Source of the DNA: an uncultured Clostridia bacterium
GTDB taxonomy: Bacteria > Bacillota > Clostridia > TANB77 > CAG-508
NCBI GenBank assembly: GCA_944386145.1
Contig: CALWZZ010000001.1
Span: forward strand, 1-42,120
DNA length: 42,120 nucleotides
Direction of reading: 5' to 3'
Below, piece by piece: positions 1 through 42,120 of this stretch (the stretch's first letter is position 1; every line of letters begins with the position of its first letter). Made by a program: the position numbers and the translations under genes. The notes below the pieces were generated by a model that was given only the letters and a program-made list of their open reading frames with translations, had not been told where the DNA came from and did no database searches.

Positions 1-140
1 AAATTGTTATCTTATCAAGTGGAAAAGTCGCGGTGCGCCAGCGATTTTACACTTGATAAGATTATAATTTGTTTATTCTGTAATGTTAGCCATTTAATGA
101 ATAAAATATTTATATATTACTGGTTTCTGATTTTACTTGA
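1..140. repeat. Window-truncated copy of a long AT-rich palindromic intergenic element, homologous to 21541-21736
   Basis: Positions 1-22 and 71-108 align by eye to 21603-21624 (19/22 matches) and 21676-21713 (31/38 matches). A 13-bp perfect inner stem (9-21 with 50-62) surrounds a GC-rich apex, gtcgcggtgcgccagcgat. The element lies just 3' of the last minus-strand GT2 gene (stop at 174). The left outer arm would lie upstream of the window. Confidence 0.6.
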
Positions 141-173
141 TATTTAAACTGTTAATTGTAACAAATTTTTTAA

Positions 174-1115
174 TTATTTTTCATCTTTCTCTGTTTCCTT
201 TATGATATAAATCGGTCTATTTTTCACTTCAAGATATGTCTTAGACAAATACTGTCCAATAATTCCCAAAGAAAATAATTGTATACCACTAACAAAAAAC
301 ATAATACATACCATAGAAGGCCAACCAGAAGTTGGGTCTCCATAAACCAAAGTCTTTATAATAATAACCAATATCAACACAAAAGCTACCAAACAAAATA
401 GTAAACCTATAACAGAAGATATGATTAATGGTGTTGTAGAAAATGCAGTAATACCCTCTATGGCATATTTAAACAATTTCCAAAATGACCATTTGGTTTC
501 TCCTGCAACTCTTTCGATATTTTCATATTCTAACCATTTGGTTTTAAATCCTACAAAGCTAAAAATACCTTTTGAGTAACGATTATATTCTTTTACAGAA
601 ATAATAGCTTGTACCATTTGTCTTGTCATTAATCGATAATCTCTTGCACCATCTACCATTTCTACATTTGACATTTTATTAATTAATTTATAGAAAATCC
701 TTGCAAAAAAGCTTCGAATTGGTGGTTCTCCTTTTCTGGTTACCCTTCTTGTTCCTACACAATCATATCCTTCATTTTTTATGCAATCATACATTTGTCT
801 TAGCAAAGCTGGTGGGTCTTGTAAATCGGCATCCATTAAGGTAATATAGTCTCCTTCTGCATGTTCTAGACCTGCAAGCATAGCAGCTTCTTTTCCAAAA
901 TTTCTTGAAAATGAAATATAACGTACTTTTCCATCTTTTTGTCTTAATTCTTTGATTTCTTCCAGTGTTTTGTCTTTTGAACCATCATTTACAAAAATAT
1001 ATTCAAATTCTGTTTCCGCAAAGTCTTGTTTTCTCACACGTTCCATTTCTTCATAGAATAATGGTATACTTTCTTCTTCGTTATAACAAGATATAATTAC
1101 AGATATTTTGTCCAT
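174..1115 (-). CDS. GT2 polyprenyl-phosphate glycosyltransferase, GtrB/CsbB-like, with C-terminal TM helices
   Basis: The N-terminus, MDKISVIISCYNEE...NDGSKD...DADLQDPP, is the classic GT2 DXD region, and there are two C-terminal hydrophobic helices. I prefer the ATG at 1115. The ORF track's TTG at 1127 would overlap the upstream stop. Confidence 0.8.
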   Translation of the reverse strand: MDKISVIISCYNEEESIPLFYEEMERVRKQDFAETEFEYIFVNDGSKDKTLEEIKELRQKDGKVRYISFSRNFGKEAAMLAGLEHAEGDYITLMDADLQDPPALLRQMYDCIKNEGYDCVGTRRVTRKGEPPIRSFFARIFYKLINKMSNVEMVDGARDYRLMTRQMVQAIISVKEYNRYSKGIFSFVGFKTKWLEYENIERVAGETKWSFWKLFKYAIEGITAFSTTPLIISSVIGLLFCLVAFVLILVIIIKTLVYGDPTSGWPSMVCIMFFVSGIQLFSLGIIGQYLSKTYLEVKNRPIYIIKETEKDEK

Positions 1116-1116
1116 T

Positions 1117-2079
1117 TTACTTTTCAACCTCTTCTTCCTCTATATTAATTGTCTTGTCAACAATATATTGTGGTCTTCTTTTTGACTCATCATATATTTT
1201 TCCTATATATTCTGCAATAATCCATATAGATAATAATTGTACCCCCGCAAAAAAGGTAATTGCTACCATAATAGATGTCCATCCAGCAGATAAATTATTT
1301 AATTGAAATACATAAGATATTATTGCATATATTAATAAGATAAAGGATATTACGATAGAAATAATCCCTAAAATTCCTACTAATTTTAGTGGTTTGGTAG
1401 AAAAACCAATAATTCCATCAGATGCAAGTTTTAACATCTTTTTCAATGGATATTTTGTTTTTCCAGCAAATCGTTCTTGTCTTTCATATTCAAAAGCTTT
1501 TTGTTTATATCCTACCCAACTAAATAATCCTCTTAAAAATTTGTTATGTTCTGGCATTTGATTAATCGTATCTACTACTTTTCTATCTACTAATCGAAAG
1601 TCTCCTGTATCTTTTGGGATTTCTACATCTGATAAAGCATTTAGTGTTTTATAAAACATTTTTGCTGTAAATAATTTAAAGGCAGATTCTCCTTTTCTAG
1701 TTTTTCTTTTACCATAAATAACTTCATTGCCATCTTCCCATAGCTTTATCATATCTTTAATAAGTTCTGGTGGGTCTTGTAAATCAGCGTCAATAATAAC
1801 AATTGCGTCTCCTGTTACATATTTTAGCCCTGCTGTAACAGCTGCTTGATGTCCAAAATTTCTTGAAAACGAAATTACTTTTAAAGATTTATCATTTTGG
1901 GCTATTTTTTCTAGAAGTGGTAGGGTTTCATCTGTGCTTCCATCATTTACCACAATTATTTCATGGTCATATTGTGATAAGTCATTTAATACATTTTTTA
2001 CTCTTTTATAACATTCTTCTACAACTTTTTCTTCATAATACATTGGTATAACAAATGATATTTTTTTCTTTGTTTCCAT
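1117..2079 (-). CDS. Second GT2 polyprenyl-phosphate glycosyltransferase, GtrB/CsbB-like paralog
   Basis: It has ISFVIPMYYEE...VNDGSTD...DADLQDPP and two C-terminal TM helices. It is clearly paralogous to 174-1115. The start is ambiguous: GTG at 2088 lies 2 nt after AGGAG, and ATG at 2079 lies 11 nt after it. Confidence 0.8.
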   Translation of the reverse strand: METKKKISFVIPMYYEEKVVEECYKRVKNVLNDLSQYDHEIIVVNDGSTDETLPLLEKIAQNDKSLKVISFSRNFGHQAAVTAGLKYVTGDAIVIIDADLQDPPELIKDMIKLWEDGNEVIYGKRKTRKGESAFKLFTAKMFYKTLNALSDVEIPKDTGDFRLVDRKVVDTINQMPEHNKFLRGLFSWVGYKQKAFEYERQERFAGKTKYPLKKMLKLASDGIIGFSTKPLKLVGILGIISIVISFILLIYAIISYVFQLNNLSAGWTSIMVAITFFAGVQLLSIWIIAEYIGKIYDESKRRPQYIVDKTINIEEEEVEK

Positions 2080-2096
2080 TATTTTCACATCTCCTA

Positions 2097-2522
2097 TTAT
2101 TTCTTTTTAAATACAAATAATTTACTAAATATATAATTTGCAATAACAATTAGTACATTTGAAACTAATTTCATAATCACATCATTTAAGTGTAAAACAT
2201 CTACAAATAGGTACATAAATCCCATATCTAGAAATAGGGATAAAATTCTAAATCCAAAGAAAGAAAACATTTCTTTGAAAAATTCTTTTTTGCTTAATCC
2301 TTTTGTTTGAAATACAAATAGTTTATTCGTTACATAGGCAAATAGAATAGATATAATTTGTGCAACAACTGTACTTACCATATAATCAACATTACATACT
2401 TTTGCTAATATAAGATATGATACATAATTAACAACCGTTGTTAATACACCAAATATTAGATAATTAATAATTTCTTTATATTTGTTCCATAGTGCTTTTA
2501 TTGTTTCCATTTTTGCTTTCAT
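2097..2522 (-). CDS. GtrA-family small membrane protein, a candidate lipid-linked sugar flippase
   Basis: The protein is 141 aa with 4 predicted TM segments and a typical GtrA-like N-terminus (YLIFGVLTTVVNY). It sits between the GtrB-like and GT-C-like genes. An AAGGAGGA RBS lies directly upstream. Confidence 0.75.
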   Translation of the reverse strand: MKAKMETIKALWNKYKEIINYLIFGVLTTVVNYVSYLILAKVCNVDYMVSTVVAQIISILFAYVTNKLFVFQTKGLSKKEFFKEMFSFFGFRILSLFLDMGFMYLFVDVLHLNDVIMKLVSNVLIVIANYIFSKLFVFKKK

Positions 2523-4134
2523 ATCCTCCTTGTATTTTTTTCTTTTTTCTTTTTGACAAATTATAACATTGTTTTCTTATTTTTTCAAATGTGAATTGTA
2601 AACCATTTGCCGCATATGGTAATAACAATATATAAAATGTTAGAACATAATAGACTTTTGTTTCCCAGAACAAATGAAAAATAAATCCGCCAATTACCAT
2701 TAAAATTAAACTTACTTTTTCTATCGTTGGTTTTTTGAATTCCACTATTAAGCCAATTCCTGCCATTATATATAATACAATTTGATAAATATTATTATAT
2801 TCTAAATATACTGTTGATAATTTTCCATCAAAAAAGCTAATTAATACTTTATTACTTTTCATACTTTCTGGTGCTTTTTCAAAATTTTCTGCTGGTTCAT
2901 TTACCCAAATCGTTTGAAAAGTAGGTTCTAACCATGTTGTTTCAATTTTTTCTATCAGTATATTAACAGCTTCTGAAGGATTATTGGCATATTCTTGTAA
3001 AAGTTCTTTTAGTACTTCTATACTTTGTTTAGAAGCCTCTTCTGTATCTTCATTTGCTTCTTGGTATATCTTAAGGGTACTGCCATCATACCAGCCTGCC
3101 ATTTTATAGCCATCACCTTTTCGTAATCCCATTTGTAAATATGAAACCATTGGTATTCCATCTGCTACTTCTATACCTGTTCGCTGTTCTGTATAGAAAT
3201 AAACTAGTTTACTAAATAGAACCATACAAAGTGCGGATAATACAATTCCTATAAAAATTTTTTTGTCTCTCTTTTCAATAAAGTCTAATATCCATAAAAT
3301 AACCATTCCAACAAAAAATATTTGATAATTTTTCTTTAGCAATACAGAAATTCCTATACTAATACTAGCAATTATTAAGTATTTTATTTTCCTTTGTTCT
3401 CTATATAAACAAATTTGATAAACAGCAATTAATGCAAACAATAACCCTATGATATTGCCATATATAAAGGTAGAAAAGAAAATGATCGGCAAAAATCCTA
3501 GCATAAGTATGCAAAAAATCTTATTCACTTCTTGATTTTGAAACATCTTTTTCGTGAAATTATATAATAATTGCACAATGCCACCTATACAAAGAACATT
3601 TACCATTTGCATAATCATTACATTTTCGCCTAATAATCTAAATAAAATTTCTGTAAGATAAATATATCCTAGTTGAAATGGATACCAATGTAAATATCCA
3701 CCTGGCTCTAAAGAATCATAATTTCCTTTTATAAATTCTGAAGCCAAATATGTCATCATTTCTTGGTCAGCTTTTGGTATAATCTTTGCCCAATAAATAA
3801 ATATAGCAGATAATACCATCATTGCAACTACTGTAAATACACAAAGCATTTCGCTTGATATATGTTTTAATAATTTTTTTACAAGGTATACAACCACTAG
3901 AAATATAATGACACCTAATCCATTTGTTAAAAAGTTATCTATACGAATACTCATAAATTCCCAATACTGAAAATATAGTCCAGCAAAATAAAATGTAATA
4001 ATAAATGCTGCTATTCCTAACCCAATCGTTATACATATACCTATAAAATAACAAAATTGTATTAATATATTTTCTATTTTGCTTGTTTTTTCTATTTTCA
4101 TTATCGCTTGTTTTTCAGTAATTTCTTCTTGCAT
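2476..4134 (-). CDS. Polytopic GT-C-type glycosyltransferase (ArnT/PMT_2/YkcB-like)
   Basis: The protein is about 550 aa with a multi-TM N-terminal two thirds and a soluble extracytoplasmic segment (GIEVADGIPMVSYLQMGLRKGDGYKMAGWYDG...). I set the start at the ATG at 4134 (MQEEITEKQ) because a GAGGGGA RBS lies 9 nt upstream. The 3' end overlaps the gtrA-like start by 47 nt. Confidence 0.65.
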   Translation of the reverse strand: MQEEITEKQAIMKIEKTSKIENILIQFCYFIGICITIGLGIAAFIITFYFAGLYFQYWEFMSIRIDNFLTNGLGVIIFLVVVYLVKKLLKHISSEMLCVFTVVAMMVLSAIFIYWAKIIPKADQEMMTYLASEFIKGNYDSLEPGGYLHWYPFQLGYIYLTEILFRLLGENVMIMQMVNVLCIGGIVQLLYNFTKKMFQNQEVNKIFCILMLGFLPIIFFSTFIYGNIIGLLFALIAVYQICLYREQRKIKYLIIASISIGISVLLKKNYQIFFVGMVILWILDFIEKRDKKIFIGIVLSALCMVLFSKLVYFYTEQRTGIEVADGIPMVSYLQMGLRKGDGYKMAGWYDGSTLKIYQEANEDTEEASKQSIEVLKELLQEYANNPSEAVNILIEKIETTWLEPTFQTIWVNEPAENFEKAPESMKSNKVLISFFDGKLSTVYLEYNNIYQIVLYIMAGIGLIVEFKKPTIEKVSLILMVIGGFIFHLFWETKVYYVLTFYILLLPYAANGLQFTFEKIRKQCYNLSKRKKKKIQGGYESKNGNNKSTMEQI

Positions 4135-4150
4135 ATTAAGCCATCCCCTC

Positions 4151-5752
4151 TTATTCCTCATAATTAATAACAAAGTCTTCTGGTAAGTTATAGTATTGTC
4201 TTATATAATATTTTATATAATCATTTCCTTCTGTGTATGGCTGTTCTCCGCTATATAAAATATTGGGTAATTGTTTTAATGTTACTTCTGTTACTTCTTC
4301 TCCATTGGCAATCTGTTCAGAAACTGCTCGTAACTTTTGGTCATTTTCCGTATTTACATGACTATTTTCATAATAGCCTTTTGTAATCGTTACCATATTT
4401 AGTAAACAAATTAATAAAAATGGTATCATCATACATGTTATGATTTGTTTTGTATCTTTTTCTTTATACATATCTCCAATAATTTTTAGTGCTATTAAAC
4501 AATATAGTATTTCAAATACAATACTTGAACGAGAAGCAAAATATGGTGCTACAATCATAACCCCTTGAGAAATAATTGCACAATAGAAGAGGTTAATCAG
4601 TCCTTCCGATTTTTGGTTCCATAAATACATGGTCACTGTATATGCAATAAAGAATAATTGTAGTAGCGTAAAGCCAATGGTAGCAATTAAAATCAATCTA
4701 TGTCCTTGTACCAATGAATATACATAACTAAAATATCCTTCTGTTCTTATAAACATTAGCATGGTTATTCCTGTTGTAGATAATAAACTTATATAATTTA
4801 TCCATTTATATCCATAATGTTTCCTAATATTTTGTACACTTGCTATCAATACAGTTGTAAAGAAGAAAAGTCCAAAAATTTTATTATTTTGTCCAAAATT
4901 ACCTTCAATGGTTGCTTGAATTCCGTCTATTGTCCTTTCTATCAATGGTTTTTGATAAAAATCAATACTTGTTGGATGTTCTTTTCTGACTTCATTTCCT
5001 GGTGCTAACATTAAAATTGCAAAACCAATAATCGCAACAACATTCATTGCTATATCTAACTTACTTACCTTTTTATTTCTTATTGCATTATACACTGTAT
5101 AGATTAGCACAAACATTAAGCTGGCAACACCTACCTGCTCTTGTGAAAAAGTTGCTAAAAAGATACAAATCCCCATAATAGCAATATAGAAAATATTTTT
5201 GGTTTTTGTATTTGTTTGTTCTCCTTTGATTTTGAACATATATACATATATATAAATAAATAAAAATAAAATTGGAATTACATATGACACTGCCGCACTA
5301 ATCCAAAAGATACCTGTTCGGAATGTCATAATTTCTATAATACCATATAATAACATGCATGTTAAAGCTAATTTCCATCTTTCAACTTTGTCTCCTAAAA
5401 GTTTGTTCATAATTTTATACATTACAAAAAAGATACCAAATATGGCAAGTGCTTGTACAATTCTGTAACCTGCAAGCCCTGTATATCCTAATAGGATAAT
5501 TTCAAATAAGTAATATAATACTCTTCCGCCCCATATTTGATAATGTCCACTTAAAAATTCAAAAACTTGTCCCAAAGAATAATTGGTTCCACTAACCCCA
5601 TCTACTAAATATGCATAACTTAGTGATGCATATCCATAATCATCATGATACATATATAAAAATTGGTGTTGTATAATTAAAAAGACTATAAATATAATAG
5701 CAATTCCTGCAACAAGAATCGTATCTTTGTAGGCCTTCCAAATGTCTTTCAT
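4151..5752 (-). CDS. Large polytopic membrane protein of unknown function, possibly a second GT-C-like transferase or polymerase
   Basis: The protein is 533 aa with about 12 or more hydrophobic segments, an N-terminal YMYHDDYGYASLSY motif and a short soluble C-terminal tail. The glycopolymer locus context is the only functional clue. Confidence 0.45.
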   Translation of the reverse strand: MKDIWKAYKDTILVAGIAIIFIVFLIIQHQFLYMYHDDYGYASLSYAYLVDGVSGTNYSLGQVFEFLSGHYQIWGGRVLYYLFEIILLGYTGLAGYRIVQALAIFGIFFVMYKIMNKLLGDKVERWKLALTCMLLYGIIEIMTFRTGIFWISAAVSYVIPILFLFIYIYVYMFKIKGEQTNTKTKNIFYIAIMGICIFLATFSQEQVGVASLMFVLIYTVYNAIRNKKVSKLDIAMNVVAIIGFAILMLAPGNEVRKEHPTSIDFYQKPLIERTIDGIQATIEGNFGQNNKIFGLFFFTTVLIASVQNIRKHYGYKWINYISLLSTTGITMLMFIRTEGYFSYVYSLVQGHRLILIATIGFTLLQLFFIAYTVTMYLWNQKSEGLINLFYCAIISQGVMIVAPYFASRSSIVFEILYCLIALKIIGDMYKEKDTKQIITCMMIPFLLICLLNMVTITKGYYENSHVNTENDQKLRAVSEQIANGEEVTEVTLKQLPNILYSGEQPYTEGNDYIKYYIRQYYNLPEDFVINYEE

Positions 5753-5773
5753 ATTTTATCTCATTCCTTTCTT

Positions 5774-5811
5774 AAGGCACAAACCTGGTTGGAAAAGTAT
5801 TTTTCAACCTT
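5774..5811 (-). promoter_or_regulatory. Leader hairpin motif, copy 1 (AAGGTTGAAAA...TTTTCCAA...TTTGTGCCTT), just upstream of the RBS of 4151-5752
   Basis: The minus-strand reading is aaggttgaaaaatacttttccaaccaggtttgtgcctt. It shares an 11-mer and a 10-mer with 22507-22549. TTGAAAA and TTTTC(C)AA can pair. Confidence 0.45.
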
Positions 5812-5824
5812 GCTCCTCCTAAAT

Positions 5825-7789
5825 TCACTTCTCACTTTCTTTCTCCAATTGCCATGCTTTTATTAAAAAATCATAGCGCTTTTGAAATTCTTTTTTGTGC
5901 CATGCAGTAATACTTGTCAATTCTTCCATTCCTTTATGAATACGTTTAATTTCTTCTAAGTGTTTTTGCTTTTTCATCGTGCTTGTTATGTTATTTCCAT
6001 GAACACGATAATTGTTTAATGGTTTATTGACATAAGCAACATCTCCTAATGTCATTAAATGCGCATATAACACCCAATCTCCTGATTGTCGATATTGTAT
6101 GGCTTTATCAAAAAAGGTATCATAATTTCCTTTTCTAATTAATGCAGATGATACATTGGCAATTGTGCAATTTAAAAATGTATAATTATTTAATTCATCT
6201 GTTCCTTTATTGATAAAAGAATGTTTCCAATGGTTTGTTTTGCGGATATCAATTTCTGGTTCTATGGATTTTAAAAATATTTTTCCATCTTTATCTATAA
6301 AAGATGTATCTGCATAACTAATGACAATATCTTTATCTTTTTTTATATTTTTCACTAATGCTTTCATTAAATGTTTGTCACAATAATCATCTGCTTCTGC
6401 AATCCAAACATAATCTCCTTGGGTCAGGTTAAACCCTTTTTGCCATTGTTTAAAAGCAATTCCTGAATTTACTTTATTATATACTTTTCTAACGGGTATA
6501 TAATCTTTTATATTTTCTACAATGTCATCGATTAATTTTCGACTATTGTCTTTTGAACAGTCATCTAAAATAATCAACTCACTAATCTTTTCTGTTTGAT
6601 ATAATATGCTATATATTCGTTCTATTAAAAATTTTTCATAATTATAATTTGGAACAACTACAGATATATGCAGTTTGCTTTCTTTTTTTCTCTTTTGCTC
6701 TTTAGCTGCTTTTACCAAATCTTCCATTCCTAAATTTTCTTTTATGACACATTTTCCTTCTTTATCCATTATTTTTTTCTTAAACTTTACAATTTGTTTT
6801 CCAATTGTGATGATACAATTTATTAGTGTTGCTGATTTTAATCGTAATAGACCAATTACGAGTTTCCAGTAAATTCTTCCCCATCTTCCTCTTGTGTCTA
6901 AATACCTTTTGACACATGCTTGTTTTTCGATTTTGATATTTTGCTCTTTTTTTATAAAAAGTTTCAAATATTTTTGTCTATCCTTTATATTTTCTAGTGT
7001 TGTAATAACAAACACATATAACATTAAGATTTGATGGTATAAAATAATAGATTGATATGCTTGTACATCCTTTAAATCCTTAATTCTCTCAAATGTTAAT
7101 TCTACAGAATCAAAAATGTCAAATCGCTTTTCTGAAAATGTAGAATTTTGTATAGACGTATTTCTCTGTACATAATAATATGCCACTTCGTTTGTATATG
7201 CAAGCTTTTTGGCATGTAGCACAGCAGGAATCACAGAACAAATATCTTCGTTAATTTTTCCTTCTAAAAATAAATAATTTTCAATTAATGACTTTTTAAA
7301 TACTTTGTTACAAGCAGAAGCTGCTAATCCATTATCAATGGCTGCTTTTTTTATATCAGTTTCCTCTAGATTTATCCCTCTTTGTACAGTTCCTAATGGC
7401 TCTCCATTTTCATCCATTAATTGCATATCTGCAATTGCGATTTCTGCCTCGTTTTTCACTAGAACTTCCATTAATTTTTCATAATATTGTTTATCAATAT
7501 AATCATCAGAATCAATAAACCCTATATATTCACTATCTGCTAATTGAATTCCTCTGTTTCTGGTATATGCAAGACCTTTATTTTCTTCATTTTGATAAAC
7601 TGTCATTTTATCTGGATACTTGGTTTGTATATCTTTTATTTTTGAATATGTCTTATCTGTTGAACAATCATCTATTGCAATAATTTTTATTGGCTCATAT
7701 GTTTGTTCTAAAATACTGTTGATACTTTTTTCGACATATTTTTCAACATTATAGCAAGGTACAATAATTGTTAATTTTGGCTGTATCAT
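5825..7789 (-). CDS. Two-domain GT2 glycosyltransferase (GT2-A plus GT2-B fusion)
   Basis: The N-terminal domain reads LTIIVPCYNVEKYV...DDCSTD...DSDDYID. The second domain begins around aa 375 and reads HISVVVPNYNYEKF...LDDCSKD...AEADDYC. An AGGAG RBS lies upstream of the ATG at 7789. Confidence 0.85.
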   Translation of the reverse strand: MIQPKLTIIVPCYNVEKYVEKSINSILEQTYEPIKIIAIDDCSTDKTYSKIKDIQTKYPDKMTVYQNEENKGLAYTRNRGIQLADSEYIGFIDSDDYIDKQYYEKLMEVLVKNEAEIAIADMQLMDENGEPLGTVQRGINLEETDIKKAAIDNGLAASACNKVFKKSLIENYLFLEGKINEDICSVIPAVLHAKKLAYTNEVAYYYVQRNTSIQNSTFSEKRFDIFDSVELTFERIKDLKDVQAYQSIILYHQILMLYVFVITTLENIKDRQKYLKLFIKKEQNIKIEKQACVKRYLDTRGRWGRIYWKLVIGLLRLKSATLINCIITIGKQIVKFKKKIMDKEGKCVIKENLGMEDLVKAAKEQKRKKESKLHISVVVPNYNYEKFLIERIYSILYQTEKISELIILDDCSKDNSRKLIDDIVENIKDYIPVRKVYNKVNSGIAFKQWQKGFNLTQGDYVWIAEADDYCDKHLMKALVKNIKKDKDIVISYADTSFIDKDGKIFLKSIEPEIDIRKTNHWKHSFINKGTDELNNYTFLNCTIANVSSALIRKGNYDTFFDKAIQYRQSGDWVLYAHLMTLGDVAYVNKPLNNYRVHGNNITSTMKKQKHLEEIKRIHKGMEELTSITAWHKKEFQKRYDFLIKAWQLEKESEK

Positions 7790-7824
7790 TTTTTATCTCC
7801 TTTTTGTTCCCTTTTACTTTGAAC

Positions 7825-7853
7825 AGTATATCAAACTTGTATGTAAAAAGCAA
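7825..7853 (-). promoter_or_regulatory. Sigma-A-type promoter for 5825-7789
   Basis: The minus strand reads TTGCTT, a 17-nt spacer, then TATACT, in the divergent intergenic region. Confidence 0.5.
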
Positions 7854-7875
7854 TCGTATTATTTAAAAACTTTGA

Positions 7876-7904
7876 TTGACTACTTTTTTTTGCTATGTTA
7901 TAAT
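7876..7904 (+). promoter_or_regulatory. Sigma-A-type promoter with an extended -10 for the plus-strand GT2 pair
   Basis: The sequence is TTGACT, a 17-nt spacer containing a T8 run, then TGTTATAAT. The AAGGAG RBS and the ATG at 7935 follow about 30 nt downstream. Confidence 0.65.
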
Positions 7905-7934
7905 TTCTTTGATTTTAGAAAAAAGGAGCAAATT

Positions 7935-8879
7935 ATGTTGAATTTTAAGAACTTATTTAAAGAAAAAGTAAATATTTATAAAAATGTACCAAAAAAATTA
8001 GCTTTAGACAACCCTAAAAAAGTATCTGCGGTTATTCCAAACTACAATTATGCCAATTATATTATTGAGAGAATTGATTCTATTTTACAACAAACTTACC
8101 CAATTTATGAATTGGTTATTATTGATGATAAATCTACAGATAATAGTGTAGAGGTTATTGATAAAAAATTAAAAAAGGTGCAAAAAAAATATCCTGATTT
8201 GAAAGTGTCTTTTATTAAAAGAGATACCAATAGCGGAAATGTTTTCTGTGGTTGGCAAAATGCTTTTAAATATTCTACTGGGGACTTTTTATGGATTTGT
8301 GAGGCTGATGATAGTTGTTCTCCCCTATTTTTAGAAAATGTTATGAAAGGTTTTGACAATCCTAATACCATTTTATCTTATTGTGAATCATTAACTATGG
8401 ATGAGAATAATGTTATTTTAATGAAGGATTTACGTGAATGGATTGATATTTTCCAAACTGGCAAATGGAATGAAGATTATGATAATACAGGCGATATGGA
8501 ACTTGCAAGTACATTATGTATTAATAATACCATTGCTAATGTTTCTGGTGCTGTTTTTAGGAAATTACCTTCTGTAAATTTTGAAGAAATGTTAAAAACA
8601 GCTCAAACATTCCGATTGGCTGGTGACTGGTATTTCTATACAAAAGTATTAGAACATGGCGATATTCATTATTGCAAAACGTCTTTAAATTATCATCGTA
8701 TGCAAAGTAAATCTGTTACTTTAACAACTTCTGCCAAACAAGAATATGAGGAAATTTGTAGAATTCAAGATGATATTATGAAGAGAGTTACACTATCAGA
8801 AGAGGTAAAAGAACGTGTAATGAAAAGGAGAGCTGATAAGAGGAGGTGTTTTGAAATTGAAGAGCAAAACAACCAATAA
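7935..8879 (+). CDS. GT2 glycosyltransferase, paralog of the C-terminal domain of 5825-7789
   Basis: It has VSAVIPNYNYANYI...IDDKSTD...CEADDSC and TIANVSGAVFRK...AGDWYFY. These parallel LHISVVVPNYNYEKF...AEADDYC and TIANVSSALIRK...SGDWVLY in the fused protein. I chose the ATG at 7935 because an AAGGAG lies upstream, rather than the longer TTG ORF. Confidence 0.8.
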   Translation: MLNFKNLFKEKVNIYKNVPKKLALDNPKKVSAVIPNYNYANYIIERIDSILQQTYPIYELVIIDDKSTDNSVEVIDKKLKKVQKKYPDLKVSFIKRDTNSGNVFCGWQNAFKYSTGDFLWICEADDSCSPLFLENVMKGFDNPNTILSYCESLTMDENNVILMKDLREWIDIFQTGKWNEDYDNTGDMELASTLCINNTIANVSGAVFRKLPSVNFEEMLKTAQTFRLAGDWYFYTKVLEHGDIHYCKTSLNYHRMQSKSVTLTTSAKQEYEEICRIQDDIMKRVTLSEEVKERVMKRRADKRRCFEIEEQNNQ

Positions 8880-15315: not shown

Positions 15316-18042
15316 TTATCTGTAGCAATAATAATAATCCATATCCACTCTTCCTGAAATTCCATTTACAGAACCATCACTTGTATATTGCCACATAATA
15401 TAATCTTTTTCGTATGTACATTCATCTCCCCATTGTGCTACCCATTTTGGATATTGGTCTAAACTTTCATCATTAAGAATACCATTCCACCAAGTCAAAT
15501 TTGCATAAATACCGATATTATCATATCCATATCCATTCATTGTATCAACAAATGTATGGGCAATTTCTCTATACATTTCATCTGTAACATTGTAATCTGC
15601 TTTATAGCCATCTGATTCCATATCAAACCAAATTCCATATTCTGGTGTTGTATAATCTCCAGCTTGTACCAATAATCTTCTTACATGTTCTGCTTCTGAT
15701 ACAGCCTTATCTGTATCTACTGCATATGAATAAATATATACACCATAAGGAATACCTAATCGTTTACATTCCGTTACATTTCTTATAAACATGCTATCAT
15801 CTTGTGTCATATCATTTACACCATATCCGCAACGGATAATAACATAATCCACTTCATTTTTTACTTTTTCCCAATCAATATTTCCTTGATGTTCAGAAAT
15901 ATCAATTCCTCTTAAAATAGTTCTATCAATTGAAAAGTCTACAGTTGAAGAAGAAAGCACAGTTCCATCTTCTTTTTCAGCTACTACACGAATTGTATAA
16001 TTGCCTTCTGGATAACTTGTTAGTGGTATTTCCATACGAAATCCTGGTGTTGGATTTGTTTCAATTCCGCCATATCCTTCTACTGAATTAATAACATCTT
16101 GTCTTGCTCTTCTTGTAATTTCTTCGTCTAATTGTACATCATCTAAATAGATTTTTAATGTTACATCATCATATGTAGACATTATCCATCCTGATATTTC
16201 CATATTATCTCTTCCTGTAATATGTCCTTGTGATGGTGTATCTACATAAATCATTGTTGGATATTTTACCAATGTAAATTGTCTTGTTTCTTCTGCTAAA
16301 ACACTTCCATCTTGTGTTAAAATTCTAACAGATACTGTATGAATACCATCTTCAAGATTTGATACATCTGCTAAAACTTTAAATCCTGGCTCTGGATTTC
16401 TTTCTAATCCGCCATATCCTTCTATTGCACTAATAACATCTGGTCTTTCTCTTGTAACAACTTCTTGAGCAATACCATCTACTTTGATTTCTATAATTCT
16501 ATCTTTATAATTTGACATTACCCAACCATTAACTTCCACTTCTGTTGAACCAACATAATTGGTTGGTAAATCTACATTTAGATATGTAGGGTATTTGTAA
16601 ATATTTAAACTTCTATTCTCTTCTGCTAAAACTTCTCCGCTAGGTGCTAAAATTCTAATCGTTAATGTATGTGTTCCGTCTGCTATTTGGCTCAAATCTA
16701 AGCTTGCTTTAAATCCTGGTTCAGCATTTGTAGCACTTCCGCCATATCCTGGAATAGCACTTAATACATCTGGTCTTTGTCTTGTTGGAATATCTACATC
16801 TTGCTTAATTCCATCAATTAAAATTTGAATGGTTCTATCACTACAAGTTGATAATGCCCAACCATTAATTTCTAAGATATCTGTATCTATGTCACTTGTG
16901 TTTGGATAATCTACATTTAAATATGTTTGATATTTTTGTATTGTCAAATTTCTTACTTCTCTTGCGATAACCTCTCCACTCTCATTGGCGATTACTCTAA
17001 TCGTTAAAGTATGTTCTCCATCTGCAATATTGCTTAAATCTAAAGTTGCTTTAAATCCTGGCTCTGCATTTGTAGCAGCTCCACCATATCCTGGAACAGC
17101 ACTTAATACATCTGGTCTCTCTCTTGTTGGAATATCGACATCTTGTACTTCTCCATCTATGTAAACTCGAATGGTTCTATCTCTACAAGTTGACAATACC
17201 CATCCATTGATTTCTAAGGTATTTGTATCAATATAATTTGTATTTGGATAATCTAAATTAAGATATGTTTCATATTTTTGTATTTGTAAAGTTCTTGTTT
17301 CTTGTGCTAAGATTTCTCCATTATCTGACAAAATTCTAATGGTTAAGGTATGTACGCCATCTGGTACATTTGTTAAATCTAGTGTTGCTTTAAATCCTGG
17401 TTTCGCATTTGTTTCAATTCCACCATATCCTGAAATTGCACTTAATACATCTGGTCTTTCTCTTGTTGGAATGTCTACATTTTCTACACCACCATCTAAT
17501 AAAATTTGAATAGTTCTATCACTACATGTTGACAATACCCATCCATTGATTTCTAAGGTATTTGTATCAATATAGTTTGTATTTGGATAATCTATATTTA
17601 AGTATGTTTGATATTTTTGTATATTCAAATTTCTGTTTTCTTCTGCTAAGATTTCTCCTGTGTTTGCTAAAATTCTAATGGTTAAGGTATGCTCTCCATC
17701 TGACACATTACTTAAATCTAATGTTGCTTTAAATCCTGGTTCGGCATTTGTATCGGCTCCACCATATCCTGAAACAGCACTTAATACATCTGGCCTCTCT
17801 CTTGTTGGAATATCAACATCTTGTACGGTTCCATCTAATAAAATTTGAATAGTTCTATCGCTACATGTTGATAAAACCCATCCATTAATTTCTAAAGTAT
17901 CTGTATCAATCGCATTTGTATTCGGATAATCTATATTTAAGTAGGTTTCATAATCTTCTGTTGCGGCTTGTACTGTGTTAATCGCTAAAAATGATACTAA
18001 AATGATTAAAAATATACATCCTATAGACAATAATTTTTTCAT
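15316..18042 (-). CDS. Secreted GH25 muramidase with six N-terminal repeats of about 113 aa
   Basis: There is a signal peptide (MKKLLSIGCIFLIILVSFLAINTVQA). Six repeats have the form TYLN(I/V)DYP...INGW(V/A)LS...RERPDVLSA..GYGG..TNAEPGFKA.LDLS...DG.HTLTIRI. The C-terminal GH25 domain carries GIDISEHQGNIDW, GIPYGVYIYSYA and WQYTSDGSVNGISGRVDMD. I prefer the ATG at 18042 (AAGGAGA 8 nt upstream) over the TTG at 18048. Confidence 0.85.
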   Translation of the reverse strand: MKKLLSIGCIFLIILVSFLAINTVQAATEDYETYLNIDYPNTNAIDTDTLEINGWVLSTCSDRTIQILLDGTVQDVDIPTRERPDVLSAVSGYGGADTNAEPGFKATLDLSNVSDGEHTLTIRILANTGEILAEENRNLNIQKYQTYLNIDYPNTNYIDTNTLEINGWVLSTCSDRTIQILLDGGVENVDIPTRERPDVLSAISGYGGIETNAKPGFKATLDLTNVPDGVHTLTIRILSDNGEILAQETRTLQIQKYETYLNLDYPNTNYIDTNTLEINGWVLSTCRDRTIRVYIDGEVQDVDIPTRERPDVLSAVPGYGGAATNAEPGFKATLDLSNIADGEHTLTIRVIANESGEVIAREVRNLTIQKYQTYLNVDYPNTSDIDTDILEINGWALSTCSDRTIQILIDGIKQDVDIPTRQRPDVLSAIPGYGGSATNAEPGFKASLDLSQIADGTHTLTIRILAPSGEVLAEENRSLNIYKYPTYLNVDLPTNYVGSTEVEVNGWVMSNYKDRIIEIKVDGIAQEVVTRERPDVISAIEGYGGLERNPEPGFKVLADVSNLEDGIHTVSVRILTQDGSVLAEETRQFTLVKYPTMIYVDTPSQGHITGRDNMEISGWIMSTYDDVTLKIYLDDVQLDEEITRRARQDVINSVEGYGGIETNPTPGFRMEIPLTSYPEGNYTIRVVAEKEDGTVLSSSTVDFSIDRTILRGIDISEHQGNIDWEKVKNEVDYVIIRCGYGVNDMTQDDSMFIRNVTECKRLGIPYGVYIYSYAVDTDKAVSEAEHVRRLLVQAGDYTTPEYGIWFDMESDGYKADYNVTDEMYREIAHTFVDTMNGYGYDNIGIYANLTWWNGILNDESLDQYPKWVAQWGDECTYEKDYIMWQYTSDGSVNGISGRVDMDYYYCYR
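15922..17949 (-). repeat. Six tandem in-frame coding repeats with a period of about 339 nt
   Basis: The repeat units cover aa 34-146, 147-259, 260-373, 374-486, 487-596 and 597-709 in ORF-track numbering. The first four are also very similar at the nucleotide level, for example in the recurring ...gcacttaatacatctgg... segment. Confidence 0.85.
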
Positions 18043-18134
18043 ATCCAATTCTCCTTTTTTATTTTTTTAATTCTTTATCTTTTTCTATTCATATTTAATT
18101 CTTATGGCTAGTAAATTTTTAGATTTTCTCCAAA

Positions 18135-19388
18135 TCAATCTTTATTTTTTCTAAAAAATCTAGTATATCGCCAGCTTCTAGAGTTTTTAATAGCTTGAAT
18201 AGCTTCATCTTTTTGTTTCATTTCTTCCTTTAAAGCCTCTATTGTTCTATCTTTCTCGCCTAATAAATAGCCTCGATTGTCAATTTCCCTTTGTTTTTCA
18301 TTTAGTTCTTGTTCTTTTATTTGATAAAATTCAATTGTTTGTTGTTTTAAAGTTTCTTCTTTTCTTCTTTCAAAATGTTCTGCTAATCGTTTAGAAACTA
18401 GTAGGTTTCTTGCATATTGGCTATATTCCTGTTTTATCTTTTCTATATCCACCTCCTCACAATTTTCTAAACGTGTTAATACTTCATCAATTTTTGTTTC
18501 AAAACAAAAATTGTTATAGGCATAATCTTTAATCTGTTCTAGTTGTGTTAATGTAGCTTCAAAATTTTCGATGATTTCTTTTACAATGGTATCTGCGTCC
18601 TTTTTAGAAAAGCCTCTACCTGAAAAATTGTGTGCTCGATTGGTTTCCATCGTTTCCATACGCAAATAGCCATCTCCTCCATGAATATCATAGATATATA
18701 CAGGGATTTTTAGTGACATGGCATATTGCACAGTTTTTCCGATAGTGATAATACAATCATACTCTTTTAGAATTTCATCTGTGATAAGTACCTGTTTTCC
18801 CACTAATCCATAAATGTCCACCTGATAACCTTTTTCTGATAATTTTTGAATGGCTTCCATTTCTTCTTCTGGTATGTGGTTTGAAACAACAGCAATCTTT
18901 TCAAGCTTTTCTACTTGTATATTTTGTTCAAAATAGCTTTTGAAAGAATAATTTTCTAATAAATATACATTTTTTATATGTTCTTCTTTTGTTAGCTTTT
19001 CATAAGTTTCTTGCGAATTTGCCAAAGAAAAACATAATGCATTTGCATAGATAGGTGCTGCTTCAAATGGTTCTTTTGGAGACAAAGAACTGGTTATGAT
19101 TTTTTTGGCACGTAGTCCTTTTTCAAAAATCAGCCAATCTAATAAATAAGAATGATGTGCCCACACAATATCAAATTCTATTTGTGAAAAATCAAAATCA
19201 TTTTCTAATAAATGAATGGTACCATCAAAATCATCTTTTACAATATCATAAATTGGAGGGCCAAATTCTAAAGCTGCTATATACACCTCATATCCGAGTT
19301 CTTTTAATCTTTTAGCAATTGTCACACAATTGATTTCCGAACCAGCAAATTGAACAATTGCAAAATTCGTTATTAATACCTTTTTCAT
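18135..19388 (-). CDS. GT-B-like (two Rossmann-like halves) protein with a C-terminal coiled coil; a candidate chain terminator or length regulator
   Basis: The N-terminus, MKKVLITNFAIVQFAGSEINCVTIAKRLKELGYEVYIA, looks like a glycosyltransferase. The last 90 aa or so are heptad-rich and charged (…LKQQTIEFYQIKEQELNEKQREIDNRGYLLGEKDRTIEALKEEMKQKDEAIQAIKNSRSWRYTRFFRK). The gene lies directly downstream of the exporter ATPase gene. Confidence 0.45.
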   Translation of the reverse strand: MKKVLITNFAIVQFAGSEINCVTIAKRLKELGYEVYIAALEFGPPIYDIVKDDFDGTIHLLENDFDFSQIEFDIVWAHHSYLLDWLIFEKGLRAKKIITSSLSPKEPFEAAPIYANALCFSLANSQETYEKLTKEEHIKNVYLLENYSFKSYFEQNIQVEKLEKIAVVSNHIPEEEMEAIQKLSEKGYQVDIYGLVGKQVLITDEILKEYDCIITIGKTVQYAMSLKIPVYIYDIHGGDGYLRMETMETNRAHNFSGRGFSKKDADTIVKEIIENFEATLTQLEQIKDYAYNNFCFETKIDEVLTRLENCEEVDIEKIKQEYSQYARNLLVSKRLAEHFERRKEETLKQQTIEFYQIKEQELNEKQREIDNRGYLLGEKDRTIEALKEEMKQKDEAIQAIKNSRSWRYTRFFRKNKD

Positions 19389-19394
19389 AAAAAC

Positions 19395-20612
19395 TTACCC
19401 CTCTTTTATTATCTCATAATCACAGCTACACAATCCTTCTGAATGTAAAGCACCAAAATGGTTTCTAGGTACTTTAACCTTAAAACTTGTTGCATAATCT
19501 ACCTTATCATAGCTAAACATTATCTTTTCATCACATACAGATACTGTCACATAATAGGTATCTTCCGCAAAATTATTTCTATTGATTTTATAGGTCACTT
19601 TTTTCTCATCTTTGCCAATGAATTGGTCAATTCTTACAGAATTAATCGCTGTTGTGATTTCTCCTTTTGAATTGGAAATTAATAATCCTACACCATAATT
19701 GTCAATTTGTTTTAAATTTTCTAGTTCAATTGTGATATATATATCGTCAAATACATCATAGACCTCTTTGTCTGCTGTTACTTTTTCTACACGGATAGAT
19801 TTATTTTTATCATTTTTCTTCTTTTTCTTTTCTTTCTCAATTACTTCGATTTTTTCTTGGATTTGTTTTTCTCTTGGATTATCAATCATATACTTTTTAT
19901 ATTCATCTGTTACAAAACCAGTATCTCCATCTAGTACAATTTGTCCATCTCTCATCCAAATAGCTCTCGTACAGAAGTTTTTTATGGCATGTAAAGAATG
20001 GGATACAAAAAGAATTGTTGTTCCTTTTTTTCTAATTTCCTTCATTTTTGTAATAGATTTTTCTTGGAATGCCATATCTCCAACAGATAAAACCTCGTCA
20101 ACAATTAAAACCTCTGGTTCTACGTTAATTGCACAAGCAAAAGCAAGTCTAGCAAACATACCAGATGAGTATGTTTTTACAGGTTGACTTAAATGCTCTC
20201 CAATATCTGCAAAATCAATAATTTCTTGTTCCTTTGCTTTAATTTCCTCATTGGTCATTCCCATAACTTGTCCATGTTGATAAATATTTTCATATCCTGT
20301 TAATTCTGAATTAAAAGCTGCTCCCAATTCTAGTAAAGAACTGATTTTTCCTTTTACATGGATTTCTCCACTAGTTGGTACAACTACCCCTGTTACCATT
20401 TTTAATAATGTGGATTTTCCTGCACCATTTTTTCCTAGAATACCAAGAATTTCTCCTTTTTTAACATTCAAATTCAAACCATTTACTGCTCTAAAGGCTT
20501 GATGACGATTTACCTTTGGAAATAAAATTTCAATTAAACGGTCTTGCTTTCTAGCATACATTTTATATTCTTTTACTAAATCCTTTATTTCAATTGCATT
20601 TTCTTCATTCAT
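19395..20612 (-). CDS. Polysaccharide/teichoic-acid ABC exporter ATPase (Wzt/TagH/RgpD-like) with an extra C-terminal domain
   Basis: It has Walker A GKNGAGKST, the signature YSSGMFARL and Walker B LIVDEVLSVGD. After a lysine-rich linker, about 135 further residues (roughly 19398-19799) are beta-rich, as in Wzt C-terminal glycan-binding domains. Confidence 0.85.
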   Translation of the reverse strand: MNEENAIEIKDLVKEYKMYARKQDRLIEILFPKVNRHQAFRAVNGLNLNVKKGEILGILGKNGAGKSTLLKMVTGVVVPTSGEIHVKGKISSLLELGAAFNSELTGYENIYQHGQVMGMTNEEIKAKEQEIIDFADIGEHLSQPVKTYSSGMFARLAFACAINVEPEVLIVDEVLSVGDMAFQEKSITKMKEIRKKGTTILFVSHSLHAIKNFCTRAIWMRDGQIVLDGDTGFVTDEYKKYMIDNPREKQIQEKIEVIEKEKKKKKNDKNKSIRVEKVTADKEVYDVFDDIYITIELENLKQIDNYGVGLLISNSKGEITTAINSVRIDQFIGKDEKKVTYKINRNNFAEDTYYVTVSVCDEKIMFSYDKVDYATSFKVKVPRNHFGALHSEGLCSCDYEIIKEG

Positions 20613-20639
20613 CTATTCTAACTCCCTTAAATCAAAATA

Positions 20640-21428
20640 TTATAATACATCTGCAAAATCTTTTTTGGCTCTTTTGAATATACTGTTTCCCCATACAAAT
20701 AAAACAACTACAATTATCCAAAATATAAGTGTATAAAATCCATATACCTCAAAGACAATATTTCCATCTATAAATACTTGACGCATTGCTGTAATTAGAT
20801 ATGTAAATGGCATACATTTTTCTACACTTAATAAAATACCATCGCCTAACATAGATAAATTCCAGATAATTGGTGTAAACCAGAAAATTAATTGCATAAC
20901 GATGGATAACAATTGTGAAAAATCTGGTACTAATGCACAAATAGCAGAAGTAAATCTTGTAAAGGCAAGTATAAATGCATATGCCGCAATTAATACATAG
21001 ATTAGCATTAAAATATTTGGAAAATATCCAAAACAACAACATACAATAATAGAAATAATCACTAAAAATAATCCTACTACTGCACATGATACAATAGATA
21101 TTGTTGGAATAATATCTACTGGAAAGACTAATTTTTTTACCAGATAACTATATGCTCTAATAGAATTGCTTGCATTCATAATCGTATCATTTAAAGTTAA
21201 CCATAATGCCATTGCTGGTATATACCAAACCACATAAGGGTCATTTCCTGCTGCTCCTGTTTTTAAAATATACTGGAATACAATAACATAAGTAAGCATA
21301 AAGATAAATGGTTGTATAAATCCCCATATTGCTCCTAAACTTGTATTGGCAAAACGATTTCTAAAATCGTTTTTTCCTAATTGCATAATTAATTTTCTAT
21401 TCTTGATTAGTGTCTTAAAAAAGTCCAT
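20640..21428 (-). CDS. ABC-2 type polysaccharide exporter permease (Wzm/TagG/RgpC-like)
   Basis: The protein has six TM segments and the typical N-terminus LGKNDFRNRFANTSLGAIWGFIQPF. I chose the ATG at 21428 (MDFFKTL) because a GGAGAG RBS lies 5 nt upstream. Confidence 0.85.
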   Translation of the reverse strand: MDFFKTLIKNRKLIMQLGKNDFRNRFANTSLGAIWGFIQPFIFMLTYVIVFQYILKTGAAGNDPYVVWYIPAMALWLTLNDTIMNASNSIRAYSYLVKKLVFPVDIIPTISIVSCAVVGLFLVIISIIVCCCFGYFPNILMLIYVLIAAYAFILAFTRFTSAICALVPDFSQLLSIVMQLIFWFTPIIWNLSMLGDGILLSVEKCMPFTYLITAMRQVFIDGNIVFEVYGFYTLIFWIIVVVLFVWGNSIFKRAKKDFADVL

Positions 21429-21465
21429 ATTTCTCTCCTTGTTTCTCTCTGTTTTTTCAAACCAT

Positions 21466-21494
21466 ATTGTATCTTTAATTCTATTATTTGTCAA
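21466..21494 (-). promoter_or_regulatory. Strong sigma-A-type promoter for the exporter operon
   Basis: The minus strand reads TTGACA, a 17-nt spacer, then TACAAT. Confidence 0.6.
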
Positions 21495-21540
21495 TTATAA
21501 AATTTGTTAATTTATTTTTCTGCGTCAAAAAATTTATTTA

Positions 21541-21736
21541 ATTAGTCAGAAGTTATATTATTATATTTTATGAAATTAAATGTGCTAATGGAGAAATATT
21601 ACAAATTCTTACATTATCAAGTGGGAGAATCTCAACCCCGCTTTGAGAGGGGCCTGCTTTATAATGTTAGAATTTGTATATTTCGCAATGCCAGCCATTT
21701 AATAAATAAAATATAATAATATAACTTCTGACTAAT
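21541..21736. repeat. Complete copy of the long palindromic intergenic element (homolog of 1-140)
   Basis: The outer stem is 31 bp and perfect (21541-21571 with 21706-21736). The inner arms are imperfect. The GC-rich apex is gggagaatctcaaccccgctttgagaggggcc. The element starts 11 nt after the stop of 21748-22491 (at 21748) and lies upstream of the exporter promoter. Confidence 0.7.
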
Positions 21737-21747
21737 CTTCATCATTT

Positions 21748-22491
21748 TTATGAAAAAATAGAATTTATAATTTCTTCATTTGACAATTCATTTCTTGCAT
21801 TTGTCGTAACAACAAATACTTTTTTATTATCCTTTTCGTAATGTTCGCAAGTTTGATAAGGGTCCATTTGTTCAAAAGGATATTCTACAATTTCTCCAGA
21901 AACTTCATCTGCCACATAACAGGTTCCAGTCATTGAAATTATATATAAATCCTCGCCATTCAACACATTTTGAATTTTCTCATCAATTTCATTACCATTT
22001 GTGGTATTTTCACACACCAAATATCCATCTGAATTAATAGAATATGTATTTTGTGTTGTATTATGCAACAACTCTAAAAATGCTTCTTGAGAATTACCAG
22101 CAACCCAGATACCTGTTTTATCTTGAAAATCTTCATCATATTGCCTTAAATTTTCTGGTCTTCCTTCTGGCATTTGATTTTCAATAATTCCTGCTAATAC
22201 TACATTGAATTGTACTTCTGGTTTTATGGTTAAAATTTTTCTACCATCATATTCTGATGTAACATCATAGATAGAATCATCTCCTGTTGCTCCAACATCT
22301 GCTTTTAACGCATCTACTGTTACATTTTCTTGATAAGCTACTTGATTTTTGTCAATTTCCACACCTTCTTGTGGTGTATATTCTATTACTTGCGAGTCTT
22401 CTGTTTCATTTTTTCTACTAAAGAAATATATTGCAATAGCAATTAAAATAATGATAACAATTATAATGACATATTTTATATATTTTTTCAT
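21748..22491 (-). CDS. Membrane-anchored extracytoplasmic protein of unknown function
   Basis: The protein is 247 aa from the ATG at 22491 (GGAGGAA RBS 8 nt upstream). It has a single N-terminal TM helix (YVIIIVIIILIAIAIYFF) followed by an acidic soluble domain. I recognised no family. Confidence 0.5.
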   Translation of the reverse strand: MKKYIKYVIIIVIIILIAIAIYFFSRKNETEDSQVIEYTPQEGVEIDKNQVAYQENVTVDALKADVGATGDDSIYDVTSEYDGRKILTIKPEVQFNVVLAGIIENQMPEGRPENLRQYDEDFQDKTGIWVAGNSQEAFLELLHNTTQNTYSINSDGYLVCENTTNGNEIDEKIQNVLNGEDLYIISMTGTCYVADEVSGEIVEYPFEQMDPYQTCEHYEKDNKKVFVVTTNARNELSNEEIINSIFS

Positions 22492-22506
22492 TTTTATCAT
22501 TCCTCC

Positions 22507-22549
22507 AAGGCACAAATAGATTGAAAAAATCATCATTGTTTTCAACCTT
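22507..22549 (-). promoter_or_regulatory. Leader hairpin motif, copy 2, upstream of the RBS of 21748-22491
   Basis: The minus-strand reading is aaggttgaaaacaatgatgattttttcaatctatttgtgcctt. It has the same flanking AAGGTTGAAAA and TTTGTGCCTT as 5774-5811, followed by GGAATGA and an A-rich stretch before the ATG. Confidence 0.45.
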
Positions 22550-22562
22550 TGTATACTTACTA

Positions 22563-22600
22563 CAAAAGGGACAGCAACTTCATACATGTCCCCTTTTTTT
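22563..22600 (-). terminator. Intrinsic terminator after the M14 hydrolase gene
   Basis: The minus strand reads aaaaaaaGGGGACAtgtatgaagttgcTGTCCCttttg, a GC stem followed by a T run. Confidence 0.6.
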
Positions 22601-22610
22601 ACAACATCAA

Positions 22611-25187
22611 TTAACTATTTCTTAACATACTAATGGTTGCTCTAATATATTTTCCTGCATAGTCTCTACTTACAACTTGATTATGATTGCTTACAGGAGG
22701 TAATTCGATTAATGCACTTCTTGTATTTGACAAAGTAGAACGTGCCCAGTTAATTAGATATCCACCACCATAGCTTGAAATATGTGTTGACATACCATAT
22801 TCACTTCTATAATAACTTCCTAATCCATTATCTCCTATACTTTCATTTAGCCAACCATGTAAGTCAATTAAAATGGTTCTTCCTGATGATGATTTTTTAC
22901 TTAATAAGAAATCTCTTAAATATCTTGCCTCATATGCTTGGAAGGCTTGAGTACCATTATATTCTCTTGTGCTTGTTCTTCTTGTATACCCTACTGACCA
23001 ACAACGGTTCATATCAATTCCTTGATGTCCTGGTGCTGCACTATATAATGTTGTTCTTCCTGCACCATTATTATCCCAACCATAGTATTGTCCATCTGTG
23101 TTAGCACATGGGAATATATATATTGTCCAATTATTTAAAACATCTTGATAATTCATTTGGTTTTGTAATAAATGATTTTTAAATTGGTCTGCTATATAAG
23201 AAAGTTCTTGTCCATCTTTATGCCAACCATCTTCAAATCCATGCACTGAAAATACAGCAAATAATACATTTGGTCCATCACCTATTCTGTAATATTTTAA
23301 ATCGTCTCCTTCTGCTGCTCTTTGTACTTTTAACCCACTAATTCCATAAGTGCCTTCTTCATAAGTAAATTCATTGATAGATACTGGGTAGCTAAGTGTA
23401 TCAATAATTTCTCCCAAAGTTGTTGAATAAACTTCTATTTTTAATGTATAGTTTCCTGATGCATATCCTGAAACATTGATTGTTCCATCAAATCCTGCCA
23501 ATGGATTTTGTTCTGCTGTTCCATATCCTGTAATACTTCCTGTTACATCTGGTCGATTATATAAATTAATTTGACTGGTAATATTTTGATTATTCAAATA
23601 AAAACGTATTTCTTTATTTGGTTGCTCAGACATATACCAACCATGGATACTTAAAGAATTTCTATAATTTTGTCCTTGTACAGGATAATCTACATATATT
23701 TGTGTATTATATTTTTTTATATAAAATGTTTGTTGTACTTCTTCAATCACTTCATTAAAGTCTGTATTGATAACCTGGATAATAACTTTATGTTCTCCAT
23801 CTTTAAAATTACTTACATCAACTGTTCCATCAAATCCTGCTAGTGGGTTTTGCTCTGCTGTTCCATATCCTGTAATGCTTCCTGTTACATCTGGTCTAGC
23901 ATATCTTTCAATACTACTTGTTACTTCATTTTGAGCACTATCAATATATACTTTGATTTCTTTATTTTTCGCTTCTGACATTAGCCAGCCATGGATATTA
24001 ACAGAAGTTTTTACTGTTTGATTTGTTGATGGATAATCTACATATACTTGTGTATTATATTTCTTCACATAAATGGTTCGACTATCTTGTGCAATGACTT
24101 CATCTGTGTCAGTATTAATCACTTGTATAATGACAGTATGGTTACCATCTCTGTAATTACTTAAATCAATTTTTCCTCTATATCCTGCTAATGGATTTTG
24201 TTCTGGTGTTCCATACCCTGTGATACTTCCTGTTACATCTGGTCTCGCATATCTTTCGATATTGCTTGTTACATCATTTTTTTCACTATCAATATATACT
24301 TTTACTTCTTTATTTGTTGCTTCTGACATTAGCCAGCCATGTACATAAACCGTATCCTTTTCTTGTTCATCTGCTACTGGATAGTCAATATACAATTGGG
24401 TATTGTATTTTTGAAGATAAATGGTTCTACTATCTTCTGCAATTACTTCATCTGTATCTGTATTGATAACCTGTATATAAATTTTGTGTTGTCCATCACT
24501 ATATGTACTTAAATCAATTGTTCCTCTATAGCCTGCAAGTGGGTTTTGTTCTGCTGTTCCATATCCTGTAATACTTCCTGTTACATCTGGTCTGTTATAT
24601 CTTTCAATACTTGCTGTTACATCATTTTGCTCATTATCAATATATACTTTAAGTTCTTTATTTTCTGCTTCTGACATTAGCCAGCCATGCACATATACTT
24701 CATTTTTTTCTTGTGCATTTTGGATTGGATAATCTATATATAGTTGTGTATTATATTTTTGAACTGTAAATTTTTGTTCAGCTTCTCCAATTATTTCACC
24801 TGTTTCATTATGAATTGCTTGTATAATTAATGTATGTGTGCCATCTTTATATTGGCGAATATCTACGGTTCCTTTAAAACCTGCCAATGGATTTTGCTCT
24901 GCTGTTCCATATCCTGTAACACTTCCTGTTACATCTGGTCTATCATATCTTTCAATTGCCTCTGTAATATCGTTTTCTTCACTATCAATAAATATTTTCA
25001 AAGATTTATCTTCAATAGCAGACATAAACCATCCGTGTACAGTAAGTGTATCTTTACATACCTCATTTTGTACTGGATAATCTATATAAATTTGTGCTTC
25101 ATTTTGGGCTTTTGAAGATATTGGAAATATTAGCATAACTAATGATAATATAAAAATAATACTAATTAAATATGTACTTTTTTTCAT
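22611..25187 (-). CDS. Secreted M14-family zinc peptidase (gamma-D-glutamyl-diamino-acid peptidase-like) with five N-terminal 116-aa repeats
   Basis: There is a signal peptide. Five repeats have the form (I/L/V)Y(I/V)DYP...HGW(F/L/Y)MS...RPDVTGS(I/V)TGYGTAEQNPLAG(F/Y).G..D...Y.DG.H. The C-terminal domain carries the M14 motifs HGFE, NTDG, DMNRCW and IDLHGW. Confidence 0.8.
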   Translation of the reverse strand: MKKSTYLISIIFILSLVMLIFPISSKAQNEAQIYIDYPVQNEVCKDTLTVHGWFMSAIEDKSLKIFIDSEENDITEAIERYDRPDVTGSVTGYGTAEQNPLAGFKGTVDIRQYKDGTHTLIIQAIHNETGEIIGEAEQKFTVQKYNTQLYIDYPIQNAQEKNEVYVHGWLMSEAENKELKVYIDNEQNDVTASIERYNRPDVTGSITGYGTAEQNPLAGYRGTIDLSTYSDGQHKIYIQVINTDTDEVIAEDSRTIYLQKYNTQLYIDYPVADEQEKDTVYVHGWLMSEATNKEVKVYIDSEKNDVTSNIERYARPDVTGSITGYGTPEQNPLAGYRGKIDLSNYRDGNHTVIIQVINTDTDEVIAQDSRTIYVKKYNTQVYVDYPSTNQTVKTSVNIHGWLMSEAKNKEIKVYIDSAQNEVTSSIERYARPDVTGSITGYGTAEQNPLAGFDGTVDVSNFKDGEHKVIIQVINTDFNEVIEEVQQTFYIKKYNTQIYVDYPVQGQNYRNSLSIHGWYMSEQPNKEIRFYLNNQNITSQINLYNRPDVTGSITGYGTAEQNPLAGFDGTINVSGYASGNYTLKIEVYSTTLGEIIDTLSYPVSINEFTYEEGTYGISGLKVQRAAEGDDLKYYRIGDGPNVLFAVFSVHGFEDGWHKDGQELSYIADQFKNHLLQNQMNYQDVLNNWTIYIFPCANTDGQYYGWDNNGAGRTTLYSAAPGHQGIDMNRCWSVGYTRRTSTREYNGTQAFQAYEARYLRDFLLSKKSSSGRTILIDLHGWLNESIGDNGLGSYYRSEYGMSTHISSYGGGYLINWARSTLSNTRSALIELPPVSNHNQVVSRDYAGKYIRATISMLRNS
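23370..25091 (-). repeat. Five tandem in-frame coding repeats with a period of about 348 nt
   Basis: The units cover aa 33-148, 149-264, 265-380, 381-496 and 497 to about 606. They belong to the same family as the repeats at 15922-17949 but have diverged from them. Confidence 0.85.
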
Positions 25188-25222
25188 TTTCCCTCTTTCC
25201 TTTCCAAAATTAAACTATCTTT

Positions 25223-25250
25223 ATTGTATATGAAATTATTAATATTCCAA
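25223..25250 (-). promoter_or_regulatory. Possible sigma-A-type promoter for the M14 hydrolase gene
   Basis: The minus strand reads TTGGAA, a 16-nt spacer, then TACAAT, about 35 nt upstream of the start. Confidence 0.4.
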
Positions 25251-25299
25251 TTCTGTTTGATTTTTTTCGTATACAACACTTTTCTATGTTTTTTATTTA

Positions 25300-27150
25300 C
25301 TAATCCCTCCCTTCTCTTATGCGATAATCTTCTATATCTGTTCTGAAATTTATGTTGAAAAAGGGGTCTCCTTTTTCTAGAAAATGCTTCCAATCATTTC
25401 TAAATCTCTCAGTTTCATTTTGATATCTTTCTATTTGTTCTTTACTTGTTTCATAACCTCTTGATTTTGACTCAAAATGATTTAATTCTATATAAGGTGT
25501 CCATACAATTTGATATCCTTTTTCACGTACTTTTAAGCAAAAATCTACGTCATTTAATGCCACTTGATAGTTTTCGTTCATATAGCCTACTTCTTCATAA
25601 ATAGCTTTTTTTGAAAATAGGCAAGCTCCTGTTACTGCACTAAAATTTTGAATGATACTTTCTCTAAAAAAGTATGCTTTTTTGTCTTTTGATAAATTTC
25701 TTAAGATATGTCCTGCTGTTCCATTAATCCCTACAACGATTCCAGCATGTTGAATGGTTTTATCTGGATAATATAGTTTTGCGCCTACAATTCCAACATC
25801 TTGTTTTTGTGCAAATCCTATAAATTGTTCTAACCAGTCTGGGGTTAGCAATTCTGTATCATTATTTAGTTGTAAAATATATGGAGAATCTACCTGTTTT
25901 ACACCATAATTGATAATTTTAGAATAATTAAATTCTTTTTCCGGATAATACACTACTTTTATTTTATCATTTTTTTCAATGTTTTTGTAGTAGTCAAATG
26001 TTTCCTTTTTTTGGCTATTGTTTTCTATCACAACAATTTCATAATTTGAATATGTTGTTAAACGTAAAATAGATTCAATACATAATTTTAAGTCCTTAAC
26101 ATGGTCCATATTAGGAATTAGTATAGAGACCTTGTCCTCTTTATTTATAGCATATGTAATCTTATATGTTCCTAAATATTTTCCATGTTCTACATTTCCT
26201 TGTAAGTGCATTCTTTTTAAATGGTCTTCTAAAGCTTTTTTTCCAGCTTCATATGCATATGGTTTTGCTTCTCCTGTCACTGCAGCAGCTGTAGACCCTT
26301 CGTGCACACGCCAATGATATAAAATTTTAGGAATATGCACAATATGATTTGTATGTTCTGCTATTCGTAAGAACAAATCATAATCTTGTGCTCCATCATA
26401 ACCTTCATGAAATCCACCAATTTCTTGCATTAATGAAGCTTTTATCACTGTAAAATGACAGATGTAATTCAACGACCTTAATGTATCTATCGCAAAGTCC
26501 GGTTTAAAATGTGGACTATATCTATCTTCTAATGAATTTGAAAATTTATCTTCGTCAGAATACATACATTCTGTGTCTGGTTGTTCATTTATGCATTTTA
26601 CTACCTCATACAAAGCAAATTCTGCTAACAAATCATCATGGTCTAATAGTCCAATATAGTCTCCTGTTGCAAGTTTAATTGCTTCATTGGTATTTTCTGC
26701 AATACCTAAATTTTTTCCAAGATATTGATATCGTATTCTTTCATCTGATTTTGCTAATTCTTCTATTTCTTGATTTTTTGTTTCACTTCCATCTGCTAAG
26801 CAAAGTTCCCAATTAGAATAGGTTTGAGCCTTCATATTTTCAACAATTTCGCTTAAATATGCTAATTTTGTATGATATAATGGGATAACAATACTTATTT
26901 TGGGTTGTATTGCAAATGTCGTTTCCTTTTGTTTTTGTAACTCTTCTTTTGTTGGTTCATTTGCTTCTATCCATTTTTTATAGGCAATGGTATTATTTTC
27001 TTGTCCTTTTCTATCATATTGCTTGATTTTAGTCATAGTTTCTTTTATTCCACTATTTTTTAAAGACAGAAATGTTTGTTTTATTAATACAAGATAATGT
27101 CTAATTTTACTATCTTTTGGGAATAATCTATCTTTTAATTGAATATACAA
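25300..27150 (-). CDS. Two-domain GT2 glycosyltransferase (RgpF/WbbX-like architecture)
   Basis: The first GT2 domain reads ISIVIPLYHTKLAYL...DHDD. The second reads VSILIPNMDHVKDL...NNDTE...NDVDFCLK. The start is a TTG at 27150, 10 nt after AAGGAG. Confidence 0.8.
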   Translation of the reverse strand: MYIQLKDRLFPKDSKIRHYLVLIKQTFLSLKNSGIKETMTKIKQYDRKGQENNTIAYKKWIEANEPTKEELQKQKETTFAIQPKISIVIPLYHTKLAYLSEIVENMKAQTYSNWELCLADGSETKNQEIEELAKSDERIRYQYLGKNLGIAENTNEAIKLATGDYIGLLDHDDLLAEFALYEVVKCINEQPDTECMYSDEDKFSNSLEDRYSPHFKPDFAIDTLRSLNYICHFTVIKASLMQEIGGFHEGYDGAQDYDLFLRIAEHTNHIVHIPKILYHWRVHEGSTAAAVTGEAKPYAYEAGKKALEDHLKRMHLQGNVEHGKYLGTYKITYAINKEDKVSILIPNMDHVKDLKLCIESILRLTTYSNYEIVVIENNSQKKETFDYYKNIEKNDKIKVVYYPEKEFNYSKIINYGVKQVDSPYILQLNNDTELLTPDWLEQFIGFAQKQDVGIVGAKLYYPDKTIQHAGIVVGINGTAGHILRNLSKDKKAYFFRESIIQNFSAVTGACLFSKKAIYEEVGYMNENYQVALNDVDFCLKVREKGYQIVWTPYIELNHFESKSRGYETSKEQIERYQNETERFRNDWKHFLEKGDPFFNINFRTDIEDYRIREGRD

Positions 27151-27153
27151 TAT

Positions 27154-28140
27154 TTACGCACTCCTTATTCGTATTTTTCTAATTGCAAACAAGCAATTAC
27201 CAACCAATGGTAAATTGAGAATTATAAAGTTTAATATATAATAGCTAATCGTTTCATTTTTATATAATCTATGAAATGTTCCCCAATTTTGAAAATTGAA
27301 AAACTGCTTTTTTTCTATTTTATCAAAATATGTTTTTCCTTGTTGATTCAATTTTTGCAGATCCTCAGGAAATTTTTCTTGATTTTCCAGATATGTTTTA
27401 AATAAATCTTTTTTTACTTGGATAAACAATTCTCGAATTTGTTTAAATTCTTTATATTTATAAGATGTCCTCTCTGTTCCTACTTGATTATCTCCATGTT
27501 GCCTATATTGAATCGTTGGTTTATCTAAATACGCAATTTTACCATGGAAAGATATCATTAAACCAATCCAAGAATCATGAATTATATATTTTGAATGTTT
27601 AGGAATTGGTAATATTTGTGGTATCCATTTTTTCTTAGATAAAATTGTACATCCTGTCATATTGTTATATAAATACTCAAATTCTTTTGTTCCCAATGTT
27701 TTTTTAATTTTATGCATTTTTCCCATCGTTGCATTAAAAGAAGGATGTATACGCTTTAAATTTTCATCAACGATTTCTAAATCTGTAAATACTAAATCTG
27801 CATTTTCTTCTTCTAATTTTTTTACAGTATCTTCTATTTTACTTGGTTTCCAGACATCATCCTGGTCTGATAACATATATAGTTCATTTTCTACTTTTTG
27901 TAATAAAAATTCAAAATTGCTGACATATCCTAAGTTTTTTTCCTGATAATAAATGGTAATTTTGTCATTGTCTTCATATTTTTTTAAAATCTCTCTTGTG
28001 GTATCATTTGAACCATCATCTGAAATAATTAAATGGATATTTTTATAACTTTGATTTAAAATACTTTCTATTTGTTCTTCTAGATATTTTTCGCCATTAT
28101 AGGTTGCCATCAAAATATCTATTTTTTGTGTATCTTTCAC
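27154..28140 (-). CDS. GT2 glycosyltransferase, RgpB-like (rhamnosyltransferase-type family)
   Basis: It has IDILMATYNGEKYLEEQIESILNQSY...ISDDGSND...SDQDDVW. The ATG at 28158 has no RBS, whereas a GTG at 28140 follows GGAGGA by 10 nt. The start is therefore uncertain between 28140 and 28158. Confidence 0.75.
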   Translation of the reverse strand: MKDTQKIDILMATYNGEKYLEEQIESILNQSYKNIHLIISDDGSNDTTREILKKYEDNDKITIYYQEKNLGYVSNFEFLLQKVENELYMLSDQDDVWKPSKIEDTVKKLEEENADLVFTDLEIVDENLKRIHPSFNATMGKMHKIKKTLGTKEFEYLYNNMTGCTILSKKKWIPQILPIPKHSKYIIHDSWIGLMISFHGKIAYLDKPTIQYRQHGDNQVGTERTSYKYKEFKQIRELFIQVKKDLFKTYLENQEKFPEDLQKLNQQGKTYFDKIEKKQFFNFQNWGTFHRLYKNETISYYILNFIILNLPLVGNCLFAIRKIRIRSA

Positions 28141-28185
28141 TGTTTTAAAGTCCTCCATTTTGTTTAATTGTTGTATACAAGTTTC

Positions 28186-29169
28186 TTATAAACAATATAT
28201 CAAATAGCCAAATAATGGCATATGAAAAATTATCATTTCTTTAAGCATTTTTTTGAACATATTCTTACCACCTAGAAATTTTACGTACTGTATAATATGA
28301 AAATTAAAAAACCTTGATTTTTTTAGCGTTTCATAATATTTTACTAGTTTTTCTATCATTTCTCTAGTCTGTGAATTTTTAGCATATTCTAAGCACATCT
28401 TAGCACCATCTAAATATGCTTTATCAATTACATTTTCATTTCGATATTGTAAATAACTTTTATACGATTTTCCATGTTCTTGTTTCCATCTAGTAATATT
28501 TTGCTGTAAGCTTCTACCACCAAAAACATTCTCTGTATGTAATCTATATGAAAAAAGTGGCTCTTCAATATATGCTACGCCTTTTCCTTCGTTTGCTATA
28601 AAACTTGCAAGCCAATCATGTGCCATTACAGAAGTAGTATATGGTAACATCTTATCTCGTACATCAGCGGTAAACAGTTGTGAACAACCTAATCCTAAAT
28701 ATCTAGATATTGCTAGAATGTTATTTTTTCCTTTTACTAATGGCATATTTTTATATTGAAAATAATTCTGATGAATTATTTCATTTTTTTCATTAATATG
28801 TCTTGCATTACAATATATTAAATCTACATCTTTCTCTTTTAATGTTTGTAATGATTTCTCTATTTTATTGACATCCCAAATATCATCTTGGTCACAAAAT
28901 GCAATATAATTTGCTTTAGACTGTTTTAGTAAGAATTCAAAATTTTTGATATATCCTAAATTTTTCTCTTGCAAATATACACTTATACGCTTATCCTGTT
29001 TCTGATATTGTTTTAAAACTTCTATTACATTTTTATCTTCTGAGCAATCGTCTGAAATTATAATTTGGATATTTTTGTATGTTTGATTTAAAATGCTGTC
29101 AATTTGTTGTTTTAAATAGACAATATTGGGTTTATATGTTGCTACTAAAATATCTACTGTTTCTTCCAT
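28186..29169 (-). CDS. GT2 glycosyltransferase, second RgpB-like paralog
   Basis: It has VDILVATYKPNIVYLKQQIDSILNQTY...ISDDCSED...CDQDDIW. I prefer the ATG at 29169, after GGAGAG, over the TTG at 29202. Confidence 0.75.
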   Translation of the reverse strand: MEETVDILVATYKPNIVYLKQQIDSILNQTYKNIQIIISDDCSEDKNVIEVLKQYQKQDKRISVYLQEKNLGYIKNFEFLLKQSKANYIAFCDQDDIWDVNKIEKSLQTLKEKDVDLIYCNARHINEKNEIIHQNYFQYKNMPLVKGKNNILAISRYLGLGCSQLFTADVRDKMLPYTTSVMAHDWLASFIANEGKGVAYIEEPLFSYRLHTENVFGGRSLQQNITRWKQEHGKSYKSYLQYRNENVIDKAYLDGAKMCLEYAKNSQTREMIEKLVKYYETLKKSRFFNFHIIQYVKFLGGKNMFKKMLKEMIIFHMPLFGYLIYCL

Positions 29170-29228
29170 TTTCTCTCCATAATTTGTTTTTAGTAAAATC
29201 AAAAAAATTACAATTATAATCTAACTAT

Positions 29229-29257
29229 AGTTTATAATTGTAATTCAGATTTGTCAA
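29229..29257 (-). promoter_or_regulatory. Candidate promoter of the glycopolymer operon
   Basis: The minus strand reads TTGACA, a 17-nt spacer, then TAAACT. A 12-bp inverted repeat (29208-29219 with 29232-29243) overlaps it. Confidence 0.5.
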
Positions 29258-29315
29258 CATTTTTTTACTTTATTTATAATTATATATGTATAATTTTGTT
29301 ACAATTTAACAAAAG

Positions 29316-29373
29316 CCAAAATGCTATATTTTTAATATTTTATGAATAAAATATTAAAAATATAGCATTTTGG
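29316..29373 (-). terminator. Perfect 27-bp AT-rich hairpin, probably a terminator after the guaB-like gene
   Basis: The left arm ccaaaatgctatatttttaatatttta, the loop tgaa, and the right arm taaaatattaaaaatatagcattttgg form the hairpin. On the minus strand it is followed by cttttgtt. Confidence 0.6.
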
Positions 29374-29394
29374 TTAAATAATTATAATAAAATT

Positions 29395-30900
29395 TTATTT
29401 ATATTGATTGTCAATTTCTTTTAGAATAACATCATGTGCACTACCTTCTGAAATACTTACATCAGAAACTAATGTCAATCTTGCTTTTTCATGTAATTCT
29501 GGAATTGTAACACTTCCACAGTTACACATCGTTGATTTAATTTTTGCACAAGTAATTGCTAAATTATCTTTTAATTTTCCTGCATATGGGATATATGAAT
29601 CAACACCTTCTTCAAATGAAAGTTTTTGAGCTCCTCCCATATCATATCTTTGCCAGTTTCTTGCTCTATTTGAACCTTCTCCCCAATATTCTTTTACATA
29701 GCCATTTCCTTTTTTAACAACTCTTGTTGGGCTTTCGTCAAATCTGGCAAAATATCTTCCCATCATAACAAAATCTGCACCTAATGCCAAAGCAATAGTA
29801 ATGTGATGGTCATGTACAATTCCACCATCTGAGCAAACTGGAATATAGATTCCTGTTTCTTCAAAATATTTATCTCTTGCTGCAACAACATCAATTAAAG
29901 CTGAAGCTTGTCCACGTCCAATACCTTTGGTTTCACGTGTGATACAGATAGAACCTCCACCAACACCTACTTTAATGAAGTCTGCTCCTGCTTCTGCTAA
30001 ATATCTAAAACCTTCTCCATCAACTACATTTCCTGCTCCAATTTTTACAGAATCTCCATATTTTGCTCTTACAAAATCAATTGTATTTTTTTGCCATACA
30101 GAATATCCATCAGATGAATCCATACAAATTAAATCTACACCTGCATCGACTAATGCTGGTATTCTTTCTTCAAAATCTCTTGTATTAATTCCTGCACCTA
30201 CAATATATCTTTTATTTTCATCTAATAATGAATTTGGATTATTTTTTCTTTCTTCATAATCTTTTCTAAATACTAAATATTTTAAATTTCCTGCTTCTGT
30301 TAAGATTGGTAGACATGCAATTTTATTTTCCCATATTAAATCATTTGCTTCTGATAAAGAAATACCTTCATGTGCCCATACAGCTTTTTCTTTTGGTGTC
30401 ATAAAATTATCAATTGGTGCTTCCATATCATCTCTTGAAATACGATAATCTTTATCTGTTACTAGACCAATAAATTTACCATTTGCTGTTCCATCTTCTG
30501 TTATCATGACTGTTGAATGTCCTGTTTCTTGAATTAGTGCAATGACATCTTTTAATGGTGTTCCAGATTTTACATTAGAATCGCTAACAATAAATCCTGC
30601 TTTGTGTTTTTTTACTTGTCTTACCATTTCTGCTTGTGATTCAATACTTTGTGAACCATAAATAAATGCAACACCACCTTCTCTTGCTAGTGCAATTCCC
30701 ATGTCAACACCTGAAACAGATTGCATAATAGCTGATACCATTGGTACATTCGCATAATATTTTGCTTCTTCTCCTTTTTTATATTTTACAAGTGGTGTTC
30801 TCAAAGATACCTTATCTGGTATACATCTCTCGTCTGTTAAATTTGGTAATAATAAAAATTCGTTAAATGTTCTTGAAATATCTTCCAAAATCTTTGCCAT
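29395..30900 (-). CDS. guaB: IMP dehydrogenase family protein with a CBS pair
   Basis: It has [10 protein letters not shown] near the N-terminus, a CBS-like insert and the catalytic loop [13 protein letters not shown]. The ATG at 30900 (MAKILED) has a GGAGGGGA RBS. The 557-aa track ORF is an upstream read-through. Confidence 0.75.
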
Positions 30901-30997
30901 ATTTTCCCCTCCATTTATTATAATATTATAAAATGAAATGATGCAGAACTTATCTTTTAATCCTGTCATCATTCTCTCCTTAAAAATTGATATTACT

Positions 30998-31026
30998 AGT
31001 ATACCACATTTTTTTTTCAGTGTAAA
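30998..31026 (-). promoter_or_regulatory. Sigma-A-type promoter for the guaB-like gene
   Basis: The minus strand reads TTTACA, a 17-nt spacer containing an A9 run, then TGGTATACT (extended -10). Confidence 0.55.
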
Positions 31027-31036
31027 CCATTTTTTC

Positions 31037-32227
31037 CTATTTAACAAGTCTCTTTGTTTCTTTTGCAATCATTAATTCCTCATTTGTTGGAATTAAGTAT
31101 ACTTTCACTTTTGAATCAGGTGTAGAAATTGCTTTCTCTTCTCCCCTCATATTATTAGCTTCTAAATCAAGTTTTACACCCATAAATTCTAGTTTTTCGC
31201 AGATACCTTTTCTGATATTAATTTGGTTTTCACCAATTCCACCTGTAAAGATGATATAATCAATTCCTTTCATTGCAACTGCATATTTTGCAATATAACT
31301 TGCAATAGCATAATTAAATTGTTCAATCGCAATTTTTGCTCTTTCTGTTCCTTTGTTTGACTCTTCTTCAATTACTCTAAAATCTGGTGCCATTCCTGAT
31401 ATACTTGCTAATCCTGATTTTTTATTTAAGATATCTTCCATTGTTTGTGGGTCTATGTTTTCTTTTTTCATAATATATGTAAGAACAGATGGGTCTAAAT
31501 CTCCACTTCTGGTTACCATTGGCAATCCTCCAAGTGGTGTTAATCCCATACTTGTATCAATTGATTTTCCATCTTTTACTGCGCAAATGCTGGCACCTTG
31601 ACCTAAATGGCATGTAACGATTTTGGTTCCATCAAGAGATTTATTTTCAATTTCTGCTAATCTTTGAGATACATACATATGAGATGTACCATGTGCTCCA
31701 TATTTTCTTACATTGTATTTTGTATAATATTCATATGGAATTGGATAAATATATTTATCTTTAGGCATTGTTTGGTGGAAAGTTGTATCAAATACAGCTA
31801 CCATTGGTTTACCAGGCATTACATTTTTACAAGCTTCCATTCCTAACACAGCTGCTGGGTTATGTAATGGTGCAAATTCTCCACATTCTTTAATTTTTTC
31901 TATGACATCATCATTAATCACAGCTGATTCTTTGAAAATTTCTCCTCCATGAACTACTCTGTGTCCAATTGCTTCAATTTCGTCTAGTGAATCAATTACT
32001 TTATATTCTGGATTTGTAAATTGCTCTAATGTAAACTCTATGGCTTCTTTATGGTCATATGCTGGTTTTTCAATTGTTACTTTTTTTCCTAATGCTTTAT
32101 GTGTTATAAATGCTTCTTTTTCTCCTATTCTCTCATATTTTCCAGAAGCTAAAACTTCTTCTGTTTCCATATTGATTAATTGATATTTTAGTGATGAACT
32201 ACCACAATTTAAAACTAAAATTTTCAT
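31037..32227 (-). CDS. ackA: Acetate kinase, paralog 1
   Basis: It has [35 protein letters not shown] and RKYG.HGTSH. The ATG at 32227 follows AGGAGG by 8 nt. Confidence 0.9.
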
Positions 32228-32288
32228 TTTCAATTCCTCCTTAATCATTTCAAATTTATTTATCAATTCAATGTTGGAAAAGAATTGG

Positions 32289-32430
32289 GCTTTTGGCTAT
32301 GCTGAGCTTGTTAAGGCTTTGCCTGTTACAAGGTCAGTATGCAGTAGCTGGCAGCCAAGTCGAAAATCAATGAGGCGTGCTTTCTGCACGTTGATTTGAT
32401 TTTCGATGAAGGCTAACAACGCCAAAACGC
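32289..32430 (-). ncRNA. GC-rich structured intergenic element of unknown class, possibly a leader or small RNA; its strand is not determined
   Basis: By hand count, 32281-32430 is about 45% GC in a much more AT-rich context. A hand fold gives three parts. The closing helix pairs 32289-32297 with 32421-30. Arm 1 pairs 32353-56/32360-70 with 32396-406/32411-14, and has an apical cgtgc/gcacg stem. Arm 2 has gctatgc/gcagtagc, cttgt/acaag and aggc/gcct stems. Confidence 0.4.
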
Positions 32431-32439
32431 AATTATTTT

Positions 32440-33627
32440 TCAACAATCCCTAGTCTCTCTTGCTATCATAATCTCTTCATTGGTTGGAATTACAAACGTT
32501 CTAACGTTTGAATCTTCGGCTGTAATTTCTGCCTCTATACCTTTTACTTTTTGATTTTTTTCTTTGTCTATTTTGACACCTAATACCTCTAAATAATCAC
32601 AAATCGCTTCTCTGGAATCTTGCCCTTTTTCTCCTACACCTGCTGTAAATGTCAAAATATCAAAGCCATTCATTGCCACTGCACATCTTGCTACATAACA
32701 AGCTACTAGATAATGGAAATTGTCTAACGCAAGAATAGACCTCTCATCTTCAGCCTTTGCCTCTGCTTCTATATCACGAAAATCAACTGAAACACCAGAT
32801 ATTCCATAAGCTCCAGATTGTTTGTTTAGAATTTTCTCCATGTCATCTGGTTTTAAGTTTTCTTTTTTCATAAGGTATGTAACTACAGATGGGTCTAAAT
32901 CTCCACTTCTGGTTCCCATAGAAATGCCTCCAAGTGGTGTTAATCCCATACTCGTTTCTACTGACTTTCCATTTTGAATTGCACAAACACTGGCACCTTG
33001 TCCTAAATGGCAATTAATAATTTTTAATTCTTTGATATCTTTCCCTACCAATTCTGCCACTCTATTTGCCACAAATTGATGAGAAGTTCCATGAAATCCA
33101 TATTTTCTAACCCCATATTTTTCATAATATTCATATGGGATTGGGTAAATGTATCTTTCCTTTTCTAGTGTTTGATGAAATGCTGTATCAAACACAGCTA
33201 CCATTTTTATATTAGGAGCCAATTTCTTACAAGCTTTAATTCCTAAGATTGCTGCTGGATTATGTAATGGTGCTAAATCTACACATTCTTCGATTCCTTT
33301 TATGACTTCATCTGTAATAACAACTGGTTTTGTGAATTTTTCGCCACCATGAACCACTCTGTGTCCAATGCCACCTAATTCCTCTAAACTTTTTATTACC
33401 CCATAATGCTTATTGGTTAATCTGCTTAATACAAATGAAATTGCTTTGTCATGATTTTTAGCATAATGCTCAAATTTGTGAACTTCGCCATTTACTTTGT
33501 GTGTCAAAAAGGAATCTGCTTGCCCAATTCTTTCAAAATAGCCTTTTGCTAAAACACTTTCTGTTTCCATATCAATGACTTGATATTTCAATGATGAACT
33601 TCCTGAGTTTAATACTAATATTTTCAT
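32440..33627 (-). CDS. ackA: Acetate kinase, paralog 2 (it could be an acetate or propionate kinase)
   Basis: It has the same motif set as paralog 1 ([36 protein letters not shown]). An AAGGAG RBS precedes the ATG at 33627. Confidence 0.85.
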   Translation of the reverse strand: MKILVLNSGSSSLKYQVIDMETESVLAKGYFERIGQADSFLTHKVNGEVHKFEHYAKNHDKAISFVLSRLTNKHYGVIKSLEELGGIGHRVVHGGEKFTKPVVITDEVIKGIEECVDLAPLHNPAAILGIKACKKLAPNIKMVAVFDTAFHQTLEKERYIYPIPYEYYEKYGVRKYGFHGTSHQFVANRVAELVGKDIKELKIINCHLGQGASVCAIQNGKSVETSMGLTPLGGISMGTRSGDLDPSVVTYLMKKENLKPDDMEKILNKQSGAYGISGVSVDFRDIEAEAKAEDERSILALDNFHYLVACYVARCAVAMNGFDILTFTAGVGEKGQDSREAICDYLEVLGVKIDKEKNQKVKGIEAEITAEDSNVRTFVIPTNEEIMIARETRDC

Positions 33628-33717
33628 AAAAACTCCTTATCTTTATTTTTTTGTTACTCATTGTGCAAGTTAAATTGTTTGTTATTTTATAATTAAAAAA
33701 ACTCTTTTTAATATAGC

Positions 33718-34713
33718 TTAGTTTTGTGCTTGTACGGCTGTTATGGCAACAACCCCTGCTATATCATCACTATTACATCCTCTTGATAAATCATTTACTG
33801 GTTTTGCAATACCTTGACATAATGGGCCATAAGCCTCTGCCTTTGCTAATCTTTGCACCAATTTATATCCAATATTTCCTGCATTTAAGTCAGGGAAAAT
33901 TAACACATTTGCTTCTCCTTTTAATGGACTATTAGGTGCTTTTGATTTTGCGATTTCTGGAATAATCGCTGCATCTAATTGCAATTCTCCATCTACTAAT
34001 AAATCTTTTTGTTTTTCTTTTACTAATTTTGTTGCTTCAATTACTTTTTCAGTTAACTCTGAATGTGCACTTCCATAAGTAGAATAAGAAAGCATCGCTA
34101 CTTTTGCTTCTTTTCCTACTAGTTGTTTAAAGCTTTTACTAGATGAAATGGCAATTTCTGATAATTGCTCTGGATTAGGATTTTCGTTTAATCCACTATC
34201 GCCAAATATAAATACACCATTTTCACCATATTCACAATCAGGTACAACCATGACAAAAAAAGCAGAAACTAATTTGGTATCTGGTGCTGTTTTTAGAATT
34301 TGTAAAGCTGGTCTTAATGTATCTGATGTAGAATGTGCTGCTCCTGAAACTAATCCATCTGCTTTGTTATCCTTTACCATTAACATCCCATAATATACTG
34401 GGTCTAAAACCAATTCTTTTGCTTTTTCGATTGTCATTCCTTTGTGTTTTCTTAACTCATATAGAAGATTTGCATATTTATCATAATCTTCTGATTTTTC
34501 TGGGTCTACAATTTTGGCACCTTCAATATTTACCGCATTTGTTTTTGCCTTTTCTAAAATATTCTCTTCTTTTCCTATTAAAATAATGTTTGCGTATTTC
34601 TCTTTCATTACCTTCTCTGTTGCTTTTAATACTCTGATGTCTTCTGCTTCTGGAAGAATAATGGTTTTCATGTTTTGTTTTGCTCTTTGTTTCATTTCTT
34701 CAATAAAAGCCAT
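33718..34713 (-). CDS. pta: Phosphate acetyltransferase, short form
   Basis: It has IILPEAEDIRVLKA, DGLVSGAAHSTSDTLRPALQI and ANVLIFPDLNAGNIGYKLVQR. I chose the ATG at 34713 (MAFIEEM), 8 nt after AAGGAGG. Confidence 0.9.
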   Translation of the reverse strand: MAFIEEMKQRAKQNMKTIILPEAEDIRVLKATEKVMKEKYANIILIGKEENILEKAKTNAVNIEGAKIVDPEKSEDYDKYANLLYELRKHKGMTIEKAKELVLDPVYYGMLMVKDNKADGLVSGAAHSTSDTLRPALQILKTAPDTKLVSAFFVMVVPDCEYGENGVFIFGDSGLNENPNPEQLSEIAISSSKSFKQLVGKEAKVAMLSYSTYGSAHSELTEKVIEATKLVKEKQKDLLVDGELQLDAAIIPEIAKSKAPNSPLKGEANVLIFPDLNAGNIGYKLVQRLAKAEAYGPLCQGIAKPVNDLSRGCNSDDIAGVVAITAVQAQN

Positions 34714-34812
34714 TTCTGTTGCCTCCTTTACCTCAACCATTATATACTATAACCAAACAAAAGCACAAGTCTTTTTTGAAATTTTCATCATACAAAAGCC
34801 AGAATTACTAAT

Positions 34813-34840
34813 ACCTCGGTTAGCCCTACGGGTCCGAGGT
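34813..34840 (-). terminator. GC-rich hairpin between the 88-aa gene and pta
   Basis: acctcgg pairs with ccgaggt, with an inner ccc/ggg pairing. The flanks are only moderately T-rich, so terminator function is tentative. Confidence 0.4.
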
Positions 34841-34922
34841 AAATTTTCTCACTATAGAAGTTGTTTTTTCCATCTAATGTTGGAAAATCATTTTCATTAT
34901 ATATCCATTTAGCCCAACCTGT

Positions 34923-35189
34923 CTATAATGCTTCAATTTCTTCCTGTGTTAAATTGGTTATTTTTTGTATTATTTCAATTTCTATTCCATTATCCTTCAT
35001 CTTTTTAGCTATTTCTTTTATTCCTTTTTCCCTTCCTTGCTTATATCCATATCTTTCCACTGCTTTTTCATCTCTTATTGCCTTTTTTCTTAACTCTGCC
35101 AAGATTTGCATTCTTTCATCTTCGCTCATCACTTCTAACTTTTCTTTTGCTTCTTTCATCTCTTTATTTTCTTCCATATACTTCTTCAC
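34923..35189 (-). CDS. Small stand-alone protein resembling the C-terminal tail of Rpn/YhgA (Transposase_31) family proteins
   Basis: It contains ...SEDERMQILAELRKKAIRDE...GREKGIKEIAKKMKDNGIEIEIIQKITNLTQEEIEAL, which has the pattern of Rpn-family C-termini. No nuclease domain is present. The start is either GTG at 35189 or ATG at 35177. Confidence 0.45.
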   Translation of the reverse strand: MKKYMEENKEMKEAKEKLEVMSEDERMQILAELRKKAIRDEKAVERYGYKQGREKGIKEIAKKMKDNGIEIEIIQKITNLTQEEIEAL

Positions 35190-35195
35190 CTTCTT

Positions 35196-36227
35196 TTATC
35201 CAAATATTTTTGGCAAAAATATAATTAATCCAACAATTACAGAAATGATTGCTGAAAATAGCACTGCTCCTGCTGCAATATCTTTGGCATATTTTGCCTT
35301 TTCATTAATTTCTGGCATAGCAATATCCACTGTTGTTTCAATTGCTGTATTGATTAATTCTAATGAGATAACCAAAGCAAATAGTAATAAACACACTATC
35401 CATTCCATTGCCGTAATTTTAAAGACAAATCCTGCTATAATCACTAAAAACATAATAATAAAATGTATTTTTAAATTCTGTTCTGTTTTCCAGGCTTCTT
35501 CGATACCTTCAAAAGCATATTTAAAACTATTTCTTAATTTTTTCCTTTTCTTTCTCATTTCTACCATTTTTCTTTTATTCATCATTTTCGTTTTTCCTTT
35601 TTCTAATTGTAATATAGATCTTGTCACATTAGTAAATAGCAATAGATAAACTATTGATATTGCAAATCCACCAATCACATCACTTGCATAATGTACACCT
35701 AAATAAATTCTGCTAAATCCAATCAGTGGTATTAGAAATCCCAAAATGCCACAACTAATATATTTTATTCTTTTATTTTTTACCATTTTCCATATCAAAT
35801 AAATAATTAAGCCATAAAATGCCATACTTACCATGGAATGTCCTGATGGAAAGCTATATCCACTTTCAACAATTAAACGATATCCATCTGGTCTCGGTCT
35901 TTGTATAATATATTTCAGTAATTGATTTAAAATTGTTGCAATTGCTAAGTTGCTTGATATACATAGCCCTATTTTTTTGTTTTTAAAAAATAGCAATGTT
36001 CCCAAAGCAATCGCTATTAATACATATGCCGAAGATAAGTTGGTTATTACTTTCATAAATACAGTTAATGGTTCTGACCTTAAATTAAGGATGACCAGTC
36101 TATATACAAATACATCTAATTCTAATTGTTCATTTTCAAAGATATCTTCTAATATCATTAGAACAATGATTAGACAAAGAAAGGCAATAATCCATTTATA
36201 ATTTTTTTCTATGATTTTTTTTAGCAT
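35196..36227 (-). CDS. Fusion of a PAP2 phosphatase (BcrC/PgpB-like) and a DgkA-type integral-membrane kinase (undecaprenol/DAG kinase)
   Basis: The N-terminal half has the PAP2 motifs KYIIQRPRP, PSGHS and SRIYLGVHYASD. The C-terminal part (about 120 aa) has the DgkA pattern FKYAFEGI...ELINTAIE..VD...A..AKD.AAGAVL. Confidence 0.8.
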   Translation of the reverse strand: MLKKIIEKNYKWIIAFLCLIIVLMILEDIFENEQLELDVFVYRLVILNLRSEPLTVFMKVITNLSSAYVLIAIALGTLLFFKNKKIGLCISSNLAIATILNQLLKYIIQRPRPDGYRLIVESGYSFPSGHSMVSMAFYGLIIYLIWKMVKNKRIKYISCGILGFLIPLIGFSRIYLGVHYASDVIGGFAISIVYLLLFTNVTRSILQLEKGKTKMMNKRKMVEMRKKRKKLRNSFKYAFEGIEEAWKTEQNLKIHFIIMFLVIIAGFVFKITAMEWIVCLLLFALVISLELINTAIETTVDIAMPEINEKAKYAKDIAAGAVLFSAIISVIVGLIIFLPKIFG

Positions 36228-36254
36228 TTGTAATTCTCCATTCCAATAGATTTA

Positions 36255-37367
36255 TTAAAATTTTATTATTTTTTCCCACGTTAAATTTTCTTTTCCAAAA
36301 TGCCCATAATTTGTTGTTTGTGAATAAATTGGTTTATCTAATTCTAAATATTTGATAATTCCATCTGGGGTTAAATCAAATGTTTTTCTAATTTTTGCAA
36401 TTAATTCATCCTCTGATATTGCACCTGTTCCAAATGTATTTACTTGTATTGATAATGGTTCTTTCATCCCAATTGCATATGAAATTTGTATTTCACATTT
36501 TCTAGCATATCCATTTGCAACAATATTTTTAGCAATATGTCTTAGCATATAAGTTGCTGACCTATCTACTTTGCTTGCATCTTTTCCTGAAAATGCACCT
36601 CCACCATGTCTTGCATATCCGCCATAGGTGTCGACGATAATTTTTCTACCAGTTAGTCCAGTGTCTCCCAAAGGCCCTCCGATGACAAATTTTCCAGTTG
36701 GATTCATATAGATTTTTGTATTTTCATCTATCATATTTTTTGGAATAACTGGTTTAATAACCTTTTCTAATACATCTTTTTTTAATCTGTCTTGATGAAT
36801 ACCTTCATTATGTTGTGTAGAAACGAGTATGGTTTCTATTCTTTTAGGTCTGTCATTTTCATATTCTACAGTTACTTGTGTTTTTCCATCTGGTCTTAGA
36901 TAGTCTATTTCTTTATTCTTTCTTACATCTGTTAATCTTTTAGACAATTTATGTGCCATAGAAATTGCGTATGGCATATATTCTGGTGTTTCATCACATG
37001 CAAATCCAAACATAATGCCTTGGTCTCCTGCTCCTCCAACATCAACCCCTAAGGCAATATCTGGGCTTTGTTTTGTGATATTAATATCAATTTTGCAAGT
37101 TCTATAATCCATATCAATATTTTCATTGTCATATCCAATTTCTTTTATAGTTTCTCTTACTAGTTTTTCAATATCAACTTCTTTTCCTTTTGCTGTTACT
37201 TGTCCTGCAATCGTAATTTTATTTCCTGATGCAAAGGTTTCTACTGCTACTCTTGCAGATTTATCTTGTTTCAAATAAGCATCTAATATACAGTCTGAAA
37301 TGGTATCACATAGTTTGTCTGGATGTCCTTCTGTGACACTTTCTGATGTGAAATAATATTTATTCAT
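36255..37367 (-). CDS. metK: S-adenosylmethionine synthetase
   Basis: It has [29 protein letters not shown] and GGGAFSGKD. The ATG at 37367 follows AGAGGAA. The 408-aa track ORF is an upstream extension. Confidence 0.9.
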
Positions 37368-37429
37368 TTCATTTCCTCTTTTCTTATCATTTAAATATGC
37401 AAATTTCCTATTATTAAAGAAAATATGTA

Positions 37430-38344
37430 TTACGTTTTGTTCTCTTTTTCGCAAATTGCAAGTTCTATCGCTTTTTGACAATTTTGAATGCTAACAAAAT
37501 TTGTATTTCCAGCAAATTCTCCATCAATTGTCCAATCAACATTTTTTTGTGTTGTTATTGTAATTTTATTGGCTTTAAAATACACAAAATCTCGATTTAC
37601 CATATAATCTTTATGTCTAAAATCACTTAATAAACGAAAATATCCTGAAAGTTTTTTAGGTTTTCTAATAAAAATCCCTTCAAACTTTCCATCTGCTAAA
37701 TCAATATCCTCTCTATTAAACCACTTAAAACCAGCAATAGATTCAGAATTGCTAATTCCTCCATAGATAAACTCTCCTTCCAACTCTTCCTCATCAAATT
37801 GGATTCTTACTTTATAGGTAGGAATTTTAATCAATTCTTTAACTGCTTTCATATAATAAGCTAATCTTCCATATTTATTTTTAGCTTTCTGAGACGTCTT
37901 ATAAGCAACATCTGTAATGACACCAAAAGCCGCCACATAACAAAAATACTTATCATTATTAAACTTTCCTACATCTAATACTCTTGCTTTTGATTCTAGC
38001 AATTTTTTGGTTATAGAAATATCTTTTATCGGCATGTCCAAACTTCTCGCTAAATCATTTGTTGTTCCCATAGGAATATAAGCAATACTAACATCTTTCG
38101 CCTCTAAATCCATAATCGCTGAAACCGTTTCATTAAATGTTCCGTCTCCTCCACATACCAATATTAAGTCAGTTTCCTCTATATTATCTAGCACAATGTT
38201 TTTGGCATTATATTCTTTTTTAGTAAGTTGTATATTCACTTCCATATTTTGCGCTTCTAGATTTCTTCTAATTTCTTTTATATAACTTTTTATATTTCCT
38301 TTTCCAGATGTTGGATTGATAATTGCTAATACACGAATGCTCAA
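37430..38344 (-). CDS. Soluble diacylglycerol-kinase-family lipid kinase (DagK/DgkB/YegS-like)
   Basis: It has [11 protein letters not shown] and [13 protein letters not shown] motifs. I prefer the TTG at 38344, 5 nt after GAAGGAAA, which gives about 304 aa. Confidence 0.75.
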
Positions 38345-38426
38345 AATGATTTCCTTCTTTCTTTTTATTAGTCCACAGAATTTTATCACATTTTTCGGAA
38401 ATAGTAAAGAGACAATTCGGGGTATG

Positions 38427-38557
38427 TCCAATTGGGGACGGAGCGATGACTTTGGGGACGGAGCAAAAAATCATCATTTCTATAAAGATTTTTGTAAAAC
38501 TTTTTATAGAATAAATGATGATTTTTTGCTCCGTCCCCAAAGTCATCGCTCTTGGAC
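38427..38557. repeat. Long near-perfect palindrome with 39-bp perfect arms
   Basis: 38441-38479 is the exact reverse complement of 38513-38551. The 33-nt centre is itself palindromic (tctataaa/tttataga). The outer gtccaa/ttggac adds 6 bp across a 9-nt bulge that duplicates ttggggacg. The element starts 5 nt after the ABC gene's stop. Confidence 0.8.
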
Positions 38558-38561
38558 AATC

Positions 38562-41174
38562 TTATTCTGTTCTTAATGCTTCTACCGGGTCTTTTTTGCT
38601 TGCCATTCTTGCTGGAATTAAACCTGCTATAATTGTTAAAAACATACTGATTAATACAAGGATGACACCTCCAACTGGTGGAAGTGTAACACTTACACTT
38701 ACGCCTGTTACTGCATAAATAATTTTTGTGATTGGTATATTTAGTAATATTGTTATTCCAATTCCTAACAATCCTGCAATTAGTCCTACGATAAAGGTTT
38801 CTGCATTGAATACTCTTGATATATCTTTTTTAGAGGCTCCGATGGCTCTTAAAATTCCGATTTCTTTTGTTCTTTCTAATACAGATATATATGTTATAAT
38901 GCCTATCATGATAGATGATACTACCAATGAAATCGCTACAAAGGCAATTAATACATAACTAATTGTATCAATTATCTGGCTAACAGAACGCATCATAATA
39001 CCGATTAAGTCTGTATAATTAATGACATTTTCTTCTTTTCCTTCATCTCTTTGTGTTTGATTATAGCTGTCAATTTCTTGTGTAATAGCATCTTTTGCAT
39101 CAAAGTCTTTTGGATAAATGCTTATTGATGATGGTTTATCTAAATCAACAGCACCAAGTGTTTGTAAGTTTCCATCATAACTTGCATTAATATTGTCATT
39201 ATAGGTTTCCATTACTTCTGCCAATTCTTCTGTGCTTAACATAGCAAGTTGCATTCTTTGTTCATCACTTAATTGGCTATAATCAAAGGTTGTTGAATTA
39301 TCATCTGGAAATGCTAATCCTGTAAACACATTGATATCTGGGTTATCTTTTTGTTCTTTTACAATTTCTGCTTCATTGCTTTTATTGATAACATATTCTT
39401 TTAATTCTTTTGTATAGCCAATTCCGCCACTCATTCCTGTTGCTACACTTTGTTCATTTTGTTTGATAATTCCTACTACATTTATGTTTTCGCAATTATT
39501 TAGCAATTCTTTCATGTATTCTTCATCATCACTTTTATCTACCCATAAGCCATTTTCTTTTTCATAATAGTCTGAATTTAATACCAATTTGAAAGATAGA
39601 TTTAACAATTCGTCATACGTATAGGAAGTGGTTTCTCCCTCTTCTACTGTTTCTCCATTTTGCACTTTATTCCATTTTTCTTCTAATTCATTTTGGTCTT
39701 TTAATCCTAAAGCATATAATGTATAATCACTAATTTCATTATTATCATTCACAATCAAAACAACTTCATTATAATTTGTAGGCCAACTTCCTGCTACTAA
39801 ATCATATTGAGAATGTAGCAATTCTTCATTGTCTAGCATTTCTTCCCACACATCTGTATTAGACATACTTGTCATGCTAGAACCAAACATAGAACTCATT
39901 GAAGAATTGTCTCGTGCTTCAAACATATCGCCCATTCCTAATGCATTCATAACCGTACTTGGATTTACTTGTACAACACCATTTGATGTATCTTCTTTAT
40001 ATAAATTAATGTTTAAGTTGTAATTATATTGTATAGCTGTTGCATTTTCTTTTATGGTACTATTTTCATTTTCAATATAATTTTTCAAAGCTTCCAAATT
40101 ATTATTTGATACTTTACTTGATAAGGTTGATATCATATCATCCATTATATCTCTTGAATAGATTTTGCCATCTTCATGTGTTTCTGCATTTTCTTCTGTT
40201 TCTCCCATTAGACTTTCCATCATACTAGATATGTCTACTGTAGACTCATCAATGGTTATTGGATATGATGACAATGTATCTTCTTCTACTCGATTAATAT
40301 AATTTTGTACACCATTTGAGATTGATAAGATTAAGGCAATACCAATAATTCCGATACTTCCTGCAAATGATGTTAACAAGGTTCTTCCTTTTTTCGTCAT
40401 TAAATTATTTAAGCTAAGTCTTAATGCTGTAAAGAATTTCATGGCTGTTCTACCACTTTTGGCTTTAGAATCCTTTTCCTTTTCTCTGTCTTCCTCTGTA
40501 AATGGTTCAGAATCATCTGTTATGACACCATCTAAAATCTTTACAATTCTTGTAGAATATTTTTCTGCTAATTCTGGATTGTGCGTTACCATAACAATTA
40601 ATTTGTCTTTCGATATTTCCTTCAATATCTCCATAATTTGAACACTGGTTTTTGTGTCTAATGCACCTGTTGGTTCATCTGCCAAAATGATGTCTGGATT
40701 ATTTACCAATGCTCTTGCAATGGCTACTCTTTGCATTTGCCCACCTGATAATTGATTTGGCTTTTTATGGATTTGTTCTTTTAATCCTACATCTTCTAAT
40801 GCTTTTATAGCTCTTTGTTTTCTTTCTTCTCTTGATACACCTGATATGGTAAGGGCTAACTCTACATTTGAAAGCACCGTTTGGTGTGGGATTAAATTAT
40901 AATTTTGGAAAACAAAGCCTACAGAATAATTTCTATATGCATCCCAATCTTTGTCTTTAAACTTTTTCGTTGATTTTCCATTAATTACTAAGTCTCCTGA
41001 AGTATATCTATCTAAACCTCCAATAATATTTAAAAGTGTTGTTTTTCCGCAACCACTTTGGCCTAAAATAGATACAAATTCACTTTTTCGAAATTCAATA
41101 CTGATTCCTTTTAATGCTTGAACCGTTGAACCCCCTGAAATATAGTCTTTGGTAATATTTTTTAACTCTAACAT
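38562..41174 (-). CDS. Fused ABC transporter of MacB/FtsX type: ATPase, large extracytoplasmic domain and FtsX permease
   Basis: It has Walker A GQSGCGKTT, the signature LSGGQMQR and Walker B ILADEPTGALD. An extracytoplasmic region of about 470 aa follows. The C-terminal FtsX-type TM bundle contains ERTKEIGILRAIGASKKDI. I prefer the ATG at 41174, 7 nt after AAGGAGA. Confidence 0.8.
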   Translation of the reverse strand: MLELKNITKDYISGGSTVQALKGISIEFRKSEFVSILGQSGCGKTTLLNIIGGLDRYTSGDLVINGKSTKKFKDKDWDAYRNYSVGFVFQNYNLIPHQTVLSNVELALTISGVSREERKQRAIKALEDVGLKEQIHKKPNQLSGGQMQRVAIARALVNNPDIILADEPTGALDTKTSVQIMEILKEISKDKLIVMVTHNPELAEKYSTRIVKILDGVITDDSEPFTEEDREKEKDSKAKSGRTAMKFFTALRLSLNNLMTKKGRTLLTSFAGSIGIIGIALILSISNGVQNYINRVEEDTLSSYPITIDESTVDISSMMESLMGETEENAETHEDGKIYSRDIMDDMISTLSSKVSNNNLEALKNYIENENSTIKENATAIQYNYNLNINLYKEDTSNGVVQVNPSTVMNALGMGDMFEARDNSSMSSMFGSSMTSMSNTDVWEEMLDNEELLHSQYDLVAGSWPTNYNEVVLIVNDNNEISDYTLYALGLKDQNELEEKWNKVQNGETVEEGETTSYTYDELLNLSFKLVLNSDYYEKENGLWVDKSDDEEYMKELLNNCENINVVGIIKQNEQSVATGMSGGIGYTKELKEYVINKSNEAEIVKEQKDNPDINVFTGLAFPDDNSTTFDYSQLSDEQRMQLAMLSTEELAEVMETYNDNINASYDGNLQTLGAVDLDKPSSISIYPKDFDAKDAITQEIDSYNQTQRDEGKEENVINYTDLIGIMMRSVSQIIDTISYVLIAFVAISLVVSSIMIGIITYISVLERTKEIGILRAIGASKKDISRVFNAETFIVGLIAGLLGIGITILLNIPITKIIYAVTGVSVSVTLPPVGGVILVLISMFLTIIAGLIPARMASKKDPVEALRTE

Positions 41175-41241
41175 TCTCATTCTCCTTATGCATAGTTTTT
41201 AACATGACTAGTTAATTTATTCAATATTTTTCACATAAAAT

Positions 41242-42102
41242 TTACAAATTACTTTCATTTGTTAATTGTCTAAAATCAATATATACATCTGCGTTACTAT
41301 TTTCTAGCGTAATAATGGCACTTCCAGTACCTAATATTGAATTATCAGATGTTGTTCTTATACCTGTAATATACGTATTTCCAAATTGATTATTATAATT
41401 TATTTGATAGTCATCTATTGTTCCAATCAAGTTCATATCTGTATCTGAATATTCTAAATCAATTTTAGCAGTTTCTGTAACTTTTACATTTACAGCCTCA
41501 ATTCCTGATTCAGAATCAAATGATAATCTTCCAACTTCTGCTTGATAAATATCTAAATTTCCATATTCATTTTTAAATTCCATACTATCTGCCACAATTT
41601 CATCTATTTCACAATAGTTATCATAAATATCTAAATTCAAATTCGCTGTATTTAATGTTTCAATATCTGCTGATACATAATTAATTTCTAAATCTATGCT
41701 GTCTAGTTTTACATCTTTTGGGATATATATTGTTATACTGATATTCTCATTAGAAAGACTAGATGGCAGATTCTCATCACTAATTTCTAAAGTATCTCCA
41801 TCTTGTTTTATCTCCATTCTGTCTGGGATGTTTGTTCCTTCAACTTTAAAACTATCTCCATTTTTTATAATCAATTCTGTTACTTCAGCAGTAATGTCTA
41901 GATTTTTGATATTTTCATATGTTCTTGAAATATCTTCTCCTTGATATTCTTCTGCACTTTCTATTAAATCTCTAAATTCATTATTTTTAGAACTACTCAC
42001 AAATTCTCTTGCAATCCCTAAAAGTACCCATACAATTGTGATGGCAAGATATATTCCAAATACAATTGCTGCATATTTTATGAACTTTTGTAATCCTGTC
42101 AT
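41242..42102 (-). CDS. Membrane-anchored beta-rich protein, DUF4097/LiaG-like
   Basis: It has an N-terminal TM helix followed by short repetitive beta-strand-like segments (LDITAEVTELIIKNGD..., LDIYDN..., LDIYQAEVG...). A GGAGGTG RBS lies upstream. The family assignment rests on pattern only. Confidence 0.45.
   Translation of the reverse strand: MTGLQKFIKYAAIVFGIYLAITIVWVLLGIAREFVSSSKNNEFRDLIESAEEYQGEDISRTYENIKNLDITAEVTELIIKNGDSFKVEGTNIPDRMEIKQDGDTLEISDENLPSSLSNENISITIYIPKDVKLDSIDLEINYVSADIETLNTANLNLDIYDNYCEIDEIVADSMEFKNEYGNLDIYQAEVGRLSFDSESGIEAVNVKVTETAKIDLEYSDTDMNLIGTIDDYQINYNNQFGNTYITGIRTTSDNSILGTGSAIITLENSNADVYIDFRQLTNESNL

Positions 42103-42120: not shown

Follow-up and report, generated by a model that had tools for sequence, protein, structure and literature searches.

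The question raised by this locus is what six tandem repeats do on a secreted muramidase that is encoded among the genes for a wall glycopolymer. How secondary wall polymers control autolysins has been worked out in detail for streptococci, enterococci, staphylococci, Bacillus and C. difficile; to our knowledge, almost nothing is known of such control in the many gut Clostridia of low GC content that are represented by metagenome-assembled genomes alone. The locus lies in a 42,120-nucleotide stretch of DNA from an uncultured Clostridia bacterium (contig CALWZZ010000001.1, assembly GCA_944386145.1), which was analysed as a whole and is called the window below; all coordinates are positions in it, and (−) denotes the minus strand.

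Six tandem repeats precede a GH25 domain

The ORF of interest spans 15316..18048 (−) and, read from its TTG start, encodes 910 amino acids. An ATG at 18042, taken as the start in the original prediction, gives 908 residues, which is also the length of 908-residue homologues, and judging from the homologues, which begin with MKKLL, it is likely the true start. ORF, repeat and Pfam analyses bore out the predicted fusion of six tandem repeats to GH25: a signal peptide is followed by six repeats of 110–114 residues and a C-terminal muramidase domain. The Sec signal peptide was assigned to residues 1–28 (17965..18048 (−)) from the translation and the starts of homologues, with a putative cleavage site, read off the sequence, at ...AINTVQA/ATED.

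The repeats occupy residues 33–709. Repeats 2 (17275..17613, 113 residues), 3 (16933..17274, 114 residues) and 4 (16594..16932, 113 residues) are 82, 81 and 79% identical to repeat 1 (17614..17952, 113 residues), and the identity falls to 54% in repeat 5 (16264..16593, 110 residues) and 35% in repeat 6 (15922..16263, 114 residues), all on the minus strand. At the DNA level, Tandem Repeats Finder reported a period of 339 with 4.0 copies (81% matches, score 1609), and a profile HMM recovered six copies in the ORF, far above chance (best domain E = 8e-52). The sequence pattern originally proposed for the repeat fits repeats 1–4. The 113-residue repeats are acidic, with pI values of 4.1–4.8.

The predicted N-acetylmuramidase domain covers residues 710–910 and the stop codon (15316..15921 (−)). 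PF01183 matched it over the full profile (positions 1–180 of 180, residues 715–897, E = 4e-22, 79.8 bits against a curated cut-off of 27), which places it in GH25. In the PDB it is related to LytC, cellosyl and phage GH25 lysins, the nearest solved structure being S. pneumoniae LytC (2ww5, E = 3e-23), and the acidic motifs GIDIS, FDMES and VDMD can be seen in its sequence. No LPXTG, SLH, CWB2, LysM, SH3b or choline-binding match was found in the protein by Pfam at E ≤ 1, and since it carries no other anchor, the repeats are the sole candidate for its retention on the wall.

Two repeat-bearing hydrolase genes flank a glycopolymer exporter

When all six frames of the window were scanned with the HMM, the repeat was confined to two secreted hydrolase genes, and the gene positions placed these on either side of the exporter genes, both as originally predicted. 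The second hydrolase (22611..25187 (−)), identified by profile matches, has a signal peptide, five related repeats of 114–116 residues found by the profile HMM (23370..25103 (−)) and a Peptidase_M14 domain (22614..23369 (−)). Between the two genes lie Wzm, an ABC-2 permease (20640..21494 (−)), and Wzt, an ATPase with Wzt_C (19395..20612 (−)), which form the glycopolymer exporter, and a gene for a 417-residue protein with a coiled-coil C-terminus and no family match (18135..19388 (−)), whose position, flanked by Wzt and the GH25 gene, is conserved in relatives.

The downstream part of the locus (174..15210, no strand assigned) holds many GT2 genes, GT4, a Wzx-like flippase, PMT_2-/DUF6056-type GT-C enzymes and a 570-residue polytopic membrane protein; a 141-residue ORF sits where the relative L010 has GtrA, and this synteny suggests its function. 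The upstream part (25300..29202 (−)) consists of a two-domain GT2 gene (616 residues) and two more GT2 genes, and the locus stops short of the IMPDH gene at 29395. The window holds no rml genes. A promoter and terminator scan was uninformative: promoter-like sites were no more frequent than expected by chance, and between the genes there was no terminator-like site on the minus strand.

The repeat is an Ig-like sandwich without a dedicated curated family

The original prediction had set the repeat apart from CWB2, SLH, choline-binding, LysM, SH3b and ChW, and indeed it gave no Pfam match to any of them at E ≤ 1. Neither the 24 Pfam matches of the whole protein at E ≤ 1 nor the matches of 11 single repeats included CW_binding_1, CWB2, SLH, LysM, SH3b/SH3_3, ChW, GW, DUF5776 or Bsp. 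A known wall-binding family was thus ruled out, Pfam at E ≤ 1 and NCBIfam giving weak Ig-like matches only; no dedicated family for the repeat was found in either library, and in a newer Pfam release the precomputed matches were confined to Ig-like families flagged 'faint', among them Ig_Mok13, DUF7668 and GbpA_D3. DUF4165 (PF13752, E-set clan) scored 50.5 bits against the whole protein (cut-off 25) because six copies add up; single repeats reached about 16 bits (E from 0.01 to 4e-4), under the cut-off, with 3 of 11 matching, and the precomputed DUF4165 matches are likewise flagged 'faint'.

The AlphaFold (AF2) model of repeat 1 (pLDDT 97.6, pTM 0.88) is a seven-stranded beta-sandwich of the Ig-like/E-set fold. 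Foldseek aligned the repeat model with a sulfite oxidase E-set domain, GbpA, ICAM-1, CD22 and Fn3-like CbhA modules (E from 1.6e-4 to 1e-3, TMq 0.55–0.62), and two models searched against PDB and BFVD found generic Ig/E-set matches (TM ≤ 0.65) and no close structure. Sequence-profile searches of the PDB with 11 and with 60 repeats gave nothing significant (best E = 0.0055, to DUF4955, and 0.022). The original prediction could place the repeat in no wall-binding repeat family; this stands, and no dedicated curated family or near structure was found either, but the AlphaFold model and Foldseek show that it is no fold orphan. DUF4165, Big_7, the TcfC E-set domain and GbpA_D3 are, like the repeat, Ig-like beta-sandwiches with weak profile similarity to it, whereas the GW/RxDV/YG/NPxPGF signature and a helix-bearing insert are specific to the repeat family. 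The conserved insert in the sandwich carries GW...RxDV...YG...NPxPGF...GxH.

The family is large and joined to wall hydrolases

A word-index search with one repeat profile gave 8 fragments and made the repeat look rare, a view overturned by an exhaustive profile search, which returned 1819 cluster representatives at E ≤ 1e-3, of which 308 reach E ≤ 1e-30. A scan of genome collections used a very narrow peptide pattern, which was found in 2 metagenome-assembled genomes and is unfit for judging distribution. Among the best 150 of the 1819 representatives, 112 are fusions in which the repeats accompany a domain that hydrolyses peptidoglycan (GH25 61, GH73 32, Amidase_3 25 and M14 10 among the 150), and 16 of these fusions are bifunctional, with GH73 before and Amidase_3 after the repeats; a few repeat proteins carry C39_2, S8 or GDSL domains. 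A phage origin or a use as endolysin was rejected, since tblastn against 50,697 phage records gave no match, and a pattern scan of IMG/VR showed no relative of the repeat.

The GH25-repeat gene lies within a wall-glycopolymer locus in 8/8 GH25 lineages examined (the window lineage, comprising the window, L001 and L010, and L002, L003, L005, L008, L007, L012 and L013). These loci combine glycosyltransferases with an ABC-2 exporter and/or rmlABCD, often together with GtrA or GT-C enzymes, and in L007 three consecutive repeat-bearing hydrolases lie between glf and rmlDACB. The gene for one repeat protein of C39_2 type (L011) lies outside any glycopolymer locus. The proposed tethering of the hydrolases to the polymer of their own locus gains comparative support from this linkage and from the hydrolase fusions; the linkage could also arise if polymer biosynthesis requires peptidoglycan to be opened, with no polymer binding involved.

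Comparison with known locus-linked muramidases

A secreted hydrolase with a repeat domain inside a glycopolymer locus, as found in the window, is the arrangement of AtlA with its Bsp repeats and of AtlE/EpaU. S. mutans AtlA is positioned by its repeats, which bind the polyrhamnose backbone; decorations impede this binding and do not mediate it, and genes for Bsp-repeat autolysins often adjoin the rhamnose-polysaccharide locus (bioRxiv 10.1101/2020.06.26.173716). Like the protein described here, AtlA has a signal peptide, six N-terminal repeats (Bsp, PF08481) and a C-terminal GH25 domain. The two differ in that the repeats of the window protein give no PF08481 match at E ≤ 1, are Ig-like sandwiches of about 113 residues and are putative polymer binders, and in that the host belongs to the Clostridia and the gene sits inside the locus, between exporter and glycosyltransferases.

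In E. faecalis AtlE/EpaU, a repeat domain binds the polymer of its own locus, and the enzyme acts in wall remodelling and in polymer release (PMC12208459, PMC13343894); the wall-binding domain of EpaU requires teichoic-acid-like decorations and is strain-selective (PMC13343894). These, too, are GH25 muramidases encoded in a wall-polysaccharide locus (the epa variable region), but their GH25 domain is N-terminal and their repeats are SH3-related (GW) or DUF5776, families that the Ig-like repeats do not match; their ligand is a variable teichoic-acid-like decoration. LytC (2ww5) has the same order as the window protein, with N-terminal wall-polymer-binding repeats before GH25; its choline-binding repeats are beta-hairpins of about 20 residues that bind phosphocholine on teichoic acid, unlike the acidic 113-residue modules here. 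On the best reading, the repeats are a new wall-targeting family that would do the work done in AtlA by Bsp repeats, in AtlE/EpaU by DUF5776/GW repeats and in LytC by choline-binding repeats. Locus-linked GH25 autolysins with rhamnopolysaccharide-binding repeats are already established by experiment in AtlA and AtlE/EpaU, so the tethering concept is not new; the binding module probably is.

A candidate wall-polymer-binding domain

What we infer for the repeats, that is, binding itself, its ligand and its physiological role, is that they form a non-catalytic wall-targeting domain which binds the secondary wall glycopolymer of the locus, likely a conserved part of it, a reading that we give a probability of about 0.55. 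The GH25-repeat protein would leave the cell via Sec, and its repeats would bind the polymer multivalently, with avidity over six copies. The bound polymer would be the product of the surrounding ABC-transporter-dependent locus and the most likely ligand a conserved part such as the backbone. Binding would keep the C-terminal muramidase on the cell's own wall, and the M14 peptidase may be held likewise through its own repeat subtype. With both enzymes held at the polymer, peptidoglycan cleavage in remodelling, separation, turnover or the release of polymer-bearing fragments would be steered to sites at which the polymer occurs or can be reached.

Across 244 divergent repeats, the near-invariant positions are W25 (0.98), R53 (0.97), D55 (0.97), Y63 (0.89), N69 (0.75) and H88 (0.75), and most near-invariant polar or aromatic positions fall within or beside the insert at 40–74. 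Such constancy across lineages that have diverged widely favours a ligand feature that is itself conserved over a variable decoration, although these residues could instead be structural and stabilise the insert. The original prediction went further and allowed the ligand to be a possibly phase-variable side chain. This would correspond to the EpaU type, and the GH25 gene does abut a variable block (10030..15210). This block is present in L001; L010, a 79%-identical relative, lacks these 4–5 genes adjoining the GH25 gene, and its repeats are still 78–81% identical to those of the window, conserved as well as the GH25 domain (79%). With the motif invariant over lineages and decorations hindering AtlA binding (bioRxiv 10.1101/2020.06.26.173716), we regard a side-chain ligand as improbable.

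The same comparison gave no signal, in close relatives, of faster divergence of the repeats than of the catalytic domain, and repeats no more diverged than this in a relative with different locus content would also be expected if they targeted the wall through peptidoglycan itself, in the manner of LysM or SH3b. Co-regulation alone would then account for the place of the gene in the locus, since polymer attachment requires the wall to be opened or remodelled. That four hydrolase classes carry the repeats, that the motif is near-invariant over lineages which must make different polymers, and that the L011 protein is encoded outside glycopolymer loci all fit such a ligand. On the other hand, a linkage in 8/8 lineages would be unusual for generic peptidoglycan binders, the repeats show neither sequence nor close structural likeness to known peptidoglycan-binding folds, and distinct repeat subtypes for the GH25 and M14 enzymes are kept in the window and in L002. 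Within the L007 and L013 genomes, repeats from different enzymes are more alike (39–44%) than are repeats of one enzyme type from different genomes (31–35%), which speaks for binding of the locus's polymer but can also come from recent duplication or gene conversion. Taken together, peptidoglycan as the ligand seems rather unlikely to us. Least probable in our view is an inert Ig-like spacer or stalk with no ligand, which would only let the catalytic domain reach across a thick wall or a surface layer, or confer protease resistance or oligomerisation. Tandem Ig-like arrays often serve as stalks in bacterial surface proteins, and the fold is generic, its best Foldseek matches being non-specific (TM about 0.6); but a stalk requires an anchor, which the repeat proteins lack, Ig spacers do not as a rule conserve W, R, D, Y, N and H positions almost without change in a loop insert when the copies are 30% identical, and the near-exclusive tie to wall hydrolases and glycopolymer loci would be left unexplained.

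Beyond the binding of the polymer of this locus, we suggest tentatively, at slightly under even odds, that the repeat represents a new and abundant lectin-like Ig-fold family in gut Clostridia, with at least 1819 clusters at 50% identity, whose conserved W/R/D/Y/N/H site reads a feature shared by wall polysaccharides made through ABC transporters, possibly of the rhamnan type. If so, the polymer would position whole suites of autolysins (GH25, GH73, amidase and M14) in mostly uncultured bacteria, and isolated repeats could be specific probes for it; fusions of GFP to the repeat would be a cloneable reagent for detecting and mapping wall polysaccharides of gut Clostridia. The family would be the missing wall-targeting module of low-GC gut Clostridia and deserves a curated domain entry. 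No concept is overturned, because the principle has been proven experimentally with other repeat families.

The number of repeats per protein ranges from 2 to 10 in the best 150 of the 1819 representatives, and that of the M14 enzyme differs even among close relatives (5 in the window, 6 in L001 and 4 in L002), a variation typical of low-affinity multivalent wall-binding repeats.

Two secreted hydrolases carry the repeat

The GH25 gene (15316..18048, minus strand) encodes 910 amino acids from a TTG start, or 908 from the ATG at 18042 taken in the original prediction, and 908 is also the length of near-identical metagenomic homologues starting MKKLL. Its translation reads as a Sec-type signal peptide (…AINTVQA/ATED), six head-to-tail repeats of 110–114 residues each (residues 33–709) and a C-terminal GH25 domain that matches the full-length PF01183 profile (E = 4e-22). 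Identity to repeat 1 is 79–82% for repeats 2–4, 54% for repeat 5 and 35% for repeat 6; at the DNA level Tandem Repeats Finder reported four copies (period 339, 81% matches, score 1609), and all six were picked up by a profile HMM. The second hydrolase (22611..25187, minus strand) consists of a signal peptide, five related repeats of 114–116 residues and a Peptidase_M14 domain. Its repeats share 31–41% identity with GH25 repeat 1, and 14 invariant positions are common to both sets. Between the two genes lie those of the exporter permease Wzm (20640..21494) and its ATPase Wzt with a Wzt_C domain (19395..20612), and the hydrolase genes also flank two proteins without a family match. A six-frame HMM scan of the 42 kb window found no further copies outside the two hydrolase ORFs. 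The original observation, that six repeats are fused to GH25 and that the repeat is confined to two secreted hydrolases bracketing the exporter, was thus confirmed in every particular.

Repeat number in the M14 enzyme differs among relatives: five in the window, six in a contig of the same lineage (L001, 2708..5632) and four in the more distant contig L002 (2632..4860). In L010, a further contig of the window lineage, the M14 gene (3089..5633) is broken within the repeats into two overlapping ORFs with two and four repeats, and the called gene has 622 amino acids; either a frameshift or misassembly of the repeated DNA might explain this split.

An uncurated Ig-like/E-set family

When the whole GH25 protein was searched against Pfam at E ≤ 1, only weak Ig-like/E-set matches (DUF4165, TcfC E-set domain, Big_13, Big_7 and GbpA_D3) were obtained apart from GH25, and no CW_binding_1, CWB2, SLH, LysM, SH3, ChW, GW, DUF5776 or Bsp. 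DUF4165 passed its cut-off (50.5 bits) solely because the scores of six copies add up, single repeats scoring about 16 bits. The repeat matched nothing in NCBIfam, and its description as unassigned to known wall-binding families holds. Precomputed matches from a newer Pfam release were all faint and all to Ig-like families, and sequence profiles built from 11 or 60 repeats found no solved structure. AlphaFold models (pLDDT 85.6 from 11 sequences; pLDDT 97.6 and pTM 0.88 from 60 diverse repeats) predict a beta-sandwich of six long strands with an insert of about 35 residues (positions 40–74) bearing a short helix. Foldseek searches of PDB and BFVD with these models returned generic Ig-like/E-set domains only (TM about 0.55–0.65), including the sulfite oxidase E-set domain, GbpA, ICAM-1, CD22, Siglec-like SrpA and Fn3-like CbhA modules. 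Given only such generic matches, we regard the repeat, as modelled, as an Ig-like/E-set module; its family is uncurated and has no characterised structure.

Across 244 divergent repeats the signature was D8, P10, G24-W25, R53-x-D55-V56, Y63-G64, N69-P-x-P72-G73-F74 and G86-x-H88, with W25, R53, D55 and G24 at least 97% conserved; these positions lie mostly inside or beside the insert. The window repeats are strongly acidic (pI 4.1–4.8, net charge −5 to −12 per repeat) and the family median pI is 5.6. Since charge is not kept across the family, recognition of an anionic polymer through generic electrostatics is unlikely.

Fusion partners and distribution

Searching 1.84 billion cluster representatives exhaustively with HMMER gave 1819 proteins at E ≤ 1e-3, of which 728 reached ≤ 1e-10 and 308 reached ≤ 1e-30. 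Partner domains were classified from the sequence left after repeat removal in the best 150 of the 1819, which carry 2–10 tandem copies each: GH25 in 61 proteins, GH73 glucosaminidase in 32, Amidase_3 in 25, M14 in 10, Peptidase_C39_2-like and S8 subtilase in five each, GDSL in two, ChW alongside a hydrolase in two, and RCC1 and papain plus lectin in one each, with 16 being repeats alone or fragments. A classical peptidoglycan hydrolase domain was present in 112 of these 150. Sixteen of the 25 Amidase_3 proteins (P0062, P0097, P0129, P0137, P0143 and others) are bifunctional, with an N-terminal GH73 domain, 5–9 repeats and a C-terminal Amidase_3 domain; like staphylococcal Atl they hold repeats between two catalytic domains, but unlike Atl they use the Ig-like repeat. 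Narrower searches understate the family: a word-index search with one repeat profile gave eight fragments only, and scanning species genomes with a narrow pattern yielded just two metagenome-assembled genomes (an uncultured Eubacteriales and an uncultured Clostridia bin from rabbit). Neither 50,697 phage genomes nor IMG/VR yielded the repeat, and no source database name was attached to the repeat proteins checked.

Linkage to glycopolymer loci

In the window, the rest of the glycopolymer locus (174..29202) comprises about ten GT2 genes, a GT4, a Wzx-like flippase and PMT_2- and DUF6056-type GT-C enzymes. We inspected neighbourhoods of homologues 33–50% identical to the window GH25 protein, and in every lineage checked the GH25-repeat gene was inside a wall-glycopolymer locus. 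L002 keeps the synteny, including Wzm/Wzt and a repeat-M14 gene; in three human-gut metagenome contigs (L003, L005, L008) the gene has GT2/GtrA/GT-C genes on one side and rmlD-A-C-B on the other; in L012 it is accompanied by rml genes, an ABC-2 exporter and GTs; and in L013 the locus includes an ABC-2 exporter, Glyphos_transf and LicD, and a repeat-C39_2 gene adjoins. In L007 (3708..13285), three consecutive repeat hydrolases, GH25 (930 aa), M14 (874 aa) and GH73-type (1094 aa, its C-terminal domain clustering with GH73-type glucosaminidases), lie between glf and rmlDACB, a whole autolysin set inside a galactofuranose/rhamnose polymer locus. One C39_2-type repeat protein (L011) is encoded outside any glycopolymer locus. 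Repeats of the window and L002 group by enzyme (45–48% identity within GH25 or within M14, 34–38% across types); within the genomes of L007 and L013, repeats are more alike between different enzymes (39–44%) than they are to repeats elsewhere (31–35%).

Adjoining the GH25 gene is a block (10030..15210, minus strand) of a Wzx-like flippase, a GT4, a 120-aa ORF, a 232-aa GT2 and a 570-aa polytopic membrane protein without a family match. It is present in the window and L001 and missing from the 79%-identical L010 (compare 12727..12875), where the GH25 gene directly adjoins two opposite-strand GT2 genes, and it looks like a strain-variable decoration module. Two GT2 genes (7872..10020, plus strand) are opposite in strand to the remaining locus; there was no sign of an invertible segment here, because their relative orientation is the same in the window, L001 and L010.

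Proposed role of the repeats

From what is established for the repeat proteins (a secretion signal, the anatomy and fold class of the repeats, hydrolases as partners, the lack of another anchor, and conserved locus linkage), we infer binding, ligand and physiological role as follows. The repeats would bind, multivalently, the secondary glycopolymer made by the surrounding locus (probability roughly 55%), which would keep the GH25 muramidase on the producer's own wall, the M14 peptidase being kept there in parallel through its own repeats. That they are a wall-targeting module, whatever the ligand, is very probable; an inert Ig-like spacer is quite improbable, as no other anchor was found in the repeat protein and polar and aromatic positions are conserved. 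The invariance of the motif, together with the encoding of the L011 member away from any glycopolymer locus, would suit peptidoglycan itself as the ligand, which we consider rather unlikely. As a sub-case of polymer binding, the repeats might recognise the side chain specifically; the invariant motif weighs mildly against this, as does L010, whose repeats (78–81% identical to those of the window) are no more diverged than the catalytic domain (79%), and we think it unlikely. The proposed extension to a possibly phase-variable side chain gained no support.

The candidate polymer-binding module of the original prediction stands, with comparative support from hydrolase partners and locus linkage, but the concept is not novel: the principle of the polymer-targeted autolysin is already established experimentally in three cases, to which the window protein may be likened. 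In S. pneumoniae LytC, choline-binding repeats are followed by GH25, and the LytC GH25 is the closest solved relative of the window domain. In S. mutans AtlA, six Bsp repeats at the N-terminus precede a C-terminal GH25; the ligand of these repeats is the polyrhamnose backbone, their binding is hindered by decorations, and genes for Bsp autolysins are often found beside rhamnose-polysaccharide loci (bioRxiv 10.1101/2020.06.26.173716). The E. faecalis enzyme AtlE/EpaU, also a GH25, is a product of the epa variable region; its DUF5776 or GW repeats differ among strains and have the teichoic-acid-like decorations of EPA as their ligand (PMC12208459, PMC13343894). Judged by Pfam, however, the window repeat belongs to none of these repeat families, and in Clostridia an uncurated Ig-like repeat appears to stand in place of Bsp, GW, DUF5776 or choline-binding repeats. 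The biology implied is known elsewhere; the repeat itself represents a domain family that is large and so far undescribed, and its function in these little-studied gut Clostridia is clear and can be tested.

Other genes of the window

A 417-aa protein (18135..19388, minus strand) with a long C-terminal coiled coil has no match in Pfam or NCBIfam and is kept directly downstream of Wzt in L001, L009 and L010; L002 has a 410-aa ORF at the corresponding position. From position and coiled coil, we speculate that the 417-aa protein serves the ABC-transporter pathway as a chain-length or terminator factor. Outside the glycopolymer locus, two tandem acetate kinase paralogues (31037..34740, minus strand; 409 and 395 aa) lie beside a phosphotransacetylase/phosphotransbutyrylase gene and probably represent acetate and butyrate kinase functions.

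Follow-up and report, generated by a model that had tools for sequence, protein, structure and literature searches.

A nested palindrome of about 200 nt lies between two transcription units in the 42,120-nt stretch of DNA analyzed here (hereafter the window), and its presence raises the question of whether it serves the neighboring genes as a structured RNA, encodes a small protein or belongs to a mobile repeat. We conclude, at a probability of about 0.72, that the palindrome is the centre of a 258-nt non-autonomous MITE-like insertion, the arms of which are kept complementary by arm exchange. On this reading, it represents a new family within an already known type of element rather than a regulatory RNA in its own right or a small gene. 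The window is part of a MAG (G000; 1.63 Mb, 171 contigs, 28.8% GC, 74% completeness), and the close relatives compared with it were G305 (record CASFHP) and G306 (CALXAE), whose flank identity to G000 was 85–100%. All of the compared genomes were MAGs, in which palindromes and repeats assemble poorly.

The palindrome and its insertion site

The features of the locus and of the related copies in the window are summarized in Table 1. An inverted-repeat search and folding bore out the nested palindrome with its perfect 31-bp outer stem that had been described from the letters alone (the sequence-only reading). The inverted repeat was composed of outer arms 59 nt and inner arms 36 nt in length, each with 78% complementarity, the outermost 31 bp being perfectly paired. 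The RNA fold of the plus strand reached −85.3 kcal/mol (z = −14.7), a stability attained by 0 of 200 shuffled sequences, and that of the minus strand −79.8 kcal/mol. The GC-rich apex with its TCTCAA/TTGAGA pairing was likewise recovered, at 21630–21648. The stem was also rightly said to be abutted by no T run: the nearest T6 run was found 12 nt beyond the stem on the minus strand, and 0 terminator-like sites were predicted in 21300–21900. Comparison of the palindrome with Rfam 15 gave no match at the gathering score, and the search at E ≤ 10 returned only chance-level matches (E > 4). Outward-facing promoter-like hexamer pairs, TTAGCA-17-TATAAT and ATGCCA-18-TATAAT (10/12 each), occurred in both halves of the element, at 21560–21588 (−) and 21688–21717 (+); promoter-like hexamers within the arms numbered 5 against a shuffled expectation of 4.4 ± 2.2, showing no excess.

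Table 1. Positions of the palindrome, its layers, the other copies and the neighboring genes in the window.
Feature	Position	Strand	Remarks
Nested palindrome, 196 nt	21541..21736	+	Inverted repeat and fold
Left outer arm	21541..21571	+	31 nt in perfect pairing with 21706–21736; sequence varies among copies
Right outer arm	21706..21736	+	Partner of the left outer arm
Conserved imperfect-palindrome core (TTTTATGAAATTAAATGTGC...GCCATTTAATAAATAAAAT)	21566..21712	+	Mean pairwise identity 92%, 52 distinct copies
Type-A apex hairpin, TCTCAA-CCCCGCT-TTGAGA	21630..21648	+	Alignment of copies
Left shell	21496..21540	+	Degenerate homologue of the class-1b shell (...TTCACAGTTAAAAATTTGTCTAATT) of other copies; by-eye comparison
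Short right shell	21737..21753	+	Gives the last sense codon and stop of gene B (TCA TAA, minus strand)
Whole insertion, 258 nt (left shell, palindrome, right shell)	21496..21753	+	Missing from the same site in G305
Gene B (upstream), 279 aa, weak AIM24-like match	21748..22587	−	C-terminus changed by the insertion
Sigma-70-like promoter of the wzm/wzt-like operon, TTGACA-17-TACAAT, 11/12	21466..21494	−	Predicted
Gene A (downstream), ABC-2 type permease	20640..21431	−	
Wzt-like ATPase, after gene A	19395–20612	−	
Second copy, type B, right two thirds only	1..147	+	Remaining left part found at the end of contig C53 (77-nt overlap)
Class-1 terminal repeat (CTGTTAATTGTAAC)	149–162		Adjoins the type-B copy at 1..147
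Third copy, core deleted	29316..29373	−	58-nt perfect palindrome: arms and 16 nt of core ends

The same-species MAG G305 was revealed to lack exactly the 258 nt of the insertion, at a flank identity of 95–96%, and at its empty junction (L129; ...ttatttgtcaat / aaaaatagagg...) the flanks were contiguous, with 0 nt of overlap or filler. Gene B ends in ...SIFS* in G000 and in ...SIFIDK* in the empty allele of G305, which indicates that its last three codons were replaced and that its stop was supplied by the insertion; a distance of 11 nt separates this stop from the palindrome. The stop that gene B has in the empty allele overlaps the −35 box of the wzm/wzt-like promoter, and in three other species an ordinary terminator occupies this position. 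The element would accordingly be pictured as having entered gene B in its final codons, immediately upstream of the wzm/wzt-like promoter, and any effects on the transcription of its neighbors would be a by-product. The promoter region of a glycopolymer-export operon and the C-terminus of the upstream gene thus differ among strains through a mobile insertion.

The location is also the starting point of another explanation, namely that the palindrome is primarily a structured RNA selected by the host, its mobility being secondary; it would stabilize or terminate the mRNA of gene B at the 3' end, or else act as a small or antisense RNA. We regard this as very unlikely. The palindrome is situated 11 nt past the stop of gene B, where an intrinsic terminator is held in other species, and no other terminator was predicted here. 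An influence on the fate of mRNAs, as exerted by repeats such as ERIC, REP and Correia elements (PMC3733652), adds to the case for an RNA. However, the same-species empty allele works without the element, the stop of gene B merely overlapping the promoter there. Moreover, the U tract expected after the stem and a match in Rfam were both absent, and terminators were predicted in 4 of 19 element-bearing spacers versus 132 of 753 others. A genome-wide replacement of terminators by the element was also considered, for which this comparison by a simple scan (p = 0.76) was uninformative.

Copies, layers and turnover in related genomes

The sequence-only reading had counted a family of two copies, an estimate that was not sustained. 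A BLAST search of G000 with the palindrome gave 63 matches, and the genome-wide nhmmer census which that reading had proposed, when run iteratively, identified 32 non-overlapping loci, comprising 20 full-length copies inside contigs, 7 truncated at a contig end, and 5 fragments. The cut copies represent the typical repeat-induced assembly break, and the repeat copies explain the contig breaks of this MAG at these sites. Internal-deletion derivatives of many sizes were also present in G000, differing in the amounts of left and right core that they retained. As for the copy formerly placed at 1–140, the shared arms, the differing apex and the paired substitutions were all confirmed, but the copy proved to be truncated to the right two thirds of a full one. 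In the third copy of the window (CCAAAATGCTATATTTTTAATATTTTATGAATAAAATATT...), the whole core had been lost between two ATGAA repeats, and a class-1 end, GTTACAATT, adjoins the remaining 58-nt palindrome at 29298. The same site in G306 carries a full-length copy.

Alignment resolved the copies into three layers: a conserved core of about 147 nt, AT-rich arms and, often, an outer shell derived from another repeat. The core, an imperfect palindrome whose mismatches are fixed, carries one of two apexes: type A (TCTCAGACTTGCTGTGAGA) or type B (GTCGCGGTGCGCCAGCGA), the latter being shorter by 3 nt. The AT-rich outer arms, 20–25 nt in length, are variable among copies and match nearly perfectly inside each copy. 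Further palindromic shells are often present, giving whole palindromes of 190–450 nt, and the unit size across mapped copies was 230–345 nt. One kind of shell, termed the class-1 unit, has GTTACAATTCACAG ends and occurs alone as well, as a 78-nt element; the other kind consists of GGGAC-type hairpin repeats. At least two further GC-rich structured cores, unrelated to that of the palindrome, were observed in the same type of arm (...GTATATATATTATATTTT, core, AAAATATAATATATATAC...), one at C20:5640–5900 and C102:1550–1810, where the two copies are oppositely oriented, and the other at C11:7171–7420 and C42:5940–6200 of G000. On the sequences at hand, a general architecture of arms plus an exchangeable core is suggested.

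The distribution of the core was patchy within the genus, where about one fifth of the genomes contained it (5/24, then 7/36), and at the level of the order it was found in 1 of the 39 genera sampled and 10 of 251 genomes. Phage and plasmid collections gave no match to the core; a strain-level look-up by exact protein was likewise negative.

The turnover of the family was assessed by concatenated-flank searches and junction mapping of 19 full-length G000 sites against G305 and G306. In G305, 8 of these sites were empty, 8 were filled and 3 were unresolved. The sites at C54, C31, C13 and C160 were empty in both G305 and G306, which points to gains in the G000 lineage, while the site at C16, filled in G000 and G306 and empty in G305, points to a loss. 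Four to five further sites were full-length in the relatives and internally deleted in G000. At some sites, extra segments of 0.6–2 kb were considered as candidate transposases and rejected, since they turned out to be accessory genes. Such strain-specific genes occupy C87:3063–5133, C3:30848–32879, C15:4956–5784 and C22:12800–13427 of G000, where the relatives have the repeat alone, and their products include a BspA-like leucine-rich protein, a PemK-like toxin, a HAD hydrolase and a nucleotidyltransferase/HEPN pair. As these genes are found exactly at repeat sites, the repeats mark hot spots of gene content.

We also considered whether the arms might be target hairpins that had existed before insertion. 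This idea was rejected for the arms because the empty site at C13:12020–12040 has no hairpin while its counterpart L103 is filled, so that the arms belong to the insert; in addition, only one precise arms-only hairpin was found in the genome, the other short forms keeping arbitrary remnants of the core. It applies, however, to certain outer shells (C44, C57, C13 and C12), where inserts are located at the tips of pre-existing hairpins: the insert at C44 lies in a terminator-like loop with no overlap, and those at C57, C13 and C12 lie within GGGAC-type hairpins. New copies may accordingly land at the tips of existing hairpins, which would build up onion-like nested palindromes.

Inversion of the interior was directly observed at two sites. 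At C3:4159–4332 of G000 and its G305 counterpart L081, the flanks are identical over about 80 nt on each side and the arms are identical, with the interior inverted between them. The second flip, between the starts of C53 and C29 in G000 and L097 in G305, where the flanks differ at a few positions, includes non-palindromic spacers and has its breaks inside the inverted repeats of the outer shell.

Covariation of the arms and strand orientation

The pairing of the arms was evaluated with 52 distinct copies, taken from G000 and from 11 'uncultured Clostridia/Eubacteriales' MAG records obtained by a pattern scan. The consensus structure of these copies contained 60 pairs, and the outer-arm pairs were each represented by 3–4 pair types with 92–100% pairing. 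When matched with their own partners, the arms paired at 94.5%, as compared with 64.4 ± 1.8% (maximum 70.4%, 500 shuffles) when matched with the partners of other copies. As many as 44 distinct arm sequences were present among the 52 copies, and the mean identity was lower in the arms (60%) than in the paired columns of the core (92%). The compensatory stem changes that the sequence-only reading had noted were therefore real, and much stronger than two copies could show.

Such strong covariation around a conserved core is a further point for the host-selected RNA. Arm exchange on the DNA level, however, accounts for the covariation no less well than does selection on an RNA, since the interior flips between strains were directly observed. 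Template switching is described as homogenizing the arms of inverted repeats and inverting the spacer between them (PMC8604942, PMC8794818). We propose that the arms are free in sequence, their complementarity within a copy being kept by template switching or gene conversion between the inverted repeats; the same exchange would flip the interior, and selection for an RNA helix would not be needed. The core would be spared from the exchange by its interrupted pairing, or else kept by selection for mobilization, and would probably be the part recognized by the mobilizing enzyme or by the host. Since perfect compensatory pairing here comes together with directly seen arm exchange, covariation in palindromic DNA repeats is no proof of a functional RNA.

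The two strands of the element were not equivalent. The plus strand folded better in 20 of 20 copies, with a mean difference of 11.5 kcal/mol, and contained 94 G-U cells versus 17 A-C cells. The corresponding numbers of sites were similar (16 versus 13), which indicates that the G-U excess is largely inherited; its use as proof of the functional strand was consequently downgraded to a hint of selection on one strand. In the spacers of co-directional genes in G000, the better-folding strand was antisense at all 9 sites and at one single-flank site, and in the other MAGs it was antisense at 19 sites and sense at 2, giving an overall orientation relative to the flanking genes of about 28 antisense to 2 sense. 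The plus strand lay on the negative-GC-skew strand in 17 of 20 copies. A strong GC skew linked to gene direction is typical of low-GC Firmicutes and helps to orient contigs; the local skew in G000 was very strong (about ±0.15 to 0.25; e.g., ±8 kb per copy) and followed gene direction. One possibility is that the orientation bias arises from the survival of those copies that expose the weaker-folding strand on the lagging-strand template and in mRNA. The 92% identity of the core over many species, its fixed mismatches and the bias of about 28:2 despite frequent flips together imply some strand-specific constraint, which is a point against a purely selfish, symmetric MITE model.

That the bias is kept in spite of frequent flips also speaks for the host-selected RNA, but the best-folding, G-U-bearing strand is antisense to the neighboring mRNAs, and a conserved promoter upstream of the plus strand is lacking, as the flanks differ at every copy.

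The covariation set also bore on the possibility that the plus strand encodes a protein of 47–55 aa (MKLNVLMEKYYKFLHYQVGESQ...), to which we give almost no chance. The 48-codon plus-strand ORF at 21570–21716, reported earlier as having no ribosome-binding site, does exist as described and does lack such a site. In 38 of the 52 distinct copies the frame stayed open over 45 codons or more, and in 46 of 52 it retained its ATG; moreover, the lengths of the two apex types are exactly 3 nt apart, and the median stop-free run was 53.5 codons in this frame versus 24–33 in the others. Its interpretation as a gene was nevertheless not borne out. Variable sites were distributed evenly over the codon positions (14/13/16 in type A and 19/19/16 in type B), the frame was broken in 27% of the copies, and neither a ribosome-binding site nor a Pfam family was found for it. 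Furthermore, the frame extends into the variable arms and runs antisense to the flanking genes, and a conserved promoter is absent. An apparent coding periodicity in the per-cell counts (55/20/74) was rejected, because it stemmed from a few inherited polymorphisms and the per-site counts were flat. The openness of the frame is explained by its inheritance along with the conserved core.

Mobilization and relation to known repeats

The features described above are those of MITEs: the element is short, non-coding and dispersed in many copies, and it is present or absent at otherwise identical sites. The MITE-like repeat, one of the possibilities that had been raised from the sequence, was hence supported by the many copies, the same-species presence/absence, the deletion derivatives and the 8-bp duplications found in part of the family. 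The stricter notion of a plain MITE with no positional preference was upheld as regards the mobility of the copies, but not as regards their placement, which is strictly intergenic or at 3' gene ends with a strong orientation bias.

Target duplications had been suggested as an informative feature, and they divided the family. Among the class-1 units, recognized as 14 inverted GTTACAATTCACAG pairs, 5 were flanked by direct 8-bp sequences matching at 7 or more of 8 positions (4 perfectly), as compared with 0 of 28 adjacent-window controls, and 4 of the 14 units contained the core. The class-1 outer shell thus behaves as a true MITE. The perfect 8-bp duplications were located at C4:26045–26122 (CAATTATT), C68:2048–2126 (TATGTATT), C11:7171–7420 (ATTTTAAA) and C52:6318–6575 (AATTAAAA) of G000, and the class-1 units at C48 and C58 were observed in perfectly palindromic targets. 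At the other mapped sites, the duplication lengths were 8, 7, 5, 2 and 0. The copy at 21496–21753 has a duplication of 0 bp; while many copies possess GTTACAATTCACAG-type ends as terminal inverted repeats, it retains only a degenerate left version in its class-1-like shell and lacks the right-hand end. The missing duplication and the one-sided backbone end speak against the MITE-like reading for this copy.

Other genomes of the genus were likewise rich in the GTTACAATTCACAG ends; G064 alone gave 63 matches. Among the matches listed (12/15 genomes with the motif, G305 not being included), only single-unit inverted pairs less than about 430 nt apart were seen and no parent insertion sequence with GTTACAATTCACAG ends; nor was an autonomous element or a transposase with matching ends found among the matches listed, which is weak negative evidence, since MAGs rarely assemble insertion sequences. 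The MITE-like element would be mobilized by a transposase acting in trans and missing from these MAG assemblies.

A different mode of mobilization, which we hold to be unlikely, would make the element REPIN-like: one of the three HUH tyrosine transposases of the RAYT/TIRYT type in G000 would move it in single-stranded form, with the core hairpin as the recognition structure. Three RAYT/TIRYT-like Y1 genes were identified in G000, at C27:10878–11651, C24:13577–14305 and C6:10895–11650, with products of 243–258 aa, together with two ordinary IS200-like tnpA genes, at C160:14403–14954 and C110:352–849, which have GC-rich hairpins on their flanks. Each of the three RAYT-like genes is bracketed by its own inverted GGGAC-type repeats, and the C27-type (GGGGACGTTTCT..GAGACATTTTTATGT) and C24-type repeats form the outer shell of the copies at C2, C57, C73 and the L087 site. 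The absence of a target duplication at the copy 21496–21753, the bias of orientation relative to GC skew and gene direction (17/20 copies) and the better folding of one strand in 20 of 20 copies are also in agreement with this mode. A strong orientation bias is a hallmark of single-strand transposition.

Other observations spoke against this mode. In the element-positive genomes, the surroundings (about 1.2 kb) of 23 RAYT-like genes contained no match to the core itself (nhmmer, E ≤ 1), matches to the RAYT flanks being limited to the outer-shell repeats of some other copies. RAYT-like genes were present in most element-negative genomes as well, and co-occurrence was discarded as a link because Y1 genes were found in 49 of 61 genus genomes irrespective of the element. 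Better folding goes with the C-rich strand, which presumably is the leading-strand template, contrary to the strand rule known from the literature for IS608. HUH enzymes produce no target duplications, while part of this family has 8-bp ones. The copy at 21496–21753 also bears neither a GGGAC nor a GTAG tag, and the pattern of conservation is reversed in comparison with REPINs, which keep their ends and vary their spacer (PMC3116915). Elsewhere in the window, at 38434–38538, GGGGACGGAGCAAAAAATCATCA repeats form an inverted doublet, accompanied by a third such unit at 38434. This repeat also brackets the RAYT-like gene C6:10895–11650. In CASFHP, the intergenic site that corresponds to the doublet carries a copy of the palindrome family instead.

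In one more explanation, the conserved, asymmetric core would be a strand-specific functional 'cargo hairpin' hopping between unrelated backbones by insertion into hairpin tips, with its orientation relative to replication or transcription held by selection despite the flips. We judge this quite unlikely. Under this explanation, the core might be recognized as a hairpin by an enzyme that cuts such structures, or might act in cis as a signal in RNA or DNA, and the backbones could be a DDE-type MITE with 8-bp duplications together with RAYT/TIRYT-type repeats; if it were true, the core would be a shared module rather than the decayed interior of a transposon.

The identification of the palindrome as a MITE-like element removes a candidate riboswitch, small RNA or micro-protein from annotation. 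Its conserved middle part, its nesting at the tips of hairpins and its orientation bias would merit study should cultured relatives or long reads become available.

Among known repeats, ERIC and Correia/NEMIS elements are imperfect intergenic palindromes of 100–150 bp, with size variants produced by internal insertion or deletion and orientation-dependent effects on neighboring mRNAs. The present element resembles them in being an imperfect intergenic palindrome with size variants produced by insertion or deletion, and differs in that it occurs in another phylum, shares no sequence relation with them and is longer, more nearly perfect and built of nested shells. With REPIN/RAYT systems (PMC3116915) and TIRtron/TIRYT repeats (PMC3733652), it shares intergenic hairpin-forming inverted doublets with compensatory changes on both sides, and G000 has single-copy RAYT-like genes with their own GGGAC-type repeats, which are reused as the shells of several copies. 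Unlike in REPINs, whose ends are conserved around a variable spacer (PMC3116915), the ends vary here and the middle is conserved; the core is found beside none of the 23 RAYT-like genes, with no cognate transposase gene adjacent, and the GTAG and GGGGWSAS tags of REPINs and TIRtrons are absent from the copy at 21496–21753. Both outcomes of template switching, identical arms and a flipped spacer, were seen in this family; template switching is a mutational process and not an element family, and it is not known to have been described for repeats of this kind.

Close counterparts are found in bacterial MITEs such as QMITE1 and QMITE2 of Coxiella burnetii, which overlap the 3' ends of genes (PMC5896051). 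In contrast to these, the present element has a conserved centre flanked by long arms that are free in sequence yet self-complementary, one core is found in at least two unrelated backbones, a parent insertion sequence was not found among the matches listed, and the copy at 21496–21753 has no duplication and a single recognizable backbone end. Like QMITE1 and QMITE2, it is small and gene-less, occurs in tens of copies with a very stable stem and strain-variable insertions, and is located at 3' gene ends, where it sometimes supplies the last codons and the stop; and part of the family, in the class-1 units, recalls MITEs in its terminal inverted repeats and, at some of the sites, in target duplications of 8 bp.

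Follow-up and report, generated by a model that had tools for sequence, protein, structure and literature searches.

BOX elements of Streptococcus pneumoniae are built from boxA, boxB and boxC modules (Delihas 2011, PMC3184786). They are small and non-coding, consist of interchangeable hairpin modules, are dispersed between genes, are co-transcribed and have no transposase of their own (PMC3184786). REP sequences, BIMEs and REPINs are imperfect palindromes in intergenic and intercistronic DNA that occur inside operons and form strand-specific hairpins. MITEs, such as the Correia elements (CREE) of Neisseria, ERIC (IRU) of enterobacteria and RUP of the pneumococcus, are multi-copy elements of 100-170 nt whose terminal inverted repeats form a closing helix; they are co-transcribed and may supply stop codons or alter gene ends. 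Neisseria REP2 and Borrelia IR-A/IR-B lie immediately upstream of ORFs, supply an RBS and contain internal stem-loops (PMC3184786). IS200/IS605 elements and PATEs insert at a fixed short motif without duplication and leave seamless alleles.

Here we describe a repeat family that is like each of these systems in the features just listed. The likeness to REP2 and IR-A/IR-B lies in copies that carry a conserved tail. The likeness to IS200/IS605 and PATEs lies in a 50-nt module, which also shows wobble pairs on one strand only. One long copy of the family lies in the window, the stretch of 42,120 nt of DNA analysed here, in the 212-nt spacer between two ackA genes (Table 1). In this window the gene-sense orientation of the family is the minus strand, and it is on the plus strand that pairing is kept.

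An earlier note on this DNA had picked out a GC-rich multi-helix element of about 140 nt in this spacer. The G+C content of 32289-32430 is indeed 46.5%, compared to 28.8% genome-wide, and computed folds recover every helix that had been drawn by hand: the closing helix, the perfect 11-bp stem with its cgtgc/gcacg cap, and the second arm of stacked short helices. The helices are supported with z about -6.5 to -8.9. For 32270-32440 the minus strand folds at -54.9 kcal/mol (z -6.5) and the plus strand at -70.9 kcal/mol (z -6.9; both ViennaRNA), and for neither strand does any of 200 shuffles match the energy. When DNA parameters are used, the z-scores are -5.6 and -8.9. While the structure stands, the extent has to be revised. 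An additional outer helix, S1, closes the fold, hence the true unit is 32273-32444, a type A core of 122 nt plus a hairpin module of 50 nt. The long arm of the core contains internal loops that are asymmetric and conserved (TCAACGT / ACGCCTCAT on the minus strand), and the TGA stop codon of the upstream ackA (32442-32440) falls inside the second S1 arm.

Table 1. Coordinates of the repeat copy, its parts, the flanking genes and a short family member in the window.
Feature	Position	Strand	Details
Upstream acetate kinase gene	32440..33627	minus	PF00871; last codons and stop codon from the repeat element
Downstream acetate kinase gene	31037..32227	minus	ATG 32227-32225; own SD AAGGAGG 32242-32236
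Whole repeat copy, type A core plus nested module	32273..32444		borders GTTGGAAAAG...TTTTTCAAC; from family matches and folds
Outer helix S1, arm one	32273..32287		plus strand reads GTTGGAAAAGAATTG; resembles a terminal inverted repeat; in all long and short members
Outer helix S1, arm two	32430..32444		plus strand reads CAATTATTTTTCAAC, minus strand reads GTTGAAAAATAATTG
Helix S2	32291..32297 with 32421-32427		TTTTGGC pairs with GCCAAAA; closing helix of the earlier note
Nested 50-nt hairpin module	32300..32349		second arm of the earlier note
Type A long arm	32350..32420		11-bp stem 32360-32370/32396-32406; apical stem 32376-32380 (cgtgc)/32386-32390 (gcacg)
Short-form member	5750..5808	minus	21-nt S1 hairpin (5808-5788) plus canonical tail TTGTGCCTTAAGAAAGGAATGAGATAAAAT; ends at ATG

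That the element matches no known RNA family agrees with our searches. Rfam gave no match at the gathering threshold for the whole window, only a chance lncRNA match (E = 2.7) in E-value mode for 32100-32600, and no match at E <= 1 for three other copies of the family. The element is non-coding and is not the remnant of a decayed gene.

The element is not unique to the ackA spacer. The host MAG (1.63 Mb, 171 contigs, 74% complete, G+C 28.8%) contains 13 loci detectable by BLAST and about 22 by nhmmer, altogether about 24 long copies. About 20 more short copies were found with the 3' arm and the downstream flank; they have the outer helix and the tail in common. All copies are intergenic and they are spread over more than 20 contigs. 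Every long copy has the outer helix S1 (GGTTGAAAAATAATT ... AATTCTTTTCCAACC in gene-sense orientation) and the inner helix S2 (TTTTGGC/GCCAAAA). Inside these lies a long hairpin of one of two unrelated kinds, type A at 17 loci, including the window, and type B at 7 loci. In the short forms nothing more than a short stem or a few bases lies within S1. One of them lies in the window (Table 1), and the gene that begins at its end encodes a membrane protein of 533 aa. Our counts thus show a family that is multi-copy, dispersed and modular, composed of S1, S2 and either a type A or a type B hairpin.

The family extends far beyond this genome. Of 121 genomes that represent species of the genus, 80 have matches to a covariance model of type A (R1), from 1 to at least 27 copies apiece. 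Across an order-wide set of 201 genomes the model matches 72, from 18 of 32 genera and four families. The order probably holds thousands of copies. The family occurs in uncultured Clostridia of the gut with low G+C content, and the window genome comes from chicken gut. Phage and plasmid collections yielded no match to the family. It was not found in the searchable literature either, where the full text of an unrelated paper contained a primer that matches the element sequences by chance and nothing else turned up. At some sites, insertions are orthologous across four species. Hence copies can be stably inherited, an observation that fits a retained function as well.

At the ackA-ackA junction the copy is an insertion. 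The tandem ackA-ackA order is kept in relatives, and the spacers of 8-10 relatives contain no copy. These spacers measure 13-110 nt, except in the sister species L014, where the spacer has 312 nt and contains an ORF of 64 aa and no element. The upstream AckA ends in ...ARETRDC here, compared to ...ARETLKLVK, ...ARETVNAKEV and similar C-termini in orthologues, so its last codons and the TGA stop come from the S1 arm. The copy is hence a lineage-specific insertion that replaced the final codons of the upstream ackA. Two contigs from RNA runs (32177-32327 and 32132-32290) cover both the element and the coding region of the downstream ackA and have 0 mismatches; being few, of low depth and without strand information, they weakly suggest that the two are co-transcribed. 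Logan contigs break at the repeat, so that population alleles at this locus are not cleanly called.

Part of the element varies between strains. We recovered strains of the window species through contigs that encode an exactly identical downstream AckA. Two of them (L136 and L139) are the same as the window and contain the 50-nt module. In four others (L134, L135, L137 and L138) the element occupies the same position but lacks 32300-32349. In gene-sense orientation the short allele reads ...GGCTGCC^TAGCCAAAAG..., and the long allele adds exactly 50 nt at the caret (AGCTACTGCATACTGACCTTGTAACAGGCAAAGCCTTAACAAGCTCAGCA). No base of the target is duplicated, and neither border shows microhomology. 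The site in the window is GGCTA^GG on the plus strand, which is GCC^TAGCC on the minus strand. The genus contains six copies of the module, in 3 of 121 genomes, always in the same relative orientation and always nested at an equivalent host site, GCC^TAGCC in type A or TCC^TTGCC in type B. A second filled/empty pair, a module copy in genome G071 that is orthologous to a module-less locus in the host MAG (G000:C21), has identical borders. Since L014 has the 64-aa spacer ORF and no element, strains with that ORF look ancestral, and since these ancestral-looking strains have no module, the module would be an insertion in the derived haplotype. These alleles are most simply explained by a recent site-specific insertion of the module.

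The remaining length variants are more ambiguous. At the pyrB-pyrI junction, strains with identical PyrI differ by the presence or absence of 113 nt. Filled alleles hold an element of 119 nt; short alleles lose 113 nt and retain one S1 arm. A 6-nt repeat, AAAATA, lies at the borders of this variant. Because the short allele keeps one S1 arm, a slippage deletion fits as well as a target duplication. In the filled/short pairs other than the module pairs, direct repeats of 4-6 nt are found at the borders, AAAATA at pyrB-pyrI and AATT around the interior. Such repeats fit slippage deletion and target duplication alike, so that the core may or may not transpose actively. Other copies show no consistent target-site duplication, and the cvpA copy shows small slippage deletions. 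An exact look-up of the GuaA protein for a further filled/empty pair returned none on record, and no variation was found at the gene downstream of the short copy on contig C22.

The helices of the family are maintained by compensatory change. Among 37 type A copies from many species, 98.8% of the cells in 36 pairs are paired, and double changes occur in 22 of the 36 pairs (137 cells). These measures are not attained in any of 500 shuffles, and when partners are slid against each other only 23-47% are paired. Helix S2 is paired in 100% of the cells, with double changes in three of its four pairs. The homologues and the covariation that would be expected of a real structure are hence both present, the latter in abundance.

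The strand on which the structure is maintained is not the strand of the mRNA. We counted 43 column pairs of type A on both strands. On the gene-sense strand there are 1450 Watson-Crick pairs, 5 G·U pairs and 136 mismatches; on the antisense strand there are 1450 Watson-Crick pairs, 127 G·U pairs and only 14 mismatches. One-sided changes are nearly absent on the gene-sense strand of type A, and single columns switch among G-C, A-T and a sense A·C, which is a G·U on the antisense strand. Two counts that are independent of type A give the same polarity: G·U pairs number 0 on the sense strand and 15 on the antisense strand in type B, and 0 and 6 in the 50-nt module. The antisense strand is also the better fold in 21 of 21 copies from the host MAG and in 27 of 27 copies from relatives. 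The wobbles thus stand almost exclusively on the antisense strand. Cytosine deamination on the non-transcribed or the leading strand would produce a bias opposite to the one seen here. Since deamination predicts the reverse, we take the G·U polarity to mean that pairing is selected on the antisense strand of the operons, which in the window is the plus strand.

This polarity bears on what the element could do for ackA. The earlier note had suggested a regulatory leader of the downstream ackA, which would be a riboswitch or leader on the minus strand. The element does lie upstream of that gene, its minus-strand fold is stable (z -6.5) and no known family matches it. It is, however, a multi-copy repeat that stands before unrelated genes and is missing from orthologous junctions, including that of the sister species; one of its arms varies among strains with identical AckA; and the constraint acts on pairing of the plus strand, opposite to the ackA mRNA, which argues against a minus-strand leader. 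We give a dedicated ackA leader hardly any probability. Riboswitch and cis-regulatory classes known to Rfam were rejected separately: no model matches, the downstream genes form no coherent set and the G·U constraint is off the mRNA strand.

The plus strand could have a role as RNA. It might be made as a small RNA, or it might keep antisense transcription out of the operons in the manner of a terminator or an insulator. Wobble polarity and fold stability both favour the plus strand, and the only terminator-like site (32374-32392, followed by GATTTGATTT) is on that strand. But the 5 promoter-like matches at the window copy are what chance would give (3.3 expected), the apical hairpin is enclosed within a longer stem, and antisense transcription would be needed at every one of over 40 loci in a genome. 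A function as plus-strand RNA is therefore improbable to us. The earlier note also allowed for a small RNA on either strand, a conceivable reading for which we found no positive evidence.

Copies of the family have a strikingly regular relation to genes. In the host MAG, 22 of 24 long copies are co-oriented with the flanking genes. At 29 loci in relatives, 19 copies are co-oriented with both flanking ORFs and none is antisense to both. Over both sets, about 51 of 53 copies follow the genes, which exceeds the 80-85% co-orientation of genes and replication (P about 0.001-0.01, a binomial estimate). Most copies lie inside operons. A copy usually starts within about 11 nt, on either side, of the stop of the upstream gene, and its end is about 30 nt short of the following ATG. 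In many copies there is a conserved tail, TTGTGCCTTAAGAAAGGAATGAGATAAAAT-ATG, with stops in all three frames and a Shine-Dalgarno (SD) sequence, and about 20 of 30 tail motifs adjoin an S1 arm. The window copy has no such canonical tail; the SD of the downstream ackA stands about 30 nt past the element. Ten downstream genes (fmt, xth-like, folC-like, guaA, pyrI, plsY, trpS, hpt, ftsY and a pseudouridine synthase) belong to ten unrelated Pfam families. Being unrelated housekeeping genes, they do not form a regulon.

Orientation could be tied to replication or to transcription. In the short contigs local GC skew is confounded with gene strand. One short copy (C4:8452) is aligned with its gene and against the regional skew, which is a hint only.

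The cvpA junction illustrates how the tail may be acquired. Here the native stop codon and SD come first, then the element with its tail, and then the ATG. Among the 21 related species listed, 19 have a short native stop-SD-ATG junction at cvpA and two have a tail-like SD spacer alone. In many copies an SD-like sequence precedes a TTG by 4-6 nt. Because the native SD is retained upstream at cvpA, this SD-like flank is a displaced native SD, for which the element brings a replacement.

The SD-like flank is also what makes a small protein gene conceivable. An ORF of 49 aa (32446-32297, minus strand) begins with TTG after this flank, and an SD-like sequence precedes the TTG in many copies. Yet single-nucleotide indels break the frame, translation from the TTG gives unrelated peptides of 3 to 50 aa, and substitutions are compensatory for pairing, not synonymous. 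The flank itself is the native SD of the downstream gene. The chance that the element encodes a protein is next to nil, and we reject the small ORF on account of the frame-breaking indels between copies.

A more serious alternative is that the family has been domesticated as an intercistronic cassette that acts in the mRNA, as a hairpin for RNase processing or stability, as a block to read-through ribosomes, or as a standard RBS. Orientation follows the genes in about 51 of 53 copies, the element reaches from the upstream stop to about 30 nt from the following ATG, the tail with its SD and its stops in all frames comes with many copies, and at cvpA element and tail sit between the native SD and the ATG. 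Some insertions are kept across four species, and RNA contigs span the ackA junction. Against this stand the antisense pairing, which leaves the mRNA strand with A·C mismatches at 136 cells, the tail-less window copy, where ackA uses its own SD, and the presence or absence of copies among strains with identical flanking proteins. For a switch in which the outer 3' arm would serve as an anti-SD, predicted SD accessibility changes in mixed directions: in partition functions of 31 cassettes its mean is 0.41, and 0.36 with the 5' arm masked, and per cassette it goes down in 13, up in 6 and is unchanged in 12. A domesticated cassette is compatible with a mobile origin, but as the main explanation we regard it as rather unlikely.

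We consider it probable that the element is a copy of an undescribed, order-wide family of nested-palindrome repeats that behaves as non-autonomous mobile DNA of the MITE, REP or BOX kind. For such mobile DNA the hairpins would matter as plus-strand single-stranded DNA, or possibly as antisense RNA, and their most likely role would be recognition by an enzyme that copies or moves the element. The near-uniform orientation and the placement from stop to start may reflect targeting of translation-initiation (SD-ATG) junctions. Alternatively, selection may act against the stronger, terminator-like fold in operon mRNA. At ackA the copy would be a passive passenger in the ackA-ackA transcript, with at most generic effects such as the separation of cistrons or a change in mRNA stability, and it would not sense metabolites.

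What could mobilise such an element? The seamless, motif-specific insertion without duplication resembles the chemistry of HUH/Y1 enzymes (IS200/IS605, RAYT), and this analogy makes them natural candidates. The host MAG contains two IS200-type and three RAYT-like genes. The latter are flanked by other repeats, of a GGGGACG type, and neither the family nor its tail lies within 1.5 kb of a Y1/HUH gene at any of the best 30 PF01797 loci of the genus. Among the Y1 loci examined, no transposase is linked to the family. We also searched for an autonomous parent as arm pairs 200-6000 nt apart. Arm pairs peak only at up to 60 nt and at 111-200 nt, and the longer pairs resemble AT-rich noise, in a MAG that is 74% complete.

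Recombination sites of the attC type, as used by integron-like systems, share several traits with the family: imperfect hairpins of variable length at gene ends, a strand-specific fold, conserved unpaired bases and a fixed orientation. Copies of the family are, however, spread over more than 20 contigs among housekeeping genes and form no single array, and their ends (GTTGAAA...TTCCAAC) come in the reverse order to the inverse-core and core sites of attC. We think it very unlikely that the element is such a site.

The mobile repeat that we favour differs from each of the systems introduced above. Compared to BOX, the sequence is unrelated, modules are nested and not tandem, one module has a fixed insertion site at which nothing is duplicated, copies are oriented almost uniformly and pairing is kept on the antisense strand. 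REP and REPIN units have 20-40 nt, whereas members of this family are nested structures of 120-170 nt in which no conserved GTAG/CGTC head is seen; unlike REP/REPIN-RAYT systems, the family does not flank RAYT genes (three in the host MAG, and the best 30 PF01797 loci of the genus). Terminal inverted repeats as in MITEs are present in long and short forms alike (S1, GGTTGAAAAATAATT / AATTCTTTTCCAACC), but target-site duplications are not clearly seen, and we found no related IS that shares these ends. The orientation bias reported for ERIC or Correia is much weaker than the one in this family.

Like REP2, tail-bearing copies such as the one at cvpA supply an RBS, but the tail-less window copy does not. 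REP2 contains a promoter and has no terminal inverted repeats (PMC3184786), whereas no promoter is evident at the window copy. The module has no associated TnpA and is one hairpin, unlike the distinct left and right ends of IS200/IS605, and the folding strand of the family is antisense to co-directional genes, unlike that of IS608-type elements. In IS608-type elements the active strand is on the lagging-strand template. The antisense strand of co-directional genes is the leading-strand template, so that known single-strand transposons use the other strand.

On the features examined, the family fits none of BOX, MITEs, REP/REPIN and REP2 in full. As a dispersed hairpin repeat the element is of an ordinary kind. 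Unusual are the seamless nesting, the antisense-strand constraint and the placement from stop to start.

These three unusual traits could be joined in a more specific scenario, which we put forward tentatively as a possibility. The family may be a strand-specific hairpin element of an undescribed kind that grows by nesting: a single-strand DNA enzyme would insert modules seamlessly and without duplication, and the composite would home to the short gap between a stop or SD and the following start codon, with a replacement RBS. Modules would enter fixed motifs inside older hairpins, and the enzyme might be an orphan Y1/RAYT-like protein or something else. The folding strand would always be antisense to the operon, and the replacement RBS would let essential operons tolerate the element.

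With this analysis a false riboswitch candidate falls away: what looks like a leader, GC-rich, covarying and very stable in its fold, can turn out to be a repeat whose structure is under selection on the opposite strand. The analysis also documents an order-wide repeat family, new to Rfam and to the searched literature, in poorly studied gut Clostridia with small genomes. For annotation, the element accounts for altered C-termini (AckA, PyrB), for spurious small ORFs and for contig breaks and chimeras in MAGs. The strains with identical flanking proteins that differ by the exact insertion of a 50-nt hairpin or by the loss of a core are clean natural experiments. With such strain pairs it becomes testable how hairpin repeats without genes move, why they keep a single orientation in operons and whether they rewire translation initiation.

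The junction between the two minus-strand ackA genes, which holds the window's copy of the hairpin repeat, is a hot spot. The tandem paralogs (window 31037-33627; loci L014-L023 in relatives) are about 70% identical to each other in nucleotide sequence, and the pair is kept downstream of pta across the related species examined. Four same-species strains (L134, L135, L137 and L138) and the sister species (L014) carry a 64-aa ORF (MGNSKEWREKQR...) between the genes, accompanied by a second palindrome (GAGGGCTGTCCC...GGCACGTCCCC). The strains' alleles are treated as strain variants of window 32228-32272; both ORF and palindrome are deleted in the window's haplotype. Yet other G+C-rich palindromes occupy the junction in L018 and L022.

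The window also contains a short member of the same family. Its 3' end is the ATG of a gene for a 533-aa membrane protein, and the displaced native Shine-Dalgarno sequence (ttaggaggagcaa) lies in front of this short member.

Tail-like Shine-Dalgarno spacers also occur alone. At the cvpA junction of L213 (~650-700), a locus from a relative, we see a tail-like spacer, GAAAGGAATGAGATAAAATATG, and no hairpin; L215 (~650-700), from another related species, has a close variant, likewise hairpin-free. Either these spacers are leftovers from a lost hairpin, or they are evidence that the tail is able to spread by itself.

Two further palindromes lie in the window. The inverted repeat at 38441-38551 belongs to a repeat family other than that of the ackA spacer. 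Its arm is similar to a sequence (AAATGATGATTTTTTGCTCCGTCCC) just 3' of the RAYT-like gene (weak PF01797) on contig C6 of the window's own assembly, G000. Hairpin repeats also flank each of the three RAYT/TIRYT-like genes of G000; every gene has its own, either GGGGACG-type or GGGACAGG-type.

Repeats, palindromes and Y1-type genes in the window and in contigs (C) of G000
Feature	Location	Strand	Details
Short-form family member	window 5750-5808	minus	21-nt hairpin GTTGAAAAATACTTTTCCAAC plus canonical SD tail
Intergenic perfect 28-nt palindrome	window 29316-29373		2-nt gap; CCAAAATGCTATATTTTTAATATTTTAT / reverse complement
Perfect 39-nt inverted repeat	window 38441-38551		33-nt spacer; GAGCGATGACTTTGGGGACGGAGCAAAAAATCATCATTT
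RAYT/TIRYT-like proteins (three)	C27:10917-11246; C24:13613-13945; C6:11267-11602		roughly 240-260 aa; weak Y1_Tnp matches
IS200-type TnpA genes (two)	C160; C110

The spacer between pyrI, another element-associated gene, and pyrC is polymorphic for a 38-nt tandem duplication (GTAAATAGATAAGGAAAGCGTGCGnTAGCGAAATCAAA; L180, L182 and L184, around 1620-1710) in strains whose PyrI proteins are identical. In L177, L179 and L181 the spacer is a third allele, A-rich and of unrelated sequence.

On two cvpA contigs (L194, L195) the upstream flank of the C13 copy is fused to the downstream flank of the C20 copy, and the join passes through the 125-nt repeat, which is identical. Either the two copies have genuinely recombined or the contigs are chimeras of the assembly; the case calls for caution with MAG assemblies from these organisms.
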